A DNA stretch of 64,000 nt from Mytilus edulis (Eukaryota). Of this stretch, positions 1-64,000 are shown one piece after another. A program made the translations under genes and the position numbers. The notes beneath the pieces were generated by a model that saw only the letters and a list, made by a program, of their open reading frames with translations, was not told where the DNA came from and did not search any database. Every line of letters starts with the position of its first letter. Within the stretch, counting starts at the first letter, position 1. The stretch spans positions 15,066,001 through 15,130,000 of the forward strand of contig NC_092350.1 of NCBI RefSeq assembly GCF_963676685.1. Reading direction: 5' to 3'.

Positions 1-421
1 AGTGTACGATTAACAGCAAAAGTAGGCGAGCGAACCCATACAAATTTTTTGGCAATCTTTCAATTGCATCATAAAAACACGAAAAAGAACTGTAATTTCA
101 GGCTCTTGGAAAGATGATATGTATTTAAAAGAGTAACTGAAAAAAAAAGGATAAAATGAGTAAAAAGGGGATACTGAGTAATGTAAATAACAATGAGTAA
201 TCTAAGCTACCAACCAAACACCAAAGTTACAGAAAGTTCTTAAGTTTGTTTTGAACTATAATTATAAGCAGAACTCAATATTGTGTCATGCAAATTTAGT
301 TGTGGCTTAGAATCTTTCCATAGTACTTGTAATGTCGATAATATGTCTTCAAAAATTAACAAAATATCCAACAAGAAAGAAGCAAATAAAAATATAAAAT
401 GCAAATAATTTAATTTTCTAG

Positions 422-3400
422 GTCAGTTTTTACAGAATCAACCTGGGCAAGATGACAATCCAGAAATGTTGAGCACATCTTCACTAAGAAGAAAACTTTT
501 CTTCCAGGGAGACAACTCAGGAGTTGCTATTAGTCCAGTCAAGTAAGTGAGACAAATATTTGGACAAAATTGTTGATTCTCAATCAGACCATTTTCTACA
601 TTTATTCCGTAAAAAGATTTTATTGATTTTGACGTTTTCATATGATCAGAATTAAAAGAAGAAATATTTGTAAATATGCAATAGAAAAGGGAATATTTGT
701 AAGTATGTACTAGAAAAAAAAACATTTATCTTCATGCTTCAAGTAAAAAGAATATTTTGTAGTGTACTCTTTTTGAATGCTGGGTGATTCTGTATTCTAT
801 ACCAAAACCAAAATTTACTCAGTAGAAGAATAGGATTCAGTTATATAGAAAGTTACTAACATTATCTGTTTTTTTATTTCAGAGGGTTTTTAGGAAAAGA
901 TGAATCAAGATTAGCTGGTGGTTGTGCTTCACCAGCTATCCTGTCTTCTAAAACTCCACAGAAAATAGAGAACCATGCTACACCACTAAAGACTCCTTCA
1001 AGGGTAAAATTTTCTTGTTTTAACATGATAAAACGCTCACAATTTATGTTTCCATGTCTAAATGTTTCTCTCTAGACCACGACATGGTATTTAAATCCTA
1101 TGGCACAGCATGATTTAAGTTGTTTATTTTAATGAAAAAGATGAAAACTCGCACTACTCCTAAAATAGGTTATTTCAAAACATGAATATATTTTACTGAT
1201 GTTTTCTTATGAAAAAACAGCTTTATTACTAAGAATTTTGGTTTGTATAGTCTGCATGTTTTTCTAGAGAGTAAGATAAGCTAGAAATAAGAGAAAAAAA
1301 TCGATTTGTGAGGTTTGTTTATGTTCTGCAATTTCGTTATTTAGATTGTAGAGGGGGTCCTTATTTGATATTGTCTGGACATTGAGCATCTATGAATAGA
1401 TCAATCATACCTTATGTCATGTCAGAGCACAACTGTTTATTTTGTCCAGATAAAAGTTTAAGGAAGTTAAATTATCATAAGGGCCCTCTCTACCTAATGG
1501 CAGGTCTCCCTATAGTCATGAAAGTGACCAGTCTGTCCTTCTGTAACAAATTGTGTCCCTATATCTAGAGAACCGTTATCATTTCATACTTTATTCTTGA
1601 CCTGTATATTAATCAACACCAGAGGGTGTGTCATAATTCAACTTCCTAGGTCAAGGATCAAGGTGGTAAACTTTGATTCAATTGACAACCACATGTCAAA
1701 TGGGAAAGGTACAAATTGTTTACCACACCTTATTAACAGCAAGGCCCACAGAGATGGCTCCCATCTCAATGATGTCTAGTTTTGACTATTGTTTCATAGT
1801 TATTAGTAGGTATAAACTAACACTCACATGTTTCCATGCTTTTTAACAGTGAAATAGTAAGTTTACCTTATCAACTTTTAAGAAATTTATGATCTTTACT
1901 GTTTTCAAGCATACCTTTATTACTTATACTTGTATTCCTTTTCAGAATCAGTTTTCTTCTAGTCCTATTAAGAATGTAAGAGATTTACATACACCACTGT
2001 ATAAAAGGACACCAGGTGAAAATTTTCTGGACAACCTGGACTTCTCACCTATAGTTCACGGTCATCTGTGTAAGTTTTGTATAAGTACCAGTCTGACTGA
2101 GAATCAAGTTGTGATAAAACAATTTAGAAAAAATAACTTTATTAAAACAAAAAGTATAAATTAAATTTATCTGTATTTCTTAATTCAAAAATAAAGTTGA
2201 AATAGAGAAAGAACTTATTGTGTTAAAAAAGGGATTTTTTACCATGAGGAGCCACATCACGAAAGGATGTTCAGGGTATGCTAATTTACGGGAAAAGTAA
2301 TCTCACTTCGTACCCTGAAAATTTAATCACATATGTGAAAATGTCGCTGCTTCGAAAAAAGCTATCATACATATCCAAGTTTACGACATGGACTGAGCTA
2401 CAGGGAAAACGTTACCATGACTGCCTATGGAAAAACAATTAAAGATGTTGACCAAAATACTAGAACAAGTAACCAAGAATGCATACATGAAAATTTTCTT
2501 ACTCAGAATCAATGGTTAGATTAGAATGCTAAGAGGAGATTGAAGTTTTCTTTGAATTCACATCGTATTGGGAATTATAAAACAGTAATGGAAAAATATT
2601 TATAGGTCACTAAAAAATGTACTCACCCATACTAATGGCATAAAGTGTGTCAAAGTTAATATATTGTATTTCACAGAATTACAAAAAAAATTATATATCA
2701 TTATAATTTTTATTCTAATTCTCCAAAAACTAGTATGCTTTGTCTTAATGTTATTTTACTTGTACCAACGGGTTTGTTGTCTGTAATGCCAATTTAGTTT
2801 ACTAATTATTTATGTCATATTTTACAGCTCGAGTTAGGTCATCGGGATTATTTAATCCACATAATGGCAGTTTTGTAGAGGATGAATGCTCTCCTATTAA
2901 AGATGAACATTTAGCTAGACCACTGGAAAGTCCAGAGATATCACCAATCAAACCTGCAGTATTACTCAAAACACCGTCCATCTCTAACAGTGCTATAAAA
3001 CCGTCCTTCCATAGTCCGGGTGTGTCACCGATAGCTGTTGCATCACCTGTTTTGTCCCCGCCACATGACGGATCATTTATTCAGACACATGGTAAAGAAA
3101 ACTCCACTGTTGTAAACTTTCATAATGTTTCACTTATGATGATGGTTTAAACAGTTAACATAATGTCATTTTGTCCCACCTGCATGAAAAAGGTGTGTTG
3201 TTTCTAGCAACACACCAAAAAAGTCCATCAGTGTAAACAATTGCTTACGGTTTTAGTTTGGTTTCTATAGTACATGTACTAAGAATAGGCATTATTCCGT
3301 GTTTAGAGTTTATTTTGATTTAAGATATTCACCTTAGGAATAGATAATGTCTGAAAAATCTCAAAAAATTATGTGTTAAAACATCAGTTACATATTTTCA

Positions 3401-4008
3401 AGAAATTTAACATAAAGATTTTGGAATGTAGTTTTTTTAAATAAAACTTGTAGCAAATATTACCACCAAAAAACTACATTCCAAAATCTTTATGTTAAAT
3501 TTCTTGAAAATATGTAACTGATGTTTTAACACATAATTTTTTTGAGATTTTTCAGTCAAAGATTTTTTTGAATGCAGAACAATATCTGATTATTTTTACT
3601 AAAAAGTTTGCTTTTCTTGAAATACCAAGAATTCTAGATTTTATATAACACTCTCATGGTCATTAGAAATGCTAGAAGGGCAACATATTTACAAAACTAC
3701 CATAGAAAACAGGCAGTGCAATTGTCTAAGGTTTATTTGAAAACATTAGACAATTTCTAATGTTGCAGGCAAACATTTATCTCCCCTGAACCTATCAATT
3801 CTTCTAGAGAAAAAATATGGTAAAAAACTTCTTGTTATCTACTTGATTATAAACAATTGAAGTTCAGGTTGATTTGTTTAAAAAAACAAACATGTAAAAT
3901 ACCCAATTTTGATATAAAACTGAAAAATATGTGAGAATTTCCAATTAAAAACTCAAATAAATTTCAATGAAGTCATGATTCATCATATTATTATCATTTC
4001 ATTATTTC

Positions 4009-4039
<31 letters not shown>

Positions 4040-5913
4040 TTGTAATGTATTCAAGAACAGAAAATGTTGCTACCATATAAATATGAACCCCGTTTCAGAC
4101 TGGATCAACACATCAGGTCAGATTATTAATATAAAAGATTACAAGTTAACTTGCCCTTGAAACTATGTCTCCTATTCATAAGGCATTAATCCACCTCAGT
4201 CCTAATTCTTACTTCTAATGCCACATTCAAAAGTGGAAGTAGCAAATTGTGGATGTTAATGTCATAACCTGACAAGACCAGGAATACACTAGAGGCTATT
4301 GTAGCATTTCCCTTAATGAACAGTAGAGATATATTTTTTATAAAATTATGATAAAGTTATATTAGATTAAAAGATTATTTATTTATTTTCAGAATGTTCA
4401 CCTGAGGATTCTGATGAGGATATGAAAACTCCATTACCTGCTGAGGTAAATGAAGATAAATTAAAGAAGGCTGAATCGTGTCGGAAAGTATCAACACTTG
4501 GTCGACATAGACAAAGGAATATATTCCCAGAATTTGATGACACAGCAATGGACTTTGAACCTGTGCCAATTCATAAAAACTTAAGATTTGCTGATGTTGA
4601 TGATATAAAAACATCAAGTTTACTAGTCAATCGTGATACGTCTTTTGGTGATATGGAACTAACAAATGATAATGTAATTCAGCCAAATTCCACCAGTCAG
4701 GATACAGGCTATCAAACAACTAGCTTACAAATGACCAGTCAGGACACAGCTAGTGGGTCAGCCTCAAGTTTGACCAATCATTTTCCAGTTAACTCAACTG
4801 GTATTTCAAATTCTGATGTTGTATTTTATGGGCGACCATCTACAGTATTTTCAGATATACAACATACAAATTTGACAGCTCAGTTTGGCTCTTTGCCAAC
4901 AAATTCATTTTATTACGAGGGTGATAGTGTATTAGACTGTAATGATCACCCTATGTCTAGTCCAAAGGAAAGTTTAGTTCACCATATCTTAGATATAACA
5001 AATCCAGAAAAGTTTGGCCATGGACCATATTCTGAAGAAGAGATTATAGATAGAGCAAGGAAAGTTTTACAGCTAGCCAATGAAATGTATCCCGAGTCAA
5101 ATCAAAGTAATGAAAGAGAGGTACAAGATATTTGTGATAAAACAGGGTTATCTACCTTGCATGAGCTAGAAACAATTGTATCACCGGAAAAAGGCTTCCA
5201 TCATGTCCATACCCACGTGCCTTTTAAATCTGCCAGTAAGTATGAGTTAGATATTGAATACAAACACTATGTTGTTTTTAGTCATAGAAGATTTTGCCAA
5301 TTATCTGTTCTGATGTTGTATAGTAGATTATGGATAACAAATTACAGTTTTTTCAGATATATATATACAAAATACAAACATAACAGCTCAGTTAGTAGCT
5401 ACTTGAAAATTGATTAAGGACTGCACATCATTTTTTTATCAATTTTATACACATGATAAATGATATGTATAGCACATGCAAAACAAAAATGACAATTTCA
5501 TTGATAACAAAATGTGCATCACCGGTTTAGTTGTAACCTGCTATGATTATCTTGATTATGAATGATTTTTTTTTCGTTCATATATATTTTTGTATTGAAT
5601 AACCAGATTAACTTTTGTAAGTGGCATTCTTTTTCAATCATTCCTTGTCAGAGCACATATATATCATGATAATAGGTTGCTGAGTCTTAATGAGTTGCAA
5701 TTCAAAAATGTATCAGAGAAGTTTCAAGGCTCATTTTAACAAAATGAGATCTTTTCAGATTTAGATCTAAAAAACTATTAATATTTGATATTTATTTTTT
5801 CAGGTGATCAAGCAATGGAGATTTTACGTCGAGCCGGAGAAGACCTGGCTAAGTTTGGACATTTATTATCATCAATTAAGTCATCAGCAGAGAAAAGTAT
5901 TCTGAACTTATGA
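422..5913 (+). CDS. BORA: Protein aurora borealis (Aurora A/Plk1 cofactor), 3' six coding exons; 5' exons lie upstream of the window
   Basis: Phase-consistent GT-AG exons: 422-542, 883-1003, 1946-2069, 2828-3091, 4393-5235, 5804-5913 (TGA). Translation has the Bora hallmarks SSLRRKLF (exon 1) and QFSSSPI (exon 3), many SP/TP sites, and a degron-like DTGYQT (4701-4718). Confidence 0.88.
1348..1493. mobile_element. Small MITE-like element in a BORA intron
   Basis: Imperfect 17-bp terminal inverted repeats gtagagggggtccttat / ataagggccctctctac. Confidence 0.55.
3351..3555. repeat. Near-perfect inverted repeat (~87-bp arms, ~30-bp spacer)
   Basis: 3351-3437 is the reverse complement of 3468-3555, apart from homopolymer length. 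Confidence 0.9.
4010..4038. repeat. Poly-C homopolymer
   Basis: Run of about 29 C in a BORA intron. Confidence 0.9.
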
Positions 5914-7703
5914 TATTTATTGTATGATCAATCTTCTATGCCTTTATCAGTATTTTATTGTTAGAAACATCTTAAGTGATTTTGTTTTTATTTGAAAGAT
6001 GAATACATCATGTACATGTAGTTTGTAGGTACAATAGTGGTCAATTTCCAGAAATCCTATGTAATAGATAAATACTTATTTACTTGACTAAGATTAATTT
6101 GGCTTGTTTAATTTTCATAAAGATTTGACAAAAAATTTAATGTGACACTTTGACAAATTTTGAAAATTTGCACAACAAACCTGTTTGGAAAATTTTTATA
6201 GGATATTTAGCAGTATGACAAACACTGATTTTGATCATTGATAAGCTTTATATTTCCTTATCAATAGAAATGTGATGAATGTTCAGCTAATTTAACAGAG
6301 TTATCTCCCTGTAGTATCATGTACCTTAAATAGTACAAAACATTTCCTAATCCTGAAAATAAATGAATCCACAGTTCTCATGATGTTTGGTCATTGTTAA
6401 TTAGTTCTATCTAAGAATATTGTATATTATACAATGATCAACTTATGTTTAGATTTTGAAAATTAAAAACATTTAAAAGGACGTATAATTATAAGATATC
6501 AAACACTGTTTTCAACTTGATAATTGCATAATATTTTTGGCAAAATTGTTTTTAATTAGATATAGAAATTAATTAGGACGGTTTCTATTGCAATTTGACA
6601 TCATGTAACTAGTTATGATTGAATGACCATTCTGTCCTTTCCAGGATCAAATTCTTAAGAATCATTGTTGAGAATTAGCAGTCACTGTTTCAAATTTATT
6701 TAAATGATTAATATCGAATATTTAACATGTATTGCATTATAACATGTATAATGGAAATGGGTAATATTTTTAAAAACATACAAACAAAATATGATTGGGG
6801 CTAGCAATAATGAAAATTCAACCAATGGTTTGACAAAATGTTCAATTTGAATCATGTGGAAATGAACATTTAGATTACCTATAGTTCTTTAGACTCAGAA
6901 ATGGTGAATTATGATGTTATCATGGTTATAGTTTCTATCTTTTAATTATGATCTCCAATATTCTTTCCTTTTTTACTCAGAAATATAGAGAGTTTGAATT
7001 AAATTCATTGATATTTAGATAGTTAGAATATTTCTCTTATAAGTATTTAAAAAATTCCCACATTGGCTGACAGTTTTTTTTTTTTTTTATCTTATCTCAA
7101 ATATATTCAAAGTATTTTACCATTAAGAATGGTTTTTGAATTTGTTCTCCATTTCCAAAATATAAACAGATCAAATACTCATTGCATGTAAAAAAAAAAA
7201 GTAAACATGTTGATAGAAAGGCATAATTATGGAATTATTTAGTGCATCATTCAATTTGATTGCATTCTTAACATGCATTATTTTAGAGGGGCCCTCCATT
7301 TTAGGTCCTTATGGGAAATGAAAAAAAAAACAAAAAAACAGAGACATAAAAGAAGTGAAGAATGGGTTTTGGGTAGAAATAGTCATCATATTATTAAACA
7401 TTAAATTTGAAGATTAGTTTTTAAAAGAAAAATTAACAGTAGCTCTTATCATGATCATTCCTTTTTTTTTTCATTCACATTCACGTTTTAGACAGATTTG
7501 TGAATGTCTCATAATTGCATAGAGGTTTTCTTTTTTAGCTGACAGATTGTTTCTAGTGAATATAATGTGTATTGTAAGATTACGGTTTAATCTTAAATTG
7601 TTGAATTTTAATAATGATGTGTACATGTATTGTTTATTTTAATGTGCATTTGATATTTATTATCCTACTCATAATATAATTATTTTATATATTCAATTTA
7701 TTA

Positions 7704-7709
7704 AATAAA
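7704..7709 (+). terminator. Candidate BORA polyadenylation signal
   Basis: AATAAA after a U-rich stretch and followed by a GT-rich tract, ~1.8 kb past the stop codon. The AT-rich background weakens the call. Confidence 0.4.
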
Positions 7710-8349
7710 ATGTTGAATTTCTGTTGTAAAATGATGCTGCCATGGATGAAAACAGAAAAGTGAAAGATACCAAAGGAATAGAAGGTGTTACTTTTTTTAA
7801 CTGCACCATTGTCATGATTGTAGAGGCTCATGGGGTGTCAAAGTAATCACATAATCACAATTTGTTTGCCAATAAAATCACACGATCATTAATATTTTTT
7901 ATAAAGAAATAATTAAATAATAAAAAATACAAACCTAGATTTTCAAATAATCAAAAAATCATGAAATATTTGGTCTGGTAATAATATAATCACTGTAAAA
8001 ACGTCCAAGTAATCACATAATCAAAACCCTGATGAGGAGGCTAATTGTACTTTGTGTCAACAATTCAATGTCAAGAATTCCTATTCCAAGATATCAGTAT
8101 CATTCCCATTTGGCGGCTAATGATAGTTGATACAAGGTGATGTTAGAATCAATGCATTTCAGGCTCATTGTGTAACCCCCAGTCTTACCCCAGAGTATTT
8201 CATGGTTTCTGGTCAGGTTACACTCCAGTGTATGCCAGGAAGATTAAGGTGACAAAAGAATGAAACATGAAAATTTTACACATGCATGTAAATTTTTATT
8301 TAAAAAAAACCCTAATGATATATATATATATACATTTACATTTTCTACC

Positions 8350-8720
8350 GCAATAAAGTCACTTGCAGGCTTAATACCTGTTGCTCCGCTATGTCAGGTT
8401 GGGGAGGGTACAGTGGTGCAAACTATTTTTCCCCTACACATACTGTATGTGCCTGTCCCGAGTCATGAGCCTGTAATTCAGTGGTTGACAAGTATCTGTA
8501 TATAAAAAAAAAATTTGTGCATCATTTGGTACAGAAGTCAGGACGTCAGTTTCTCTTTTGACTGACTGATTTACATATGTCATTTTGGGACCTTTTATAG
8601 CTGACTATGCAGTAGGGGTTTTTATCATTGTTGAAGACCATACAGTAACCTATAGGTATTAATTTCAATGTCATTTAGTCTTGTGGAGTTATCTCATTGA
8701 CATCATACCACATCTTATTT
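8350..8720. mobile_element. SINE-like dispersed repeat (related pieces near 9620-9680, 16705-16810, 19055-19250, 31690-31860, 33800-34200, 53650-53830, 56595-56760)
   Basis: Recurrent blocks tatagctgactatgcagta...cattgttgaag.ccatacagt.acctatag and aagatgtggtatg.ttgccaatgagacaact occur in both orientations across the window. Confidence 0.7.
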
Positions 8721-10210
8721 TTTATAACTACTGTAAAAGGATATAAATTTAGCTCATCTGAGCTGTTTTCACTTGGCATCTATCATTTTCCTAATAAAAA
8801 AAAATGTCTTCTTTTAAACCACAGAGTCAATTTACACCAAAACAATATATATCACAATAATCTAATCTATGGTGGTTTCTAACAGAAAAAAAAAAAAAGT
8901 ATACACATCTATTTGTTGGTGAAATAGAAATCTCTTTTATAATAAAATACTTGATTATCCTGCTACATATGACCAACAAATGATAACAATCCATTTTCAC
9001 ATCAAGCTTTGCATTTTTTAATATCCTCTGAAATCACTGGCAAATTTACAGTATTGGCAAAGTTGACCACTTTCATTCAAACAGTGTCTTGTTAATAATA
9101 CAAGTAATATGTAAATGTAGATCATGACCAATATGGCAATATAAGGACGATATGGGTTAAATGTATATAATTTTCAATTATTATTGTGTTGAATTTGTCT
9201 CGTGACCAAATGACATGCGGCCCCTTTTAATCTTAATTCTTATATTTGAAAATTAAATAGTTCCTTTTCAGTGTAATTATTATCAACACCTACATAACAG
9301 ATGTCTTCTATGGCTAAAAAAGAATGTTTGATATTCTTTAAACATAATTTATAATGTTATAGATAATTCCATTTGTATTAGTGCTGAAATGTTTCTCAAT
9401 TAGAAGTTATAGCTCTTGCCTCTTTCCTTTTTATGCAGCATGGTCATAATTATGGAGCTATAAGGTTGATGTTCTAAGCTTTGGCCAGAATTGCATAATC
9501 AAAATCAAACTATCTCAAAGTGAAGTGAGGACACGTATTTACTCAACTGCACAGGCATCGCATAGGTTTGCACTTTTAAAAGTATGTCACATATGCCTGC
9601 CATTGCATTAAATATAAGAATAAGAAGATGTGGTATGTTTGCCAATGAGACAACTTTCCACAAGAAACCAATAGATGTACAAGAGATATATTAAAAATGT
9701 CTGACAGTTACTTTACATATGATTTCTAAGCTGGATCGACATTCAGTCACTGAAAGTTGTTAAATCCAGATGAGTGATTCAGACTCCAAAAATTATCTCA
9801 ATATATTTAAAAATAAGAAGAAAGGGGATGATTTCCAATGAAACTCCACCAGAGACCAAATGACATAGCTATACTAGCGTCAAGTCTTACGTTGTTGATT
9901 CTTACAACAGCATTAATTCTTTACCAGTGAAATTACTTAAAGCAAAATATTAAAAACGTTGTTTACATTCCGTTCTTAATTGGCCTCTGGTCGAATTTTG
10001 TCTAATTTGCAATTATACTAGATCTGCTTATTTCATAAATGTTACAATTAAATGTAAATGAATAAAATATTACATCATTTGTTTTGGGATTTAATATTCT
10101 AAAAGTCTTAGATTACCTTAGCTGTATTTGACAAAACTTTTAGGAATTTTGGTCCTCAATGCTCTTCAACTTCGTACTTTATTTGGACTTTTTAACTTTT
10201 TTGGATTCGA

Positions 10211-10253
10211 GCGTCACTGATAGTCTTTTGTAGACGAAACGCGCGTCTGGCGT
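10211..10253 (+). ncRNA. Minimal type I hammerhead ribozyme, core deletion (CUGAU-A)
   Basis: Stem I gcgtca/tggcgt, stem II gtc/gac, GAAA, palindromic stem III loop gcgc, GUC cleavage triplet. G8 is missing. Confidence 0.7.
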
Positions 10254-10574
10254 ATATACAAAATTAAGTCCTGGTATCTATGATGAGTTTATTTACAACA
10301 ACTTGGTCGATGCCACTGCTGGTTGAGATTTATTTCCCCGAGGGTATCACCAGCCCAGTAGTCAGCACTTTTTTGTTCTGACATGAATTATCATTGATAT
10401 GGTTATATTTATAAATTACCTGTTAAGAAAATTTTGAATTTTTGAAATACTAAGGCTTTTCTGCCTCAGGCATAGATTACCTTAGCTGTATTTGACAAAA
10501 CTTTTAGGAAATTTGGTCCTCAATGCTTTTCAACTTCTTACTTTATTTCGCCTTTTTAACTTTTTTGGATTCGA

Positions 10575-10618
10575 GCGTCACCGATGAGTCTTTTGTAGAC
10601 GAAACGCGCGTCTGGCAT
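10575..10618 (+). ncRNA. Minimal type I hammerhead ribozyme, core variant (CCGAUGA)
   Basis: Same fold as 10211-10253 with a U4-to-C change and one stem I mismatch. Confidence 0.72.
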
Positions 10619-11589
10619 ATATACAAAATTTAGTCCTGGTATCTATGAGTTTATATACATGTAAGCAATTGGTTTCAAGTAAATAGTTATTATTTTGATT
10701 CATAAACAGGTACTAGTATTTCTGATATTTTTTTTCCGGGATAAATCAGTTGAAAGAGGAACGCAAAGCTGGAGTAGAAACTGTATACCTGAATAATTAA
10801 AATCTTTCTTGATCACCCAAGTAGATTTTAGTCGAATATAAAAAATCTTTTATTTATAGAATGATACCTTACTTGAGATTGGTTGTTTGCTTCACCTTCG
10901 ATTGCAAAGATGTCATGCACGTGCAGGAACAAATTAACAATTATAAATATTTAGGGTCATAAGAGGCTGTCCGGGATGGAGGACGGGGAAATTTGCACTG
11001 CTACTAGAAAATGGGGGATTTGAAAGGGACAGCAATTTTGCCATATGTATAATAATACATAAATAATCTGAAGCATAATTAAAATACATTTAAACAAACC
11101 ACACTTGAGCGAGATGGCTTCATCCTTGTGTTTTGTCTGCGCGGTGTTAATATAACAACACATTATGATATGTCAATTACGGCGTTTTGCATTTGCGCCG
11201 ATCTGCTTTTCATTTGCGCCGAACTTTTCTTTCATTTGCGCCGAATTTTCTTTCATTTGCACCGATTGTCTTCTGGTAAATTAGTCAAATTAAAAGATAA
11301 AATTCACGGAGTAAAAATCTGCAGCCTTCAAAAGCATTACATTAAAATCTATAAAAAGTAATGCAATGAATTTCAAATCTGTTCTTGATAGTATTTATAG
11401 GCTACACATGTGATTTATCTAATTCCTTCCTTGTAATTTCATCTCTTCTATACTTGTTGCACTTAATTGGCTTTTCTAAATGACATCCATAAAAGACATA
11501 TATGTTAGGATGGTGCGAATAGAACTATTCATTGTATAATGCAAATCAGTAAAACGATACTTGACCGTTATTCGTCCTCTAGCAGATTT

Positions 11590-13412
11590 AACCAGATGCT
11601 CCGCAGGGCGTAGCTTTATACGACCGCAGAGGTTGAACCCTGAACGGTTGGGGCAAGTATGGACACAACATTCAAGCTGGATTCAGCTCTAAATTTGGAT
11701 TGTGATTAAATAGTTGACACAGCATAGGTTTCTGACACAGAATGAATGTGTTCTAATGAACTTCAAATTTTTGTTTTCTCTTAAAGCAATTCACTATGCT
11801 GTTGAATATAAATCCTCTCAAAAAAATGTTTGAAGAAATTTTCTTTTTTATTTATGAAATTTCAAATGAGAAAAATTGAACCAATTTTTTTTAATCACAT
11901 CCCCCTTTCCCTTATTCCAAAACTAATCTCAATTAAAATTTCTAATGGAGTTTGCAACAATAACTACTCATTTAAATACATCATAAAATATTAAGATGTA
12001 AAAAAACTGCTTGTTATCACTGAATGGTAAAGATTATTTTAATTTATCAGTTGGTAGTAAAAAGTGAATATACATTGTATATTGTATATCACAAAGATTT
12101 AAGTTGATTCTGGACAAAGAAAGATAACTCCAATTAAAAAAAAATCTTGCTATTGCACATTATTTTGCAATTAGATATTTCTTGCTTACTATTCTGGACA
12201 AAGAAAGATAACTCTAATTAAAAAAAAATTGCTATTTCACAATATTGTGCAATTAGATATTTCTTGCCATTGCGCAATACTGTGCAATTGAAAAGACTTG
12301 CTATTGCACAATACTTAATATAATAATTGTAGATCCTGATTTGGACCAACTTGAAAACTGGGCCCATAATAAAAAATCTAAGTACATTTTTGGATTCAGC
12401 ATATCAAAGAACCCCAAGATTTCAATCTTTGTTCAAATCAGACTAAGTTTAATTTTGGACCCTTTGGACTTTAGTGTAGACCAATTTGAAAACAGGACCA
12501 AAAATGAAGAATCTACATACACAGTTAGATTTGGTATATCAAAGAACCCCATTTATTCAATTTTTGATGAAATCAAACAAAGTTTAATTTTGGACCCTGA
12601 TTTGGACCAACTTGAAAACTGGGCCAATAATCAAGAATCTAAGTACAATTTTAGATTCAGCATATCAAAGAACCTAACTGATTCATTTTTTGTCAAAATC
12701 AAACTAAGTTTAATTTTGGACCCTTTGGACCTTAATGTAGACCAATTTGAAAACGGGAGCAAAAGTTAAGAATCTACATACACAGTCATGACAGTTAGAT
12801 TCGGCATATCAAAGAACCCCAATTATTCAATTTTGATGAAATCAAACAAAGTTTAATTTTGGACCCTTTGGGCCCCTTATTCTGTTGGGACCAAAACTCC
12901 CAAAATCAATACCAACCTTCCTTTTATGGTCATAAACCTTGTGTTTAAATTTCATAGATTTCTATTTACTTATACTAACGTTATGGTGCGAAAACCAAGA
13001 AAAATGCTTATTTGGGCCCTTTTTTTGCCCCTAATTCCTAAACTGTTGAAACCAAAACTCCCAAAATCAATCCCAACCGTTCTTTTGTGGTCATAAACCT
13101 TGTGTCAAAATTCCATAGATTTCTATTAACTTAAACTAAAGTTATAGTGCGAAAACCAAGAAAATGCTTATTTGGACCCTTTTTGGCCCCTAATTCCTAA
13201 AATGTTGGGACCAAAACTCCCAAAATCAATACCAACCTTCCTTTTGTGGTCATAAACCTTGTGTTAAAATTTCATAGATTTCCATTCACTTTGACTAAAG
13301 TTAGAGTGCGAAAACTAAAAGTATTCGGACGACGACGACGACGACGACGACGACGCCAACGTGATAGCAATATACGACGAAATTTTTTTCAAATTTTGCG
13401 GTCGTATAAAAA
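11590..13412 (-). mobile_element. Helentron-associated non-autonomous element (HINE/DINE-1-like) with internal tandem repeats
   Basis: Subterminal inverted repeats tttatacgaccgca (11615-11628) and tgcggtcgtataaa (13397-13410), a partial internal IR next to the right one, (GAC)n microsatellite 13328-13354, internal tandem arrays 12331-12870 and 12885-13320, and a GC-rich terminal segment. Confidence 0.82.
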
Positions 13413-13736
13413 GGTGCACAGCTGCCAAGAAATAAAGTGGATAAGGTGAAATTGCACTGCATGTTTCTGCACACTTTTGGTATGGTTGTTGTCCCCTGAG
13501 GCTTTGATCCATTCCCCATTTTCATTCTCAAATTTATGTTAATATAATCAACAATTCATAACATATGTACAACTGTCAACTGGTTTATAATGATAAATAA
13601 TAATAAAAAAAAAATAGCAGTCATCTGTAAGTCCTCTAATTTATAATAATTCTTACCTGTACACAATCGGCGCAAATGAAACTTCATTTTTACAAACACC
13701 GAGTATACAGTATTAAACATAGATATTGCTTCTTTG

Positions 13737-13864
13737 CAGTGGCGGATCCCGAAATTTTCATTAGAGGGGGCACGCTTCTGTCATGTTTCAGTGACTGATT
13801 CCCTATATAATCAACTGATTTTTTTCCCATAAAAAGGGGGGATTGCCTCCTAAATCCGCATCTG
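13737..13864. mobile_element. Small MITE (CAG...CTG ends, hAT-like)
   Basis: Imperfect TIRs cagtggcggat / atccgcatctg. Confidence 0.5.
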
Positions 13865-14026
13865 CTTTCTGCTGTTATAAATACATTGTACCACCACTTA
13901 AACTGAATATTTGTATATACCAGTTATAAATGAAAGCCAAACTTTATAGATTTTCCTTCATCGGGAAAGCTCAAAGTCGGCGATATCATTAGAACCGAAA
14001 CATTTGAAAAGCTGTATGACATATAT

Positions 14027-14260
14027 GAGGACCCTCATGGGGGGGGGGGGGGGGTCCTAGTAATCACATAATCACCATTTTTTTGCCAATATAATCACAT
14101 AATCATTAAATATTTGCTTATCTTTAGTAATCAAATAATCATAAACTAAAAATACAGTCCTAGGTAATCAAATAATCATGAAATATTTGGCTTAATAATC
14201 AAATAATCATTAAAAAAACGGCCAAGTAATCACATAATCAAAAACCCCATGAGGGCCCTC
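14027..14260. mobile_element. MITE with TAATCA-rich interior; decayed relative near 7820-8045
   Basis: TIRs gaggaccctcatgggg / ccccatgagggccctc, flanked by atatat on both sides, with repeated taatcacataatca units inside. Confidence 0.8.
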
Positions 14261-14468
14261 ATATATCAGCTTTTCAAAAAATAAAGATTGCAACAGTCAT
14301 GCCTGCTTGATTGTTCTCTCAGTAGCTATGCCCAGACAACTAGCAGAATAGATTTTTTTTTATATACTTGTGTGATAAAATTAATAGTCTCAATGTTAAA
14401 TTTCTTTTGGACTTTTGCTCGTAGTGCTCTTGTTTATAGTTTTTTTTTCGCCGCGGATATTCAATTCT

Positions 14469-14610
14469 GGCGGGAAACGGTGTAAAGCAATCACCCTAAC
14501 CAATCAATAGAACCAAAAACGAAGTTTTATTGTAATGGCCTAAGAGAGAATGAACCAATCATGTTCAACATCCGGTTAAAGTTGTCACGCGCCAAATGGC
14601 GAAATTGAAA
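14469..14610 (+). promoter_or_regulatory. Putative TATA-less cell-cycle-type promoter of the forkhead gene
   Basis: E2F-consensus sites GGCGGGAAA (14469-14477) and CGCGCCAAA (14588-14596), CCAAT boxes (14500-14504, 14555-14559), and ATGGCG followed by TTGAAA (14596-14610), all in a local CpG-rich patch ~250-380 bp upstream of the ATG. Confidence 0.6.
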
Positions 14611-14850
14611 AAGCAGACGATGTAGAAATGAACATGGCCATGAAATGAACATCAGCGAACACTTGGAAATCTTTCTGATAGCATGACTTTTGTGTACACA
14701 CTGTAGCTTAGTTTTACACCCTGGTTGAACAATATGTCATGCTGACATATTCATAAAATTGTTTTGATCATACAACAAAAATTTAATATCAAAGTGAAAT
14801 TATTATTGAAGCAAAAAGGGGTGTGTCAAGTTAACACGATATTAGTAACT

Positions 14851-17800
14851 ATGTTTTCTTTTGGTAGTAGACGACTACCACAGAGGTCCCCATGTCTGCA
14901 AAATTTCCACAAGAGACGAAGAAGAACCCGAACCTCCGATAGGTTTATACATGTGTATGCAACCTCCTCTGCAGAAACACAAAACTATCAGAACTATATG
15001 AGAAGTGACCCACATAACTTAGCAGACGTTCCTGATCCTTATTTAATTGAAGAAATAGATGGAGTTCAGTTTTATAGGACAACTGTCCCAGTTGTGTGTG
15101 AATCTGTCAAAAAAAGTCTCATGTCATCACACAAAATGAAGAAGGCTATCAAATTCAGAGAGCAGCCCACAACAATAATACTTCCAGAAAATAGAAACCA
15201 ACTAAAATTAAGGGGAAGAAAGGGCAGAAGACTATTTGACAAAAGAGAACCAAACTCATTCATTTGTAGAGAAATTTCTTCAGGTTACTATGCCACATAC
15301 AATTTTGTTTTCATTAATCTACTTTACTTAGGGAGCTACCATTTGATTTTTATGGGGGGCTAGGATGAAAAATGTTGTCCTGCATTTTTTTTTAGCTGTA
15401 ATCTCTGTCCTGCCTTTTTATTTTTCACTCTGTTCGGTCCTGCCTTTTTTTTTTAGTTTATCCTGACTTTTTTTTATCTAAATTGTCGTCCTGACTTTTT
15501 TTTTTTTGCAAGTGTCTCATCCTGCCTTTTTTTTTTACTCAAAACTCCTGTCCTGCCTATTTTTTTCAAATTTCATCCTAGCCCCCCCATAAAAATCAAA
15601 TGGTAGCTCCCTTACTTTAAGGCTTTTTATAGCTGTCTTCAGTATTAATATTTTTTTAAATATTATTTTATTTATAGAGTTGATCCTTTTCTTATTTTAA
15701 GAGTTGTCCTTCAGTGGTGAAACTGTTCTTGGTCATCAACTGTTAGAAAATAGAGTGACAAATTTTCTAAGCAATTTTGAAAAATCACTTTTCATTTATT
15801 ATTTTTTCTTGTTAAAATGTATCCCTTATTTTTTTCTTGTTAAAATGTATCACTTATTTATAGGCATAGTTCTTTCTATTTTACAATTTTATACAACAAA
15901 GTTGTTATTTGACTACTTTAATATTACAGAGATTTCCTTAATAAAATATTGAAAATTTAATCCATTTAATAATTGCATTTTCATTTCAAAGATCTTTACC
16001 TCTAAAACTATTAAACCAATTAAAACCAAACTAGATTTTGAACTAAATCAAACCAAAATAGATATGAACAATTCCTATTGTATGCCTATATTTTAATTTG
16101 TGAATTATATCAATTATGTCAACCAACATTATTAGCTACCCTATACAAAAAAATTAAAACTGCTGTTACATGATAAAGATAATTTTTTTGATACATCAGT
16201 AAAAAGTTTTAAAAAATAGACATGGGACAAACCTGCCTGGACAAATATTCTCAGACAGTCAATTTCTATAGTAATTCAAAATTTTAAAGACAATTTATCA
16301 TTTGAGTTCTTCCCCTTTAGTTTATTAATGAATTGTACGAACTTCAAATACCCAAGTATCTCATTTTCTTCATATAAATTATTATATATATTGCTTAGAC
16401 TATAGTTTATATCGAATTTGATTTTTAATTTTAGGAGAGGAAAATGAAGAGAGAAAAAGACAAATTTTGGACAAATTGGAAAATGATAAAGAAAACCCAT
16501 TGACAAGAGTAAGTATATATGTACATAAAATGATAAATGTCTTAAAAGAGGATGCTTTGACTTGTATTACAATTGAAACATTCTCAAAAATGAAAAGGAA
16601 GTAGAATCACTGAAACCATCATAGCAAATTATGGTTGAAAAGATCATTTTGAGTTACATTCCTTGTTAATATGGAAAATTGATTGAGCAAGAATTGACTT
16701 TTTTAATAGCTGACTGCAGTATGGGCTTTGCTCATTGTTGAAGGCCATACAGTGACCTATAGTTGTTTATTTCTGTGTCATTTGGTCACTCATTGGCAAT
16801 CAAACCACATATAACCTCTACTCCATGACTAAATATTTATAACTAAAACACAAATATAAATTTGCAAACAGCGCGTCGAATGTGATAGACGCTGCATTTA
16901 ATTTGTATCTCAAATAATTTCCAACAGTACACATTTTACAAATATTAAAACATATATACAATATTTCAAATATCAGTGTATCCACAGTGTATTTCACTTA
17001 AATTTCTGAATGGTAACCCTTCATAGATAGTCGAGGCCGTCCAGGAAAAACCAACAATCGTTCACATGATATATCAGTATGAATGGAAACCTGTATCCGT
17101 GCCAATGCTCAGGATAAAAACATTTAATTAGTAAATACATATATACAAATATAAAATCAGAAAAATAACTTTAATTGCAATCAGCAATAATTAAAAATAA
17201 AGGAGCTTACTATGTTGAACGACGGCTAGAAAGTGAAGCGCTTGAAAAACACCAATATATCATTACTCAAAATTCGACTTTACTATACGAACCGCGGGAA
17301 AATACAAATATTCTTTTTTATATTTAAACTTGGGGGAAAAAAAATATATTTTACACAGTTAGCCATTTACAGGTTAGTTATATTACAGTCACTGGGCACT
17401 AGATTTATCATGTATTGTCTAGATTAATAATTATTTTTGAATTATTTTCATTCTTGAACATTTGAAAAGCATGTCAATAAAATTGATTTCATAACAAGTT
17501 ATTTTCATTCCTCAAAAGTTGAAAAGCATGTCAATGAAATTGATTTGATAACATGTAACTATACATGTACACTTAATATAAATAAAAAGCTTTATTTTTT
17601 AGACTGAAGAAGAAAGAATTCATGAGAGAGCAGAGTTTTTTTCCATGTCTATAAAACCTGATTTGAAATACCTGAGCCTACCTGAAGATTTTAGTCATAG
17701 AGATGATCCAGCTTATGCTGCCAGTATGTGTGGACAACAATTAGAATATCCATTACCAAAGAAGAGGAAGAGTCGTAACTTGTACACAGATAGTTGCTAT

Positions 17801-20800
17801 GTGTCCTACCACTCAGATGATGATCCATATGATAATAGCCAAGGACTACCTTGTGGTATGCTTTTGTCATAATTTCTAGATACTACTGTAGTTCCCCTCT
17901 AGAAATGTAAAATACAGAGATGTGTTACGATTGACAATGATATAAGTACTTCAACAGACTTTGTCTTCTTTCAATGGTCATCTGCATCATATTATTGTAA
18001 TGAATAAAGGAGATATGTGTGGAATATTCAAATAAAATACCAAGTCTTCAAAACAATCAAAGCATAATTGATTTTTAAAAAGTAAATGTCTTACAAAGGT
18101 AATTGAGTCAGGACTTTTTCTAATCAAAAGGCTCAAATGGCCCTCATATTCAAAAAGTAGTTGTACCAATTGATATCCTAGTACAGAACTACTGTAAATT
18201 CAAAAATTTGCGTGCATTTATGATTGCAATTTTAAGAAAACAGCCACATGCAGATATGTACTAGAGATCAGAAGGGGAGTGTTCTAATCTTTGCAGTACT
18301 TAATGAGTCGCTTTTTAAGAATGAATAAAAACTTCACATTAATTTCTGAATTTACAATTTTCACTGACCTATGAAACAGTTCCCTTATTGCATTAAACAA
18401 ATGATTGTGGTTAACATGGATTAAATATTTATTTGATTTTATTGACAAATGAAGTGTATTGTATAGGGACAAGACTTTACAGACCACCAGACAAACTAGT
18501 GGAGTTAGTTGCTGACGCCATAACAGAGAGTCCTGATGGTATGCTTCAAGTTCCTCAGATATATACTGTTCTTATGTAAGTATCAATAAAATGTGGTTAA
18601 ATACAGTCAGTTCATATATAAGTATCAAAACAATAGTTCAAATGCAGTCAGTTCATATGCAAATATCAAAACAGTAGTAACAATATTCTAAAAACATACA
18701 AAAAGAGTATGTAATAATCTGAAGAAGGATTACCTTAAATATATGATATTTTGTGGCAGGTTTTGCTAACTTCTGTTCAACATTTAATGGTCGAATGAGT
18801 TTAGGAAACATTGTATGCATAAATACCATAATGTGTTGGAAATTGAATATTTTATTTTTGTAAATATGAATTTTAAGTCTTGATGTTTCACATCTCAATC
18901 ATTTACTATTATGAAAAACAAATTATATTTAGCCGTAAAAAACAGTCCTCAGGTGACCCTGCTTTTTGAATTAATCATTATTTATGTTATTAAATTTATA
19001 TATTAAAGCAGGTTTGATAATGTTGGGACATGTTTATATAGTTAATATAAAATCTGGAGATGTGGTATGATTGCCAAATAACCACCAAAGACCAATTGAT
19101 GTAGATGTTAAAATAACTATATATTACCATACAGCCTTCAACAATGAACAAAACCCAAACAACATAGCAAATTATAGAAGCCCCTGACATGATAGCGTAA
19201 AGCACTTCAAAAGAGTTAACCAACAGTTTGATCTATGTAAAAAACAACAAAAATGTTGTTTGTCAAAATAAATCATCAGTTATAATGTGAAAAAAAATAG
19301 AACAACATGTTCCAAGCGCTTTTCTGGATTTACCATCACCAGGAACACTCAAAGCAGAAAATTTTGAAAGCCAAGTATGTATGACAACCAAAGCAGTTGA
19401 CAAGCTGTATGAGCAAAAAAGACCTAAAAGCCAAATCCATCTGAAATTAACTGAGGCCAAGGATTCTTTTTACTTGTCTTTTGGATTATAAATCAATAGG
19501 ATAGAAAAACACCTATAAAGCATAGAAAAATTGAGAAACCTTATATACTGTGCCAAAACAGTTTAACAACACTTTAAAAAAAAAAATTTTTGTTCTTTCT
19601 GGAAAAAAATTATTTAAACATCCTTGATATAATCCTTAGTTTTACCTGTAATTTAAAACAGTCGTACTTTTTTCCTGGAGATTGATTTCCCGCCATTTCA
19701 GCTTTGCACGTGTAATTGATGTTTTACCGTCTGTACCTGTACTTTTAAAACGATATTAAAAATTTCTTTTTCACTAACGTTCAAAAACACACCATTCAAA
19801 AACACACATTACACCTTTCAAAAAATTGCATGGTGCTTCAACCAGGTCTCCCCGAAAATGACCGTCAGAAAGCTCTTGGAATGGTTGATGCTGGAATGAG
19901 TGTTGCTGACATCATGGCTCGATTAAATGTGCATAAGGCAACAGTTCAGAGACTAACAAACAGATATCGACAAATTGCAACTGCACAGGATAGGTCGATA
20001 TCTCGTAGACCAAAAAAACTATTGTCAACGGATCAGCGCTATCATCTCTTTACGTCAACACGTGACAAGTTGTTTTACGGCCACAATTTAAGTAGTGCAT
20101 TGACTAAGGGCAGCTGCTGGTGTGCCTGCCAATCCTTCATTGGTGCACTTAGGGCATGGCAGAGAAATTGATTTTGAATAACACTATACTCATTTCCCCA
20201 TTTTGACCCTCCTGCGCTCCATACAAAGAAAATCCTCATGAATGTAAGGGATAAACATTCATGTTGCTTCTGACATGTCATAATTCCATTTTGTTATTAT
20301 TAAAATTATATGTGGCTATGATTTTGTAATAAAATGAAATTTCACATTTTTGTTGCTAAACTTTTTTGGCTCAGTATATTATAAAACTGAAATCTGTATA
20401 ATATAATGTTCATCATACAAATGAAAAATAATGATCAAATATATATATTTTTAGTAACTTTTCAAATCTTATTTTCCAGGAATAAATATCCCTATTTTAG
20501 ATACATGGATAAGTCTGCAGTCACTAGTTGGCGGGTAAGGTATCATAAGAACCTAATTTCTAGGATTGAAAAAAACTTGTTTTTTGCAAACTAAATTATT
20601 AAAGTTGACCTTTAGAGTCACAATAACATAATACTTACAAAATGTAGGGGACAATATAATATACACAGAAAAAAAGTAACTTGCCACTAAGTGAGTTGGT
20701 AATTAGGTATTTATTATAATTTCTGAATTAAGTTTGAATTGAAAATTTAAATTAAATCTTAAAACAGATGAAACAAAAGATTCATTGTTTACCTAAAATC

Positions 20801-23800
20801 TATTAAAATTGAATTGTATGCTCACTTTTTTGCAAAACACATGATTAAGTTGGAATGAACATTTGAAATGAATTTTTATGTAAAAGAATACATTTTAATA
20901 TGGAAAAAGTGATTAAAATCAATGAACAAGGAAAATATTTACATTTTTTTATTGGAAGCAGTCAATATTTTTTTTGAGTTATCTCCCATTAATACTGGTA
21001 GAAATCTTGTATACATACTAACACATTGTCAGAATTTCTATTAGAGGTTTCTATATTTAAGTTATTTTATTTCCTTCTTTTTTACTAATATTTTGGCAAT
21101 ATTTTTTTGTATAATTTTGAGTCTGTTTGATATATGATATAATGATTTATCTCCCATCAATTTTGATAAATAAACTCTGTATATTCATGTATTCATGCAA
21201 ACACACATTAATTTTCAAACTTCCAAATGAAAAAAAACTGTATGTCACTATCAATATATGTATATATTAGTTTAACTGTGTTTTTCAATAAATTTGTTCA
21301 TTAATGATTTACTTTTCAGAGTTCTGTAAGACATGCACTTTTCCAGAAATGGTTTAGGAAAGTTAAATTCACAACTCCAGAAATAAGCAGTAAAGGGTGT
21401 TTTTGGTGCATTAATACTCAAGTAGATTATGCAGAAATTTGTGCTGCAAGAACCAAAAAAGGTAGGGAAAATGATTTTGTGAAGTGTTTAATTGTAAACA
21501 TATCTTTTACCCTTGTATTTGTAACCTGGGACAAGTTACTCTATTGTTGTGATGAATATGCCAAAGGATGGCAATATGTAGTGTAAAGGGAAACATTGTG
21601 AAACTTGGTGAATTACTTTTAAGATTTCCATTTCCACTGTTTGTTTTTTTATAAATGCATATGGTTAGGCTGATAGAGTAATTCCCTGTCATTGAGTTTC
21701 AGCGTAACCCTTTGAAACATTTTTTTTGGGAAAAAGGACAGATTGTATATAAGACCCTTGTACAATCTTATAGCTCACACTGCAACAATAGTTACTGTTT
21801 TAATATTAATGGTACTGTCATTTTCAGAACAATTGTTTAAAGATTTTACAGTATTGATTTGCAACATGTAGTTGTAGTATTATTATCTCTTAAATTAATT
21901 TGAGCACATCTTTTTTACAGAAGAAAATACAGATGATTTAGACATAGATCCAAATCTACCAGACAATGTTATAGCATTACTAAAGGAAGAGGAGAAAGAA
22001 TTGCAGAAGGTTGTTGTTAAAGTAGAGGTAAACAAAAAGATTTATTTCATTCTATTACCATGATTTCCCTGTAAAATAAAACATCATTTCACATGTGAAA
22101 TAAATTTGAAAATCTCATCCCTTTGAAATATCATACAACTTTGGTGATGTCAATATATTTTTGATGACATTACATCAAAACAAATTGAGAATGTGTAGAT
22201 GAAGGTATAGTTTTTTTTGCATTTTGTGTACATGATAATTTTACGTTTGTTTTAGGTTTCTCTTGGATTTTTGCTTGTTATTCTATTCAAAAAAAAAATT
22301 GATAAGAGAGTAGCCATTATTACAGTGTCATCTCAGTAACTGATAAATGTGTTGAATAATATCTTGTTGCTGTGCATGAATCCAAGTTATTCTAAAAACT
22401 CTTCATCTCATGACCTAAGGATGCTGCAGATATTTAATTCAAGTTCAAAGTTAACAAATGTATTGTTGTAGGAATATTTTGTTTGCAACTTGCTTTGATC
22501 TAAATATCTGTCTTATGACTCAAAGTCTAAATCTGGGAGGTCAAGGTCACTTCATTTATTCACCCTTAATCAGGTGATTCTGCTATCTAATAATGATTTA
22601 AAGTTGTATAAAACTAGGAGCCAATTAAGGTTACATCTGTTAGGTAAAGGTTATACAGTTATAACCATGCTAAAGCCTTCTTTTATTTTAAATTGACTTA
22701 AGAGGTTGAAAAGTAACCATTGGACAGTTTTATTTTATCATTGATTTGTTTTTATTTCAGGATGCAGGATTGGTGAGTTGTTCTACTGTCAAAGTACCTG
22801 CACATCTAATCAATCAAGAGGCGGATCATGATCCAATACTAACAACATGTTTCACAACACCAAAGGCTGGTTATTACTGTAAGTCTGTCAGTATTTAGAT
22901 ACTTTTGATGAAATTATCTCCCCTGCTCGACAGCAGACATCTGTCTCATTCACAGGCCTTTTTTACATTGGTAGGCTTTTAATCAGTACTATTCAGCAGT
23001 ATTTGCACAGAAAATGGCTATAAGTACAACAAAAAAGGAATTATTCATTTATCATATATAATTCAGCATGGTTATCTATACTATTAAACAAGAAGACCTC
23101 ATTTTGCGTGTCACTTCTCTTCCTTCCACAATAAACCAATCATCATGACTCTGTGTCCTATGGCTAGCATGGAAAGTCGCATTTGTAATCCTTGCTTATG
23201 AGTATTTAGTTAGGATTATTTTGGGAGAAAAGCGAAAATAAAGGTGTCCAGATATTGTTTCCGTCATTGGGTGGACTTTCAAGTCATAGACAAGACTTCC
23301 GTTTCGGACTGTTTTAAATCACAAATGATTTTCATAATTACTTGGGGACAGAAAAATTACTTTGCGTTTTTCTGTATACTACGAATATACATATACTATA
23401 AAGGAAATGTATTTGCTATTTACTATCAATTCAAAGTTTATTATGCGCGGCTGTCACTGATATTTATTATATAAGGAATCTCTATAATGACTATATTGCC
23501 TAGGACAGTCGACTTGGAATGGAAAGTAAATAGCAAATACACTTTTTATAGTATATGTATGTTCATAGTATACAGAAAACCAGAAAACAAAAATTAACGG
23601 ACTGTGGAAAAAGGGGAAGGGCTTAAAAAATTGTCCTGTCACCAAATACCTATTACTTTTTATACCTTTCCTGAAATTGTCCAGTTAGAAAATCTTTTAA
23701 CAAAAATTCATCCTCATACTTTCAACCATGCTCTAAATGCCAGTGATTTTGCGGGTGTGTTCTAGTAGACAATAAAACTATTAAAAAGAAATCTAGGACT

Positions 23801-25486
23801 CAAAATGGTATTGAACTATTCATAACAATAATTGAATAAACAAGAATTTAGAATGTTCCCAGTCCCTAATGTTTTTTGTAAGATATTCCTCTGGTTTTAT
23901 CCATTATTTCCATGCAGTGCCATGAAATGTTTTGCCTGCTAACAACTACTGTTCTTTTCGTTCTTTTATCACATAAAATTTTAAAATCAAATTTTTGAAA
24001 ATCTTTGTTATGTTTATGCCCCTGCCATAAGCAATAGGGATTAAGTGTTACCCTTGACCATCAGTCATATTACATTTTCACACTTAAGTTTTATTATCAA
24101 AATATTTTAAAACTCTCACACAATGCTAAGAAACAAAAACACACTATCACACTCTTTTTCATCCACATTTTATGAACAATGCTGAGAACCACAACATGCA
24201 GACAAAGTCAGTGACTTTAACAAAAAAGAAAATCTGCTTTTTAAGCTTTATCATTTGAGAAGCCTCGAAATCAAATATTTGTAAAAACTAATATTGCAAA
24301 TTTTATGGAATTACTGACTTAAAAATGTTCAAGAACTGATATTTTTGGGCCAAACAAGTTCATTTGGTATCATTTCAAAGATGAGAATAATTTAATGTTT
24401 TATGTATGAGGGGACATAAAAAATAATGGCTGTCTGTCTCATGGTATTGTAAGGCCTCTTGTACAATTCTTGGGGGATTTTTAGCTCACCTGGAAGTTAA
24501 CTTTTACAAAAATCTTCTCCTTTTAAACTGCTTGACTGAGTTAAAATCCCCCTGCCAACCAGTATGGCCGCCATGGTTAAAAATAGAACATAGAAGTAAA
24601 ATACAGTTTTGGCTTATATCTCTGAAACTATAGCATTTGGAGCAACTCTGATGTAGGGTAACAATGTTTATAAAATAGATATCTATCTGCCCTGACATTT
24701 CAGACTCATAAGTACAATAGAAATGAATACAGCAGGCTAATGATAAACACTTTTAAGTAAAAATTGTAAATATGTATTATTGTATATAACATGTTAAAAT
24801 GTTGCATGAATTATTTTTCCTGATTTTTATTTCCAGACGGAATACATAGTGGATCTGTTTTTCCTGTCTCCACACGAAAAAAGGCAATATTGCCAGTCTC
24901 ATACATGAACAGATGCCTTACACCATCATTGATAGGCAGTAGAAGCACGTCTCCATTAAGTGACAGCTCAAATAGCTGTTCTTCTCTAGTCAGTCCTCTA
25001 CTGAATAGTGTGAAGCCTGATACACTAGGGGTTGACTCTCAGACAAGTCTTGGAAATTCTTCCATTAACTGGGCTCCAAAGCTACCATTTGATCAGTTTC
25101 TTGATGGACCAATCACGCCTTCACAAGAGTTTTTGCCAGAAAAAAGTGAAGATATACTATCAAACTGCCATTATCTAGAAAACGATGACATTGTGAGAAG
25201 CTCCTGTTCAGATCTGAGCAGTGGGAAAAGTTCAGTGTATGGAGACTGGGAACCAGGGTATGAGTTAAAGGAAAATGATTTGTTACAATGTCTGAATGAA
25301 AATGTGAATACCTCAATGAACTTTAAGTCTGAGGACAATACAGAAATAGGCTACATAATACCAGATGGTGTGAAGTGGGGGTTTATTGGAATGGATGAGA
25401 TGCCCACAGCAATATTTGACAAGGATGTCATGGCTTCATCTCCGGAATACCAATCACTTAGTCCTGAATCTAATCCAGAAATATAG
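14851..25486 (+). CDS. Divergent forkhead-box (winged-helix) transcription factor, 9 exons, 646 aa
   Basis: Phase-consistent exons: 14851-15283, 16435-16508, 17603-17855, 18467-18575, 20480-20534, 21320-21461, 21921-22027, 22761-22878, 24837-25486 (1941 nt). Exons 4-6 give RPPDKLVELVADAITESPDGMLQVPQIYTVLMNKYPYFRYMDKSAVTSWRSSVRHALFQKWFRKVKFTTPEISSKGCFWCI, collinear with the forkhead consensus. Basic NLS-like motifs KRRRR and PKKRK; Ser-rich/acidic tail. Confidence 0.88.
15331..15611. mobile_element. PIF/Harbinger-type MITE; decayed relative near 55150-55402
   Basis: ~40-bp TIRs gggagctaccatttgatttttatgggggg / ccccccataaaaatcaaatggtagctccc with TTA duplicated on both sides. Confidence 0.85.
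19307..19348 (-). ncRNA. Degenerate type I hammerhead motif (second family)
   Basis: Minus strand reads gtgttc-CTGGTGA-tgg-taaat-cca-GAAA-a-gcgc-t-TG-gaacat. Stems are intact, but A6 is G and position 17 is G, so it is probably inactive. Confidence 0.5.
19546..20376 (+). mobile_element. Internally deleted Tc1/mariner transposon
   Basis: TA-flanked TIRs tactgtgccaaaacagtttaacaaca / tgttgctaaactttttggctcagta. ORF 19830-20171 begins with a paired-like HTH (RQKALGMVDAGMSVADIMARLNVHKATVQRLTNRYRQ...DRSISRRPK). No DDE domain is visible. Confidence 0.85.
23086..23765. mobile_element. Probable rolling-circle-type non-autonomous insertion in a forkhead-gene intron
   Basis: Compositionally distinct block ending in ttttgcgggtgtgttCTAGt, with an internal imperfect inverted repeat near 23370-23580. 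Confidence 0.35.
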
Positions 25487-26537
25487 AATTATCATGATAA
25501 GAACATTATTCCACGTTTTTTGAAAGAAAAACAAGAATGATATTTGAAACTTGATCACATTTGAGAGTCATTCTGTTGTAGGAATGAAAGTTTTTTTAAT
25601 GGGTTGATAAAATCAGAGCACTAAATTTAGCAGATTATTAATAACTGTTATATACTGTGAACTTATTAATATTAGTTGGGTACCAATTTGTTTTGATTTC
25701 TTGGGAAATTAGACAAACACTGTGAACTTAATATTAAGCAGAAAGTGATATCTCTTAAGGCTTGTATACAAACTTGGGTAAAACCATAAAATCAAGTATC
25801 AACAATAAAACACACAAAAATTGGTACCCATGAAATTAAATGAATCCATAGTAGAATTCAGTTTCTTTTGAGAACCATCTTTATAAACACATCATTTTGG
25901 TGTAAGTTGTAAATTATGTGAAATTCTTGGAACAAAAACAAGTATAAAGTAAAATTTCATGTTCTAACATTAGATAACAACTAGATATTGTAAAAATATA
26001 CATTTCATATAATCGTTCATTATAATGAAAGTATGCAAGATGTTTCTTTCAAATCAGGAATAATAATTTATTCTACGCAAATCATATTTCTGAAGTCAAA
26101 ATGTGTCAGTGCAATTTGACAAAATAGTATAAATATAAATATTTGTATAATGCATGCTTTAGATTTTAGTACAGTTCAATGGTATTTTAGCATTTTATTT
26201 CTATCAAAGAAAATTGCATGGAAATTAGTTTTTTTGTTATTTTTTGTTATTTTCTGCTATTTTCTATGTCTTTTTTCAATCAATTGTACAAAAGTAAACA
26301 CTATTATTTAATTCATAAAATTTTATTTTGACTCTTTAAGACTTGTGGAACATGGATGAACTGTTAATATAGAGTTATGTCCCTTTCCAGTGATAAGTAT
26401 TATAGTTTTAATTAAACTGCATGTGAAAAAATATTATGATCTAGATTTCATTAAAGAATTTCAATTTATTAAGGTTTATTAATTTAATATGGTAAATAAT
26501 TCTCAAATTCTACTGTAAGGCCATTCATAAAAGATAT

Positions 26538-27653
26538 GGCAGATTTTACAGTATTTTGTTCTGTCTCCTACTTTCATGTTGCTAACGTGACAGAGACAAA
26601 AATGAGTAACGTTAGCGACATTTGGACATGTCACATGAGCAACAACATCTTTAAAAGTTAAAATGTATGCACACAGTGATGTTTAATATACGCCTGGAGT
26701 AATAAAATTGTACAGTCTGGTTTAGAATTTCTAAATATACAGAATGTCATTTGCAGGTGTACTTTATATCAAATGAATACACAAGAAACCAATTCGTAAT
26801 AGTAACATTAGCAACATCTACTATCATGACATTACGTTTTGTTGCGAACGTCTTTTTGGTGGACGGAATACATGTAAGGTCCTCTTGTAACGATATTACA
26901 TACAACTTACCTTCTTTGCTTCCCCATCATGTGAAGGAACTGACTCCGAATCTATTTCTGCAAAGGGCGATATCGTAACTCCTATACAGGAGAGTTACAG
27001 ATCTAAATATATGTTGCTCACGTGACACTGAATTGGACGGAAACGTCGAGCAGTAACGTTCGCAAAAAATAAAACAGCCAATGATATTGATTCCTCAAGT
27101 CCTTTGAACCCCTTACGTCATCCAAATTTAATATGATTGCTATTTTCAATTATTTATAAAACCTGGGATAAAAATAACTACAATGGACTGTCTGAGAACC
27201 ATCAAGAAAATTGCGATCGTGACATACCACAATGGACGGAAAAGACGTGACGTTAGCAACAATATTATTAAATTACCTTTTTTAGCCTTTACCAATAAAA
27301 ATCTGCCTTAAAGTTATGATTAAAACACAAAAGAAGACTTTTTATTAAAATATAAGTCCATGTTATTAGGCTCCACTTATAAATAATACTTCAAAATTCC
27401 ACTCCAAATAAGCTGGATGTCAGTAAAGTAGGTCATGATGTCTTTTCCATGTCCAATATTTTGAAATTGAAAACCCTCTAATTCTAACAAAAAACAAACA
27501 CAGAGTAATTTTTATTTTTATTTACTCAGAAAGACACATTTTATTCATTAACATAATGCATTACTCCATTACACAGTCTGTTTCACAGTTTCAGCAATTG
27601 CTTTTTTGATGGATACAAAAAAACAATATTTCCTTCTTATTGTAAAATCTGCC
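26538..27653. mobile_element. Non-autonomous TIR element downstream of the forkhead stop codon
   Basis: TIRs ggcagattttaca / tgtaaaatctgcc with ATAT on both flanks. The interior has repeated aacgttagc(g/a)aca-like motifs. Confidence 0.7.
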
Positions 27654-30240
27654 ATATGTTAGCATTTTAAACTGAAATTAAATTTGGAAGAACTTTGTCC
27701 TCAATTTTTAAGTTTAAAAATCGGGAAATTTCGGATTTTCAATATATGTTCTCTAATGATTTTGCATGTTAACTTTTTTATGATGTTCCTAAAAAAAATG
27801 TTGACATCTAGTTAAGCAAAAGGCATGTGAAAATTTTTTTCTGCTTGAAACATTCAGAATTTTGTCAATGGAAGTAACAAACGAAAAAAAACCAAATAAA
27901 ACTGATTATAATACTTTATAAACATTTAAATGTTTACAAGTGGTTTAAGATTAGATAATAAATCTTATGAAAGGAATAAGTGCTAATTATATAAAATATA
28001 GTATGTGTGATCAACATTAAAAAACATTGTTTGGTAATAAACAAAACTTGGATGATTAAGATTTAGTGAGTATTTAACTTTATTTTGTGTTTCAAAAGTA
28101 CAAATTATGGAGTTACATTTTAGCATTTTCTTATATTTTTGCCTGTATTATTCATTGTATATTTGTTTTACTGTGGCAACTGTAGTTCTTGTTCAATTTT
28201 CACATTGTAATGCATTGTATCTTTCATTGGAAAGAAAGTTGTATAAAATCAATACAGTTTTTGGATAATCTAAAAGACCATCTGTTTCTGGAAATAGGGC
28301 AGAAAGCTTTTAAAAGATAAGAGGAAGAAAAGAAAAAAACCCAACTGTTTAATGGATGTTCAGGAGCATGAACTTTCATCAGATTTTAAATTGTCTCTTT
28401 TTTCAAACACTACGAAACCATTGTTTATACTTCAAAACATAGAAACTTATCAAACATTAGTTAAATTCATGACACACCCTTTAATTCAGGATTGATGATC
28501 TAAACATTTGTCAAATACGGTTGCCACAATTTAAATTGTTTTTTTTAACTAAATAGTGAAAATCATGCAAGAACTTAAACTTCAACTTAATGTTTCTTGT
28601 AGGAATTATGGTACATAATCCCATAAAAAAGTGAAGCTTGACCATATCATTAGCCCTTGCCTTCGATAGAAACTTTGGATAAAAAAAAATGAAAATTTAT
28701 TATTCCTATTTTGAATTGATATGCTTTCTCGAAACATGACTTACTGTAAAAAAAAAATGGATTGGTTACTTTTTAAATTTGGTTTATCCGATGTGCTTTT
28801 ATGAATTAATAATCATCAGGTACATGTAGTGTTGAATCACATATTTTAAAGGATTATTAAGACTTAGATGTGTATGAAATTTAAAAGGTGTGAATGTGCT
28901 TTTTTTTCATTTTTAATGTTCACTGTAACATCTCAAAGGAATTAATATTTTCCGTCTGGTTTTCCTTTTTTTTTAAAGGTTAAATCATCTAGCAGTCACA
29001 GTGTTTATATCTTGAGATAAAGAAAAATATGATACTCACACTTTTACACACATGCAATCTTTTTTCAATTGTTTTCTTAGGGTTATATATTATGCTCAGC
29101 TTAAATTTTTATATTGTCAGTTGATGCATGAAAATAAATCTTCATTAAATACTTTCCACTACACAAAAGAGAAATGAATGTGAAAATCCCAGAATCAATA
29201 AATTGTTTAAGTGCGGCCTATTTTTCAAAAACCTTGTTGGTATAATAACAATCTGCATTAAATCAACTTTTGTTTAATTTATTTGTTTTTATGTACCTAA
29301 TTGTTTATGTTTATTGTTTTGATTGTTAGATATTTATTATATTATGTACTTTAATTTAAATTCTTCAGATATGTGAGAAAAAAGTTTGTAATAAAAAAAA
29401 TGTGAATTCGGTTATGTCTTTTTTTTTAGGTAAATCAGAGTTACTATCCTGAACACCCCTTTATACAGGAATCTTATCAACCTGTCTATGATGTGCTGAG
29501 GATTTTTTTATTTAAGATATTTGTGAATATCTTTTACTAAAGTTTAGTCAACTTTTAACCAGAGATTATAATTTGATGGCAAAAATGGCATGCCAGTATT
29601 TTTATGATCCTGACCACTTCATATAGTTTCACCCTTGTCAGTCATTCCCTTATTCCGTCATTTCACACAAAAGGTATATAGACTTTTTTTCAAAATGCGT
29701 TTACATATTCAACTGCTTAGTATGTGAGGTAAAAAAAATATTTTTTACTTCATAACTTACCGTTTTGCTAAGGAAACAAGATCATGCATATATTTGGCTT
29801 ATACAAATTAGGTGACGACAACAAAATGTTCATGGAATTACAGTTTACAAATTTGATACTTCCAAAGCAAATTATGGTGTTTTGAAACAAGGTAAGTCTC
29901 ATGCATCTTGATTACTGAAAGATATGATTCAAAATGAATGATCATGCCAATAACCCCAGATACAAATACAGTACTAGACAGACACGCTGGGTTGGACGTT
30001 TATCGCGCTAGCCCACACGTTAGTCCACTTAACATGTCATCATACCCTGATACATTCTGTGTCTTAAATTGGTACATTTCGTATACTTTGAGATGTCCAA
30101 ATATGTAGTTTGGCGTGTCCCCAGGTTTAAACCATGAGTCCATGCACTAGAAGAAAAAAATTGCGACAAAACAACCAAATTGTTTTTATGTTTTCCTGGT
30201 GCGAACATGTCTATTAAATTATATTTTGCAAATTACTTAA

Positions 30241-31589
30241 GGATGTACACCTCATGAGGAGCCAAAAATTTCTAGAATTAAACTTTTTTTCTAAACCTGA
30301 TTTTTCGGTTTATATGACTGTAAAACAATAACTGGTAAAGAAAAAATCATATGGTGCTGGCTTCTTTTTTTGCTACGGCCCTCTGAAAGTACCAAATTTT
30401 GATGATTTTTCATCAACTTTTACCCATTTTTGGGCTATTATCCTGAAAAAAATCACAGTTCCACAATTAAACTTTTTTTCATACCCTCAATAAAGATGAA
30501 GTGGACCAATATGAATAAATTCAACTCAAAAAACCTATAGGTAGGTGTTAATATAAGAAGTTTTATCATATTTTGATGCTTTTTTGTGTCAAATTTACCA
30601 TGTTGTCAATTTTGTAAAGGAGTAGGTTCAGTAAGACCCCTTTTTGGCCTCAAAATATAGCAGTTTTAGAAAATTGTGAAAATGTAACCGTTAAGATATT
30701 TATTGCAAAGAAGAATGCTTCTGCTACAAAAATATGGGCTATTTTTGACAAAACAATGCACATTTATCGGTTACTAGCATCATTAAGTCATGCTAAATTA
30801 CTGAAATCTTCACAATTGTAGCATTTTAGTTAAATTTTAGACGGTTACCGTCTGAAATGAAAGTGGCCGCATTCGTGTTCATTCATAATATTGAAATGTA
30901 AGTTGTATTTGATGATAATACATAATATATATAAAGGTTGAGGATGAACACGGATGCGGCCACTTTCATTTTTGACAAAAATCATCTGAAAAGTGACGAT
31001 TTTTGGCATATTTGATAGATTTTTCATATTTAAGCTTGAATCGGGGCGTTTTAAATGACTTATTAAGTTAAAATTTTCCCCATTGACTAATATTGAATCA
31101 ATTGAAATGGACACTTAAGTGTTTAGAAAGTGTCTAAAATCTTTCGTTAGATGAACTTGAAAATTGAGGCCGAAATCGGCCCGTACCGGACCTACTCCTT
31201 TGTGATTTTTCTCTGTTTAAAGAACAAAATGCATATTATTTCAACTTCCTTGTTATAAATGATTGAAAAAAATACATATATAAGAAATTTGAAAAGAAAA
31301 AGTTATATGGGAAGTGTATGTTTCTGGGAAAATCATTTTTTTGTACCCCTCACCCATTTTTCTCAAAATTTCACTAAAAAAGACTGACTTGATTAGTAAT
31401 AAAATTTGAAAATTGCAATACTCAAAAACTACTTATTGGAAATACACAATTCTTTTACAGAGTTAATTTTGATTATGATAATTATCAAATTCATTGCTTT
31501 TTTCCACTTGTATCACATGTTTTGGAAATAATTCCAGAACAAGATTTCAATGAGACTAAATGAGACTGAAATGTCAGAAGAATACATCC
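30241..31589. mobile_element. TTAA-targeting non-autonomous DNA transposon (GG...CC ends, Kolobok-like)
   Basis: ttaa|ggatgta ... tacatcc|ttaa. Confidence 0.65.
30619..31198. mobile_element. Nested TIR element inside 30241-31589
   Basis: TIRs ggagtaggttcagtaag / cgtaccggacctactcc, with an internal inverted repeat aatgaaagtggccgcat / atgcggccactttcatt. Confidence 0.7.
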
Positions 31590-33399
31590 TTAAGATGAAA
31601 TATTTTTCTAATTTCCAGACATTAATTTTATGAGCAATGTATTATATTGTAACATTAACAATACCAATCTTCTGCATAAGATATAGGGATATGTGATATG
31701 AGACCCCTCTCCATCCAAGTCACAATTTTTAAAAGTAAACCATTGAAAGTCAAGGTACGGGTTTCAATTCGAAGCCTTGGCTCACACCAAACAGCAAGCT
31801 AAAAAGGACCCCAAAAAAACTACTAGTGTAAAACCATTCAAACAGGAAACCTATATTTATTTAAAAAAAACGATAAATGAAAAGCTCTTATAATAATTTC
31901 AATAACTAAAGTCTCATTGATGCCCGAGGCACACATCTTTGAAAATCAAATTTTGACGAGCCTGTAACTATTCATATACTTGTAGGTATATAAACATTTA
32001 AATAAATTTACTTGGCATGTTCGAAAGTCCATATCTTGTAAACAGATGATTTGCCAAGGTATGAAATAAATGTCTGACTGTTATGTCCGTTAACTTTTCA
32101 TCAATTAATTAAGGAATAAAAACAGTAGGTACCATTAGGAGTTCAGTAGCAAACAGTTTAACGAATTTATCACACACAAGACTTGTCATGCAAAGTTTTG
32201 TTTAAAAATAAAAATTAACAAGAGGCATAGAAGAGGTTGTGTCGACCACCTAGGTATATGTGCATTTTCTAAAAGAGGATAACAAAATCGTCATTCAAGG
32301 GCAATAACTCCTATCTAATATTATTTTTCAAATTTGACCTGATTGTAGATTTTGGCCTGCTGATAATTTTTCTTGTTAAAAGTCTATCTATCGTATAAAG
32401 TTTTCAAAATAATTGGCAGAATCGTCATTAAAAGGCAATACGTTCAACAACCAGCCAACTGAATAATGCAACCATTCGACTTATGTGTATATTTTTACTT
32501 GCTGATCACGTTTTCTATATATTTTGTCTACTGTATATTTTTTATAGCGATTGTTGTGAGTCCTCTTTGCGACTTTTTTTTATCAGGTTTTGTTTTACCA
32601 TTGTTTACAAATAATTTTTTAGTGCCTAAGTATCTTCTGAATCTTTTTTGTTTAGTTTAACAATATATTTTTACAAACGTTTCCAAATAATGACAGAGAA
32701 TTAGGTGTTTGCCCCACTGCCCACCACATTTTAAATAGGATCACACCTTACATCATTGTCCTCGTATTTTCATCTACCGTGAAATCCGTTTTATATCTAC
32801 AGTTAATAAATGGATTCTTGAACAATTCACAAAACACAGAAGTAAACTGTACCTTTAGTCATTAAATACCTCCATTTCTTGTTCTATCATCAAGTTTGAA
32901 GTTGAAGGCCTATACAGAGAAATAACATTAAAGTAACTTGGACGTATTTGTCCCAATGAAATAACTCAACTACATCTGAAAATTTGGCCAAACGATTATC
33001 AACTAATGCTTTAAATGACTATTGAAACGACTTTCGCCTACATCATGTCTTTATTTTTGTGCAGCTTTTTCAAGTATCAATATTATACACATAAATTGCT
33101 GCAGCTGCTTGTTTAATTGCGAACACACAAAAGAAGCAAGTATCTGTTTTTAATGGCCTAGCAAGGCTGAGATAACTGCATTTTTTACTATATTCTCTTC
33201 AAGCTGATCACAGAGAAACTGTTCTAGTCGAAAATTATACATTTAAATTGAGTCTAGCTTAATCATTGGGAAAACGCTGGAGTCTATACGGGATCCCCCA
33301 TTGTAGACGACTGCTCTACAAGAATGGTACCGTAGCTTCTAATTTAAATACTTTCCTTACAAATCTTTTAATGTTTGGCTTAACTATATATAAAAAAAA

Positions 33400-34930
33400 A
33401 ATTAGCAAAAACCCGGAACACCAAGGAAACTTCAAAACGGAAAGTTCTTAAAATCAAAACCTCAAAAACATGAAACGAATGGAAATCAACTGTCATATTT
33501 CTGACGAGGTACATACATTTTCGTACATAGAAAATTGTATTAGACCTGATTTTATAGCTAGCCAAACCTCTCATTTGCATAAATGCAGAACAGCATTTTT
33601 CTAAAATAGTTTCGTACTTCATGTTCTTCTTGCATCAAAATAATTATATGCACCTGTGTACTTTATTTTATTGAACGTCCTCTTTTGTTCGATGTTATAG
33701 TTGTCTTTCTGATAGTGTTTTACGATTCCCCCTCTTTCAATAATTTTGTAATTGCATTGTGTCAAAGATCAAATTTATTCGTTCAGTGTATATAACTTGT
33801 TTTTGATAAGATGTCTTTTGATTGAGTTAAGCCATTTCAATTGATTTTTTTATATATGTTGTGATGTTACATTCAGCTTAGAATAAAGGTTGGTACCTGT
33901 TAAAACATTTAAACCTACTGCATTTGTTTGCAACTGTCGTCGGGAACCTGTTGTTCAGTGGTTGTCGTTTGTCGATGTGGTTCATAAGTTTTCTCGTTCT
34001 TCGTGTTCTATAAAGATTAGACCGGTGGTTTTCTGGTTTGAATGGTTTTACAATAGTAATTTTAAGATCCTTGCAATTCGGTGTTGACAAAGGCTCGGTG
34101 TTGAAGGCAATACTTTGACATTAAATGTTTTACTTTTTAAGAATTGTGACTTAGATGGAGAGTTGTTTCATTGGCACTTCTACCACATGTTCTTTTATCA
34201 ACTTCATTGACGCTCGACCTTGATAAGCCTGACAATGTCATTGCTGGTTACGTATAAGTATAAATGCTACATAAACACGTAAACCTTGATATTTACATGA
34301 ACTGAACAACAGCAAAATATGTTAAAAACAAAGAAAAACATAAGAAGCAAAGATAAACGACTTTTTAAGATATTAACTGTTTCTTTCACGATGGTCGTGA
34401 AGTATAAATTCTAGGTACTGACGTTGTTTATTATCTTAATAACTTCTTAAAGTATTCTTTTATTTGTCTTTGTGAATATTACTTTTACTTTTTAGTCTAT
34501 TTTTTGGCAATGTGTATATGAAGTGGCTCGGTACTTATACATACCGCATTTTGTTTTTGTGCAATTGTGTATTTTTGTATTCTTGTCTTTCATTTTTGAT
34601 AATGTGCTTTTACTACATGGCATTTTTGTGTTTCTTCGTTGACATATTTATTTGTTTTATAGTGATGAAGATTATAATTCATTTTTACATATTATGTCTG
34701 TTTGTGTTGTTCACACATTGTTGTCAATATAATGGAATTTGATGCGACTGTCATACAAGTGAGATGTTTAGCTAGCTATACAACCAAGTTTAATCCACAA
34801 TTTTCTACATAAGAAAATGACTACCAATTCAGGAATATGACAGTTGTTTGATGTGTTTGAGCTCTTGACATTGTCATTTGAAAATTGACTTTTCATTTTG
34901 ATTTTTTCTGGGAGATCGTTAGTTTTTTTA
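33400..34930. mobile_element. Cluster of SINE-like fragments in both orientations
   Basis: 33400-33580 is an inverted, diverged relative of 34740-34920, with another dispersed repeat at 33800-34200 between them. Confidence 0.55.
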
Positions 34931-35200
34931 AAGTTATTTTACTTTTTACCTCGCACAATAAAAAAAACCCCACCTTTATTAAGCCGATGCTTAAAAAGGC
35001 AATTTTATATAATCACCAAGTAATTATAAAATCTTTTGAAATTTGATATTTGTCGATGATTGGTTGACATTAATAATCCGTACCATATTACAATACCATT
35101 AAATTATTTATGAATAAGTGATCACGACCGTACAAATTATTCATGTTTATGATCATCTAGTTATTAATTCATTGATTTTACTGATTCAGACACATCCAGA

Positions 35201-35213
35201 ATGGCAATGCAAG
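35201..35213 (+). CDS. Candidate initiating micro-exon (MAMQ), possibly exon 1 of the GT47 gene
   Basis: aga ATG GCA ATG CAA G|GTAAGT: good start context and a perfect donor. The next clear acceptors are the ttttctag sites at 41958 and 44162. Confidence 0.35.
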
Positions 35214-35482
35214 GTAAGTAAATGTGCATAATTTTATTTTGGGTTTAAAAAAAAATGACAATGGACTCCAATATTTATAAGATTCAATTTGATTCATGTA
35301 ATTGTATTGGTTTCCGATAAGTCATGTAAGTTTATAATCTTTATTTTCAATTTTAGTCACCCTTTTTATGACTTTTTTTATTCAAAAATATACGAAGTTC
35401 AATGTTGTTTACTAAAGTAAAGGTTTGCTTAAAACTCTACTATTTACAATAGCTAAGTAACCAGACGCGTTTTAAAACTTGG

Positions 35483-36989
35483 GAAACGTACAGAAAGTCA
35501 CCGGACATAAAGTCACAAATTTGTTTGGAAAAAAGAAGACAAATAATTTGTTGACACTTATTTGAATTTATAAAAGAAAGATCTTGAAATATTTGATTTT
35601 TATTACACATATTCATTTACACTTCAAGGAACTTTAGTTAATAAGCCTTTATAAATGAAATTTTATTAAATTTTATCAAAGCAAAGGATATATTTCTTGG
35701 CACCATGAAGCCGTTTAAGTACTAGTCGGCTTTGATATTTTGTATTCCTAACAATTATTTGTTCATAATTGATATTTATTAAATATATTTTAATTACAAA
35801 GTTGTAAAATTAAGAATGAAAATGGTATTATATGTCAAAGAGACAACAACCCGACCAAAGAGCAAACAAAAATACATTTTTTTTAATTAACTATGTGTTT
35901 TCTTCTTAAAAGAAAAATAATCTCAACTAGATTTGCCATTGCAAGCAATAGCGGATGTCACCCTTCCCCCTATTGCCACTAAGCGGCAGCCATTTCTATG
36001 GCAACGGCAGCCATTTTCAAATTTTCAAAGTCATAAGTCTCATCTTTACTTGTCAGTTAACAATAATATCAAGTTTCATTAAGTTCAAAGCATTTTGAAA
36101 AATTTTGACATTTTTGCAGTTTCCATGGCAACAGTGGCCATTTTGGAAATTCCAACTTCAAAAGTCTCATGCAGACTTGACAGTCAACAATCCTGTTAAG
36201 GAACATCAATTTTGGAGCATTTTGAAATTTTTGAAATTTTTGACATTTTGATTGGTTTCTATGGCAACAGAGACCATTCCCAAAATTTAATGGCATAAAC
36301 CACATTGGTACATGGGAGGGACCATACCATCAAAGTTTGGATCAATTTGACCTACCATTTTAAGAAAGTAAATGCCACTTTAAGATTTTTGGACCATTTT
36401 GACCTGTTTTGCATTGTTTCCATGGTAACGGCAGACATTTTCGAAATTCCAACGCCAAATTCTACATCTACCAATGTTGCTCATCGTTACTGTGAAGTTT
36501 CATTAAATTTGGAGCATTTCCATATTTTTGAAATTTTTAGTGTGGTATCCGTGGCAACATAGCAGTTCCAATGATTGCCAAAATCATCCAAAAGCAGTAT
36601 ATAGTGGGCACCTACATTTGATTAAAATCTAAAGATTTTAAGCTTAAGCATTCTCAAACAATTCACCTAACTCCAAAATTATATTTTTTCACCATTTTTC
36701 CGTTTCCATGGTGATAGCAGTCATTTTTTAGTTCCAAAGTTGCACTGCAAATGGAAAGTCAGGGTTCCTTGTTATAGTGCACCATCGTTTAGATTGGTTC
36801 CTTTGGCTCTGAGAAAACTGCCGGACAAAATTAGGTGGAAGAAAAATAATAATAATAGAGGAAAAGCAATATGTCACCCGACATTGTCGATCGGGTGACA
36901 TAAAAATGAATCGTGACTTTTTCCCCGTGACTATTTGTCCGTGACTTCTTGTCTGTCCTTTTGTCTTGTGACTTTCTGTCCTACATTCG
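35483..36989. mobile_element. TIR element carrying a nested insertion
   Basis: Imperfect TIRs gaaacgtacagaaagtcac / gtgactttctgtcctacattc with repeated subterminal gtcac/gtgac motifs. Confidence 0.6.
35924..36906 (-). mobile_element. Helentron-associated non-autonomous element nested in 35483-36989
   Basis: Subterminal IRs atgtcaccc (~35954) and gggtgacat (36893-36901), terminal hairpin atgtcacccga..tcgggtgacat, (AAT)n microsatellite, and repeated ccatggcaac cores. Confidence 0.7.
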
Positions 36990-39311
36990 TTAACTTATAC
37001 TTTCTAAGATAATAACAAAAGAGTTTCTAGCATTAAATATGCATACAAGCTTATTTTATCAGTCAAATCAAAGGATATTTTTCAAATACAAAATTAAATT
37101 CTAAACAAGGAAATAGAGAGTAACAATTACCGCACTATCAATCATTATCCCAGATAATTTCAATGCATCAGAAAATTCAAGATGGAGAGCAATATGTTTT
37201 TCAATAAAACATTTTATTTGGCAAACTACTATCTGTATATAAAAGTACTTAAAATAAAAAACTTTCCAGTCCATCTGTTTACATTTTTCAAAAGAAAATT
37301 CAAGAGGGAGAGCAATGTGTTTTTTCAAAAAATGAAATCACGATTTCTAGTAAATCTAATGAACTGCAAGTGCAAACTTTATAACTAATTAAACATCGAA
37401 AAAGAGGCCCCAGCATGTTAACTATTTAATTCAGCACAACTTTGATATTGGGTTTGAAAACAAATAACCTTATGATGACAAGGCTACGTTTATCTTTACA
37501 AATCTTCTTTTTAGAATAGTAGTTCTATTCTCATCAGTGCACTTCATCATTTGAAATTATAAAAAAGGATAATTTTAGCAAAACCATACAGGTAGATCAA
37601 TATGTCACGATTGTGTTTATTATAGTCTGTAACACGTGACGAGACAGTTTTATTTGACAACAATATATATTGTTATTTTAATTTACAAAATAGTAATTAA
37701 CACTGATATCTTTTTCGAAAATCGACGTGACGAAAACTATAACAATGATACTTTGATATCTTGAAAAAATCAAGTAATTTCACATTGAATATTTTTGAAG
37801 TGGGAGACAAATAACTGATAAAGATAAACTAATGATATCAGCTCCAACCCCCCTTTCAAAAGTTAATGTCTCATCTGTATAGTTATGTACCTACCTATGA
37901 AGTACGATACACACCTTGTAAAAACAATGTAGGCATAGTGTCCGGATGGGTCCTTATTTCTTGATAGGTGTTTGATTCGAGTGGAATCAAGTCCCCCCGT
38001 GAATATGATGCAAAATTTAAACGAAAAAATGTCTTTCCTGAAAAGACGTTATAACCAAGCTAAAACTTGATAGACCAGGTTAGTTAGTATTTATCATACA
38101 AATTATTATTGGCCATTAATTGAAGTATTGATGTAAAACAGACTGTTTATATAAATAGAACAAAGCCATTTTTATAACATACAAATGCAAAATCGAATTG
38201 TCGAAGAGATATTATCTATGTAGTCTTATATTATCAGACATGTCATATGCACGGCAAAGTACATTTTGAACATACATTAGTTTTTAACTTTCTTGTTATT
38301 ATGTACAAATATGACTTTTCACATAATATACAATGATGATTATTATTTCTTTACGTAATAAATAAAGTGCTGCTGTCTGCCTCATTTGGTGGTCAGCTGA
38401 TCACAGCACTAAACAGTAATATGATGTTGTTTTGACCCTTTATCTGATAAAAAGAAAAAAATGACATTAAATGAAACTCAAAAACCCAACTCTGGTATCA
38501 TTTTGATAATTGGTATTGAAAGACATCTGTAATAATTTAACCTTTATTCACAAGTACCAAACCCCTTAAATAAAATTGAATCACTTGATATATATAACCA
38601 AAAGTCGAGTCAATTTAGGTAGAGTTATTTATCTGAATTATTTTTCTGTTCCAAATTTACTCCCTCAAGCTCATGCATACGTTTTTGATTTATTATCTGT
38701 ATGCTTTTAATGTTTAAATAAATCTTGATTAAAATTTGAAGTACGATAAAACGATAAAAAAAGTCTGATGGGAGTTTTTGAAGACATTGACTGGCTATAC
38801 AGCCCTCGCACGGTCGAAAAAAAGTCAAGACAATCGAGTGCAGACTTTATACTACCCGTTTATTTTTTTCAAGTTAATAGTTTAAAATATATTTGTGTAT
38901 ACATTAATCTGAAAATGAAGTGCGAACATACATAAAAACATACTAGTATATAAAAAATGAATTTAAAGCTCAACATGAACAAATATCATACTAATAATTA
39001 TAAAGATGTCTATCTGAAATCCATATTCCGATACTTTTGTACGTGTAAGATAAAGGTCAATAAACATATGTTACAAACTCAGAAAAATTTAACATGTTCG
39101 CTCATCTTTAATAAAATCTTAGATGATAGTAGTCTCGTATAAAATTGATACAATAATTTGTAATTTATTTAAAATGAGGAATAGAACTGTGTAGGTTAGT
39201 TTATATTATATAATAATATGCATAAAGTTGTATATGACGTTTAACGTCCAGTAGCAAATACTATCGCTATTTTATGAAATTTTCTTTTGATCTTACTGAC
39301 TGATAATATTA

Positions 39312-39449
39312 GTTACACAGTGTGCAATTGTCCTAATACGAGAATTTATCGGGTCAATAAAATTCATATCGGGGGAGGCGAAGCCAAACCCGATATGAAT
39401 TTTATTGACCCGATAAATTCCGTATTAGGACAATTGAACACTGTGTAAC
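39312..39449 (+). repeat. Long palindrome with central GGC-GAA-GCC mini-hairpin
   Basis: ~61-bp near-perfect arms; centre at 39377-39385. Confidence 0.9.
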
Positions 39450-40030
39450 GAATTTATCTTGATTTTGTTATATTACATATTATTATATTTAAATTCAATA
39501 TTTGTACAATAATCAACCAAATATATTTAAGATATTTAATCTAAACCTGTTAAAAATTTAAAATATTAGAACTATAAAGCAAATCTTTATTTTTATTTTT
39601 TGTTAGATCAATGGTATAAGGGAGATAATTCCAATTGACGTAATAAATAAGGGACATAATTCCTATTGACGTAATACAAAAATTGTACTGAAATTTATTA
39701 GGACAATATAAGCCAATCAAATAAATTGCGAGAAATTACTCTCAATCAGGATAATTTTCTTTCTCAGCACAGTAGAGTGATGAATAATATTCGCAATAAA
39801 CTAAGGGCACACGTGCCTTTTGTCAGTGAAATTAACAACGTCGTCATAGATAATAAAAAAAACCACTCCCCTCGTACCGGCTCAAGCGAGAAAATCTCGT
39901 TGAGATGATAAACGATAATCTATAAATATATGTCTGAGTGATAGCAAAACGATTGTAACAGCAAATATGTTGAAGAAATTAAAAAATATCGTAATATTTC
40001 TATATTTGTAATCACATTTTTCATTTTTTT

Positions 40031-43000
40031 ATATTTCAATCCAGTGGTGTGACTGTAAAAGATGAGACAGACGAAATACAACACAGCGAAAACTTTAGCT
40101 GTTATATTAGTGGGATTAATGATGGTAAAGATATTTATTCCTGAAATGTATGTACAAATGAATACGAATACTATTAGTATACGCAATGTAACCTAATACG
40201 ATACATGGTCAGTAAATTCTATATAGAACGTCTCAAAGCGAGTGAAGCTCAAGCCCTGTATGGACTTTAATGTCATTGTATATATCATGTTTGGTCACTA
40301 GCACAATGTGTATCGAATTTATCTTATAGACTATCTAGTACCATACATAAGACAGTAAGTCACGCACTATCAATCAGTCTAGGAATCTGCCCAAATCTGC
40401 AAATTTGTAGACAGATGTGCAATTTTCTTCGTTTTACTGTTTATTTATATAAGGAAACTTGCTGATTTATTGCATTATCCGATATATTTAAACATACCGA
40501 ATATTTGTGTTTTAGAATTATAACTCTTTTAGTAAAAAATTATACTGGTCTGATAGGAAATTTTTTAATTTTTACTTGTAGCAAGAAAACAAGATCGGTG
40601 ACATCATTTTTTCTTTTTATCTTCTTAAAACATATTTTAAAACCTATCTTCTCGCAACTTATTTCAAAATTCTAGCTTAAAGACTTCTTTTTATGCACAA
40701 AAATGTGTTTTTGAATGATCATTCTCAGCAAATTTAGGATTTTCAACGACTCATAGCTTGAAAAATAGCACAGTGACACATCCTTTTTATTATATTTTTG
40801 AAAAGATCATAGAAAATCTTCATTTTAGAAAAGTTAAAAAAAAATCTATCTCGGGGAAACTTATACTTCAAAGTGAGAGAAATTATGGGCTCTAAGATAT
40901 GATTTGATTACAGCATGAACTATAATAATTATGTATTTTTACAATAAATGATACTTTGAGACTAGTAACACCGTTTTTTATTGTTAAAGTCGAACGTAAC
41001 TCTACCACTCTCCGTGTATTGGTTTTATAAAGAGACACCCCACAACTAATAACCGTATATTAGAATAAAACACGCCCAGTGACCAAAAAAATACAAAAAT
41101 ACACCTAATAAAGGGCATACGATACAGTAGAGATCCCTCGTTGATTTATTCTTAAAATTTTGATAGAAGGTCAATTTCAATGTGTACTTTTCAAATATAC
41201 AAAGAAAAATGTACCTTCAGGACTTACTTTTTGAGATGATTTGGTTCGAAATTTGCATATTTGGAAGAAAATCCCTGAAATTTCATCAATAATGACTTTT
41301 AAAGAAAGTAACAATACTTTTGAACGAAAAGTCATTACTTAACCGGTTTTGTTTGTAAAATATTTCCTTGATCCATGGCATCAACATGCTGAAACAAGTA
41401 TAAGGTTAAATCAAATCATCATGTTCCTGATTTTGATTGCTATATCCGAAATAAAGCAATTGACCATATTTTTGTGTCTTTTCGGAAGTGCAGAAAAAAT
41501 TTGATCGTTGATTTTTTCCTGAAAATTTGGCGGAGTGTTCTTGAAACAGTACTTGATTGATTTCAAAAGAAAAACATTGGGGTCCATGTGCTTGTTTTTT
41601 CAATAAAAGCCATACGTCTGTCAGTATGGCGCTTAATTACGTTAAATTAAGTTTTAATCGCAACAACGTCGTGTAATCATTCCCGCCATACACGAGTTCG
41701 CTGTCAATTATATGCTACGTAGATTTTCACTATTGAACCTGTAGCTATATACTAGTTGTTACATAAATATTGATAGCAGCTACGTAGCCGATTTGATCCG
41801 AATTCTCATTTATGATGCATTTCGTGTGTATTTTGAACTAAACAGTATTTAAGAATTCATCTCTTAAACTGCCAATGTTCATATCTTTCGCTATAAACAT
41901 AAACAAAAATATAAATTGACATTCAAACCCGTGCAACAGTATAATTCAATTTTTCTAGATATGTCTAATTTAATTTTATATCTAAAAACATATGTGTATC
42001 ATCGTTTTTCCTCATCGTATGATTATAGTCTTTGGGGCATGCTCAGTCAAAGAAATATTTATTTTTTAGGCATAGTGAGCTAGATAACAAAGTTGTTGTT
42101 AACCAAATTGAACTGAACTTTAATAACAACAGTCACAAACAAAGACAGGAATCTGAAAGGAGTAAAGAAGGGATAAAAGAAAACAGCCATAAGAATTTTA
42201 AGTTTTTTATATACGACTTACCTTCGTCACTTAATATTTCAATCCAGTGGTGTGACTGTAAAAGATGAGACAGACGAAATACAACACAGTGAAAACTTTA
42301 GCTGTTATATTAGTGGGATTAATGATGGTAAAGATATTTATTCCTGAAATGTATGTACAAATGAATACGAATACCATTAGTATACGCAATGTAACCTAAT
42401 ACGATACATGGTCAGTAAATTCTATATAGAACGTCTCAAAGCGAGCGAAGCTCAAGCCCTGTATGGACTTTAATGTCATTGTATATATCATGTTTGGTCA
42501 CTAGCACAATGTGTATCAAATTTATCTTATAGACTATCTAGTACCATACATAAGACAGTAAGTAACGCACTATCAATCAGTCTAGGAATCTGCCCAAATC
42601 TGCAAATTTGTAGACAGATGTGCAATTTTCTTCGTTTTACTGTTTATTTATATAAGGAAACTTGCTGATTTATTGCATTATCCGATATATTTAAACATAC
42701 CGAACATTTGTGTTTTAGAATTATAACTCTTTTAGTAAAAAATTATACTGGTCTGATAGGAAATTTTTTAATTTTTACTTGTAGCAGGAAAACAAGATCG
42801 GTGACATCATTTTTTCTTTTTATCTTCTTAAAACATATTTTAAAACCTATCTTCTTACAACTTATTTCAAAATTCTAGCAAAAAGACTTCTTTTTATGCA
42901 CAAAAATTTGTTTTTGAATGATCATTCTCAGCAAATTTAGGATTTTCAACGACTCATAGGTTGAAAAATAGCACGGTGACACATCCTTTTTATTATATTT

Positions 43001-44440
43001 TTGAAAAGATCATAGAAAATCTTCATTTTAGAAAAGTTAAAAAAAAATCTATCTCGGGTAAACTTATACTTCAAAGTGAGAGAAATTATGGGCTCTAAGA
43101 TATGATTTGATTACAGCATGAACATGTAATAATTATGTATTTTTACAATAAATGATACTTTGAGACTAGTAACACCGTTTTTTATTGTTAAAGTCGAACG
43201 TAACTCTACCACTCTCCGTGTATTGGTTTTATAAAGAGACACCCCACAACTAATAACCGTATATTAGAATAAAACACGCCCAGTGACCAAAAAAATACAA
43301 AAATACACCTAATAAAGGGCATACGATACAGTAGAGATCCCTCGTTGATTTATTCTTAAAATTTTGATAGAAGGTCAATTTCAATGTGTACTTTTCAAAT
43401 ATACAAAGAAAAAAGTACCTTCATGACTTACTTTTTGAGATGATTTGGTTTGAAATTTGCATATTTGGAAGAAAATCCCTGAAATTTCATCAATAATGAC
43501 TTTTAAAGAAAGTAACAATACTTTTGAACGAGAAGTCATAACTTAACCGGTTTTTTTTGTAAAATATTTCCTTGATCCATGGCATCAACATGCTGAAACA
43601 AGTATAAGGTTAAATCAAATCATCATGTTCCGGATTATGATTGCTATATCCGAAATAAAGCAATTGACCATATTTTTGTGTCTTTTCGGAAGTGCAGAAA
43701 AAATTTGATCGTTGATTTTTTCCTGAAAATTTGGCGGAGTGTTCTTGAAACAGTACTTGATTGATTTCAAAAGAAAAACATTGGGGTCCATGTGCTTGTT
43801 TTTTCAATAAAAGCCATACGTCTGTCAGTATGGCGCTTAATTACGTTAAATTAAGTTTTAATCGCAACAACGTCGTGTAATCATTCCCGCCATACACGAG
43901 TTCGCTGTCAAGTATATGCTACGTAGATTTTCACTATTGAACCTGTAGCTATATACTAGTTGTTACATAAATATTGATAGCAGCTACGTAGCCGATTTGA
44001 TCCGAATTCTCATTTATGATGCATTTCGTGTGTATTTTGAACTAAACAGTATTTAAGAATTCATCTCTTAAACTGCCGATGTTCATATCTTTCGCTATAA
44101 ACATAAACAAAAATATAAATTGACATTCAAACCCGTGCAACAGTATCATTCAATTTTTCTAGATATGTCTAATTTAATTTTATATCTAAAAACATATGTG
44201 TATCATCGTTTTTCCTCATCGTATGATTATAGTCTTTGGGGCATGCTCAGTCAAAGAAATATTTATTTTTTAGGCATAGTGAGCTAGATAACAAAGTTGT
44301 TGTTAACCAAATTGAACTGAACTTTAATAACAACAGTCACAAACAAAGACAGGAATCTGAAAGGAGTAAAGAAGGGATAAAAGAAAACAGCCATAAGAAT
44401 TTTAAGTTTTTTATATACGACTTACCTTCGTCACTTAATA
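40031..44440 (+). repeat. Recent 2.2-kb tandem duplication (40031-42236 / 42234-44440)
   Basis: Near-identical copies with period ~2203-2204 bp; paired ORFs 41406/43610 and 42032/44236; ATA microhomology at the junction. Confidence 0.95.
41959..42236 (+). pseudogene. Truncated duplicate of the 5' part of the GT47 exon
   Basis: Same sequence as 44163-44440; the coding match stops at FFIYDLPSSLN, at the duplication junction. Confidence 0.85.
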
Positions 44441-45546
44441 AAGACATAATACCATGCGTTATGAAAAGACTAGGAAATTGCTTTGGCTTGCTCAGCCATG
44501 GGTTTGGAATTGAAATGTTCCGAACCGGAAAACATCAGGATATATCTGTGCGGAGCACAAATCAATTTAGCCTTGAAGTGGTCATGCATAACAAACTTCT
44601 ACATAATCGTTTACGTACCATGAATATGTCTGAAGCTGATATATTTTACATACCGGCCTACCTAGGATTGATGTCCTTTTGTAACAGAAAAGAAACTAAA
44701 GATAGAATTCAAATATTAAAACGGTTTCTTGCAAAAAGTGATTTTTTTCTCCGAGGACTACCACATTTTTCATCAGCCTCTAAAATAGAGCGTGAAATGT
44801 ATTTCTATTTTAATGAAGGTTTTACTAAAACTATAACTTTTCTTGGTATTGAAAAGCAACGAAGTCAGATTGAAAATACGCATGTTATTACTGTTCCTTA
44901 TCCATCCTATTTGCATCATGATTTAGGGGGTCAATCGTATTTAACAACAGAACTTTCAGAAAGAGATATTTTCATACTGTTGGCAGCAGGAGAGAGGCGA
45001 AGCAATCGAGATCGAGCTAAACTGATGGATCAATTTGAAATTACTACTAAAATGTCTTATTCTGCGTTCAAAAATCACAAACGGGGTAAATCATCAGATA
45101 TGGTTTTATTCTTTACGAACGAATGTAGTGCTAGGGCAATAGAAAACACTATACCATGGATGCTAAAATCTGTATTTTGTTTGCAACCGCCAGGGGACTC
45201 ACCGACTAGAAAATCATTTTACGACGCTATGTTAAGTGGATGCATACCTGTTATATTAACAGAGGGGCAATACAATCCGTACCCTTTCCAAAGATTTTTG
45301 AAATACGATGATTTTTCGGTGTTGATACCCTTAAGGAACATAACTTCAGAGAATCAAAGTATTTATACCATACTTAGAGGAATTCAGAGAAGTGAAATTG
45401 AAAGATTATACAAAAACATTCGCCTAGTGGCTAAATTTTATCAATATTCTTTAATAGGAAAAGGGAAGTTCAATGAAAGTGACGCTCTTCAACCTATATT
45501 TGCTGAGTTGGCTCATGCCTATAATCTGAACTATTCTTCGGACTAA
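44236..45546 (+). CDS. GT47 (exostosin-domain) glycosyltransferase, MUR3/KATAMARI1-like; N-terminus unresolved or disrupted
   Basis: Motifs FFIYDLPSSLN, TNQFSLEV, ADIFYIPAY, VPYPSYLH and SVFCLQPPGDSPTRKSFYDAMLSGCIPV. The catalytic domain is in one uninterrupted exon. In-frame stops lie just upstream of the ORF, and there is no GT64 domain. Confidence 0.85.
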   Translation: MGHAQSKKYLFFRHSELDNKVVVNQIELNFNNNSHKQRQESERSKEGIKENSHKNFKFFIYDLPSSLNKDIIPCVMKRLGNCFGLLSHGFGIEMFRTGKHQDISVRSTNQFSLEVVMHNKLLHNRLRTMNMSEADIFYIPAYLGLMSFCNRKETKDRIQILKRFLAKSDFFLRGLPHFSSASKIEREMYFYFNEGFTKTITFLGIEKQRSQIENTHVITVPYPSYLHHDLGGQSYLTTELSERDIFILLAAGERRSNRDRAKLMDQFEITTKMSYSAFKNHKRGKSSDMVLFFTNECSARAIENTIPWMLKSVFCLQPPGDSPTRKSFYDAMLSGCIPVILTEGQYNPYPFQRFLKYDDFSVLIPLRNITSENQSIYTILRGIQRSEIERLYKNIRLVAKFYQYSLIGKGKFNESDALQPIFAELAHAYNLNYSSD

Positions 45547-47299
45547 GTTTATATTTGTGTATATTAAGGTAAACATCTGATTATACGCATTCCACGAATG
45601 CATAATTTGACTGTTTCGAAAAAAGATCTAAAGTAAAAAAGGAAAGTAGACCAATTATCTCATTTTCACAAATCATCTCAACTGTCATTTATGAATTATT
45701 TTTTTTAAGCCGCATGTAGTTATTATGCTACTAATATATAGCGAAAACGCTAACCACAAACAGTATTCATATTAAGGTAAAAGACTTAAAGGAATGTTTA
45801 ATAAAATGCTAATTTTATGTATCTCAAATAATTTTGGTATTCTTGGAAAAAAATGGTTAGTTTAAAATGATCACTAGTAAATTAATATCAATCATAATTA
45901 AAAAATCATGAAAAATAAACGTCTTTTTCAATTTTGATTAAACTTAGTATTTTTATCACTACTGACAAGTACAATCAACTGATGATCTTTGATATAAAGT
46001 TTTGGATGCAAATTAGTTTTAAAAATCGTTTTTATAGAAATTTTAATATTTATATTATTTATTCACCATGTGGTAAAATCTTCATGAATATGTTGACAAA
46101 ACGTGAGAGGATTTACATTACTCTGCAAATAACAAAAGAATAGACATAGCCATTTGTTCTGGTAATGAGTCCGTTGATTCTAGAATAAAAAGGCTTTGCG
46201 CATGGATTGTGTTTTCAAATCACTTAATTTGGAACAGTTGAATGGAGGTCATGATTTACATTCTAGAATCACTTAGTAAAATGGCACAAATCCTATCAAA
46301 TCAAATGATAAAAAAAATCTAAAAAAAAAACTGGTCAGGAAACGCGAAGTTAAATAACAGTCGCTGATTAAAAGAACCAGTAAAAAATTCAGACACAGTT
46401 GCGTTGATTCAACAAGACCAATAACTGAGGTGTATTTCTATGGTAATGTATCTGACGATCTACATTATGCATCGGTATTTATAATCGACAAGAAGAGAAC
46501 ATAATGTGAACTTGAAATGACACTGTGATTTTAGGTAAACTAAGAGCTGGAGTTTTAATATAACTGGAAGCGAAGTATTATGCTGAATATGTAATAAAAA
46601 TTAACAATAATAAATAATTAATAAATATGTTATGAAACTCGTCCCTAATTTTGTTCAATTCGTATAACGTGCAAACTATTTTCACGTTAGAATTTTGCCA
46701 TCTTCCCTATGGGTAGCTTGTGATTTGTTGGCATACACTTGCAGAGTTCAATTATTTCGTAATTTACCAAAATATGAAGATTACTCTCATATTTTTTGTT
46801 ATAAAATCACAAAAATACTGAACTCAAAGGAAAATTCAAAACGGAAAATCCCTTATCAACAGGCAAAATCAAAAGCTCAAACAGACCAAACGAACATATG
46901 GTTACAAACGAGTTATCCATTTCACATGCCGCTTATCTTGTACTTTAGCAACCGGTTTTACAAATCATCCCTTGTCAATAAAATTAAATATATTAAATAT
47001 AACCACAATTATTGAGTATACTCGTTATGATCAATAACCATGAAGACCCTTTATTATTACTAATGCTCAATTGATTAATCAATGTGTATGTTAAAGAGGA
47101 CAGTTTAATTTCGTCTATTAAATTCGTCTATTAATTGAACAAATGTTGACTTTATTTATATTTCGAGAGTACACATTCCTAGTTCGACATAAACCTTTTA
47201 AGACGATTTCAGTTGTAAAATTTGTTAAAAACTTCAAGTGAACCTTTAAATGACACTGATAGCGTTGTTTCCTGTTCATCATATTTTGCAACCGGACAA

Positions 47300-49754
47300 A
47301 ATAGCGGGCACAACCATGTTTTGATTAACTGAATTCTAATAGACAAATTGTGTAATCTTCCAAGCTTAAATCTTCATACTTCAGACCTTTGCGAGAGTCT
47401 TCTCCTTTTGCGTTTTTAAAGTTTCTATTATGGTTGACTGTCTCTATTATGTTTCCCCTTTTTCGAAATTTAATTGCACTTGGAATTCTTTCCCTCGAAA
47501 TTATTACTATCTTTGTTTTGTTTACATTCACCTTTATTTTTGCATTTCTTCACCTACCATGCAATTTCAACTATAAGCAAAACTACAACAATTTTGTCTA
47601 TGAAAGGGAAGGAGGATGGGTTGTAATGTTTTGTTCAAAGATTATTTTTTTTACCTGAAGCTGAATATTCAAAAAATGCACTGTCTGTTAAATCCCCGAG
47701 AGACAAACCTGTTTCCAATTACAAAAAAAAAACAAAAAACAACAACAACACATTATTCGCTGAACACGGTGTCGGATTCTTAAAAGTAGGTCCGACTGAA
47801 TTGAGTCAAGTTGAACTGGGTTATAAGTTTTATCAAATATTTCAGGGAGGTCATTAATGAATAATTAAAAAAGGTTAGGACTAAGATTTATTGACATGAT
47901 TTATTGTATTCTTTCTTAAATTCACGGTTCATTAATAAAGACATTATTAAGAATCTAAGGTTCCAATTCCCAGGAAAAGTTAATGATAGATGAATTTGGC
48001 TATCATATGTATGTCCCTTTCACAGTCGTGCAATAGCACATAACGTATCCATGTACTTGCACATCATTGCAGAAAATGTGATTCAAATGTTCCAGCAGCA
48101 GAATGGCGTCAGATGAACGACATTTCTTTTAAAAAGTGTTACTTTGGCTTGATGTCACGCTTTGTCCGACAAACATATCGTAAAAATGTCAACACTCGAC
48201 CGCATTTTGTGCGAATTATCACATTTTTATAGTTAATTAACACTACACGATTTCTAGCAATGTCAATAGAGGACATGCAGCCCACTTAACATGTGTTGGC
48301 CTTTGTAATGCGAATAGATAACCACACATAACCCAGAGGTACAACACTTAATGAACTAGGGAAATCCTTGGTACAGATATGACAGAGAGACCCTCTTGTA
48401 CAGGAAAAAAATCACTAATCTTTTAAATTAAATAATTTTCTTATTGAAAAAGCTAGACATTATACATACTTTTAAATGATAAAAACAATAACAATCAACC
48501 GAAATTAAAACTTTACTTCATATATTTGACCACACAGTAAAACCAATTTAAACTTATGGAAGTGAAATTTGTGGCGCTTTAGATTAAAAAAGTTAACTGA
48601 AAAAGGAGATTGTTATTTTGAAAAATTATATAAACAACTGTTCATTCAAAAATCTGTAAATTATTACTCGGAGTAAGAAAGAGAAGCACAAACATGGCAG
48701 TGATGGGTGAGCTAAGTTATAATTAATATGTTTTTATACTTTTATCATCACGTTTAAACAGTAAAAATGATTGTCTGAAGCTCTCCTTGTATCAAAAGCC
48801 TTATCAAACCATTGTAAGAAAAGTTGGTATAATTCTATGAGATCATTAGCAAAATACTTAGACATAGATTTATCACAAGTTTTTAATATGAAAGATTTAT
48901 GTTATACATACTAAAATTATAGTATAATAAGTTGTTATATTCTTCTTTAAACGATAAAAAAAAATGTCATTTGGAAATAAACTTAAAACATACAGACTTT
49001 TTAAGAGAAATATAAATTTTGAACCTTGTATGTCTATAGGCAATAGGAATCCGAGAATTCAGATGACAAAATTCAGAACAATTTACCTTGATCTAGAAAT
49101 AGAGAGAGGCAGATACAGGGGACTGCAGGCAATGGATAAAATTTGTAATCTTTGTAAGAAAGAAGTGGAAGATGAACTTTATTTTGTACTTAAATGTTCA
49201 TATTTAGAAAGTGAAAGAGTTTCCATTATTTCCAACATAGTTAAAAGTTACAAAATTTTTCACAATTTAGATTATCAATCACACAATTCATTTTGCTAAT
49301 GTCCAATGAAGATAGTCATATTTTTAATCAAGTGAGCAAATTGATTAATAGTTTAAATGTTGTTCGAAAACAACTATTACAAACTTAGTGAAGTTATAGA
49401 TTTGACTGTCAAAAAGACAGAGGCATAATGTAGATTTATGGAATTCTAGCTTGTTATTGTATGCATGCTTATAAAAGCACCAGGGGAAAAACCAGAATAT
49501 TAAAATCAAGTTTCCTATATTTTTTAGGATCACTTTATTTGTCAAAGTTCAAACATGCTACATTGTTTTATAAATATACATTAGTTTGTGGCTATTCTTT
49601 TTTTATTTTATTTTCATTGTAATCATAGATTTAATTGTATTCAAATAATTGTTATCATTTTGTAATCATTTGCACTAAATTTAACTTGTGATTATTCTTC
49701 CTGTAATGGGCGTCTTTAATTGACAATACAATATATTTGATTTGATTTGATTTG
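47300..49754 (+). mobile_element. 5'-truncated non-LTR retrotransposon relic (RTEX/L2-type C-terminus) with an inverted 5' piece
   Basis: Plus strand 48480-49300 has frameshifted remnants FDHTVKPI..YGSEI, LLGVRKRSTNMAVMGEL and KFR...LEIERGRY...ICNLC..EVEDELYFVLKC. A (TTTGA)n tail lies at 49736-49754. Minus strand 47325-47550 has KVNVNKTKIVI from the end of the RT domain. Confidence 0.8.
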
Positions 49755-50125
49755 TCAATATAAGGCAATAAAGTCCTGTCATCATTGTTATCATTGTTCT
49801 TTTAAAAGTTTAGAGGGTCGTGCAGAATATAAAGATGTTCACTTGCAGTCACATGAAAGGCATTCCAATATTCTTACACCTCCGACTACAAACGCTGTCA
49901 AATTAAGAATATTACTGTCTAAATAGGGATTGTTTTCTCACGATTCAAGCACAATACTACCTTTAGTCGGTTTTGAATGAGACAGGTTCAAATCTGATCG
50001 ATGAATTCTTCAATTGCGAGTATTTCATTGTCGATGGATTTGAACGAGCCGCACTTGTTCCCTACGAAACCTTACAGGAAGTTGTGGCCATTTGATTGGT
50101 CGTTGGAACAAAGTGTTGAAACTAT

Positions 50126-51294
50126 TATGGCAAGCCGTTCTCGTCAATACTATGTTTAAACCCTTTTTTTTCGAAAAAAAAATACACACTGACATTTAAA
50201 AACACAAAATAACACACTGAGAAATCGAAATTACACACTGAGATTTAAAAAAATAAAAAACACACACTGAGAATTCAAAATTACACACTGAGAAGTCAAA
50301 ATTACACACTGAGATTTTAAAAAGATACACTGAGATGAAATAAATTGAAAAACACACTGAGATTTCAAAAATACACACTGAGATTAATATGCAAATTACT
50401 AATATATATTCCTGAGATGAACAATTCAACAGATTAATATCTTAATCTCAAGAACTCTTGTCATTATAATGAAATGCGATTCCTTCGACTAACATTCGTA
50501 ATAAAAAACTCATATTCATAAGTTTATTGCCTATAATTCAGATTATTACTACCAGTGTATCTTTTTTTTTTTTTTTTTTTTTTTTTTAACTTAAAACCGT
50601 TTAAGCGTGAGACCCTTTTCAAACGTCTTCCAACTGTTACATTGATTTCGCAAGGTAATCTTTTATATTTTTGTTGCGTTTATATGCTATAATAGACACT
50701 TGAGTAAAAATTTCACTGCATTCTTTGTTTTTTTTTGCAGATTGTTCCAATGTTTTCTTATAATTTTAATAAAGTTTTTCACCATTTCATTATATTTTGT
50801 AATAAGAGTAAGTGGGTATTTTTCTTGTTATAGTATTTCTAATTTGTTTTTTTTTAAAATAAATCGAAGGACTGACGAGTTCTTTCCCCTAGTTGTTTTA
50901 AGCTTGTAATAGATTCAATTTAAGTATGCTAATTAGATACGTGCGCATGAAAAGTGCGCACAAATCTCAGTGTGTAATTTTAAATTCTCAGTGTGTAATT
51001 TCAAATTCTCATTGTGTGTTTTCAGTCTATTTATTCTCATTGTGTCTTTTTGAAATCTTAGTGTGTACTTTTCAATTCTCAGTGTGTAATTTGCAATTTC
51101 CAGTGTGTAATTCTCAATTCTTAGTGTGTGTTTTTCATTTTTGTAATCTTGGTGCTTCTATATGAAATTTCAGTGTGCAATTTTTAATTCTCAGTGCGTA
51201 AGTTTTAATTCTCAGAGTGCTTTGTTGTAATTCTCAATGTGTAAAATGTCGAAAAATGGTTTAAACATAGTTTTGACGAGAACGGCTTGCAATA
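50126..51294. mobile_element. Foldback-like TIR element with 6-bp target-site duplication
   Basis: ~37-bp TIRs tatggcaagccgttctcgtcaatactatgtttaaacc / ggtttaaacatagttttgacgagaacggcttgcaata, AACTAT on both flanks, and mirror-image ~22-bp arrays (acacactgaga at 50183-50385; tctcagtgtgt at 50964-51243). Confidence 0.85.
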
Positions 51295-53141
51295 AACTAT
51301 GCAGTCTGTGAATCAAGAGTTCTTTTTTCAAGGCAAACAATGACAAATATGATGAGATGTTACAAATTCATTCATCCTGATATGCCGGGTCAGGTATTTT
51401 TCTTTTCTTGACGTAGTGTTTTTCGTGTCATGATTAAACTGTTCAAGTTTGTTGCATTCGGCACACAAGTCTGCTTATGATAGTATGATTCATCATGAAA
51501 GCGACCATACATATACATGTATTCTAAGACTGCTTACAACAGTACTTCCTAGCATCTTGCCAGCGTTTGCATACATTGTATAAATACGGTAACCCAATCA
51601 CATACAAATGATCGTGTTCATATTGTCGCAATAGTTTATTGTCGCAATAAGTTACACGCAAAAACACGTTTAAACAATCAAAATCGTATCATTAACATTT
51701 TAACTTAACAAATTTGTAACACTTTGATTTTTATAATTTTTATCTTGAATTTGGTGATGACAAGGAATTGTATATTTAAATATACAATTCCTTGGTGATG
51801 ATTATCATTTGTCTGATACATATTGGTTGCCATTAAAAACAATCAATTAATTATACTGTTCTGTTGTCTGCATTCAAGTTATACTATTTATTTTATAAAG
51901 AGTCATATTATCATTTGATATTATCTAAATGTTTCCGTTCATTATACAGTTTATCATTTTTCTTTTATCGCAATTTCATTGTCAATTTTGATTTTTGATT
52001 GATGAGTTTGAATATTTGCTTCTCTTTTAGTTCAATTAAAGATAATTTTATTCATTTGTTCTGGTGTAGTATGAACGGATAATCTGTGTTGTTCAGTCTT
52101 TCAATTTTACATTTTTTGTAGATTATTGAATATTGTTTGTCTTTTAGTTGTATGTTTGTCATTATTTTTGTCAGTCTCTCATCGAGTTATAAGTCTGCTT
52201 TTGGTATTTACTGCCACTTTTTAAGTGCCTATATGATAATACTTTAAAATGTTTCATAAAATGAAATTAAAATCTTGTTCACAGTTTGAATAGTTGTTTA
52301 AGACAGTTTTGATACAATATCGCAAATTGTGAATGTTTTTCTTAAATGTTGGATTGAAGGACACCGCGAATCAATTAGTAGCATAATCAAATAAATGTTC
52401 TGATAGCACATTGATATTGGTTTGGAATGTCATTTATGAGTTAATTAATAAAACGTTGCCACAATTTTAGATTCGATCAATTTTTAGCCCTTTGAAGATT
52501 TGTAATTTAGCGAAGTACCCAATATTAATAAAAGTGCGTAAGTTTCTCATGACGCCATCATAATGTACATTTAAGTAAAAATTGGAAGTCGTTTTGAAAA
52601 TGGCACTGACTTGAAATCAATTCTATGGAAAATTAACCTTCATCTTTTAACCAAACAATTAAAAATTAGATTTAATACAAAAATATAGCTCCCTAGTCTT
52701 TTCTACGTGAACGTTTAATCACCTACAAGTATCTAATCATAAGATGCCTCGTGTATAAGTCACAAATTTATTTATATTTCTCCTAAATTCCAAATATTGG
52801 TTATAGCAACAACAACAAAAAATGTGTATTGAACTGTTAGTCGATAAATTTAAATCTAAAGTTGAAACATGTGTTCTTTCTTTTTTATATTGATTGTATC
52901 ATTGGATGGAAAACATACATAATAAATTTGGTAAACAATGATAATTGAGAAAGCACACGTCTACTGAACGGAACGTAGCTTTATTTAACATTTTATAACA
53001 TAAAACAGCAACAAACATAAATATTCATAAAACATTTGCAATAACTCCTTTATATTTCCTTCAATTTCAACCATGGATGGATAAAGTATGACGAAACAGA
53101 ATTTACAAACTTCCAGTAAAACAGCGGTATCATTAAACATT

Positions 53142-54643
53142 TTAAATTGTGTAGTCCATTTTCTTCTTTTTTGTATCTTGTTCAGCGACGATGACTGTGA
53201 CAGATGCTGAAAAGTAAATATACAATTTTTTGATATTTTTTTTTATTTTTGCAGTATCTCTGAATATCAGTAATTGCTAGATATAAGCAGAAGCAAAAAC
53301 ATTAAATCAATAAATGAACCTCAAAACACGGAAATATTTATACGATATCAATCATTGGTTTTTGGTGATAGCAACAGAAGTAGTTAGAGTTAAATACGAC
53401 GACGTAGTTTTATCTATCAAGATTTGAAATTTTATTGTTTAATAACACAAACGGTAACAATTTTTCTGCACCGGATGCGCATTTCAACAATCAATGTTCA
53501 GTGATGCTCGAGACCACACTATTGTATTGAGAGGTCTGTTAAAGTAAATGTCATATCGCCCAGCAAGGGACCATAATTGAATTGATATGTAGTCTTTTTC
53601 TAATTCTTATTGGATAAAGATTTTCCCTTTTTGATATTATAATAAGAAGATTGGTAATACAAAAACTCTCAAAAATAGACCAAAATGACGTACAATGTAG
53701 ATATGTCACCATAGCGCTTCAACAATGAGCAAAACTTATAACGCACATCAAGCTATTGAAGTCTCCGACATGACCAATATAAGAAATTGTAACAAGAATA
53801 GACTGATAGATGTACAAAACAATGAATGAAAACAAAGATAATATAAAGCAACAAACATATTATCTAGACACCTGTTCATGGTTAAAACTTTAATTGCATT
53901 TTTTGTTATTGTTTCTCTGCTGTTGAGGTTTTTGACTCACTGGCAGCTTTTACCCAATTACCTTTACCACATCTATACAATAGGCTGCTGAACTGTTTGA
54001 AAAATTAGTTGCCACAAGTATAACACAATATAATCATCCATTTTTTTCAAAGATTTATGTTTGGCGTCCCTGGTGAATGTTTATATAAAAGAGCTCAGAA
54101 AGTGTGTAGTTCATAAAACGTGGTTGTCATGGAGGAACATTCATTTTCTCAATTATAGTAACTTACTGTTATTTTATAAAGTTAACACAATGTGTTTTGC
54201 TAGTGGCCCATAAGTTTAAATTTGGATTTTCTGTCTATGTTTTGTCTATGATTATACATTTTAAACTTCAGATGTAGTGTTTTTTGACAGCATAATTAAG
54301 AGTCATTTTTGTAAACGAAAATCATAACGACAAGACAGATACTGGTGTTGTAATGCATTGTATATAATTCACTTTATCAGTTATATTACTTTACATCAAG
54401 ATGTGATTAATTCATAAAAAGAAGTAAAATTTAGTAATAACATAACCAATATTTTGTAAATAATCAAATTTATCAACTAATAACTAATTTAATGAACTTA
54501 CCATCCATCGAACAACTTGTATACTTTGACTGACTTTGACTTTGTTTACGTCTAGTACTCCTTTTGCAGCAAAGGCAGATGAAAATAGTACAGACAGAAA
54601 ATGCAAATGCAGATATGATAATACTTTGCAACCAAATTTCCAT
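53142..54643 (-). CDS. Two-exon 68-aa single-pass membrane microprotein of unknown family
   Basis: Exon 54643-54502 (ATG...G|GTAAGT) plus exon 53206-53142 (cttttcag|...TAA) gives MEIWLQSIIISAFAFSVCTIFICLCCKRSTRRKQSQSQSKYTSCSMDASVTVIVAEQDTKKKKMDYTI. TATAAATA at 54738-54731, AATAAA at 52985-52980. A paralog with the same intron lies at 58727-59695. Confidence 0.75.
53468..53508 (-). ncRNA. Degenerate hammerhead motif related to 57876-57919
   Basis: Minus strand reads gcatca-CTGA..-GAAA-t-gcgc-a-TC-cggtgc, with part of the core and stem II deleted. Confidence 0.4.
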
Positions 54644-56804
54644 TGGAAATAAATATGTTATGCAGTTTTCAAAAGATTTTTAGTTTGAAATATATTTCTG
54701 ATATAGTGTCATTATGGTAAATGATTTTTGTATTTATACCGCGTATAGGCGACATGTTGACGTCATTTAGTGTGGGATTCAGTTGTGTCCATTATGTATG
54801 TTATGTATTTAACATTTTAACATTTTTTTTAGTTATTTAACATTTATTCAAGACTTCACAATACACAAACAGCTGGCCATGCTATTCTAGTAAATAAGAA
54901 AATGCAAAAACATATATATATATATATATATATGTGTCGCATATATTTTTTAAGGTTATATGAAGTATGGACATTTATTTAGCCGGTAAAAAATCGGTTA
55001 ATGTTTTATGTTTTACTATCTCACTGACACAATCTGATAGAAAAAAGGAGATGTTAGGACACAGATGACAATGACAGACAACTTACAGCATTTAACAATG
55101 ACCAAAGCTAATACCATAATAGAGATACCAATTGTTTTTTAAAGGGAAAGGGAAGGGGTCTTTAATGGAAAATGTTGTCCCGTATTTGTTTTAGTTTTAA
55201 TCTCTGCCTTTTTTTCACTCTATTCGGTCCTGCATTTTTATTTATCAGTTTATTCTAATTTGTTTACATAAATCGTCATTCTGTTTTTTTTTGCAAAGTT
55301 GCTCATCCTGCCCCCCTTTTTTTTAACCCTAAACTCATTTTCTGCCAATTTTTTCTTCAAATTGTATCCCAGCACCTCATGTAAATCAAATGGTAGCTCC
55401 CTAAAGTCAAATTCATTTTGTTTAAATGTGAAACAATCGAAAAGAGAACAATTTAAGAGAAAACAATCGTTCGTTATATATAATATGAAAACATTTCAAA
55501 GATGTGTGAAACAGTATTTTCTAATGTTGACACAACTAGCATCTGTGACGTACTGTTTTTTTTTTATATTTACAAGCACGTGTAGAAAGAAACAGTAAAT
55601 AAACTAAAAAAAAAAAATAACACAATTTTTACTTTTTTGTAATCGTTATTGGATTTGCGCATGGTTGAAAACCAAATACGGATCTGTAGTTGTTTTCATA
55701 CATGTCCTGTGGTCCGTGGTTGTAGTTGTCTCGCTATCAATTTTTCCAGTTATGCTCATTTCTACTGTGCATTTGTATTAGGATATTTGTAAATTAATAA
55801 AAAAATGCCTAATATGTTTCAACTCGTGTTGTCGTTCCCACAATCCTGTTCGCTTTCGATGACAGTTGTTATCTGTCAGAAATATTAAAGAATTGAATAA
55901 CTTAGGTATATTTCTAAAATCTGCTGAAAAACTTAGAATTTAATTGCAGTAAATAATATTTTTGTTCTCACTTTATTTAAGTATCATATCATTCTCCGCT
56001 CGTATTTTGTATTTTGTATTATGTATTATGTATTATATGTTCTTTCATGCACACCTTATATTTATATTTACTATATATCTCTTGTGAAATTCTTATATTG
56101 GTGTAAAATTGTGTATATGTATCCTATAAGCTGTATTGCTTTCGGAATAAAGTATTATTATTCGAATGTGACATTATCGAATTTGTACTTACATGATCAA
56201 CCTAACAGATGAAGCAGGATCTGCTTTATTATTCAGATCTCATGATATTGCCCCCGATGTTTGGTGTGATTCGTGTTGGTTATTCTTTTGTTTTATATGT
56301 TGTGTTTTATGAAGATTGGTCTATTTTGGTCATTTTCCATTTTTTTACATGGTGTTGTCGATTTGTTTTTGTCTTAGTCTTTGTCTCTAGTTGAATAATA
56401 ACTAAGATATGTTGGCCATAAACTGTTACAATTGTATCAGGTATAAATATTTAGACGAATTCGGCTGCCATTATTGCTGTCTCATGTTATAAGCTTCGAT
56501 GCCTTTAACTTCTACTTGAATATAACCATCCAACAGTTTAAATATTTTAGTCAACGGTTAACGTGAGTTAATCAATTCACTGTTTCTAAAAACAAGATTT
56601 GGTATGTTTGCCAATCCGATAATTCTCCACAAGTGACCAAATGAATTAGCAATTAACAAAGATGGGTCACCGTACATCCTTCGCCAATAAGACAACTTTC
56701 CACAAGAGACCAAAATAACATTAAAATTAACAACTATAGGTTACTGTGCGGCCTTTACCAATGGGTTGTGTTCTCCATAAGAAACCAAATTAAATAGAAT
56801 TGGA

Positions 56805-57725
56805 TTGATATTTAGACAAGTTGTATATACATAATGTTTACAGCCATGTATCACCATCATTGCTGGTGGTCCGATGGATAAATCTGTTGTAGAGTTGTCA
56901 CTGACTCAAACGTATTTATAAATATAATTATTTTCTGTGACTGTATCTTGCATTTATTTGTAGGATCATTTATTTTAGATAGTTGAGATGATCTGTAACA
57001 ATACCATCACCATGCCTTTTATATCATATACTGTATTACGACACTAGATTAAAACTGACGTGGAAAGGTAACACACGGCCACCGAAAGCTTTACTATTGT
57101 GAAGCCCAGGTGGTCGTGTGGTCTAGCGGGACGGCTACAGTGCAGGCGATTTGGTGTCACAATATCTCAGTAGCATGGGTTCGAATCCCGGCGAGGGAAG
57201 AACAAAAAATTTATGAAAGCAAATTTACAGACCTAACATTGTTGGGTTGATGTTTAGACGAGTTGTATATACATAATGTATACTATATACAACTCGTCTA
57301 AACATCAACCCAACAATGTTAGATCGGTATATTTGCTTTCACAAATTTTTTTGTTCTTCCCTCACAGGGATTCGAACCCATGCTACTGACTGTATCTTGC
57401 ATTAGTTTGTAGGATCCTTTGCTATATATAATTGAGCTGATCTTTAACAATAACATCTCCATGCCTTATATATCATGTACTGTAGTTCGGCGCTAGATTA
57501 AAACTGACGAGGAAAGGTAACACACGGCCACCGAAAGCTTTATTTTTGAAGCTCAGGTGGTCGTTTGGTCTAGCGGGACGGCTGCAGTGCAGGCGATTTT
57601 GTGTCACGATATCTCAGTAGCATGGGTTCGAATCTCGGCGAGGGAAGAACAAAATATTTGCGAAAGCAAATTTACAGATCTAACATTGTTGGGTTGATGT
57701 TTAGACGAGTTGTATATATATATAT
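56805..57725 (+). mobile_element. Composite repeat with tRNA-like (Pol III A/B box) modules at 57104-57198 and 57551-57645 and an inverted partial copy
   Basis: A-box-like tggtcgtgtggt/gtggtctag and B-box ggttcgaatcc. 56937-57270 recurs at 57387-57718. There is no canonical cloverleaf. Confidence 0.75.
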
Positions 57726-57875
57726 ATGCTGACTGCCATTGGCGATTGCCAAATAAAATTGATCACATGATGTAACAAAATGAATCGTAATATAAATTCA
57801 ATACTAAACAGAAAAAAAAATAACTTGTGGCTACGATGTTATGCCACAAACATACGGTGTCAATATTATTTTAGT

Positions 57876-57919
57876 ACACCAGATCCGGATTTCGACAATA
57901 AATGTCTCTTCAGTGATGT
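57876..57919 (-). ncRNA. Minimal type I hammerhead ribozyme with intact core (third family)
   Basis: Minus strand reads acatca-CTGAAGA-gaca-tttat-tgtc-GAAA-t-ccgg-a-TC-tggtgt. All core nucleotides and three stems are present; the cleavage triplet is AUC. Confidence 0.8.
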
Positions 57920-58450
57920 GAGGGATCGAAACGGTATATGTAAGGCCATATAAAAAGTACCCTCATTTTTAGAAAAAGTACCCTCATTTTTAGATAGACT
58001 CTTGAATTTTAAGAGTCAATATAGGATAAACGGATCATATAAACCGGAGGGAAAATATGATACAAGCCCAAACGAAAAAATATAAACGAGTCTAAATTGA
58101 AAACTACGTTCAAACCTATGATTGCGTTGGATAAAAACCGCAATTTTTATACGTGTGCATGTAAAACAAATTTCGTTGGAGAAGGGTCTATTTATATGGT
58201 GTATTTAATCTCAGCATTTATTGGAAGTGTAACACTTTAAGTCGTTTAATTTCAGTTACAATTCTGAGAATAAATATATTTATTTGTTAAACTTTTCACA
58301 AAACTTTTTTTTTACTCGCTGTGATACGAACTTTGTTAACTCACTGTGATACCTTTTTAAATTTTTTTTCCTTAAATGTTTTTTGAATTTTTGTTGAAAA
58401 TAGTTTGGTATATGCTATCTTTTTTTCTCTTGGTTGAAAATATGTGATAA

Positions 58451-58570
58451 ATAGATTATTACATGTCATTTTCCATATGGTCCTTGGTACCAGCTAAATC
58501 CCTCTGGCTTGATATGGGAGTCTAGGGCTGATACCAGGGTCAATATGGAAAATGCCATGTAATAATCTAT
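58451..58570. repeat. Imperfect palindrome / MITE-like hairpin
   Basis: atagattattacatgtcattttccatat ... atatggaaaatgccatgtaataatctat. Confidence 0.75.
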
Positions 58571-58634
58571 AAATATATAATGAACGGAAATTATTTTTCA
58601 AATAATATAATATTGTTAAATTCATTTTTATGAA

Positions 58635-58722
58635 GTCCAGGTGGTCGTGTGGTCTAGCAGGACGACTCCAGTGCAGGCGATTAGGTGTCACGATATCTCA
58701 GTAGCATGGGTTCGAATCCCGG
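58635..58722 (+). mobile_element. Isolated tRNA-like head of the 57104 family
   Basis: Same A/B-box sequence, ending just after ggttcgaatcccgg. Confidence 0.7.
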
Positions 58723-58726
58723 AATA

Positions 58727-59695
58727 ATGGAAATTATTTTTCAAATAATTTTAATATTGTTATTATCATTTTCCGTCTGTAGTCATTTATCTTCATTTGC
58801 TGCAAAATGAGATCTGTAAAGAATTCTTATGCGTTGTCAGTTTATTGTCGACTTATGATTTTGACTGTCCCTCTGGTATCTTTCGTCCCTCTTTTATGGA
58901 AATCTTATGGTTGTGAACAAAGCCAGTCTATGTATTACAGTCGTTCAATGGACGGTAAGTAAATTATATCATTTTTATTTGCTGGTTAATAAATATATCT
59001 ATACTATTTTTAAAACCTTGATTGATACTTCCGTGTTCATTTTATTTAAACATGTCATAATTTTGAAATACAATAACTGAACTATATACATAGAATTGTA
59101 ACTCCAGTATCCTTGGTATCGTCAAAATGAATGTACGTTTAGGATCAGGTTGAAAGTAAGTCATAAGGCTATCAATATCAACTTAAGAAATAAAACCAGG
59201 TTTAAACAGGTGACATAATAAAGTTGCACAGTATATAACCATATTCCGATTGAACATGTTCATTCTAAATCGAGGGGACTGAAAACAAAGTCAATTGCAT
59301 GAATAAACGATGATGTTGAATACACTTGAATGAAAAGGCAATAAACAACACAAATACGTTAGCCAACAAAACCTGCAATCTTCAATAGTAAAATGGGTCT
59401 ATACCATTTTTCAGAGATTCAAAGTCAACTATACTTGGGAGTAAATAATCAGAAAGTATCAATCATTTGCAACAAACAACTAATTTTCCAATAAAAAATT
59501 GACCCAAACTAGCTTTACAAGGAGTTAATAAAGATACACAAGTTGTTCGCATTGTTTTATTTTTTACTGATTGTATTTTGTTATGTTTGATATTCAGGTG
59601 TACTGCACATTAATAAAAAAATAAACACTAAAGATTTAAAAAAAAAATTTCCAGCGGCGCCAACCGTCATCTTAACAGAACAAGCATCAACATAA
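58727..59695 (+). pseudogene. Disrupted paralog of the 68-aa membrane microprotein
   Basis: Exon 58727-58954: MEIIFQIILILLLSFSVCS, 1-nt frameshift, FIFICCKMRS, 78-bp insertion, QSQSMYYSRSMD G|GTAAGT. Exon 59655-59695: AAPTVILTEQAST*. Confidence 0.75.
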
Positions 59696-59710
59696 GATAT
59701 TTAATCCAAT

Positions 59711-59860
59711 TAAGGAATAACTGTAATATTTTTTCTACGCCGAAATAACATAAAAAATTTGGTGCATACTGAATAACGCGCGTAGCGGGCTATTTAACAG
59801 TGTGCACCACATTTTTATGTTATTTCGAATAGACAGAAAAAATATTACAGTCATTTCTTA
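59711..59860 (+). repeat. Long imperfect palindrome with central CGC-GTA-GCG mini-hairpin
   Basis: Arms taaggaataactgtaatattttttct... / ...agaaaaaatattacagtcatttctta; centre at 59779-59787. Confidence 0.8.
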
Positions 59861-61637
59861 CAATTTAATTCTAAATTCCATTTTAAACCGTAGAAAACCA
59901 TGAAAAAACGTTGATGACGTCACGGTCACATGACTAAATTATGTCTATGGGCTCATAACAAAATAACGTCAGCCAATCAGAATACAAAATAAATCAATGT
60001 TTGGTCGTTTAGATACTTCTTAATTCACGTTGACCAAGTATGTCCTTCAAATTTAAATTAACACTTTTAAATATTTTCAATGTGCCATATTATTTCAAAG
60101 CTTTCTTCGTCAACATCGTAAGTGCCGAACAACATGTTACTGTTATGGATTAAATAATTATGACATAGTAAATAATTGTAACGGCTCTTGGATACAACAC
60201 CCAGAGGTGAAAACAATTTTTTTTCAAGGCTTATTTTTGTGATTGTTTTTACTTGTTTGATGGAGTAAGTCTTTCCTTTCTCTTCACAACAAATATAAGG
60301 GCGCCAATTATCCTGTTTCGTTGTTTCCAAAGCAAGTGCAGCGGATTTATTCCACTCCAAAGTACAAAAACACAAGAAAATTTTACACTTATTATTCCCT
60401 TAAAACGAAAAGAGGAAGATGTGGTACAATTTCCCATAGGACTACTATCCACCAAATTTCAAACGTAAGCAATTAAAGGCACCCACATGACATTGAGAAA
60501 ACACACACACTGTATTGCAGCTCGAATACGACGTGACATGACAAATTAAAAAAAAAATATCGATTGAGGCAATAAAAGTCCGAAGTCATAACATTTTTTA
60601 TGAAAAACAAATTTAACAAACATTCTTAATACAGTAGCTTCCAGTTTCAGTATCTTGGGAGTTTTCTTTATAAACGGACAACTTTGAAACTAATGCTAAC
60701 AAATATGATTAAAATGATGCTAGTAAAATGAGATAAAGGACACGGCGAAATAATTTAAAAATTTGCTTTCAGCAAGTGGAGAGATGAAACAAATAAATCA
60801 CCATTGAATTCAATACACAGACAAAGAGTTTGACGGTCTTAAAATCAGAACTTGGTAAAATTTTAAAAACAGGTAAGATCCAATAGAACTAGTGTTAATA
60901 CCCGAGGGTATCATCAGCTCAGCAATTAGTGATTTTGTATTGGTATGATTTAAAACATGCCTTTCTAAAATTGTCTGTTAACAAATTAATTTTTCAGTAT
61001 TAAGAAACTCGTGCTTCCATTCATTTAGACAAAGCTCACCTAAAAGATGGATTTGACTACTTTTTTATTAATTTATAACGGAAAGTATAAGAGTTATCTT
61101 ATAAAACGTGTTAGTACATACTACTGACTTTTAAGCAAATACTAAATTCAGAGAAAAACAGCTAATCAGAAGAGGTATCAACTTAGGAAATGAAACTCTG
61201 TACAGAGAATAGCAGTTTTCATAGTCATTTTCTTTTTCCAATAAAGAGATAACTGTATGTTTAAATGAAATAAAAAAATTTGGACGACCGGTCGAAAGGG
61301 TTAGGACTATCAATAAAAAAAGAAAACGCTTTCTGGTGAATGGATAAAAGATTAATTCTTTTTTGTAATCACCTTTTTAACATTTTCTACGTAGAGAAAT
61401 GGGATGTTTTTCTTTTTTCTTTTCTTTTATAACTAAAATATATTTAAAAAAAATATATTGTCTTACAGTATTTATAAACTAAATAAATTTATTTCATATC
61501 GGTTGAGAATAAGATTTTCTTATTGGATAAAAAGGGGTCACATGACATTCATTAATCTTCAGTAATAAATTCCATCGGTCATTAACAGAACAAAACGGAC
61601 CAGAAAACCGGTCGTTTATGAACTTTTACATGATATG

Positions 61638-61757
61638 GACCGGTGGGGCGTGGTTTACGTCTGATAATGACCGTTGGGGCGTGGTTTCCGTTTGATATTG
61701 ACTGTTGGGGCGTGGTTTCTCTGTTAATGACCGATGGGGCGTGGTTTCTCTGATTAG
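61638..61757 (+). repeat. Four-copy ~31-bp tandem repeat with GGGGCGTGG boxes
   Basis: gacc(g/t)(g/t/a)tggggcgtggttt repeated four times. Confidence 0.9.
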
Positions 61758-62024
61758 AAAGATGTACCTTTTATAAAACATGTTACTGTTTTTAATATAA
61801 CATTTAAGTTGTTGAATTGTTAATTATATTTTTTCGTTAATTGTAAAATTAAAGAGAACTTAATTAAGAATTTATATACTGAAAAATCGCACTAAAATGA
61901 ATGGCAGTATTACTACGACTGGTCTTCACTCTTTACTATAGAAATCGTACAACTACTCGAGTTCGCTTTAGGCGTTTTGAATTTATGAGAATTTTCCAAA
62001 ACATGGTTTCTCAATGAAATAAAC

Positions 62025-62209
62025 ATAATAGTTCTTGAAAAACTGGTCATTATCGTGATACATGGACTGCCCGTAGGACAGTGGTATTGACTGCGACAGC
62101 GATAATGACCTCGCCTTCGGCTCAGTCCTTATCACTATCTTAGACAATACCACTGTCCTGTGGGCAGTCCATATATCACGATAATGACCAGTTTTTCAAG
62201 AACTATTAT
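62025..62209 (-). repeat. Long palindrome with central GCC-GAA-GGC mini-hairpin (minus strand)
   Basis: ~84-bp arms ataatagttcttgaaaaactggtcattatcgtgata... / ...tatcacgataatgaccagtttttcaagaactattat; centre at 62113-62121. Confidence 0.9.
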
Positions 62210-62906
62210 ATAATTCATCAATGTAATATATATTTACTAAACCGTAACAAAACGTTGGAAAGATAAAACAAATGTAAGCGTTTTCTTCTGCCAAAGGGGA
62301 CATACCTAAACTGCCAATAGTAGGGGGAGGGGTAATTTATATATAAATAAAATGATAAAAATACCTGGTTGATAGTTTTTTACGTTTCATATACATAACG
62401 CAAATTAGTGGACAAAAAAACCCCTGGTCGGCCAGCTACAAACACGAAGTTGAAGAGCATTGCAATTATTTCAAAAAGTTTATGCAAAATAGGTCTTAGC
62501 TTAAGATATAATAGACAGGTGGCTAAAAAAAACCAACCCACAATGTTTCGAGTATTTCAAAATTTGATGATTTTTCAAAACTAGAAAACTGAAATGATCG
62601 ACAATTTTAATAATACTTCACGATAACTCAAAACTACTAAGCTGTTGATACCGCCGGAGACATAACGTGTCAGACCACTATTTACTATTCATATATATTG
62701 CTCTGAAATATTTCAACCTATCAGAATCATGCAGAGACAAAGCCTTGATTAATTATTAATTGCAATGATTTAAATTCATCATATAATTTAGAGGTTTTAA
62801 ATATTGTTTTTATTATGTAAGAATTCAAACTCTCCTGAAAAAAGATAAGAAAACTCATATGTACTTGTAAACCTTAAGTTTACTGGTACAGGCATTGAAT
62901 TAAATC

Positions 62907-63107
62907 TTGGAAGTGCACGAACAAGCATCACCAGAGGTAGACGTAGACATGCATGTACAAACATCACCAGAGGTAGACTCAGACATGCATGTACAAGCAT
63001 CACCAGTGGCAGATTTAAACATACATGGATCTAACGAATGGTATGAACTGGAAAGCAAAGACAAGTGCTCTGAAATAGTGACATCTGAAAAAGAGGAAGT
63101 TATCTAA
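62907..63107 (+). other. Exon-like segment with ~3 x 39-bp repeats (13-aa unit HVQ(A/T)SPEVDxDM)
   Basis: Repeat length is a multiple of 3 and the peptide is acidic and coding-like. No in-frame start or clean acceptor was found. Confidence 0.3.
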
Positions 63108-63957
63108 ATAGCAGTGGCTTTACCCATGGAACCTCAAAGGTACAATGCAGATATCTAAACAGTCCAAGTGGTAAGTTATAATATCATGTGTAAAACCATT
63201 CAAACGGGAAATAACAACAGTTTTTTTCCATATAAAAACGAGTAACGTGAATCACATCAACAAACGGAAACCACTGAACATCAGGTTATAAAAAAAAATT
63301 CTTATAATATCACAACGGCAACGATCTATGCGAGTCATATAAAAGGAGGTAAACACACTCATTACAACATCAATTCATAGACCCTCACACCAAATATATA
63401 GAAATCCAGAGTGCAACAAGTAAAAGCAAAGGACGAAAAAAGTTGTTCAGAAAAATAAAATTCATCAACAGCTGCTGTTTGACTGTCTGCCAAATAGTTG
63501 AAAGGTATATTCAATATCAAATATACAGGCACGCAAATTTCTCATATTCGTTTTCAGAAAATAGAAATGAAATAAAAATTAAAGTAGGTATAAAAAGACA
63601 TCACTCCTTGGCGTATTAATTAAGCAAACTAAGGTAAGTTATAGTTTCTGACTCCTGTTATAATTTTGTTGTATGATCTCAAATACTCTAGATTTAGGAT
63701 ATTCAACTGTGGTTCCCTGAGCGGTTTTAAAACAAGAAATTATCTTTATTTATAACATTCTACTCAAGAGAGAGATATCTTTTTTTCGTTGTATATCTAA
63801 TACACAATAACAATCAAGTTACAAATATAAATAATTCAGCACCACCGATTTCAATATTTCTAAACTTATTTGCGAAAAAAACATATGTCTTGATACCTCT
63901 AGTTTCAATTTATAAATCCTATATATTACTTACATTATATCTCATTGCAGAATTAAC

Positions 63958-64000
63958 ATGAATTTACCATTAGTGACAATAGTGCTGACAACTGTTGTTG
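63958..64000 (+). CDS. Start of a probable secreted or membrane protein gene running off the window
   Basis: TATAAAA at 63589-63595, short leader ending AAG|GTAAGT (donor 63634), acceptor ttgcag at 63950, then aacATG and MNLPLVTIVLTTVV (signal-peptide-like). Confidence 0.55.
   Translation, partial: MNLPLVTIVLTTVV

What the first reader, a model, noticed from the sequence alone, without database searches (positions are those of the whole stretch)
18467..21461. Orphan forkhead factor with a rewritten DNA-recognition helix
Seen: three short exons missed or only partly covered by the ORF track splice into a full forkhead-like domain. Structural residues are kept (RPP, AI..SP, IY, YPYFR, W, RH.L, F.KV, KG.FW), but helix 3 reads WRSSVRHALF instead of W(K/Q)NSIRHNLS. 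Established: the Asn, Arg, His and Ser of NxxRHxxS make the base contacts in FoxA, FoxO and FoxM structures; here the Asn is Ser and the Ser is Phe. The phase-0 intron directly after WR matches the W(K/Q)^NS position known from FoxO, FoxP, FoxM and FoxK. Inference: an intact 646-aa lineage-specific Fox protein outside the named subclasses, with new DNA specificity or a non-DNA-binding role.
Basis: partly seen in the sequence, partly recalled or inferred. Interest (0 to 1): 0.8.

Follow-up and report, generated by a model that had tools for sequence, protein, structure and literature searches.

The report
Mussel FoxZ gene, not an orphan
The spliced forkhead gene with an unusual DNA-reading helix is real and expressed, but it is the mussel copy of FoxZ, a published though barely studied gene class found across molluscs, brachiopods, annelids, centipedes and ticks, all with nearly the same odd helix.

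Summary
Exons 18467-18575, 20480-20534 and 21320-21461 are joined at exactly these GT..AG junctions in transcript contigs from two independent studies. They encode a forkhead domain. A public Mytilus protein, 100% identical over the domain, scores 59.7 bits against Pfam PF00250. Its AlphaFold model matches FOXA2 and FOXN1 DNA-binding domains at Z about 10. Helix 3 does read WRSSVRHALF.

The "orphan, lineage-specific" reading fails. An exhaustive search with exon 3 found 22 relatives. Named ones come from bivalves, gastropods, octopus, chiton, Lingula, Capitella and Strigamia; follow-up look-ups added Owenia and Dermacentor ticks. All carry SW(R/K)SS(I/V)RHAL(Y/F)QKWF, almost unchanged.

Published tables list these proteins as Fox-OG16/NA, which is the FoxZ of Wu et al. 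2020. In the clam Mulinia, FoxZ is a testis and meiosis hub gene. Owenia "Orphan-2" of Seudre et al. 2022 is the same gene.

New here:
- The helix was rewritten once and then held fixed; the FoxZ clade has 98/99 support and a long stem branch.
- FoxZ shares both of its forkhead-domain introns, in position and phase, only with the genome's FoxN1/4 gene.
- 12 of 13 exonic variants are synonymous.

DNA specificity is untested. The gene is already known; interest is modest.

The parts
14851..15283 (+). Coding exon 1. ATG at 14851, 144 codons plus 1 base, GT donor at 15284.
   Evidence: Sequence. The translation is 142/143 identical to residues 2-144 of Mytilus trossulus LOC134685039 (P0032). This junction was not covered by the reads laid.
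16435..16508 (+). Coding exon 2, (G)EENEERKRQILDKLENDKENPLTR. It forms the first helix of the conserved N-terminal extension.
   Evidence: AG at 16433-34 and GT at 16509-10. The loose end of RNA contig X12 before 17603 matches 16479-16508 with 1 mismatch. It matches P0032 residues 145-169.
17603..17855 (+). Coding exon 3. It carries the TEEERIHERAEFF motif, the KKRKSRNLY basic (NLS-like) motif and DNSQGLPC.
   Evidence: Joint 17855|18467 in RNA contigs X6 and X12. 84/84 identical to P0032. Its 3 variants are all synonymous.
18467..18575 (+). Forkhead exon 1: helix 1, strand 1 and the start of helix 2. It ends in a phase-2 intron after IYTVL.
   Evidence: Pfam PF00250 E 0.0027, profile positions 2-31. 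Joints seen. 35/35 identical to P0032. The FoxN1/4 gene of this genome has an intron at the same position and phase.
19830..20171 (+). Not part of the gene product. A transposase-type HTH open reading frame (Tc1/mariner-like fragment) inside the first forkhead intron.
   Evidence: Pfam HTH_23 2.7e-8, HTH_29 1.2e-7, HTH_Tnp_IS630 0.1. Short contigs at high depth lie here.
20480..20534 (+). Forkhead exon 2, (M)NKYPYFRYMDKSAVTSWR. It covers the end of helix 2, a loop 4 residues longer than in FOXN1/FOXK, and the start of helix 3. It ends in a phase-0 intron after WR.
   Evidence: Joints 18575|20480 and 20534|21320. 18/18 identical to P0032. The insertion is visible in the HMMER alignments.
21320..21461 (+). 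Forkhead exon 3: recognition helix SSVRHALFQKWF, strand 2, wing 1 and strand 3.
   Evidence: Pfam PF00250 E 3.7e-4, profile positions 49-83. Best solved relatives are FOXN1 and FOXN3. 47/47 identical to P0032. Its 4 variants at 3 sites are all synonymous.
21921..22027 (+). Coding exon 7 (acidic, EENTDDLDIDPN...). A NAGNAG acceptor at 21919-21923 gives the 646-aa and 645-aa isoforms.
   Evidence: Joint 21461|21921 in X6 and X12. P0032 (isoform X2) lacks one Glu here.
22761..22878 (+). Coding exon 8. It contains DHDPILTTC, the family's C-terminal DPDPIL motif.
   Evidence: Joint 22027|22761. 39/39 identical to P0032. The motif is conserved in alignment A1.
24837..25486 (+). Last coding exon with TAG stop at 25484-25486. 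Predicted disordered.
   Evidence: Sequence. The translation is near-identical to the P0032 C-terminus. pLDDT is below 50 in the model. This junction was not covered by the reads laid.

Best explanation
This is the mussel (Mytilus) ortholog of FoxZ, also published as Fox-OG16/NA and as Owenia 'Orphan-2'. FoxZ is an old, protostome-wide class of clade-II forkhead genes.

Shown: It encodes a 646-aa protein. A confidently folded core of about 210 residues comprises a conserved helical N-terminal extension followed by a complete winged-helix forkhead domain. Disordered tails flank this core.

Inferred: the protein most likely works as a nuclear, DNA-binding transcription factor. Its recognition helix keeps the Arg and His of the canonical N-x-x-R-H-x-x-S pattern. 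The Asn has become Ser, the following Asn has become Ala, and the Ser has become Tyr/Phe or been deleted. So I expect a binding site that differs from RYAAAYA (about 50-55% likely).

From other bivalves, not tested in Mytilus: expression is testis and meiosis associated.

The helix was changed once on the stem of the family and has been held almost invariant since. The unusual residues are therefore functional, not decay.
For: Identity:
- Exon 3 alone, searched against 1.84 billion proteins, finds 22 relatives at 53-68% identity.
- Their names place them in Pecten, Mytilus, Sinanodonta, Mercenaria, Saccostrea, Magallana, Haliotis, Gigantopelta, Octopus, Liolophura, Lingula, Capitella, Owenia, Strigamia and Dermacentor.
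- XP_033752233, XP_045177123, XP_041365712 and KAK3581527 are listed as Fox-OG16/NA in Table S6 of PMC12530298. That paper equates the group with Fox-Z of Wu et al. 2020 and gives the same taxon spread: Lingula, Capitella, Centruroides, Strigamia.
- P0032 (M. trossulus LOC134685039) is 100% identical to all three forkhead exons.
- A tree of the helix-3 to wing segment gives a FoxZ clade at 98/99 support, on a stem of 2.4 changes per column with short inner branches.

Fold:
- PF00250 scores 59.7 bits on P0032 against a cut-off of 27, and 45.7-61.5 bits on 13 relatives.
- AlphaFold pLDDT is 85-97 over residues about 140-350.
- Foldseek TM is 0.7-0.88 to Fox-DNA complexes. VIA-align gives Z 10.2 for FOXA2 and 9.8 for FOXN1, against about 6 for generic winged helices.

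Constraint:
- S306, W307, S309, S310, R312, H313, A314, L315, Q317, K318, W319 and F320 are invariant in 22 sequences from five phyla.
- 12 of 13 exonic variants are synonymous, including 6 of 6 in the forkhead exons.
- The domain's net charge is +4 to +11 in all members tested.

Expression: spliced contigs occur in two studies. FOXZ is a testis-specific hub gene alongside PRDM9, SYCP3, HFM1 and MSH4 in Mulinia (PMC9716669).
Against: - No DNA-binding measurement exists for any FoxZ, so the altered specificity rests only on the loss of residues known to contact bases in other Fox structures.
- The tissue of the Mytilus RNA runs is hidden. Testis expression here is extrapolated from other bivalves.
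- One raw-read RNA-seq run (X24) gave almost no reads on the exons.
- Published phylogenies disagree on whether FoxZ is a valid class. Nicolini et al. deliberately dropped the name, and Seudre et al. left the Owenia gene as an orphan.
- My tree uses only 40 residues and does not resolve the sister group.
Full-length analyses rest on the public protein P0032 as proxy.
Confidence: 0.85

Rival explanations
1. FoxZ keeps the forkhead fold but no longer reads DNA bases. The invariant helix-3 surface binds a protein partner, chromatin or RNA, and the conserved N-terminal extension is part of that interface.
For: The Asn that gives the main base contact in solved Fox complexes is Ser in every member, and the Ser is lost. 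A family-specific extension of about 110 residues is predicted with pLDDT 85-95 next to the domain. The Owenia paper notes that divergent clade-II Fox genes may have acquired new protein functions (PMC9539403).
Against: Arg and His of helix 3, the basic wing (KxxF...SKG) and a net positive charge of +4 to +11 are kept in all phyla. A basic NLS-like motif lies upstream. The closest structural matches are all DNA-bound Fox domains.
Confidence: 0.2
2. FoxZ still binds the ordinary forkhead (RYAAAYA) or forkhead-like (GACGC) site. On this view the helix changes are tolerated and alter affinity more than specificity.
For: The backbone fold is superposable at 1.5-2.9 Å. Arg-His is retained. The nearest solved relatives, FOXN1 and FOXN3, already bind two different site types with one helix (entry titles).
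Against: Four to five positions of the DNA-facing helix differ from the pattern kept by every other Fox locus of this genome whose helix 3 could be read. They are then invariant over five phyla, which fits selection for a different ligand better than neutral tolerance.
Confidence: 0.2
3. One reading: a lineage-specific orphan Fox protein, outside all named subclasses, that arose in this lineage.
For: RefSeq calls the protein 'uncharacterized'. The own-genome PF00250 scan did not list the locus. There are no paralogs in the genome.
Against: Orthologs with the same helix and the same flanking motifs exist in five phyla. The group is published as Fox-Z / Fox-OG16.
Confidence: 0.02
4. A decaying or mis-assembled gene, that is, a pseudogene or a chance run of ORF fragments.
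For: The exons are short, and each scores below the Pfam cut-off taken alone.
Against: The reading frame is intact over nine exons. All junctions are GT..AG and are present in RNA contigs. 12 of 13 variants are synonymous. Public annotation gives the same model.
Confidence: 0.01

Closest known systems
FoxZ (Wu et al. 2020, Gene 733:144387), also Fox-OG16/NA (Nicolini et al. 2025, PMC12530298) and Owenia fusiformis 'Orphan-2' (Seudre et al. 2022, PMC9539403 supplement)
   Same: Same orthology group. It has the same helix-3 signature, the same N-terminal EE.DIH.RAE.Y motif, the same basic motif and the same C-terminal DPDPIL motif. Published accessions of the group are direct hits of the window's exon 3.
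   Different: Only small differences. Mytilus has Val for Ile and Phe for Tyr in helix 3; Phe is also seen in Capitella and the ticks. Mytilus lacks the P(K/R)EW motif after wing 1. None of the papers I could read mention the rewritten recognition helix or the shared introns. I could not read Wu et al. 2020.
FoxN1/4 (human FOXN1, PDB 5OCN/6EL8; mussel gene at G000:C7:1.83 Mb)
   Same: It is the best solved-structure relative by sequence profile, at 44.8 bits. It also has the same two intron positions and phases inside the domain: phase 2 four residues after the conserved IY, and phase 0 at W(K/R)|(N/S)S. No other clade-II Fox gene of this genome shares both.
   Different: FoxN1/4 keeps the canonical WKNSVRHNLSLNKCF helix. 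FoxZ has a 4-residue longer H2-H3 loop and one residue fewer after RH.L. The segment tree separates FoxZ on a long branch and does not join it to FoxN1/4.
FoxT (Drosophila fd3F and Crg-1; Schomburg et al. 2022)
   Same: Another recently named clade-II class allied to FoxN1/4, with possible male-specific or cilia-related roles (PMC8918179).
   Different: Owenia has both a FoxT (OFUSG26073.1) and the FoxZ-type Orphan-2 as separate genes, so they are not the same class. I did not align FoxT sequences here.
Canonical Fox domains with solved DNA complexes (FOXA2, FOXO1, FOXK, FOXM1, FOXP3)
   Same: Same fold: VIA-align Z 8.8-10.2, with rmsd 2.0-3.0 Å over 84-91 residues for the five rows FOXA2, FOXA1, FOXM1, FOXO1 and FOXP3. 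Arg and His of helix 3, the W of helix 3, the F.KV strand and the KG..W wing are conserved.
   Different: The Asn of NS(I/V)RH is Ser. RHN is RHA. The Ser of RHNLS is Tyr/Phe or deleted. LN.CF is replaced by QKWF.

Membership tests
Forkhead (Fox) domain, Pfam PF00250 | Profile match above the curated cut-off (27 bits) | tested here: met
   59.7 bits, E 3e-16, on P0032, which is identical to the window over the domain. Exon by exon the scores are 18.2 and 21.0 bits, collinear but each below the cut-off alone. I did not search the joined window exons.
Forkhead (Fox) domain, Pfam PF00250 | Winged-helix fold H1-S1-H2-H3-S2-wing-S3 | tested here: met
   AlphaFold model: H264-274, E279-281, H282-292, H301-315, E320-323, E336-339, with pLDDT above 90. 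Foldseek TM 0.7-0.88. VIA-align Z 10.2 for FOXA2 and 9.8 for FOXN1.
Forkhead (Fox) domain, Pfam PF00250 | Canonical base-contacting pattern N-x-x-R-H-x-x-S in helix 3 | tested here: not met
   The window reads S-S-V-R-H-A-L-F; the family reads S-S-(I/V)-R-H-A-L-(Y/F). Every other Fox locus of the genome in which helix 3 could be read has N, G, D or H at the first position.
Forkhead (Fox) domain, Pfam PF00250 | Binding to RYAAAYA-type DNA | not testable with these tools
   No binding data exist for any FoxZ in the papers I found.
FoxZ / Fox-OG16 | Groups with the published members to the exclusion of other Fox classes | tested here: met
   Published OG16 accessions are top hits of exon 3. FoxZ clade at 98/99 against 39 paralog segments of this genome. 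The tree has only 40 residues and contains no external named classes.
FoxZ / Fox-OG16 | Family signature SW(R/K)SS(I/V)RHAL(Y/F)QKWF.K with a 4-residue longer H2-H3 loop | tested here: met
   Alignment A1 shows these columns invariant in 22 sequences. The window reads SWRSSVRHALFQKWFRK.
FoxZ / Fox-OG16 | Flanking motifs: EE.DIH.RAE.(Y/F), a K/R-rich ..RRNY motif and C-terminal DPDPIL | tested here: met
   The window has TEEERIHERAEFF, KKRKSRNLY and DHDPILTTC.
FoxZ / Fox-OG16 | Testis or spermatogenesis-biased expression | not tested
   Reported for Mulinia, scallop and oyster (PMC9716669). The tissues of the Mytilus runs are coded.
FoxN1/4 | Helix WKNSVRHNLSLNKCF and strong similarity to FOXN1 | tested here: not met
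   Window exon 3 scores 18.8 bits against FOXN1. The true mussel FoxN1/4 exons score 58.5 and 51.6 bits.
FoxN1/4 | Two introns inside the forkhead domain: phase 2 after IYxxx, and phase 0 at W(K/R)|xS | tested here: met
   FoxN1/4 has IYNFM+AT|GTAAGT and WK|NSVRH. FoxZ has IYTVL+AT|GTAAGT and WR|SSVRH. This points to shared ancestry, not membership.
FoxT | Orthology to fd3F/Crg-1-type genes | tested here: inconclusive
   Owenia has a separate FoxT besides the FoxZ-type Orphan-2, which argues against identity. I made no FoxT alignment.

The most novel reading that the evidence does not exclude
FoxZ is an ancient protostome sister of FoxN1/4, marked by two shared forkhead-domain introns. Its recognition helix was rewritten once, before molluscs, annelids, brachiopods and arthropods diverged, and then held fixed. 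On this reading it embodies a second, still unmeasured forkhead DNA-recognition code, S-S-I-R-H-A-L-Y-Q-K-W-F, used in male germ-line and meiotic gene regulation.
Probability: 0.4. Interest if true: 0.6.

Novelty: already known. Interest (0 to 1): 0.3.

Why it matters
The gene itself is catalogued, so the window adds no new family.

The check does settle a muddle in the literature. The same gene is called FoxZ in one paper, an unnamed "mollusc-specific" group in another, and an "orphan" in a third. The present data support the wider, protostome-level distribution and give the class a simple diagnostic: the invariant helix, plus two introns shared with FoxN1/4.

The helix is the interesting part. 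Among well-conserved Fox classes this one has replaced the base-contacting Asn and Ser yet is under strong constraint. A single SELEX or PBM experiment would therefore show whether the forkhead fold has a second recognition code. It would also give a handle on target genes in bivalve testis development, where FoxZ is proposed as a key factor.

Tried and rejected
1. The six-frame PF00250 scan of the whole genome gave 59 matches but not this locus. Only 60 candidates are scored, and each exon alone is below the cut-off. I did not count this as evidence against a forkhead domain.

2. A profile search with alignment A1 in the word-indexed database was capped at 8000 candidates and returned only family members. 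It says nothing about deuterostome or cnidarian relatives.

3. ESM Atlas look-ups of the N-terminal extension and of the domain gave no usable hit.

4. Run X24 (raw RNA-seq reads) laid only 13 partial reads, so it shows neither expression level nor strand. Run X2 covers exon-intron borders without splicing, so it is DNA or pre-mRNA, not evidence against splicing.

I could not map introns in the Capitella, Lingula or tick FoxZ genes. The indirect evidence is that eight unnamed genomic ORF fragments start right at the boundary, reading (Q/K)|SS(I/V)RH, and two read through WR|V.

6. Full-domain phylogeny against named Fox classes was not done. The 40-residue single-exon tree leaves the sister group unresolved.

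7. FoxM as identity was rejected. The genome has its own FoxM-type exon (NSIRHNLSLYSIFERET), and FOXM1 is not among the sequence hits of the family profile.

8. Strigamia SMAR008104 in Schomburg's tables (HMM score 49.4; assigned M, N1/4, N1/4, N1/4) is probably the centipede FoxZ. I could not link it to T1J3E0, so I used it only as a lead.

9. Literature searches by accession number found nothing in main texts. The hits were in supplements.

Full report
**What is in the sequence**

The window is G000:C7:15066001-15130000 of a 1.37-Gb genome.
- 18467-18575 follows an AG acceptor. It begins with the last two bases of a Gly codon and ends with AT before GTAAGT.
- 20480-20534 begins with G, which completes ATG, and ends with CGG before GTAAGG (phase 0).
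- 21320-21461 begins with AGT TCT GTA AGA CAT.

Read in order they give (G)TRLYRPPDKLVELVADAITESPDGMLQVPQIYTVL / M / NKYPYFRYMDKSAVTSWR / SSVRHALFQKWFRKVKFTTPEISSKGCFWCINTQVDYAEICAARTKK.

I traced the rest of the gene. The other coding exons are 14851-15283, 16435-16508, 17603-17855, 21921-22027, 22761-22878 and 24837-25486. Together the nine exons hold 1941 nt, which is 646 codons plus a stop.

**Is it real and expressed?**

I laid four runs on 17400-23300. A 942-nt contig of run X6 (study P4) and a 2415-nt contig of run X12 (study P8) carry the joints 17855|18467, 18575|20480, 20534|21320, 21461|21921 and 22027|22761. Every skipped piece has GT..AG ends. The letters of the X12 contig that lie before 17603 match 16479-16508, so that junction is seen too. 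The 15283|16435 and 22878|24837 junctions lay outside the stretch and rest on the public annotation alone.

The genome holds exons 1 and 3 of the domain only once. The spliced form therefore cannot come from a retrocopy.

Thirteen differences between these contigs and the window fall in exons. Twelve are third-position synonymous changes, including all six in the forkhead exons. That is the pattern of a gene under purifying selection.

Run X2 covers exon-intron borders unspliced, so it is DNA or pre-mRNA. The raw-read run X24 gave almost nothing. Neither bears on the result.

**Is it a forkhead domain?**

- Pfam PF00250 hits exon 1 (E 0.0027, profile positions 2-31) and exon 3 (E 3.7e-4, positions 49-83). 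The two hits are collinear. The 18-residue middle exon is too short to score.
- The public protein P0032 (Mytilus trossulus LOC134685039 isoform X2, 645 aa) is identical to the window in all three forkhead exons: 35/35, 18/18 and 47/47. It is nearly identical elsewhere. It differs in length by one Glu, through a NAGNAG acceptor at 21919-21923. I used it as a proxy for the full product.
- P0032 scores 59.7 bits on PF00250 against a cut-off of 27.
- An AlphaFold model built with 22 family members has pLDDT 85-97 over residues about 140-350, with the order H1-S1-H2-H3-S2-wing-S3.
- Foldseek matches Fox-DNA complexes at TM 0.7-0.88 and rmsd 1.5-2.9 Å.
- VIA-align against 48,161 chains gives FOXA2 Z 10.2, FOXA1 9.9, FOXN1 9.8 and FOXM1 9.1. 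Generic winged helices stay near 6.

**The helix**

Every other Fox locus of this genome in which I could read the motif (about 45) has N, G, D or H at the position of the Asn, followed by (S/N/A/T)(I/V/L)R(H/Y/K). Nearly all read NS(I/V)RHNLS. This gene reads SSVRHALFQKWF.

Against FOXN1 and FOXK, HMMER places four extra residues in the H2-H3 loop and one residue fewer after RH.L. So the Ser of RHNLS is either replaced by Phe or deleted.

**It is not an orphan**

Exon 3 alone, scored by HMMER against every one of 1.84 billion representatives, finds 22 forkhead relatives at E <= 1e-3, with 53-68% identity. A 23rd hit is an unrelated repeat protein.

The named relatives come from these groups:
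- Bivalves: Pecten, Ylistrum, Mizuhopecten, Mytilus, Sinanodonta, Potamilus, Ruditapes, Mercenaria, Dreissena, Mactra, Mya, Saccostrea, Magallana.
- Gastropods: Haliotis, Gigantopelta.
- Cephalopod and chiton: Octopus, Liolophura.
- Brachiopod: Lingula.
- Annelids: Capitella, Owenia.
- Arthropods: the centipede Strigamia and Dermacentor ticks.

In the 22-sequence alignment A1 these columns are invariant: S306, W307, S309, S310, R312, H313, A314, L315, Q317, K318, W319, F320 and K322. The family signature is SW(R/K)SS(I/V)RHAL(Y/F)QKWF.K. The mussel's own departures are I->V and Y->F. Phe also occurs in Capitella and the ticks.

Conserved motifs outside the domain are an N-terminal EE.DIH.RAE.Y helix, a K/R-rich ..RRNY motif and a C-terminal PSPV.DPDPIL..C. 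The mussel has all three.

**It already has a name**

Table S6 of Nicolini et al. 2025 (PMC12530298) lists XP_033752233 (my P0019), XP_045177123 (P0007), XP_041365712 (P0008) and KAK3581527 (P0025) under Fox-OG16/NA. Mytilus edulis CAG2246856 and M. galloprovincialis VDI24665 appear there too; I did not compare those two with the window.

The text says OG13 and OG16 are the Fox-Y and Fox-Z of earlier bivalve work. It says Wu et al. 2020 found Fox-Z in bivalves, Lingula, Capitella, Centruroides and Strigamia, and that later studies did not recover it. The authors therefore avoided the name. OG16 carries the domain annotation the text ascribes to Fox-Z, so OG16 is FoxZ. My independent search recovers the same taxon spread.

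The supplement of Seudre et al. 2022 contains Owenia "Orphan-2 (manually curated)". It holds the signature helix and the whole of P0017, and it stands next to a separate Owenia FoxT. So the "orphan" of that study is FoxZ, and FoxZ is not FoxT.

In Mulinia lateralis, FOXZ is a testis-specific hub factor in a module with PRDM9, SYCP3, HFM1 and MSH4. It is there called protostome-specific (PMC9716669).

I could not read Wu et al. 2020 because it is not in the library. I found no paper that discusses the recognition helix or the DNA specificity of FoxZ.

**What this check adds**

1. A maximum-likelihood tree of the single-exon segment from helix 3 to the wing used 13 FoxZ sequences and 39 paralogs of this genome. 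FoxZ forms one clade at 98/99 support, on a stem of 2.4 changes per column, with short branches inside. The helix was rewritten once and then held fixed. The sister group is not resolved with 40 residues.

2. The family profile is closest to FOXN1 among solved chains (44.8 bits), then FOXK (41), FOXN3 (40) and FOXA2 (35).

3. FoxZ shares both domain introns with FoxN1/4.
 - The gene at G000:C7:1.83 Mb is FoxN1/4 by its exons, which score 58.5 and 51.6 bits to FOXN1 against 37.6 and 28.5 to FOXN3.
 - It has exactly the same two introns inside the domain. One is ...EIYNFM+AT|GTAAGT (phase 2, four residues after IY). The other is ...DGWK|NSVRH (phase 0). These compare with ...QIYTVL+AT|GTAAGT and ...TSWR|SSVRH in FoxZ.
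 - The FoxJ1, J2/3, K, M, O and P genes of the genome have only the second intron. Their first exons match profile positions 1-48 to 1-52.
 - In Schomburg's tables a low-scoring Strigamia Fox (SMAR008104) fell with N1/4 in three of four analyses. It is probably the centipede FoxZ, but I could not verify the link.

4. Eight unnamed ORF-type fragments from genomic contigs begin right at (Q/K)|SS(I/V)RH, and two read through WR|V. So the phase-0 intron is conserved in the family.

**How it most likely works**

Shown:
- The gene is transcribed and spliced.
- It is under purifying selection.
- It has a forkhead fold.
- Its helix 3 is invariant across the family.
- The domain's net charge is +4 to +11 in every member tested.
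- A basic motif lies upstream.
- An N-terminal extension of about 110 residues is confidently predicted.

Inferred:
- It is a nuclear DNA-binding factor.
FoxZ keeps only the Arg and His. So I expect a site different from RYAAAYA and put this at roughly 50-55%.
- The rivals are a non-DNA ligand (about 20%) and retained canonical binding (about 20%).
- Testis and meiotic function is extrapolated from other bivalves.

**Verdict**

The gene is already known as FoxZ / Fox-OG16, so novelty is low. The invariant rewritten helix and the intron link to FoxN1/4 are useful and testable additions.

The profile search was capped. I made no joined-exon search or full-domain tree.

Noticed in passing
window 19830-20171 (+): A 113-aa ORF with transposase-type helix-turn-helix domains (HTH_23, HTH_29, weak PAX and IS630 matches) sits inside the first forkhead intron. 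Short RNA/DNA contigs pile up on it at high depth, as expected for a repeated Tc1/mariner-like element.
   Followed up: partly
G000:C4:21,066,000-21,291,000 (loci L013, L016-L021, L023-L030, L042, L049): A tandem cluster of about 20 intronless Fox genes and fragments on both strands, with helix AW(R/K)N(S/N)(I/V)RHNLS(L/I)NECF.K.G. It looks like a large FoxQ2-type expansion, as described for Spiralia. At least two members are broken or truncated.
   Followed up: no
window 21919-21923: A NAGNAG tandem acceptor (cag|aag|) explains the 646-aa and 645-aa isoforms. The two RNA contigs use the upstream site; public isoform X2 (P0032) uses the downstream one.
   Followed up: yes
G000:C11:63,182,000-63,192,500 (L041, L048): A second divergent clade-II Fox gene has helix NNIRHALTAHDCFVRLP and a FoxP-like wing. 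It is probably the 'Fox-Y'/Fox-OG13 group of the bivalve literature. It shares the RHAL change with FoxZ but keeps the Asn.
   Followed up: partly
G000:C12:47,594,217-47,594,680 (L044, minus strand): An intronless, divergent forkhead domain (KPNYSYTEMIYLSILRSPNFCLPITEIYKYIRNRFSYFRSSARKHWCNAVRHSLSKTKCF) lies in a 530-aa open frame. Its class was not determined. It resembles Owenia Orphan-1 in the words SPTFCLP/SPNFCLP.
   Followed up: no
G000:C845:23874-24131 and G000:C1947:605-712: Small contigs repeat Fox loci of C5:80.27 Mb and C7:1.83 Mb with identical scores. They are probably unplaced haplotigs, so Fox counts in this assembly are slightly inflated.
   Followed up: no
window 22916-23112: Very high summed contig depth in all three contig runs inside the intron after exon 8, with loose ends on both sides. 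It is a repeated element, not part of the transcript.
   Followed up: no
P0032 residues 140-255 (window exons 16435-16508 and 17603-17855): The region upstream of the forkhead domain is conserved across phyla. It is predicted as two long helices plus short strands with pLDDT 85-95. No Pfam family or Atlas hit matches it, and its role is unknown.
   Followed up: partly

Follow-up and report, generated by a model that had tools for sequence, protein, structure and literature searches.

A spliced microprotein gene of the mussel Mytilus edulis and its small family of predicted single-pass membrane proteins

Small membrane peptides often regulate pumps, channels or trafficking, and the regulins, FXYD proteins, MAP17/PDZK1IP1 and SERTM2 are examples of single-pass regulatory micropeptides. 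Stannin and insect Hemotin form a highly divergent smORF family, which acts at early endosomes via 14-3-3, as described in the accessible part of one report (PMC4807881). Transmembrane adaptors of the LAT/PAG type are defined, in the available portion of another, by a long tail bearing multiple tyrosine motifs (PMC4861716).

The gene described here lies in a stretch of mussel DNA of 64,000 nucleotides (the window) and belongs to a small, new family within a known class of proteins, the single-pass membrane microproteins. Judged by analogy, the closest working analogue of the mussel family is Hemotin/Stannin. Similar to Hemotin/Stannin, as far as that family is presented in the accessible part of PMC4807881, the mussel genes are smORFs of less than 100 aa with no ectodomain, an N-terminal helix carrying cysteines where it reaches the cytosol, a basic patch and a Ser-rich tail. 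The mussel proteins differ in being shorter (58-68 aa) and in having no match to Pfam SNN or in the PDB. With the regulins, FXYD, MAP17 and SERTM2 they share the small size, the one helix, and the helix as the conserved part, but there is no significant sequence match and the Cys cluster is invariant in the mussel family; paralog B, one of ten members, matched MAP17 with an E-value of 0.025 (15.1 bits, below the cut-off of 29.6). The top neighbours in the ESM Atlas were TMEM52, Stannin and SMIM36, with the TMEM52/SMIM36-type proteins at 0.87-0.93, which are leads only by Atlas indicators. The mussel family differs from the TMEM52/SMIM36 type in that PF14979 was unmatched and the shared features (137-158 of 256) were under the level typical of members. 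No family match was detected in Pfam or the PDB, and Pfam at E<=10 gave just hydrophobic matches below the cut-off. Judging by titles and abstract openings, literature searches on bivalve microproteins, Stannin and Hemotin revealed no description of the family, and no literature joining stannin with molluscs was found.

The window covers C7:15,066,001-15,130,000 of a 1.37-Gb assembly, and is eukaryotic DNA with a GC content of 25-35%. The gene (gene A) is encoded on the minus strand, and the two-exon model of 68 codons proposed by the first-pass annotation matches the sequence base for base. Coding exon 1 (54502..54643, minus strand; model and spliced contig) starts with the ATG at 54643, comprises 142 nt (47 codons plus one base), and encodes an acidic N-terminus, a hydrophobic helix, a Cys cluster, a basic patch and a Ser-rich linker. 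It is followed by a phase-1 intron of 1295 nt (53207..54501, minus strand) with GT..AG ends, the donor GTAAGT and a pyrimidine-rich acceptor (...TTTTCAG), which is precisely absent from a contig of run X1. Coding exon 2 (53142..53206, minus strand; 65 nt by the model, with the contig continuing to 53126) encodes the C-terminal 21 residues and TAA. The spliced product has 68 aa, with a Kyte-Doolittle value of 2.64 over residues 8-26, CLCC at 23-26, KRSTRRK at 27-33, and tyrosines at 41 and 66. A transmembrane helix ending in C23-x-C25-C26 is predicted at codons 8-26 (54566..54622, minus strand) by hydropathy, charge bias (-1 / +6) and AlphaFold2. The TATA and AATAAA signals, CLCC, KRSTRRK, the two tyrosines and the C-terminus KKKKMDYTI claimed earlier were each found in the sequence. 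The gene is also absent from the ORF track as claimed, neither coding frame being among the 47 stop-to-stop frames of at least 80 aa.

The 5' UTR (54644..54717, minus strand) is colinear with the genome, with bases 1-218 of the spliced contig on 54717-54502; the contig cannot show the true transcript start of gene A. A candidate TATA box (TATAAATA) is present at 54731..54738 (minus strand), a motif that is frequent in such AT-rich DNA. The promoter also possesses a perfect CRE palindrome (TGACGTCA; 54758..54765, minus strand), located 19 nt 5' of the TATA box, a feature additional to those named by the first-pass annotation. An upstream ORF of 10 codons (54680..54712, minus strand) is in frame with gene A; the frame is closed by its stop, which lies 36 nt ahead of the main ATG. 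The ATG of this upstream ORF appears to be missing in the haplotype behind the protein record P0002, as inferred from a residue change. A first AATAAA, the candidate polyadenylation signal (52980..52985, minus strand), lies 157 nt 3' of the stop and beyond the end of the contig, and a second one is found at 52767..52772 (minus strand).

Four runs were compared over 52600-56800. In run X1, which consists of assembled contigs presumed to be RNA, a 301-nt contig with a depth of 6.8 covers 54717-54502 and 53206-53126 and jumps exactly at 53206/54502, with GT..AG ends. The junction that had been named as a check is present, in one contig of one of the four runs. Relative to the window, the contig carries Ser7Ile and one silent change, one more letter differs in its exon-2 part, and 2 nt are inserted in its 5' UTR. 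No upstream exon was detected in the contig, which extends 74 nt 5' of the ATG. A processed DNA copy is an unlikely source of the contig, because the DNA search with exon 1 matched one place in the genome. Since the spliced form occurs in one of four runs, gene A is read as transcribed somewhere, and as silent or rare in the other three samples. In three raw RNA-seq runs, all of one study and together 5.7 billion letters, exon-1 reads and splice joints were both absent, which fits restricted expression. Gene A is almost certainly a real spliced gene.

The search with protein queries in the same genome revealed two intact paralogs, paralog B at C7:15196973 (minus strand), 76 kb from gene A, and paralog C at C2:74833205 (plus strand). 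Both begin with MEPWLEA, have a helix that ends in CFCC-R, and possess a phase-1 donor after 148 nt. Their second exons are predicted from the candidate acceptor pair that scored highest among 11,872 (31, with 22 for the next), and the predicted proteins have 58 aa each, of which 30 are identical. In all three genes an in-frame stop ends exon 2, that of B and C being predicted. Paralogs B and C match each other with an E-value of 3e-9. Gene A matches B with an E-value of 0.07-0.13 (32% identity), and its identity to B and C (23-32%) is weak by score alone. Because the match between A and B is weak, the start, the Cys pattern and the intron phase serve as further grounds for placing gene A in the family. 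A search that gave 22 matches comprised B and C, one match with a stop, and 19 matches to one tandem repeat, an array at C11:80,825,700-80,828,700 (L067-L085) whose unit recurs about every 70 nt. The MEPWLE pattern has a third match, L088, which was rejected, as no hydrophobic frame follows the pattern. Long ORFs near the family genes, of which 27 out of 59 were scanned, carry mostly transposon domains, and synteny was uninformative.

A profile of the three first exons, searched against 1.84 billion representatives, gave three matches at E<=0.001. P0001 is a read-through of paralog C, and P0002 is a read-through of gene A from another haplotype or a close species. P0003 has an identity of 44-46% with B and C, a value obtained from its near-twin P0009, and it is assigned to another organism because the present genome holds no closer match. 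This outside homolog group consists of P0003 and P0009-P0015, and its read-through has G-K at the expected position of the phase-1 donor. P0001-P0003 and their relatives were called as genes on unspliced Logan, ENA or JGI contigs. No spliced, named record of the family was found in the protein collections searched; these gave only read-through ORFs from unannotated contigs, in agreement with the earlier description of the gene as unannotated. Word-based protein searches with exon 1 of gene A and of B found zero candidates among proteins of near length, and no DNA locus of the outside homolog was confirmed in two metagenome scans (593 and 42 pattern matches). The source names of P0003, P0009, P0011 and P0014 include 'predicted permease' and 'beta-lactamase regulating signal transducer'; these labels likely reflect host DNA called as prokaryotic genes, the exon being apparently eukaryotic.

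P0002 differs from gene A at 1 of 47 exon-1 residues, vs 9 differences in 59 flanking pseudo-codons, of which 7 fall in the 37 upstream and 2 in the 22 intronic ones (Fisher two-sided p=0.040). The flanks are ungapped segments picked after inspection, with the more distant, indel-bearing upstream part excluded, and TGA is counted as Trp since the record apparently called it so. For paralog C, five records show 1-2 changes in 49 residues, and indels in the intron. Among homologs, the dN/dS ratio, another check named by the first-pass annotation, is about 0.3 between the intact paralogs B and C (dN 0.46 and dS 1.49 over 58 codons; 0.245 and 1.17 over codons 1-28). The pattern of ATG, helix, Cys, basic residues and donor has three matches in the real 564 kb, which were selected to contain those three genes, vs a mean of 0.13 across 30 controls of 564 kb matched in dinucleotide composition (any match in 3 of 30). 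On these sequence comparisons, gene A is under protein-level constraint.

The first-pass annotation also cited an independent paralog with the same intron. The position of the phase-1 intron is indeed shared, but this copy is not intact, having a frameshift and a repeat insertion; it is an inverted duplicate (58727-59695, plus strand) located 4 kb from gene A. Its exon 1 (58727..58954, plus strand) has a frameshift near 58790, a stop at 58808-58810 and a repeat fragment at about 58831-58898, and the donor GTAAGT is retained at 58955. Exon 2 (59655..59695, plus strand) follows after a 700-nt phase-1 intron. In the present assembly the 1-nt frameshift ends the frame after 27 codons, which may be an assembly error. 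The fragment of about 67 nt inside exon 1 belongs to a common repeat with 24 other matches in 564 kb. Self-blast detected a 46-nt copy of the duplicate's 5' end, followed by a 95-nt repeat fragment (58583..58722, plus strand), between the duplicate's TATA-like box and its ATG; the 95-nt fragment is also present at 57097-57191 and 57543-57638. Over 31 comparable codons, dN between the duplicate and gene A is 0.28 and dS is 0.58, compatible with a constrained period preceding the decay. Two genome-wide patterns revealed no further copies of the gene A subtype besides gene A and this duplicate. Because the local duplicate is broken, it is weaker support than had been claimed, and the argument for a real gene is carried by the intact paralogs B and C elsewhere. 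At 56938-57722, two repeat copies are joined through an inverted segment (57167-57389), and a fragment of this repeat occurs in the broken duplicate; the repeat presumably carries tRNA-like A and B boxes.

All four lineages, that is, gene A, B, C and the outside homolog, have an acidic N-terminus, a 19-residue hydrophobic stretch, terminal cysteines and then basic residues. In each of the four, the net charge is -1 or -2 ahead of the helix and +1 to +6 behind it; in the product of gene A, seven residues precede the hydrophobic stretch and the charge after the helix is +6. AlphaFold2 modelled exon 1 as a single continuous helix over residues 3-42, with a pLDDT of 86-95 over residues 1-30 and of 50-58 past residue 30. 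A second, cytosolic helix is a feature of Hemotin/Stannin. Invariant across the four lineages are Met1, Glu2, Trp4, Ile9, Val17, Cys23, Cys26 and Ser45. Mean pairwise identity is 50% in columns 1-28 vs 19% in columns 29-48, the tail. No helical face of conserved or small residues was detected (p=0.60 and 0.28). By the positive-inside rule, an acidic N-terminus with basic residues after the helix marks an uncleaved N-out/C-in signal anchor. A single-pass membrane microprotein in N-out/C-in orientation is thus very probable, as predicted from hydropathy and charge. Where a helix ends on the cytosolic side, cysteines flanked by basic residues are typical sites of S-acylation, and S-acylation of Cys23, Cys25 and Cys26 is predicted as likely by analogy. 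The earlier claim of a real gene for a single-pass micropeptide with juxtamembrane cysteines is supported by the splicing, the constraint and the gene family.

The tails are Ser/Thr-rich, with Thr at -1 or -2 from the C-terminus in three of three genes. The C-terminus of B fits a class I PDZ-type motif, and KRST and RKQS of gene A fit the PKA consensus; these tail motifs are short, were found post hoc and vary between members. Upstream of both intact paralogs there are CRE-like or half sites, in addition to the full CRE upstream of gene A. From local frequency, the chance of finding them within 150 nt is 0.006 for the full CRE and 0.06 per gene for a half site, both computed post hoc. The presence of such sites upstream of all three genes suggests signal-induced expression.

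Because conservation lies in the helix and the cysteines, we read the product as a probably acylated regulatory peptide with the helix as its working part. The 68-aa product would reside in the membrane with a short acidic N-terminus outside and the tail in the cytosol, and Cys23, Cys25 and Cys26 would probably be S-acylated. The conserved helix likely packs against a putative membrane partner, of which the product would be a small regulatory subunit. The Ser/Thr-rich tail likely serves as a phosphorylation switch; its control by a kinase is speculative, as are an interaction of the C-terminus with 14-3-3 or PDZ proteins and a signal-induced, cell-restricted expression from the CRE-TATA promoter. 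The full mechanism proposed, an acylated regulatory subunit of a membrane partner acting through its helix, has in our estimate an even chance of being right. The conserved helix could also mean anchoring alone.

The mussel family could instead be a molluscan Hemotin/Stannin branch, that is, an endosomal hemocyte peptide that binds 14-3-3 via its Ser-rich linker and tunes PI(3)P-dependent endosome maturation, a reading with a small chance of being correct. Stannin ranked second in the ESM Atlas for P0009 (0.91) and seventh for exon 1 of gene A (0.82), but the features shared with Stannin (149 of 256) are fewer than the 170 typical of true members, and only one of the ten best family matches in the Atlas agreed. 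Comparison by eye with the sequence file of PMC4807881, in the part accessible, revealed the same layout, QRLSQS in P0009 and lizard Stannin, ICVF in P0009 and mosquito Hemotin, and SQS...VG...ETK in paralog C and Stannin; SQS is present in three of four lineages. Such short common motifs would point to shared ancestry. Against this, the motifs align only when about 7 residues are gapped, and since the Atlas chose Stannin from millions of clusters, a match of 6 residues lacks significance by itself. The known proteins have about 77-98 residues, vs 58-68 in the mussel family. The accessible main text of PMC4807881 does not mention molluscs and reports the family as highly divergent. None of ten family members matched SNN in Pfam, PDB sequence searches gave zero matches at E<=10, and no family locus was matched genome-wide by PF09049, PF09050 or PF09051, in searches run without a positive control; as these models are vertebrate-based, their silence is weak evidence against the family being a divergent member. 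Because the searches with the Pfam Stannin models and of the PDB were empty, membership in Hemotin/Stannin is not claimed. From sequence, true homology is doubtful, and we consider it unlikely that the family is a CRE-inducible molluscan branch of Hemotin/Stannin controlling endosomes via 14-3-3, with its vicinal cysteines as a candidate organotin target.

A passive membrane peptide or homo-oligomer, such as a small channel or a lipid-domain organiser without a specific protein partner, would also account for conservation concentrated in the helix and cysteines, and coronavirus E-like small membrane proteins are among the Atlas neighbours, at a low score (0.82-0.85). These scores are within the range of shuffled proteins, and the helix has no conserved polar face, so this reading is improbable.

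Distinctly less probable is a secreted peptide precursor, in which a signal peptide would be cleaved and a cationic remainder released, as in mussel defence peptides. Gene A does encode an N-terminal hydrophobic segment with a cationic remainder (+6), and its local duplication and decay resemble those that defence gene families undergo. However, the 19-residue core runs straight into Cys and basic residues, behind an acidic N-terminus and with no polar cleavage region, which fits a signal anchor. The would-be signal is also more conserved than the would-be mature part (50% vs 19%), the reverse of the usual pattern.

The first-pass annotation compared the product with LAT/PAG-type transmembrane adaptors, which would be phosphorylated at Tyr and recruit SH2 proteins. 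Gene A has an adaptor-like layout, with no ectodomain, a single helix, a juxtamembrane Cys cluster and two tyrosines, and each of the three genes in the present genome has one Tyr at position 41-45. LAT, NTAL and PAG are alike in having few extracellular residues, one helix and juxtamembrane cysteines, and differ by a long tail with SH2-docking Tyr motifs (PMC4861716, accessible part), both lacking in the mussel family. The tail has 42 aa in gene A and 31 aa in the paralogs, too short for the long tail of the adaptors, and it is the least conserved part of the family. Motifs of the types YxN, YxxPhi, ITAM, ITIM, NPxY, PxxP and PPxY number zero in four sequences, which have 2, 1, 1 and 0 tyrosines (the last being exon 1 of the outside homolog only). 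Tyr66 is missing from both intact paralogs and is followed by just two residues. With a short tail, no conserved tyrosine and no SH2-docking motif, the claim of an adaptor fails; a long tail with several Tyr motifs was looked for and not found, and therefore we reject this reading as very unlikely, the membrane layout being shared.

Most improbable is that exon 1 is a membrane exon within a longer receptor gene, or a decaying remnant of such a gene, as similar helix-CC-basic exons after splice acceptors (L003, L005, L006) look like parts of longer genes and an AG lies immediately 5' of paralog B's ATG, but the spliced contig is colinear with the genome for 74 nt 5' of the ATG, the assembly has an in-frame upstream stop, Met1-Glu2-x-Trp4 is invariant in four of four lineages, and a stop ends exon 2 in all three genes. 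Seven out of nine matches of the protein search were rejected as relatives: L003, L005, L006 and L007 are helix-CC exons behind acceptors, and L008-L010 possess no gene-like features. L006 and L007, which lie on two contigs, have the same sequence around the match.

The acylated regulatory peptide proposed here represents a conserved spliced microprotein family that is missing as a spliced protein record from the collections searched. If it were homologous to Hemotin/Stannin, that family would reach a third animal lineage, and bivalve phagocyte function and organotin sensitivity could be approached experimentally through it. Otherwise it is simply another family of unannotated single-pass microproteins.

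Other features were observed in and near the window. Upstream of it on C7, two frames with near-identical starts (L045:2278-2769 and L037:4668-5525), about 80 kb apart, represent a duplicated gene; they were unmatched in Pfam at E<=1e-4. Five frames rich in Ser, Pro and acidic residues (2806-3150, 4371-5417, 14746-15363, 17603-17872 and 24824-25486, plus strand) are exon-like, as if derived from one or more genes, and were unmatched in Pfam at E<=1. A long open frame at 44233-45546 (plus strand) encodes an Exostosin/GT47 domain (PF03016, E 4.5e-37). Its first approximately 70 codons are copied in a 2.2-kb tandem duplication with 98.7% identity (40028-42236 / 42231-44440), in which the first copy of the frame breaks off, reflecting a recent duplication or an assembly artefact. 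Self-complementary segments of 150-220 nt, likely MITE-type repeats, were found at 3348-3558, 23368-23579, 39302-39458, 59711-59860 and 62025-62209.
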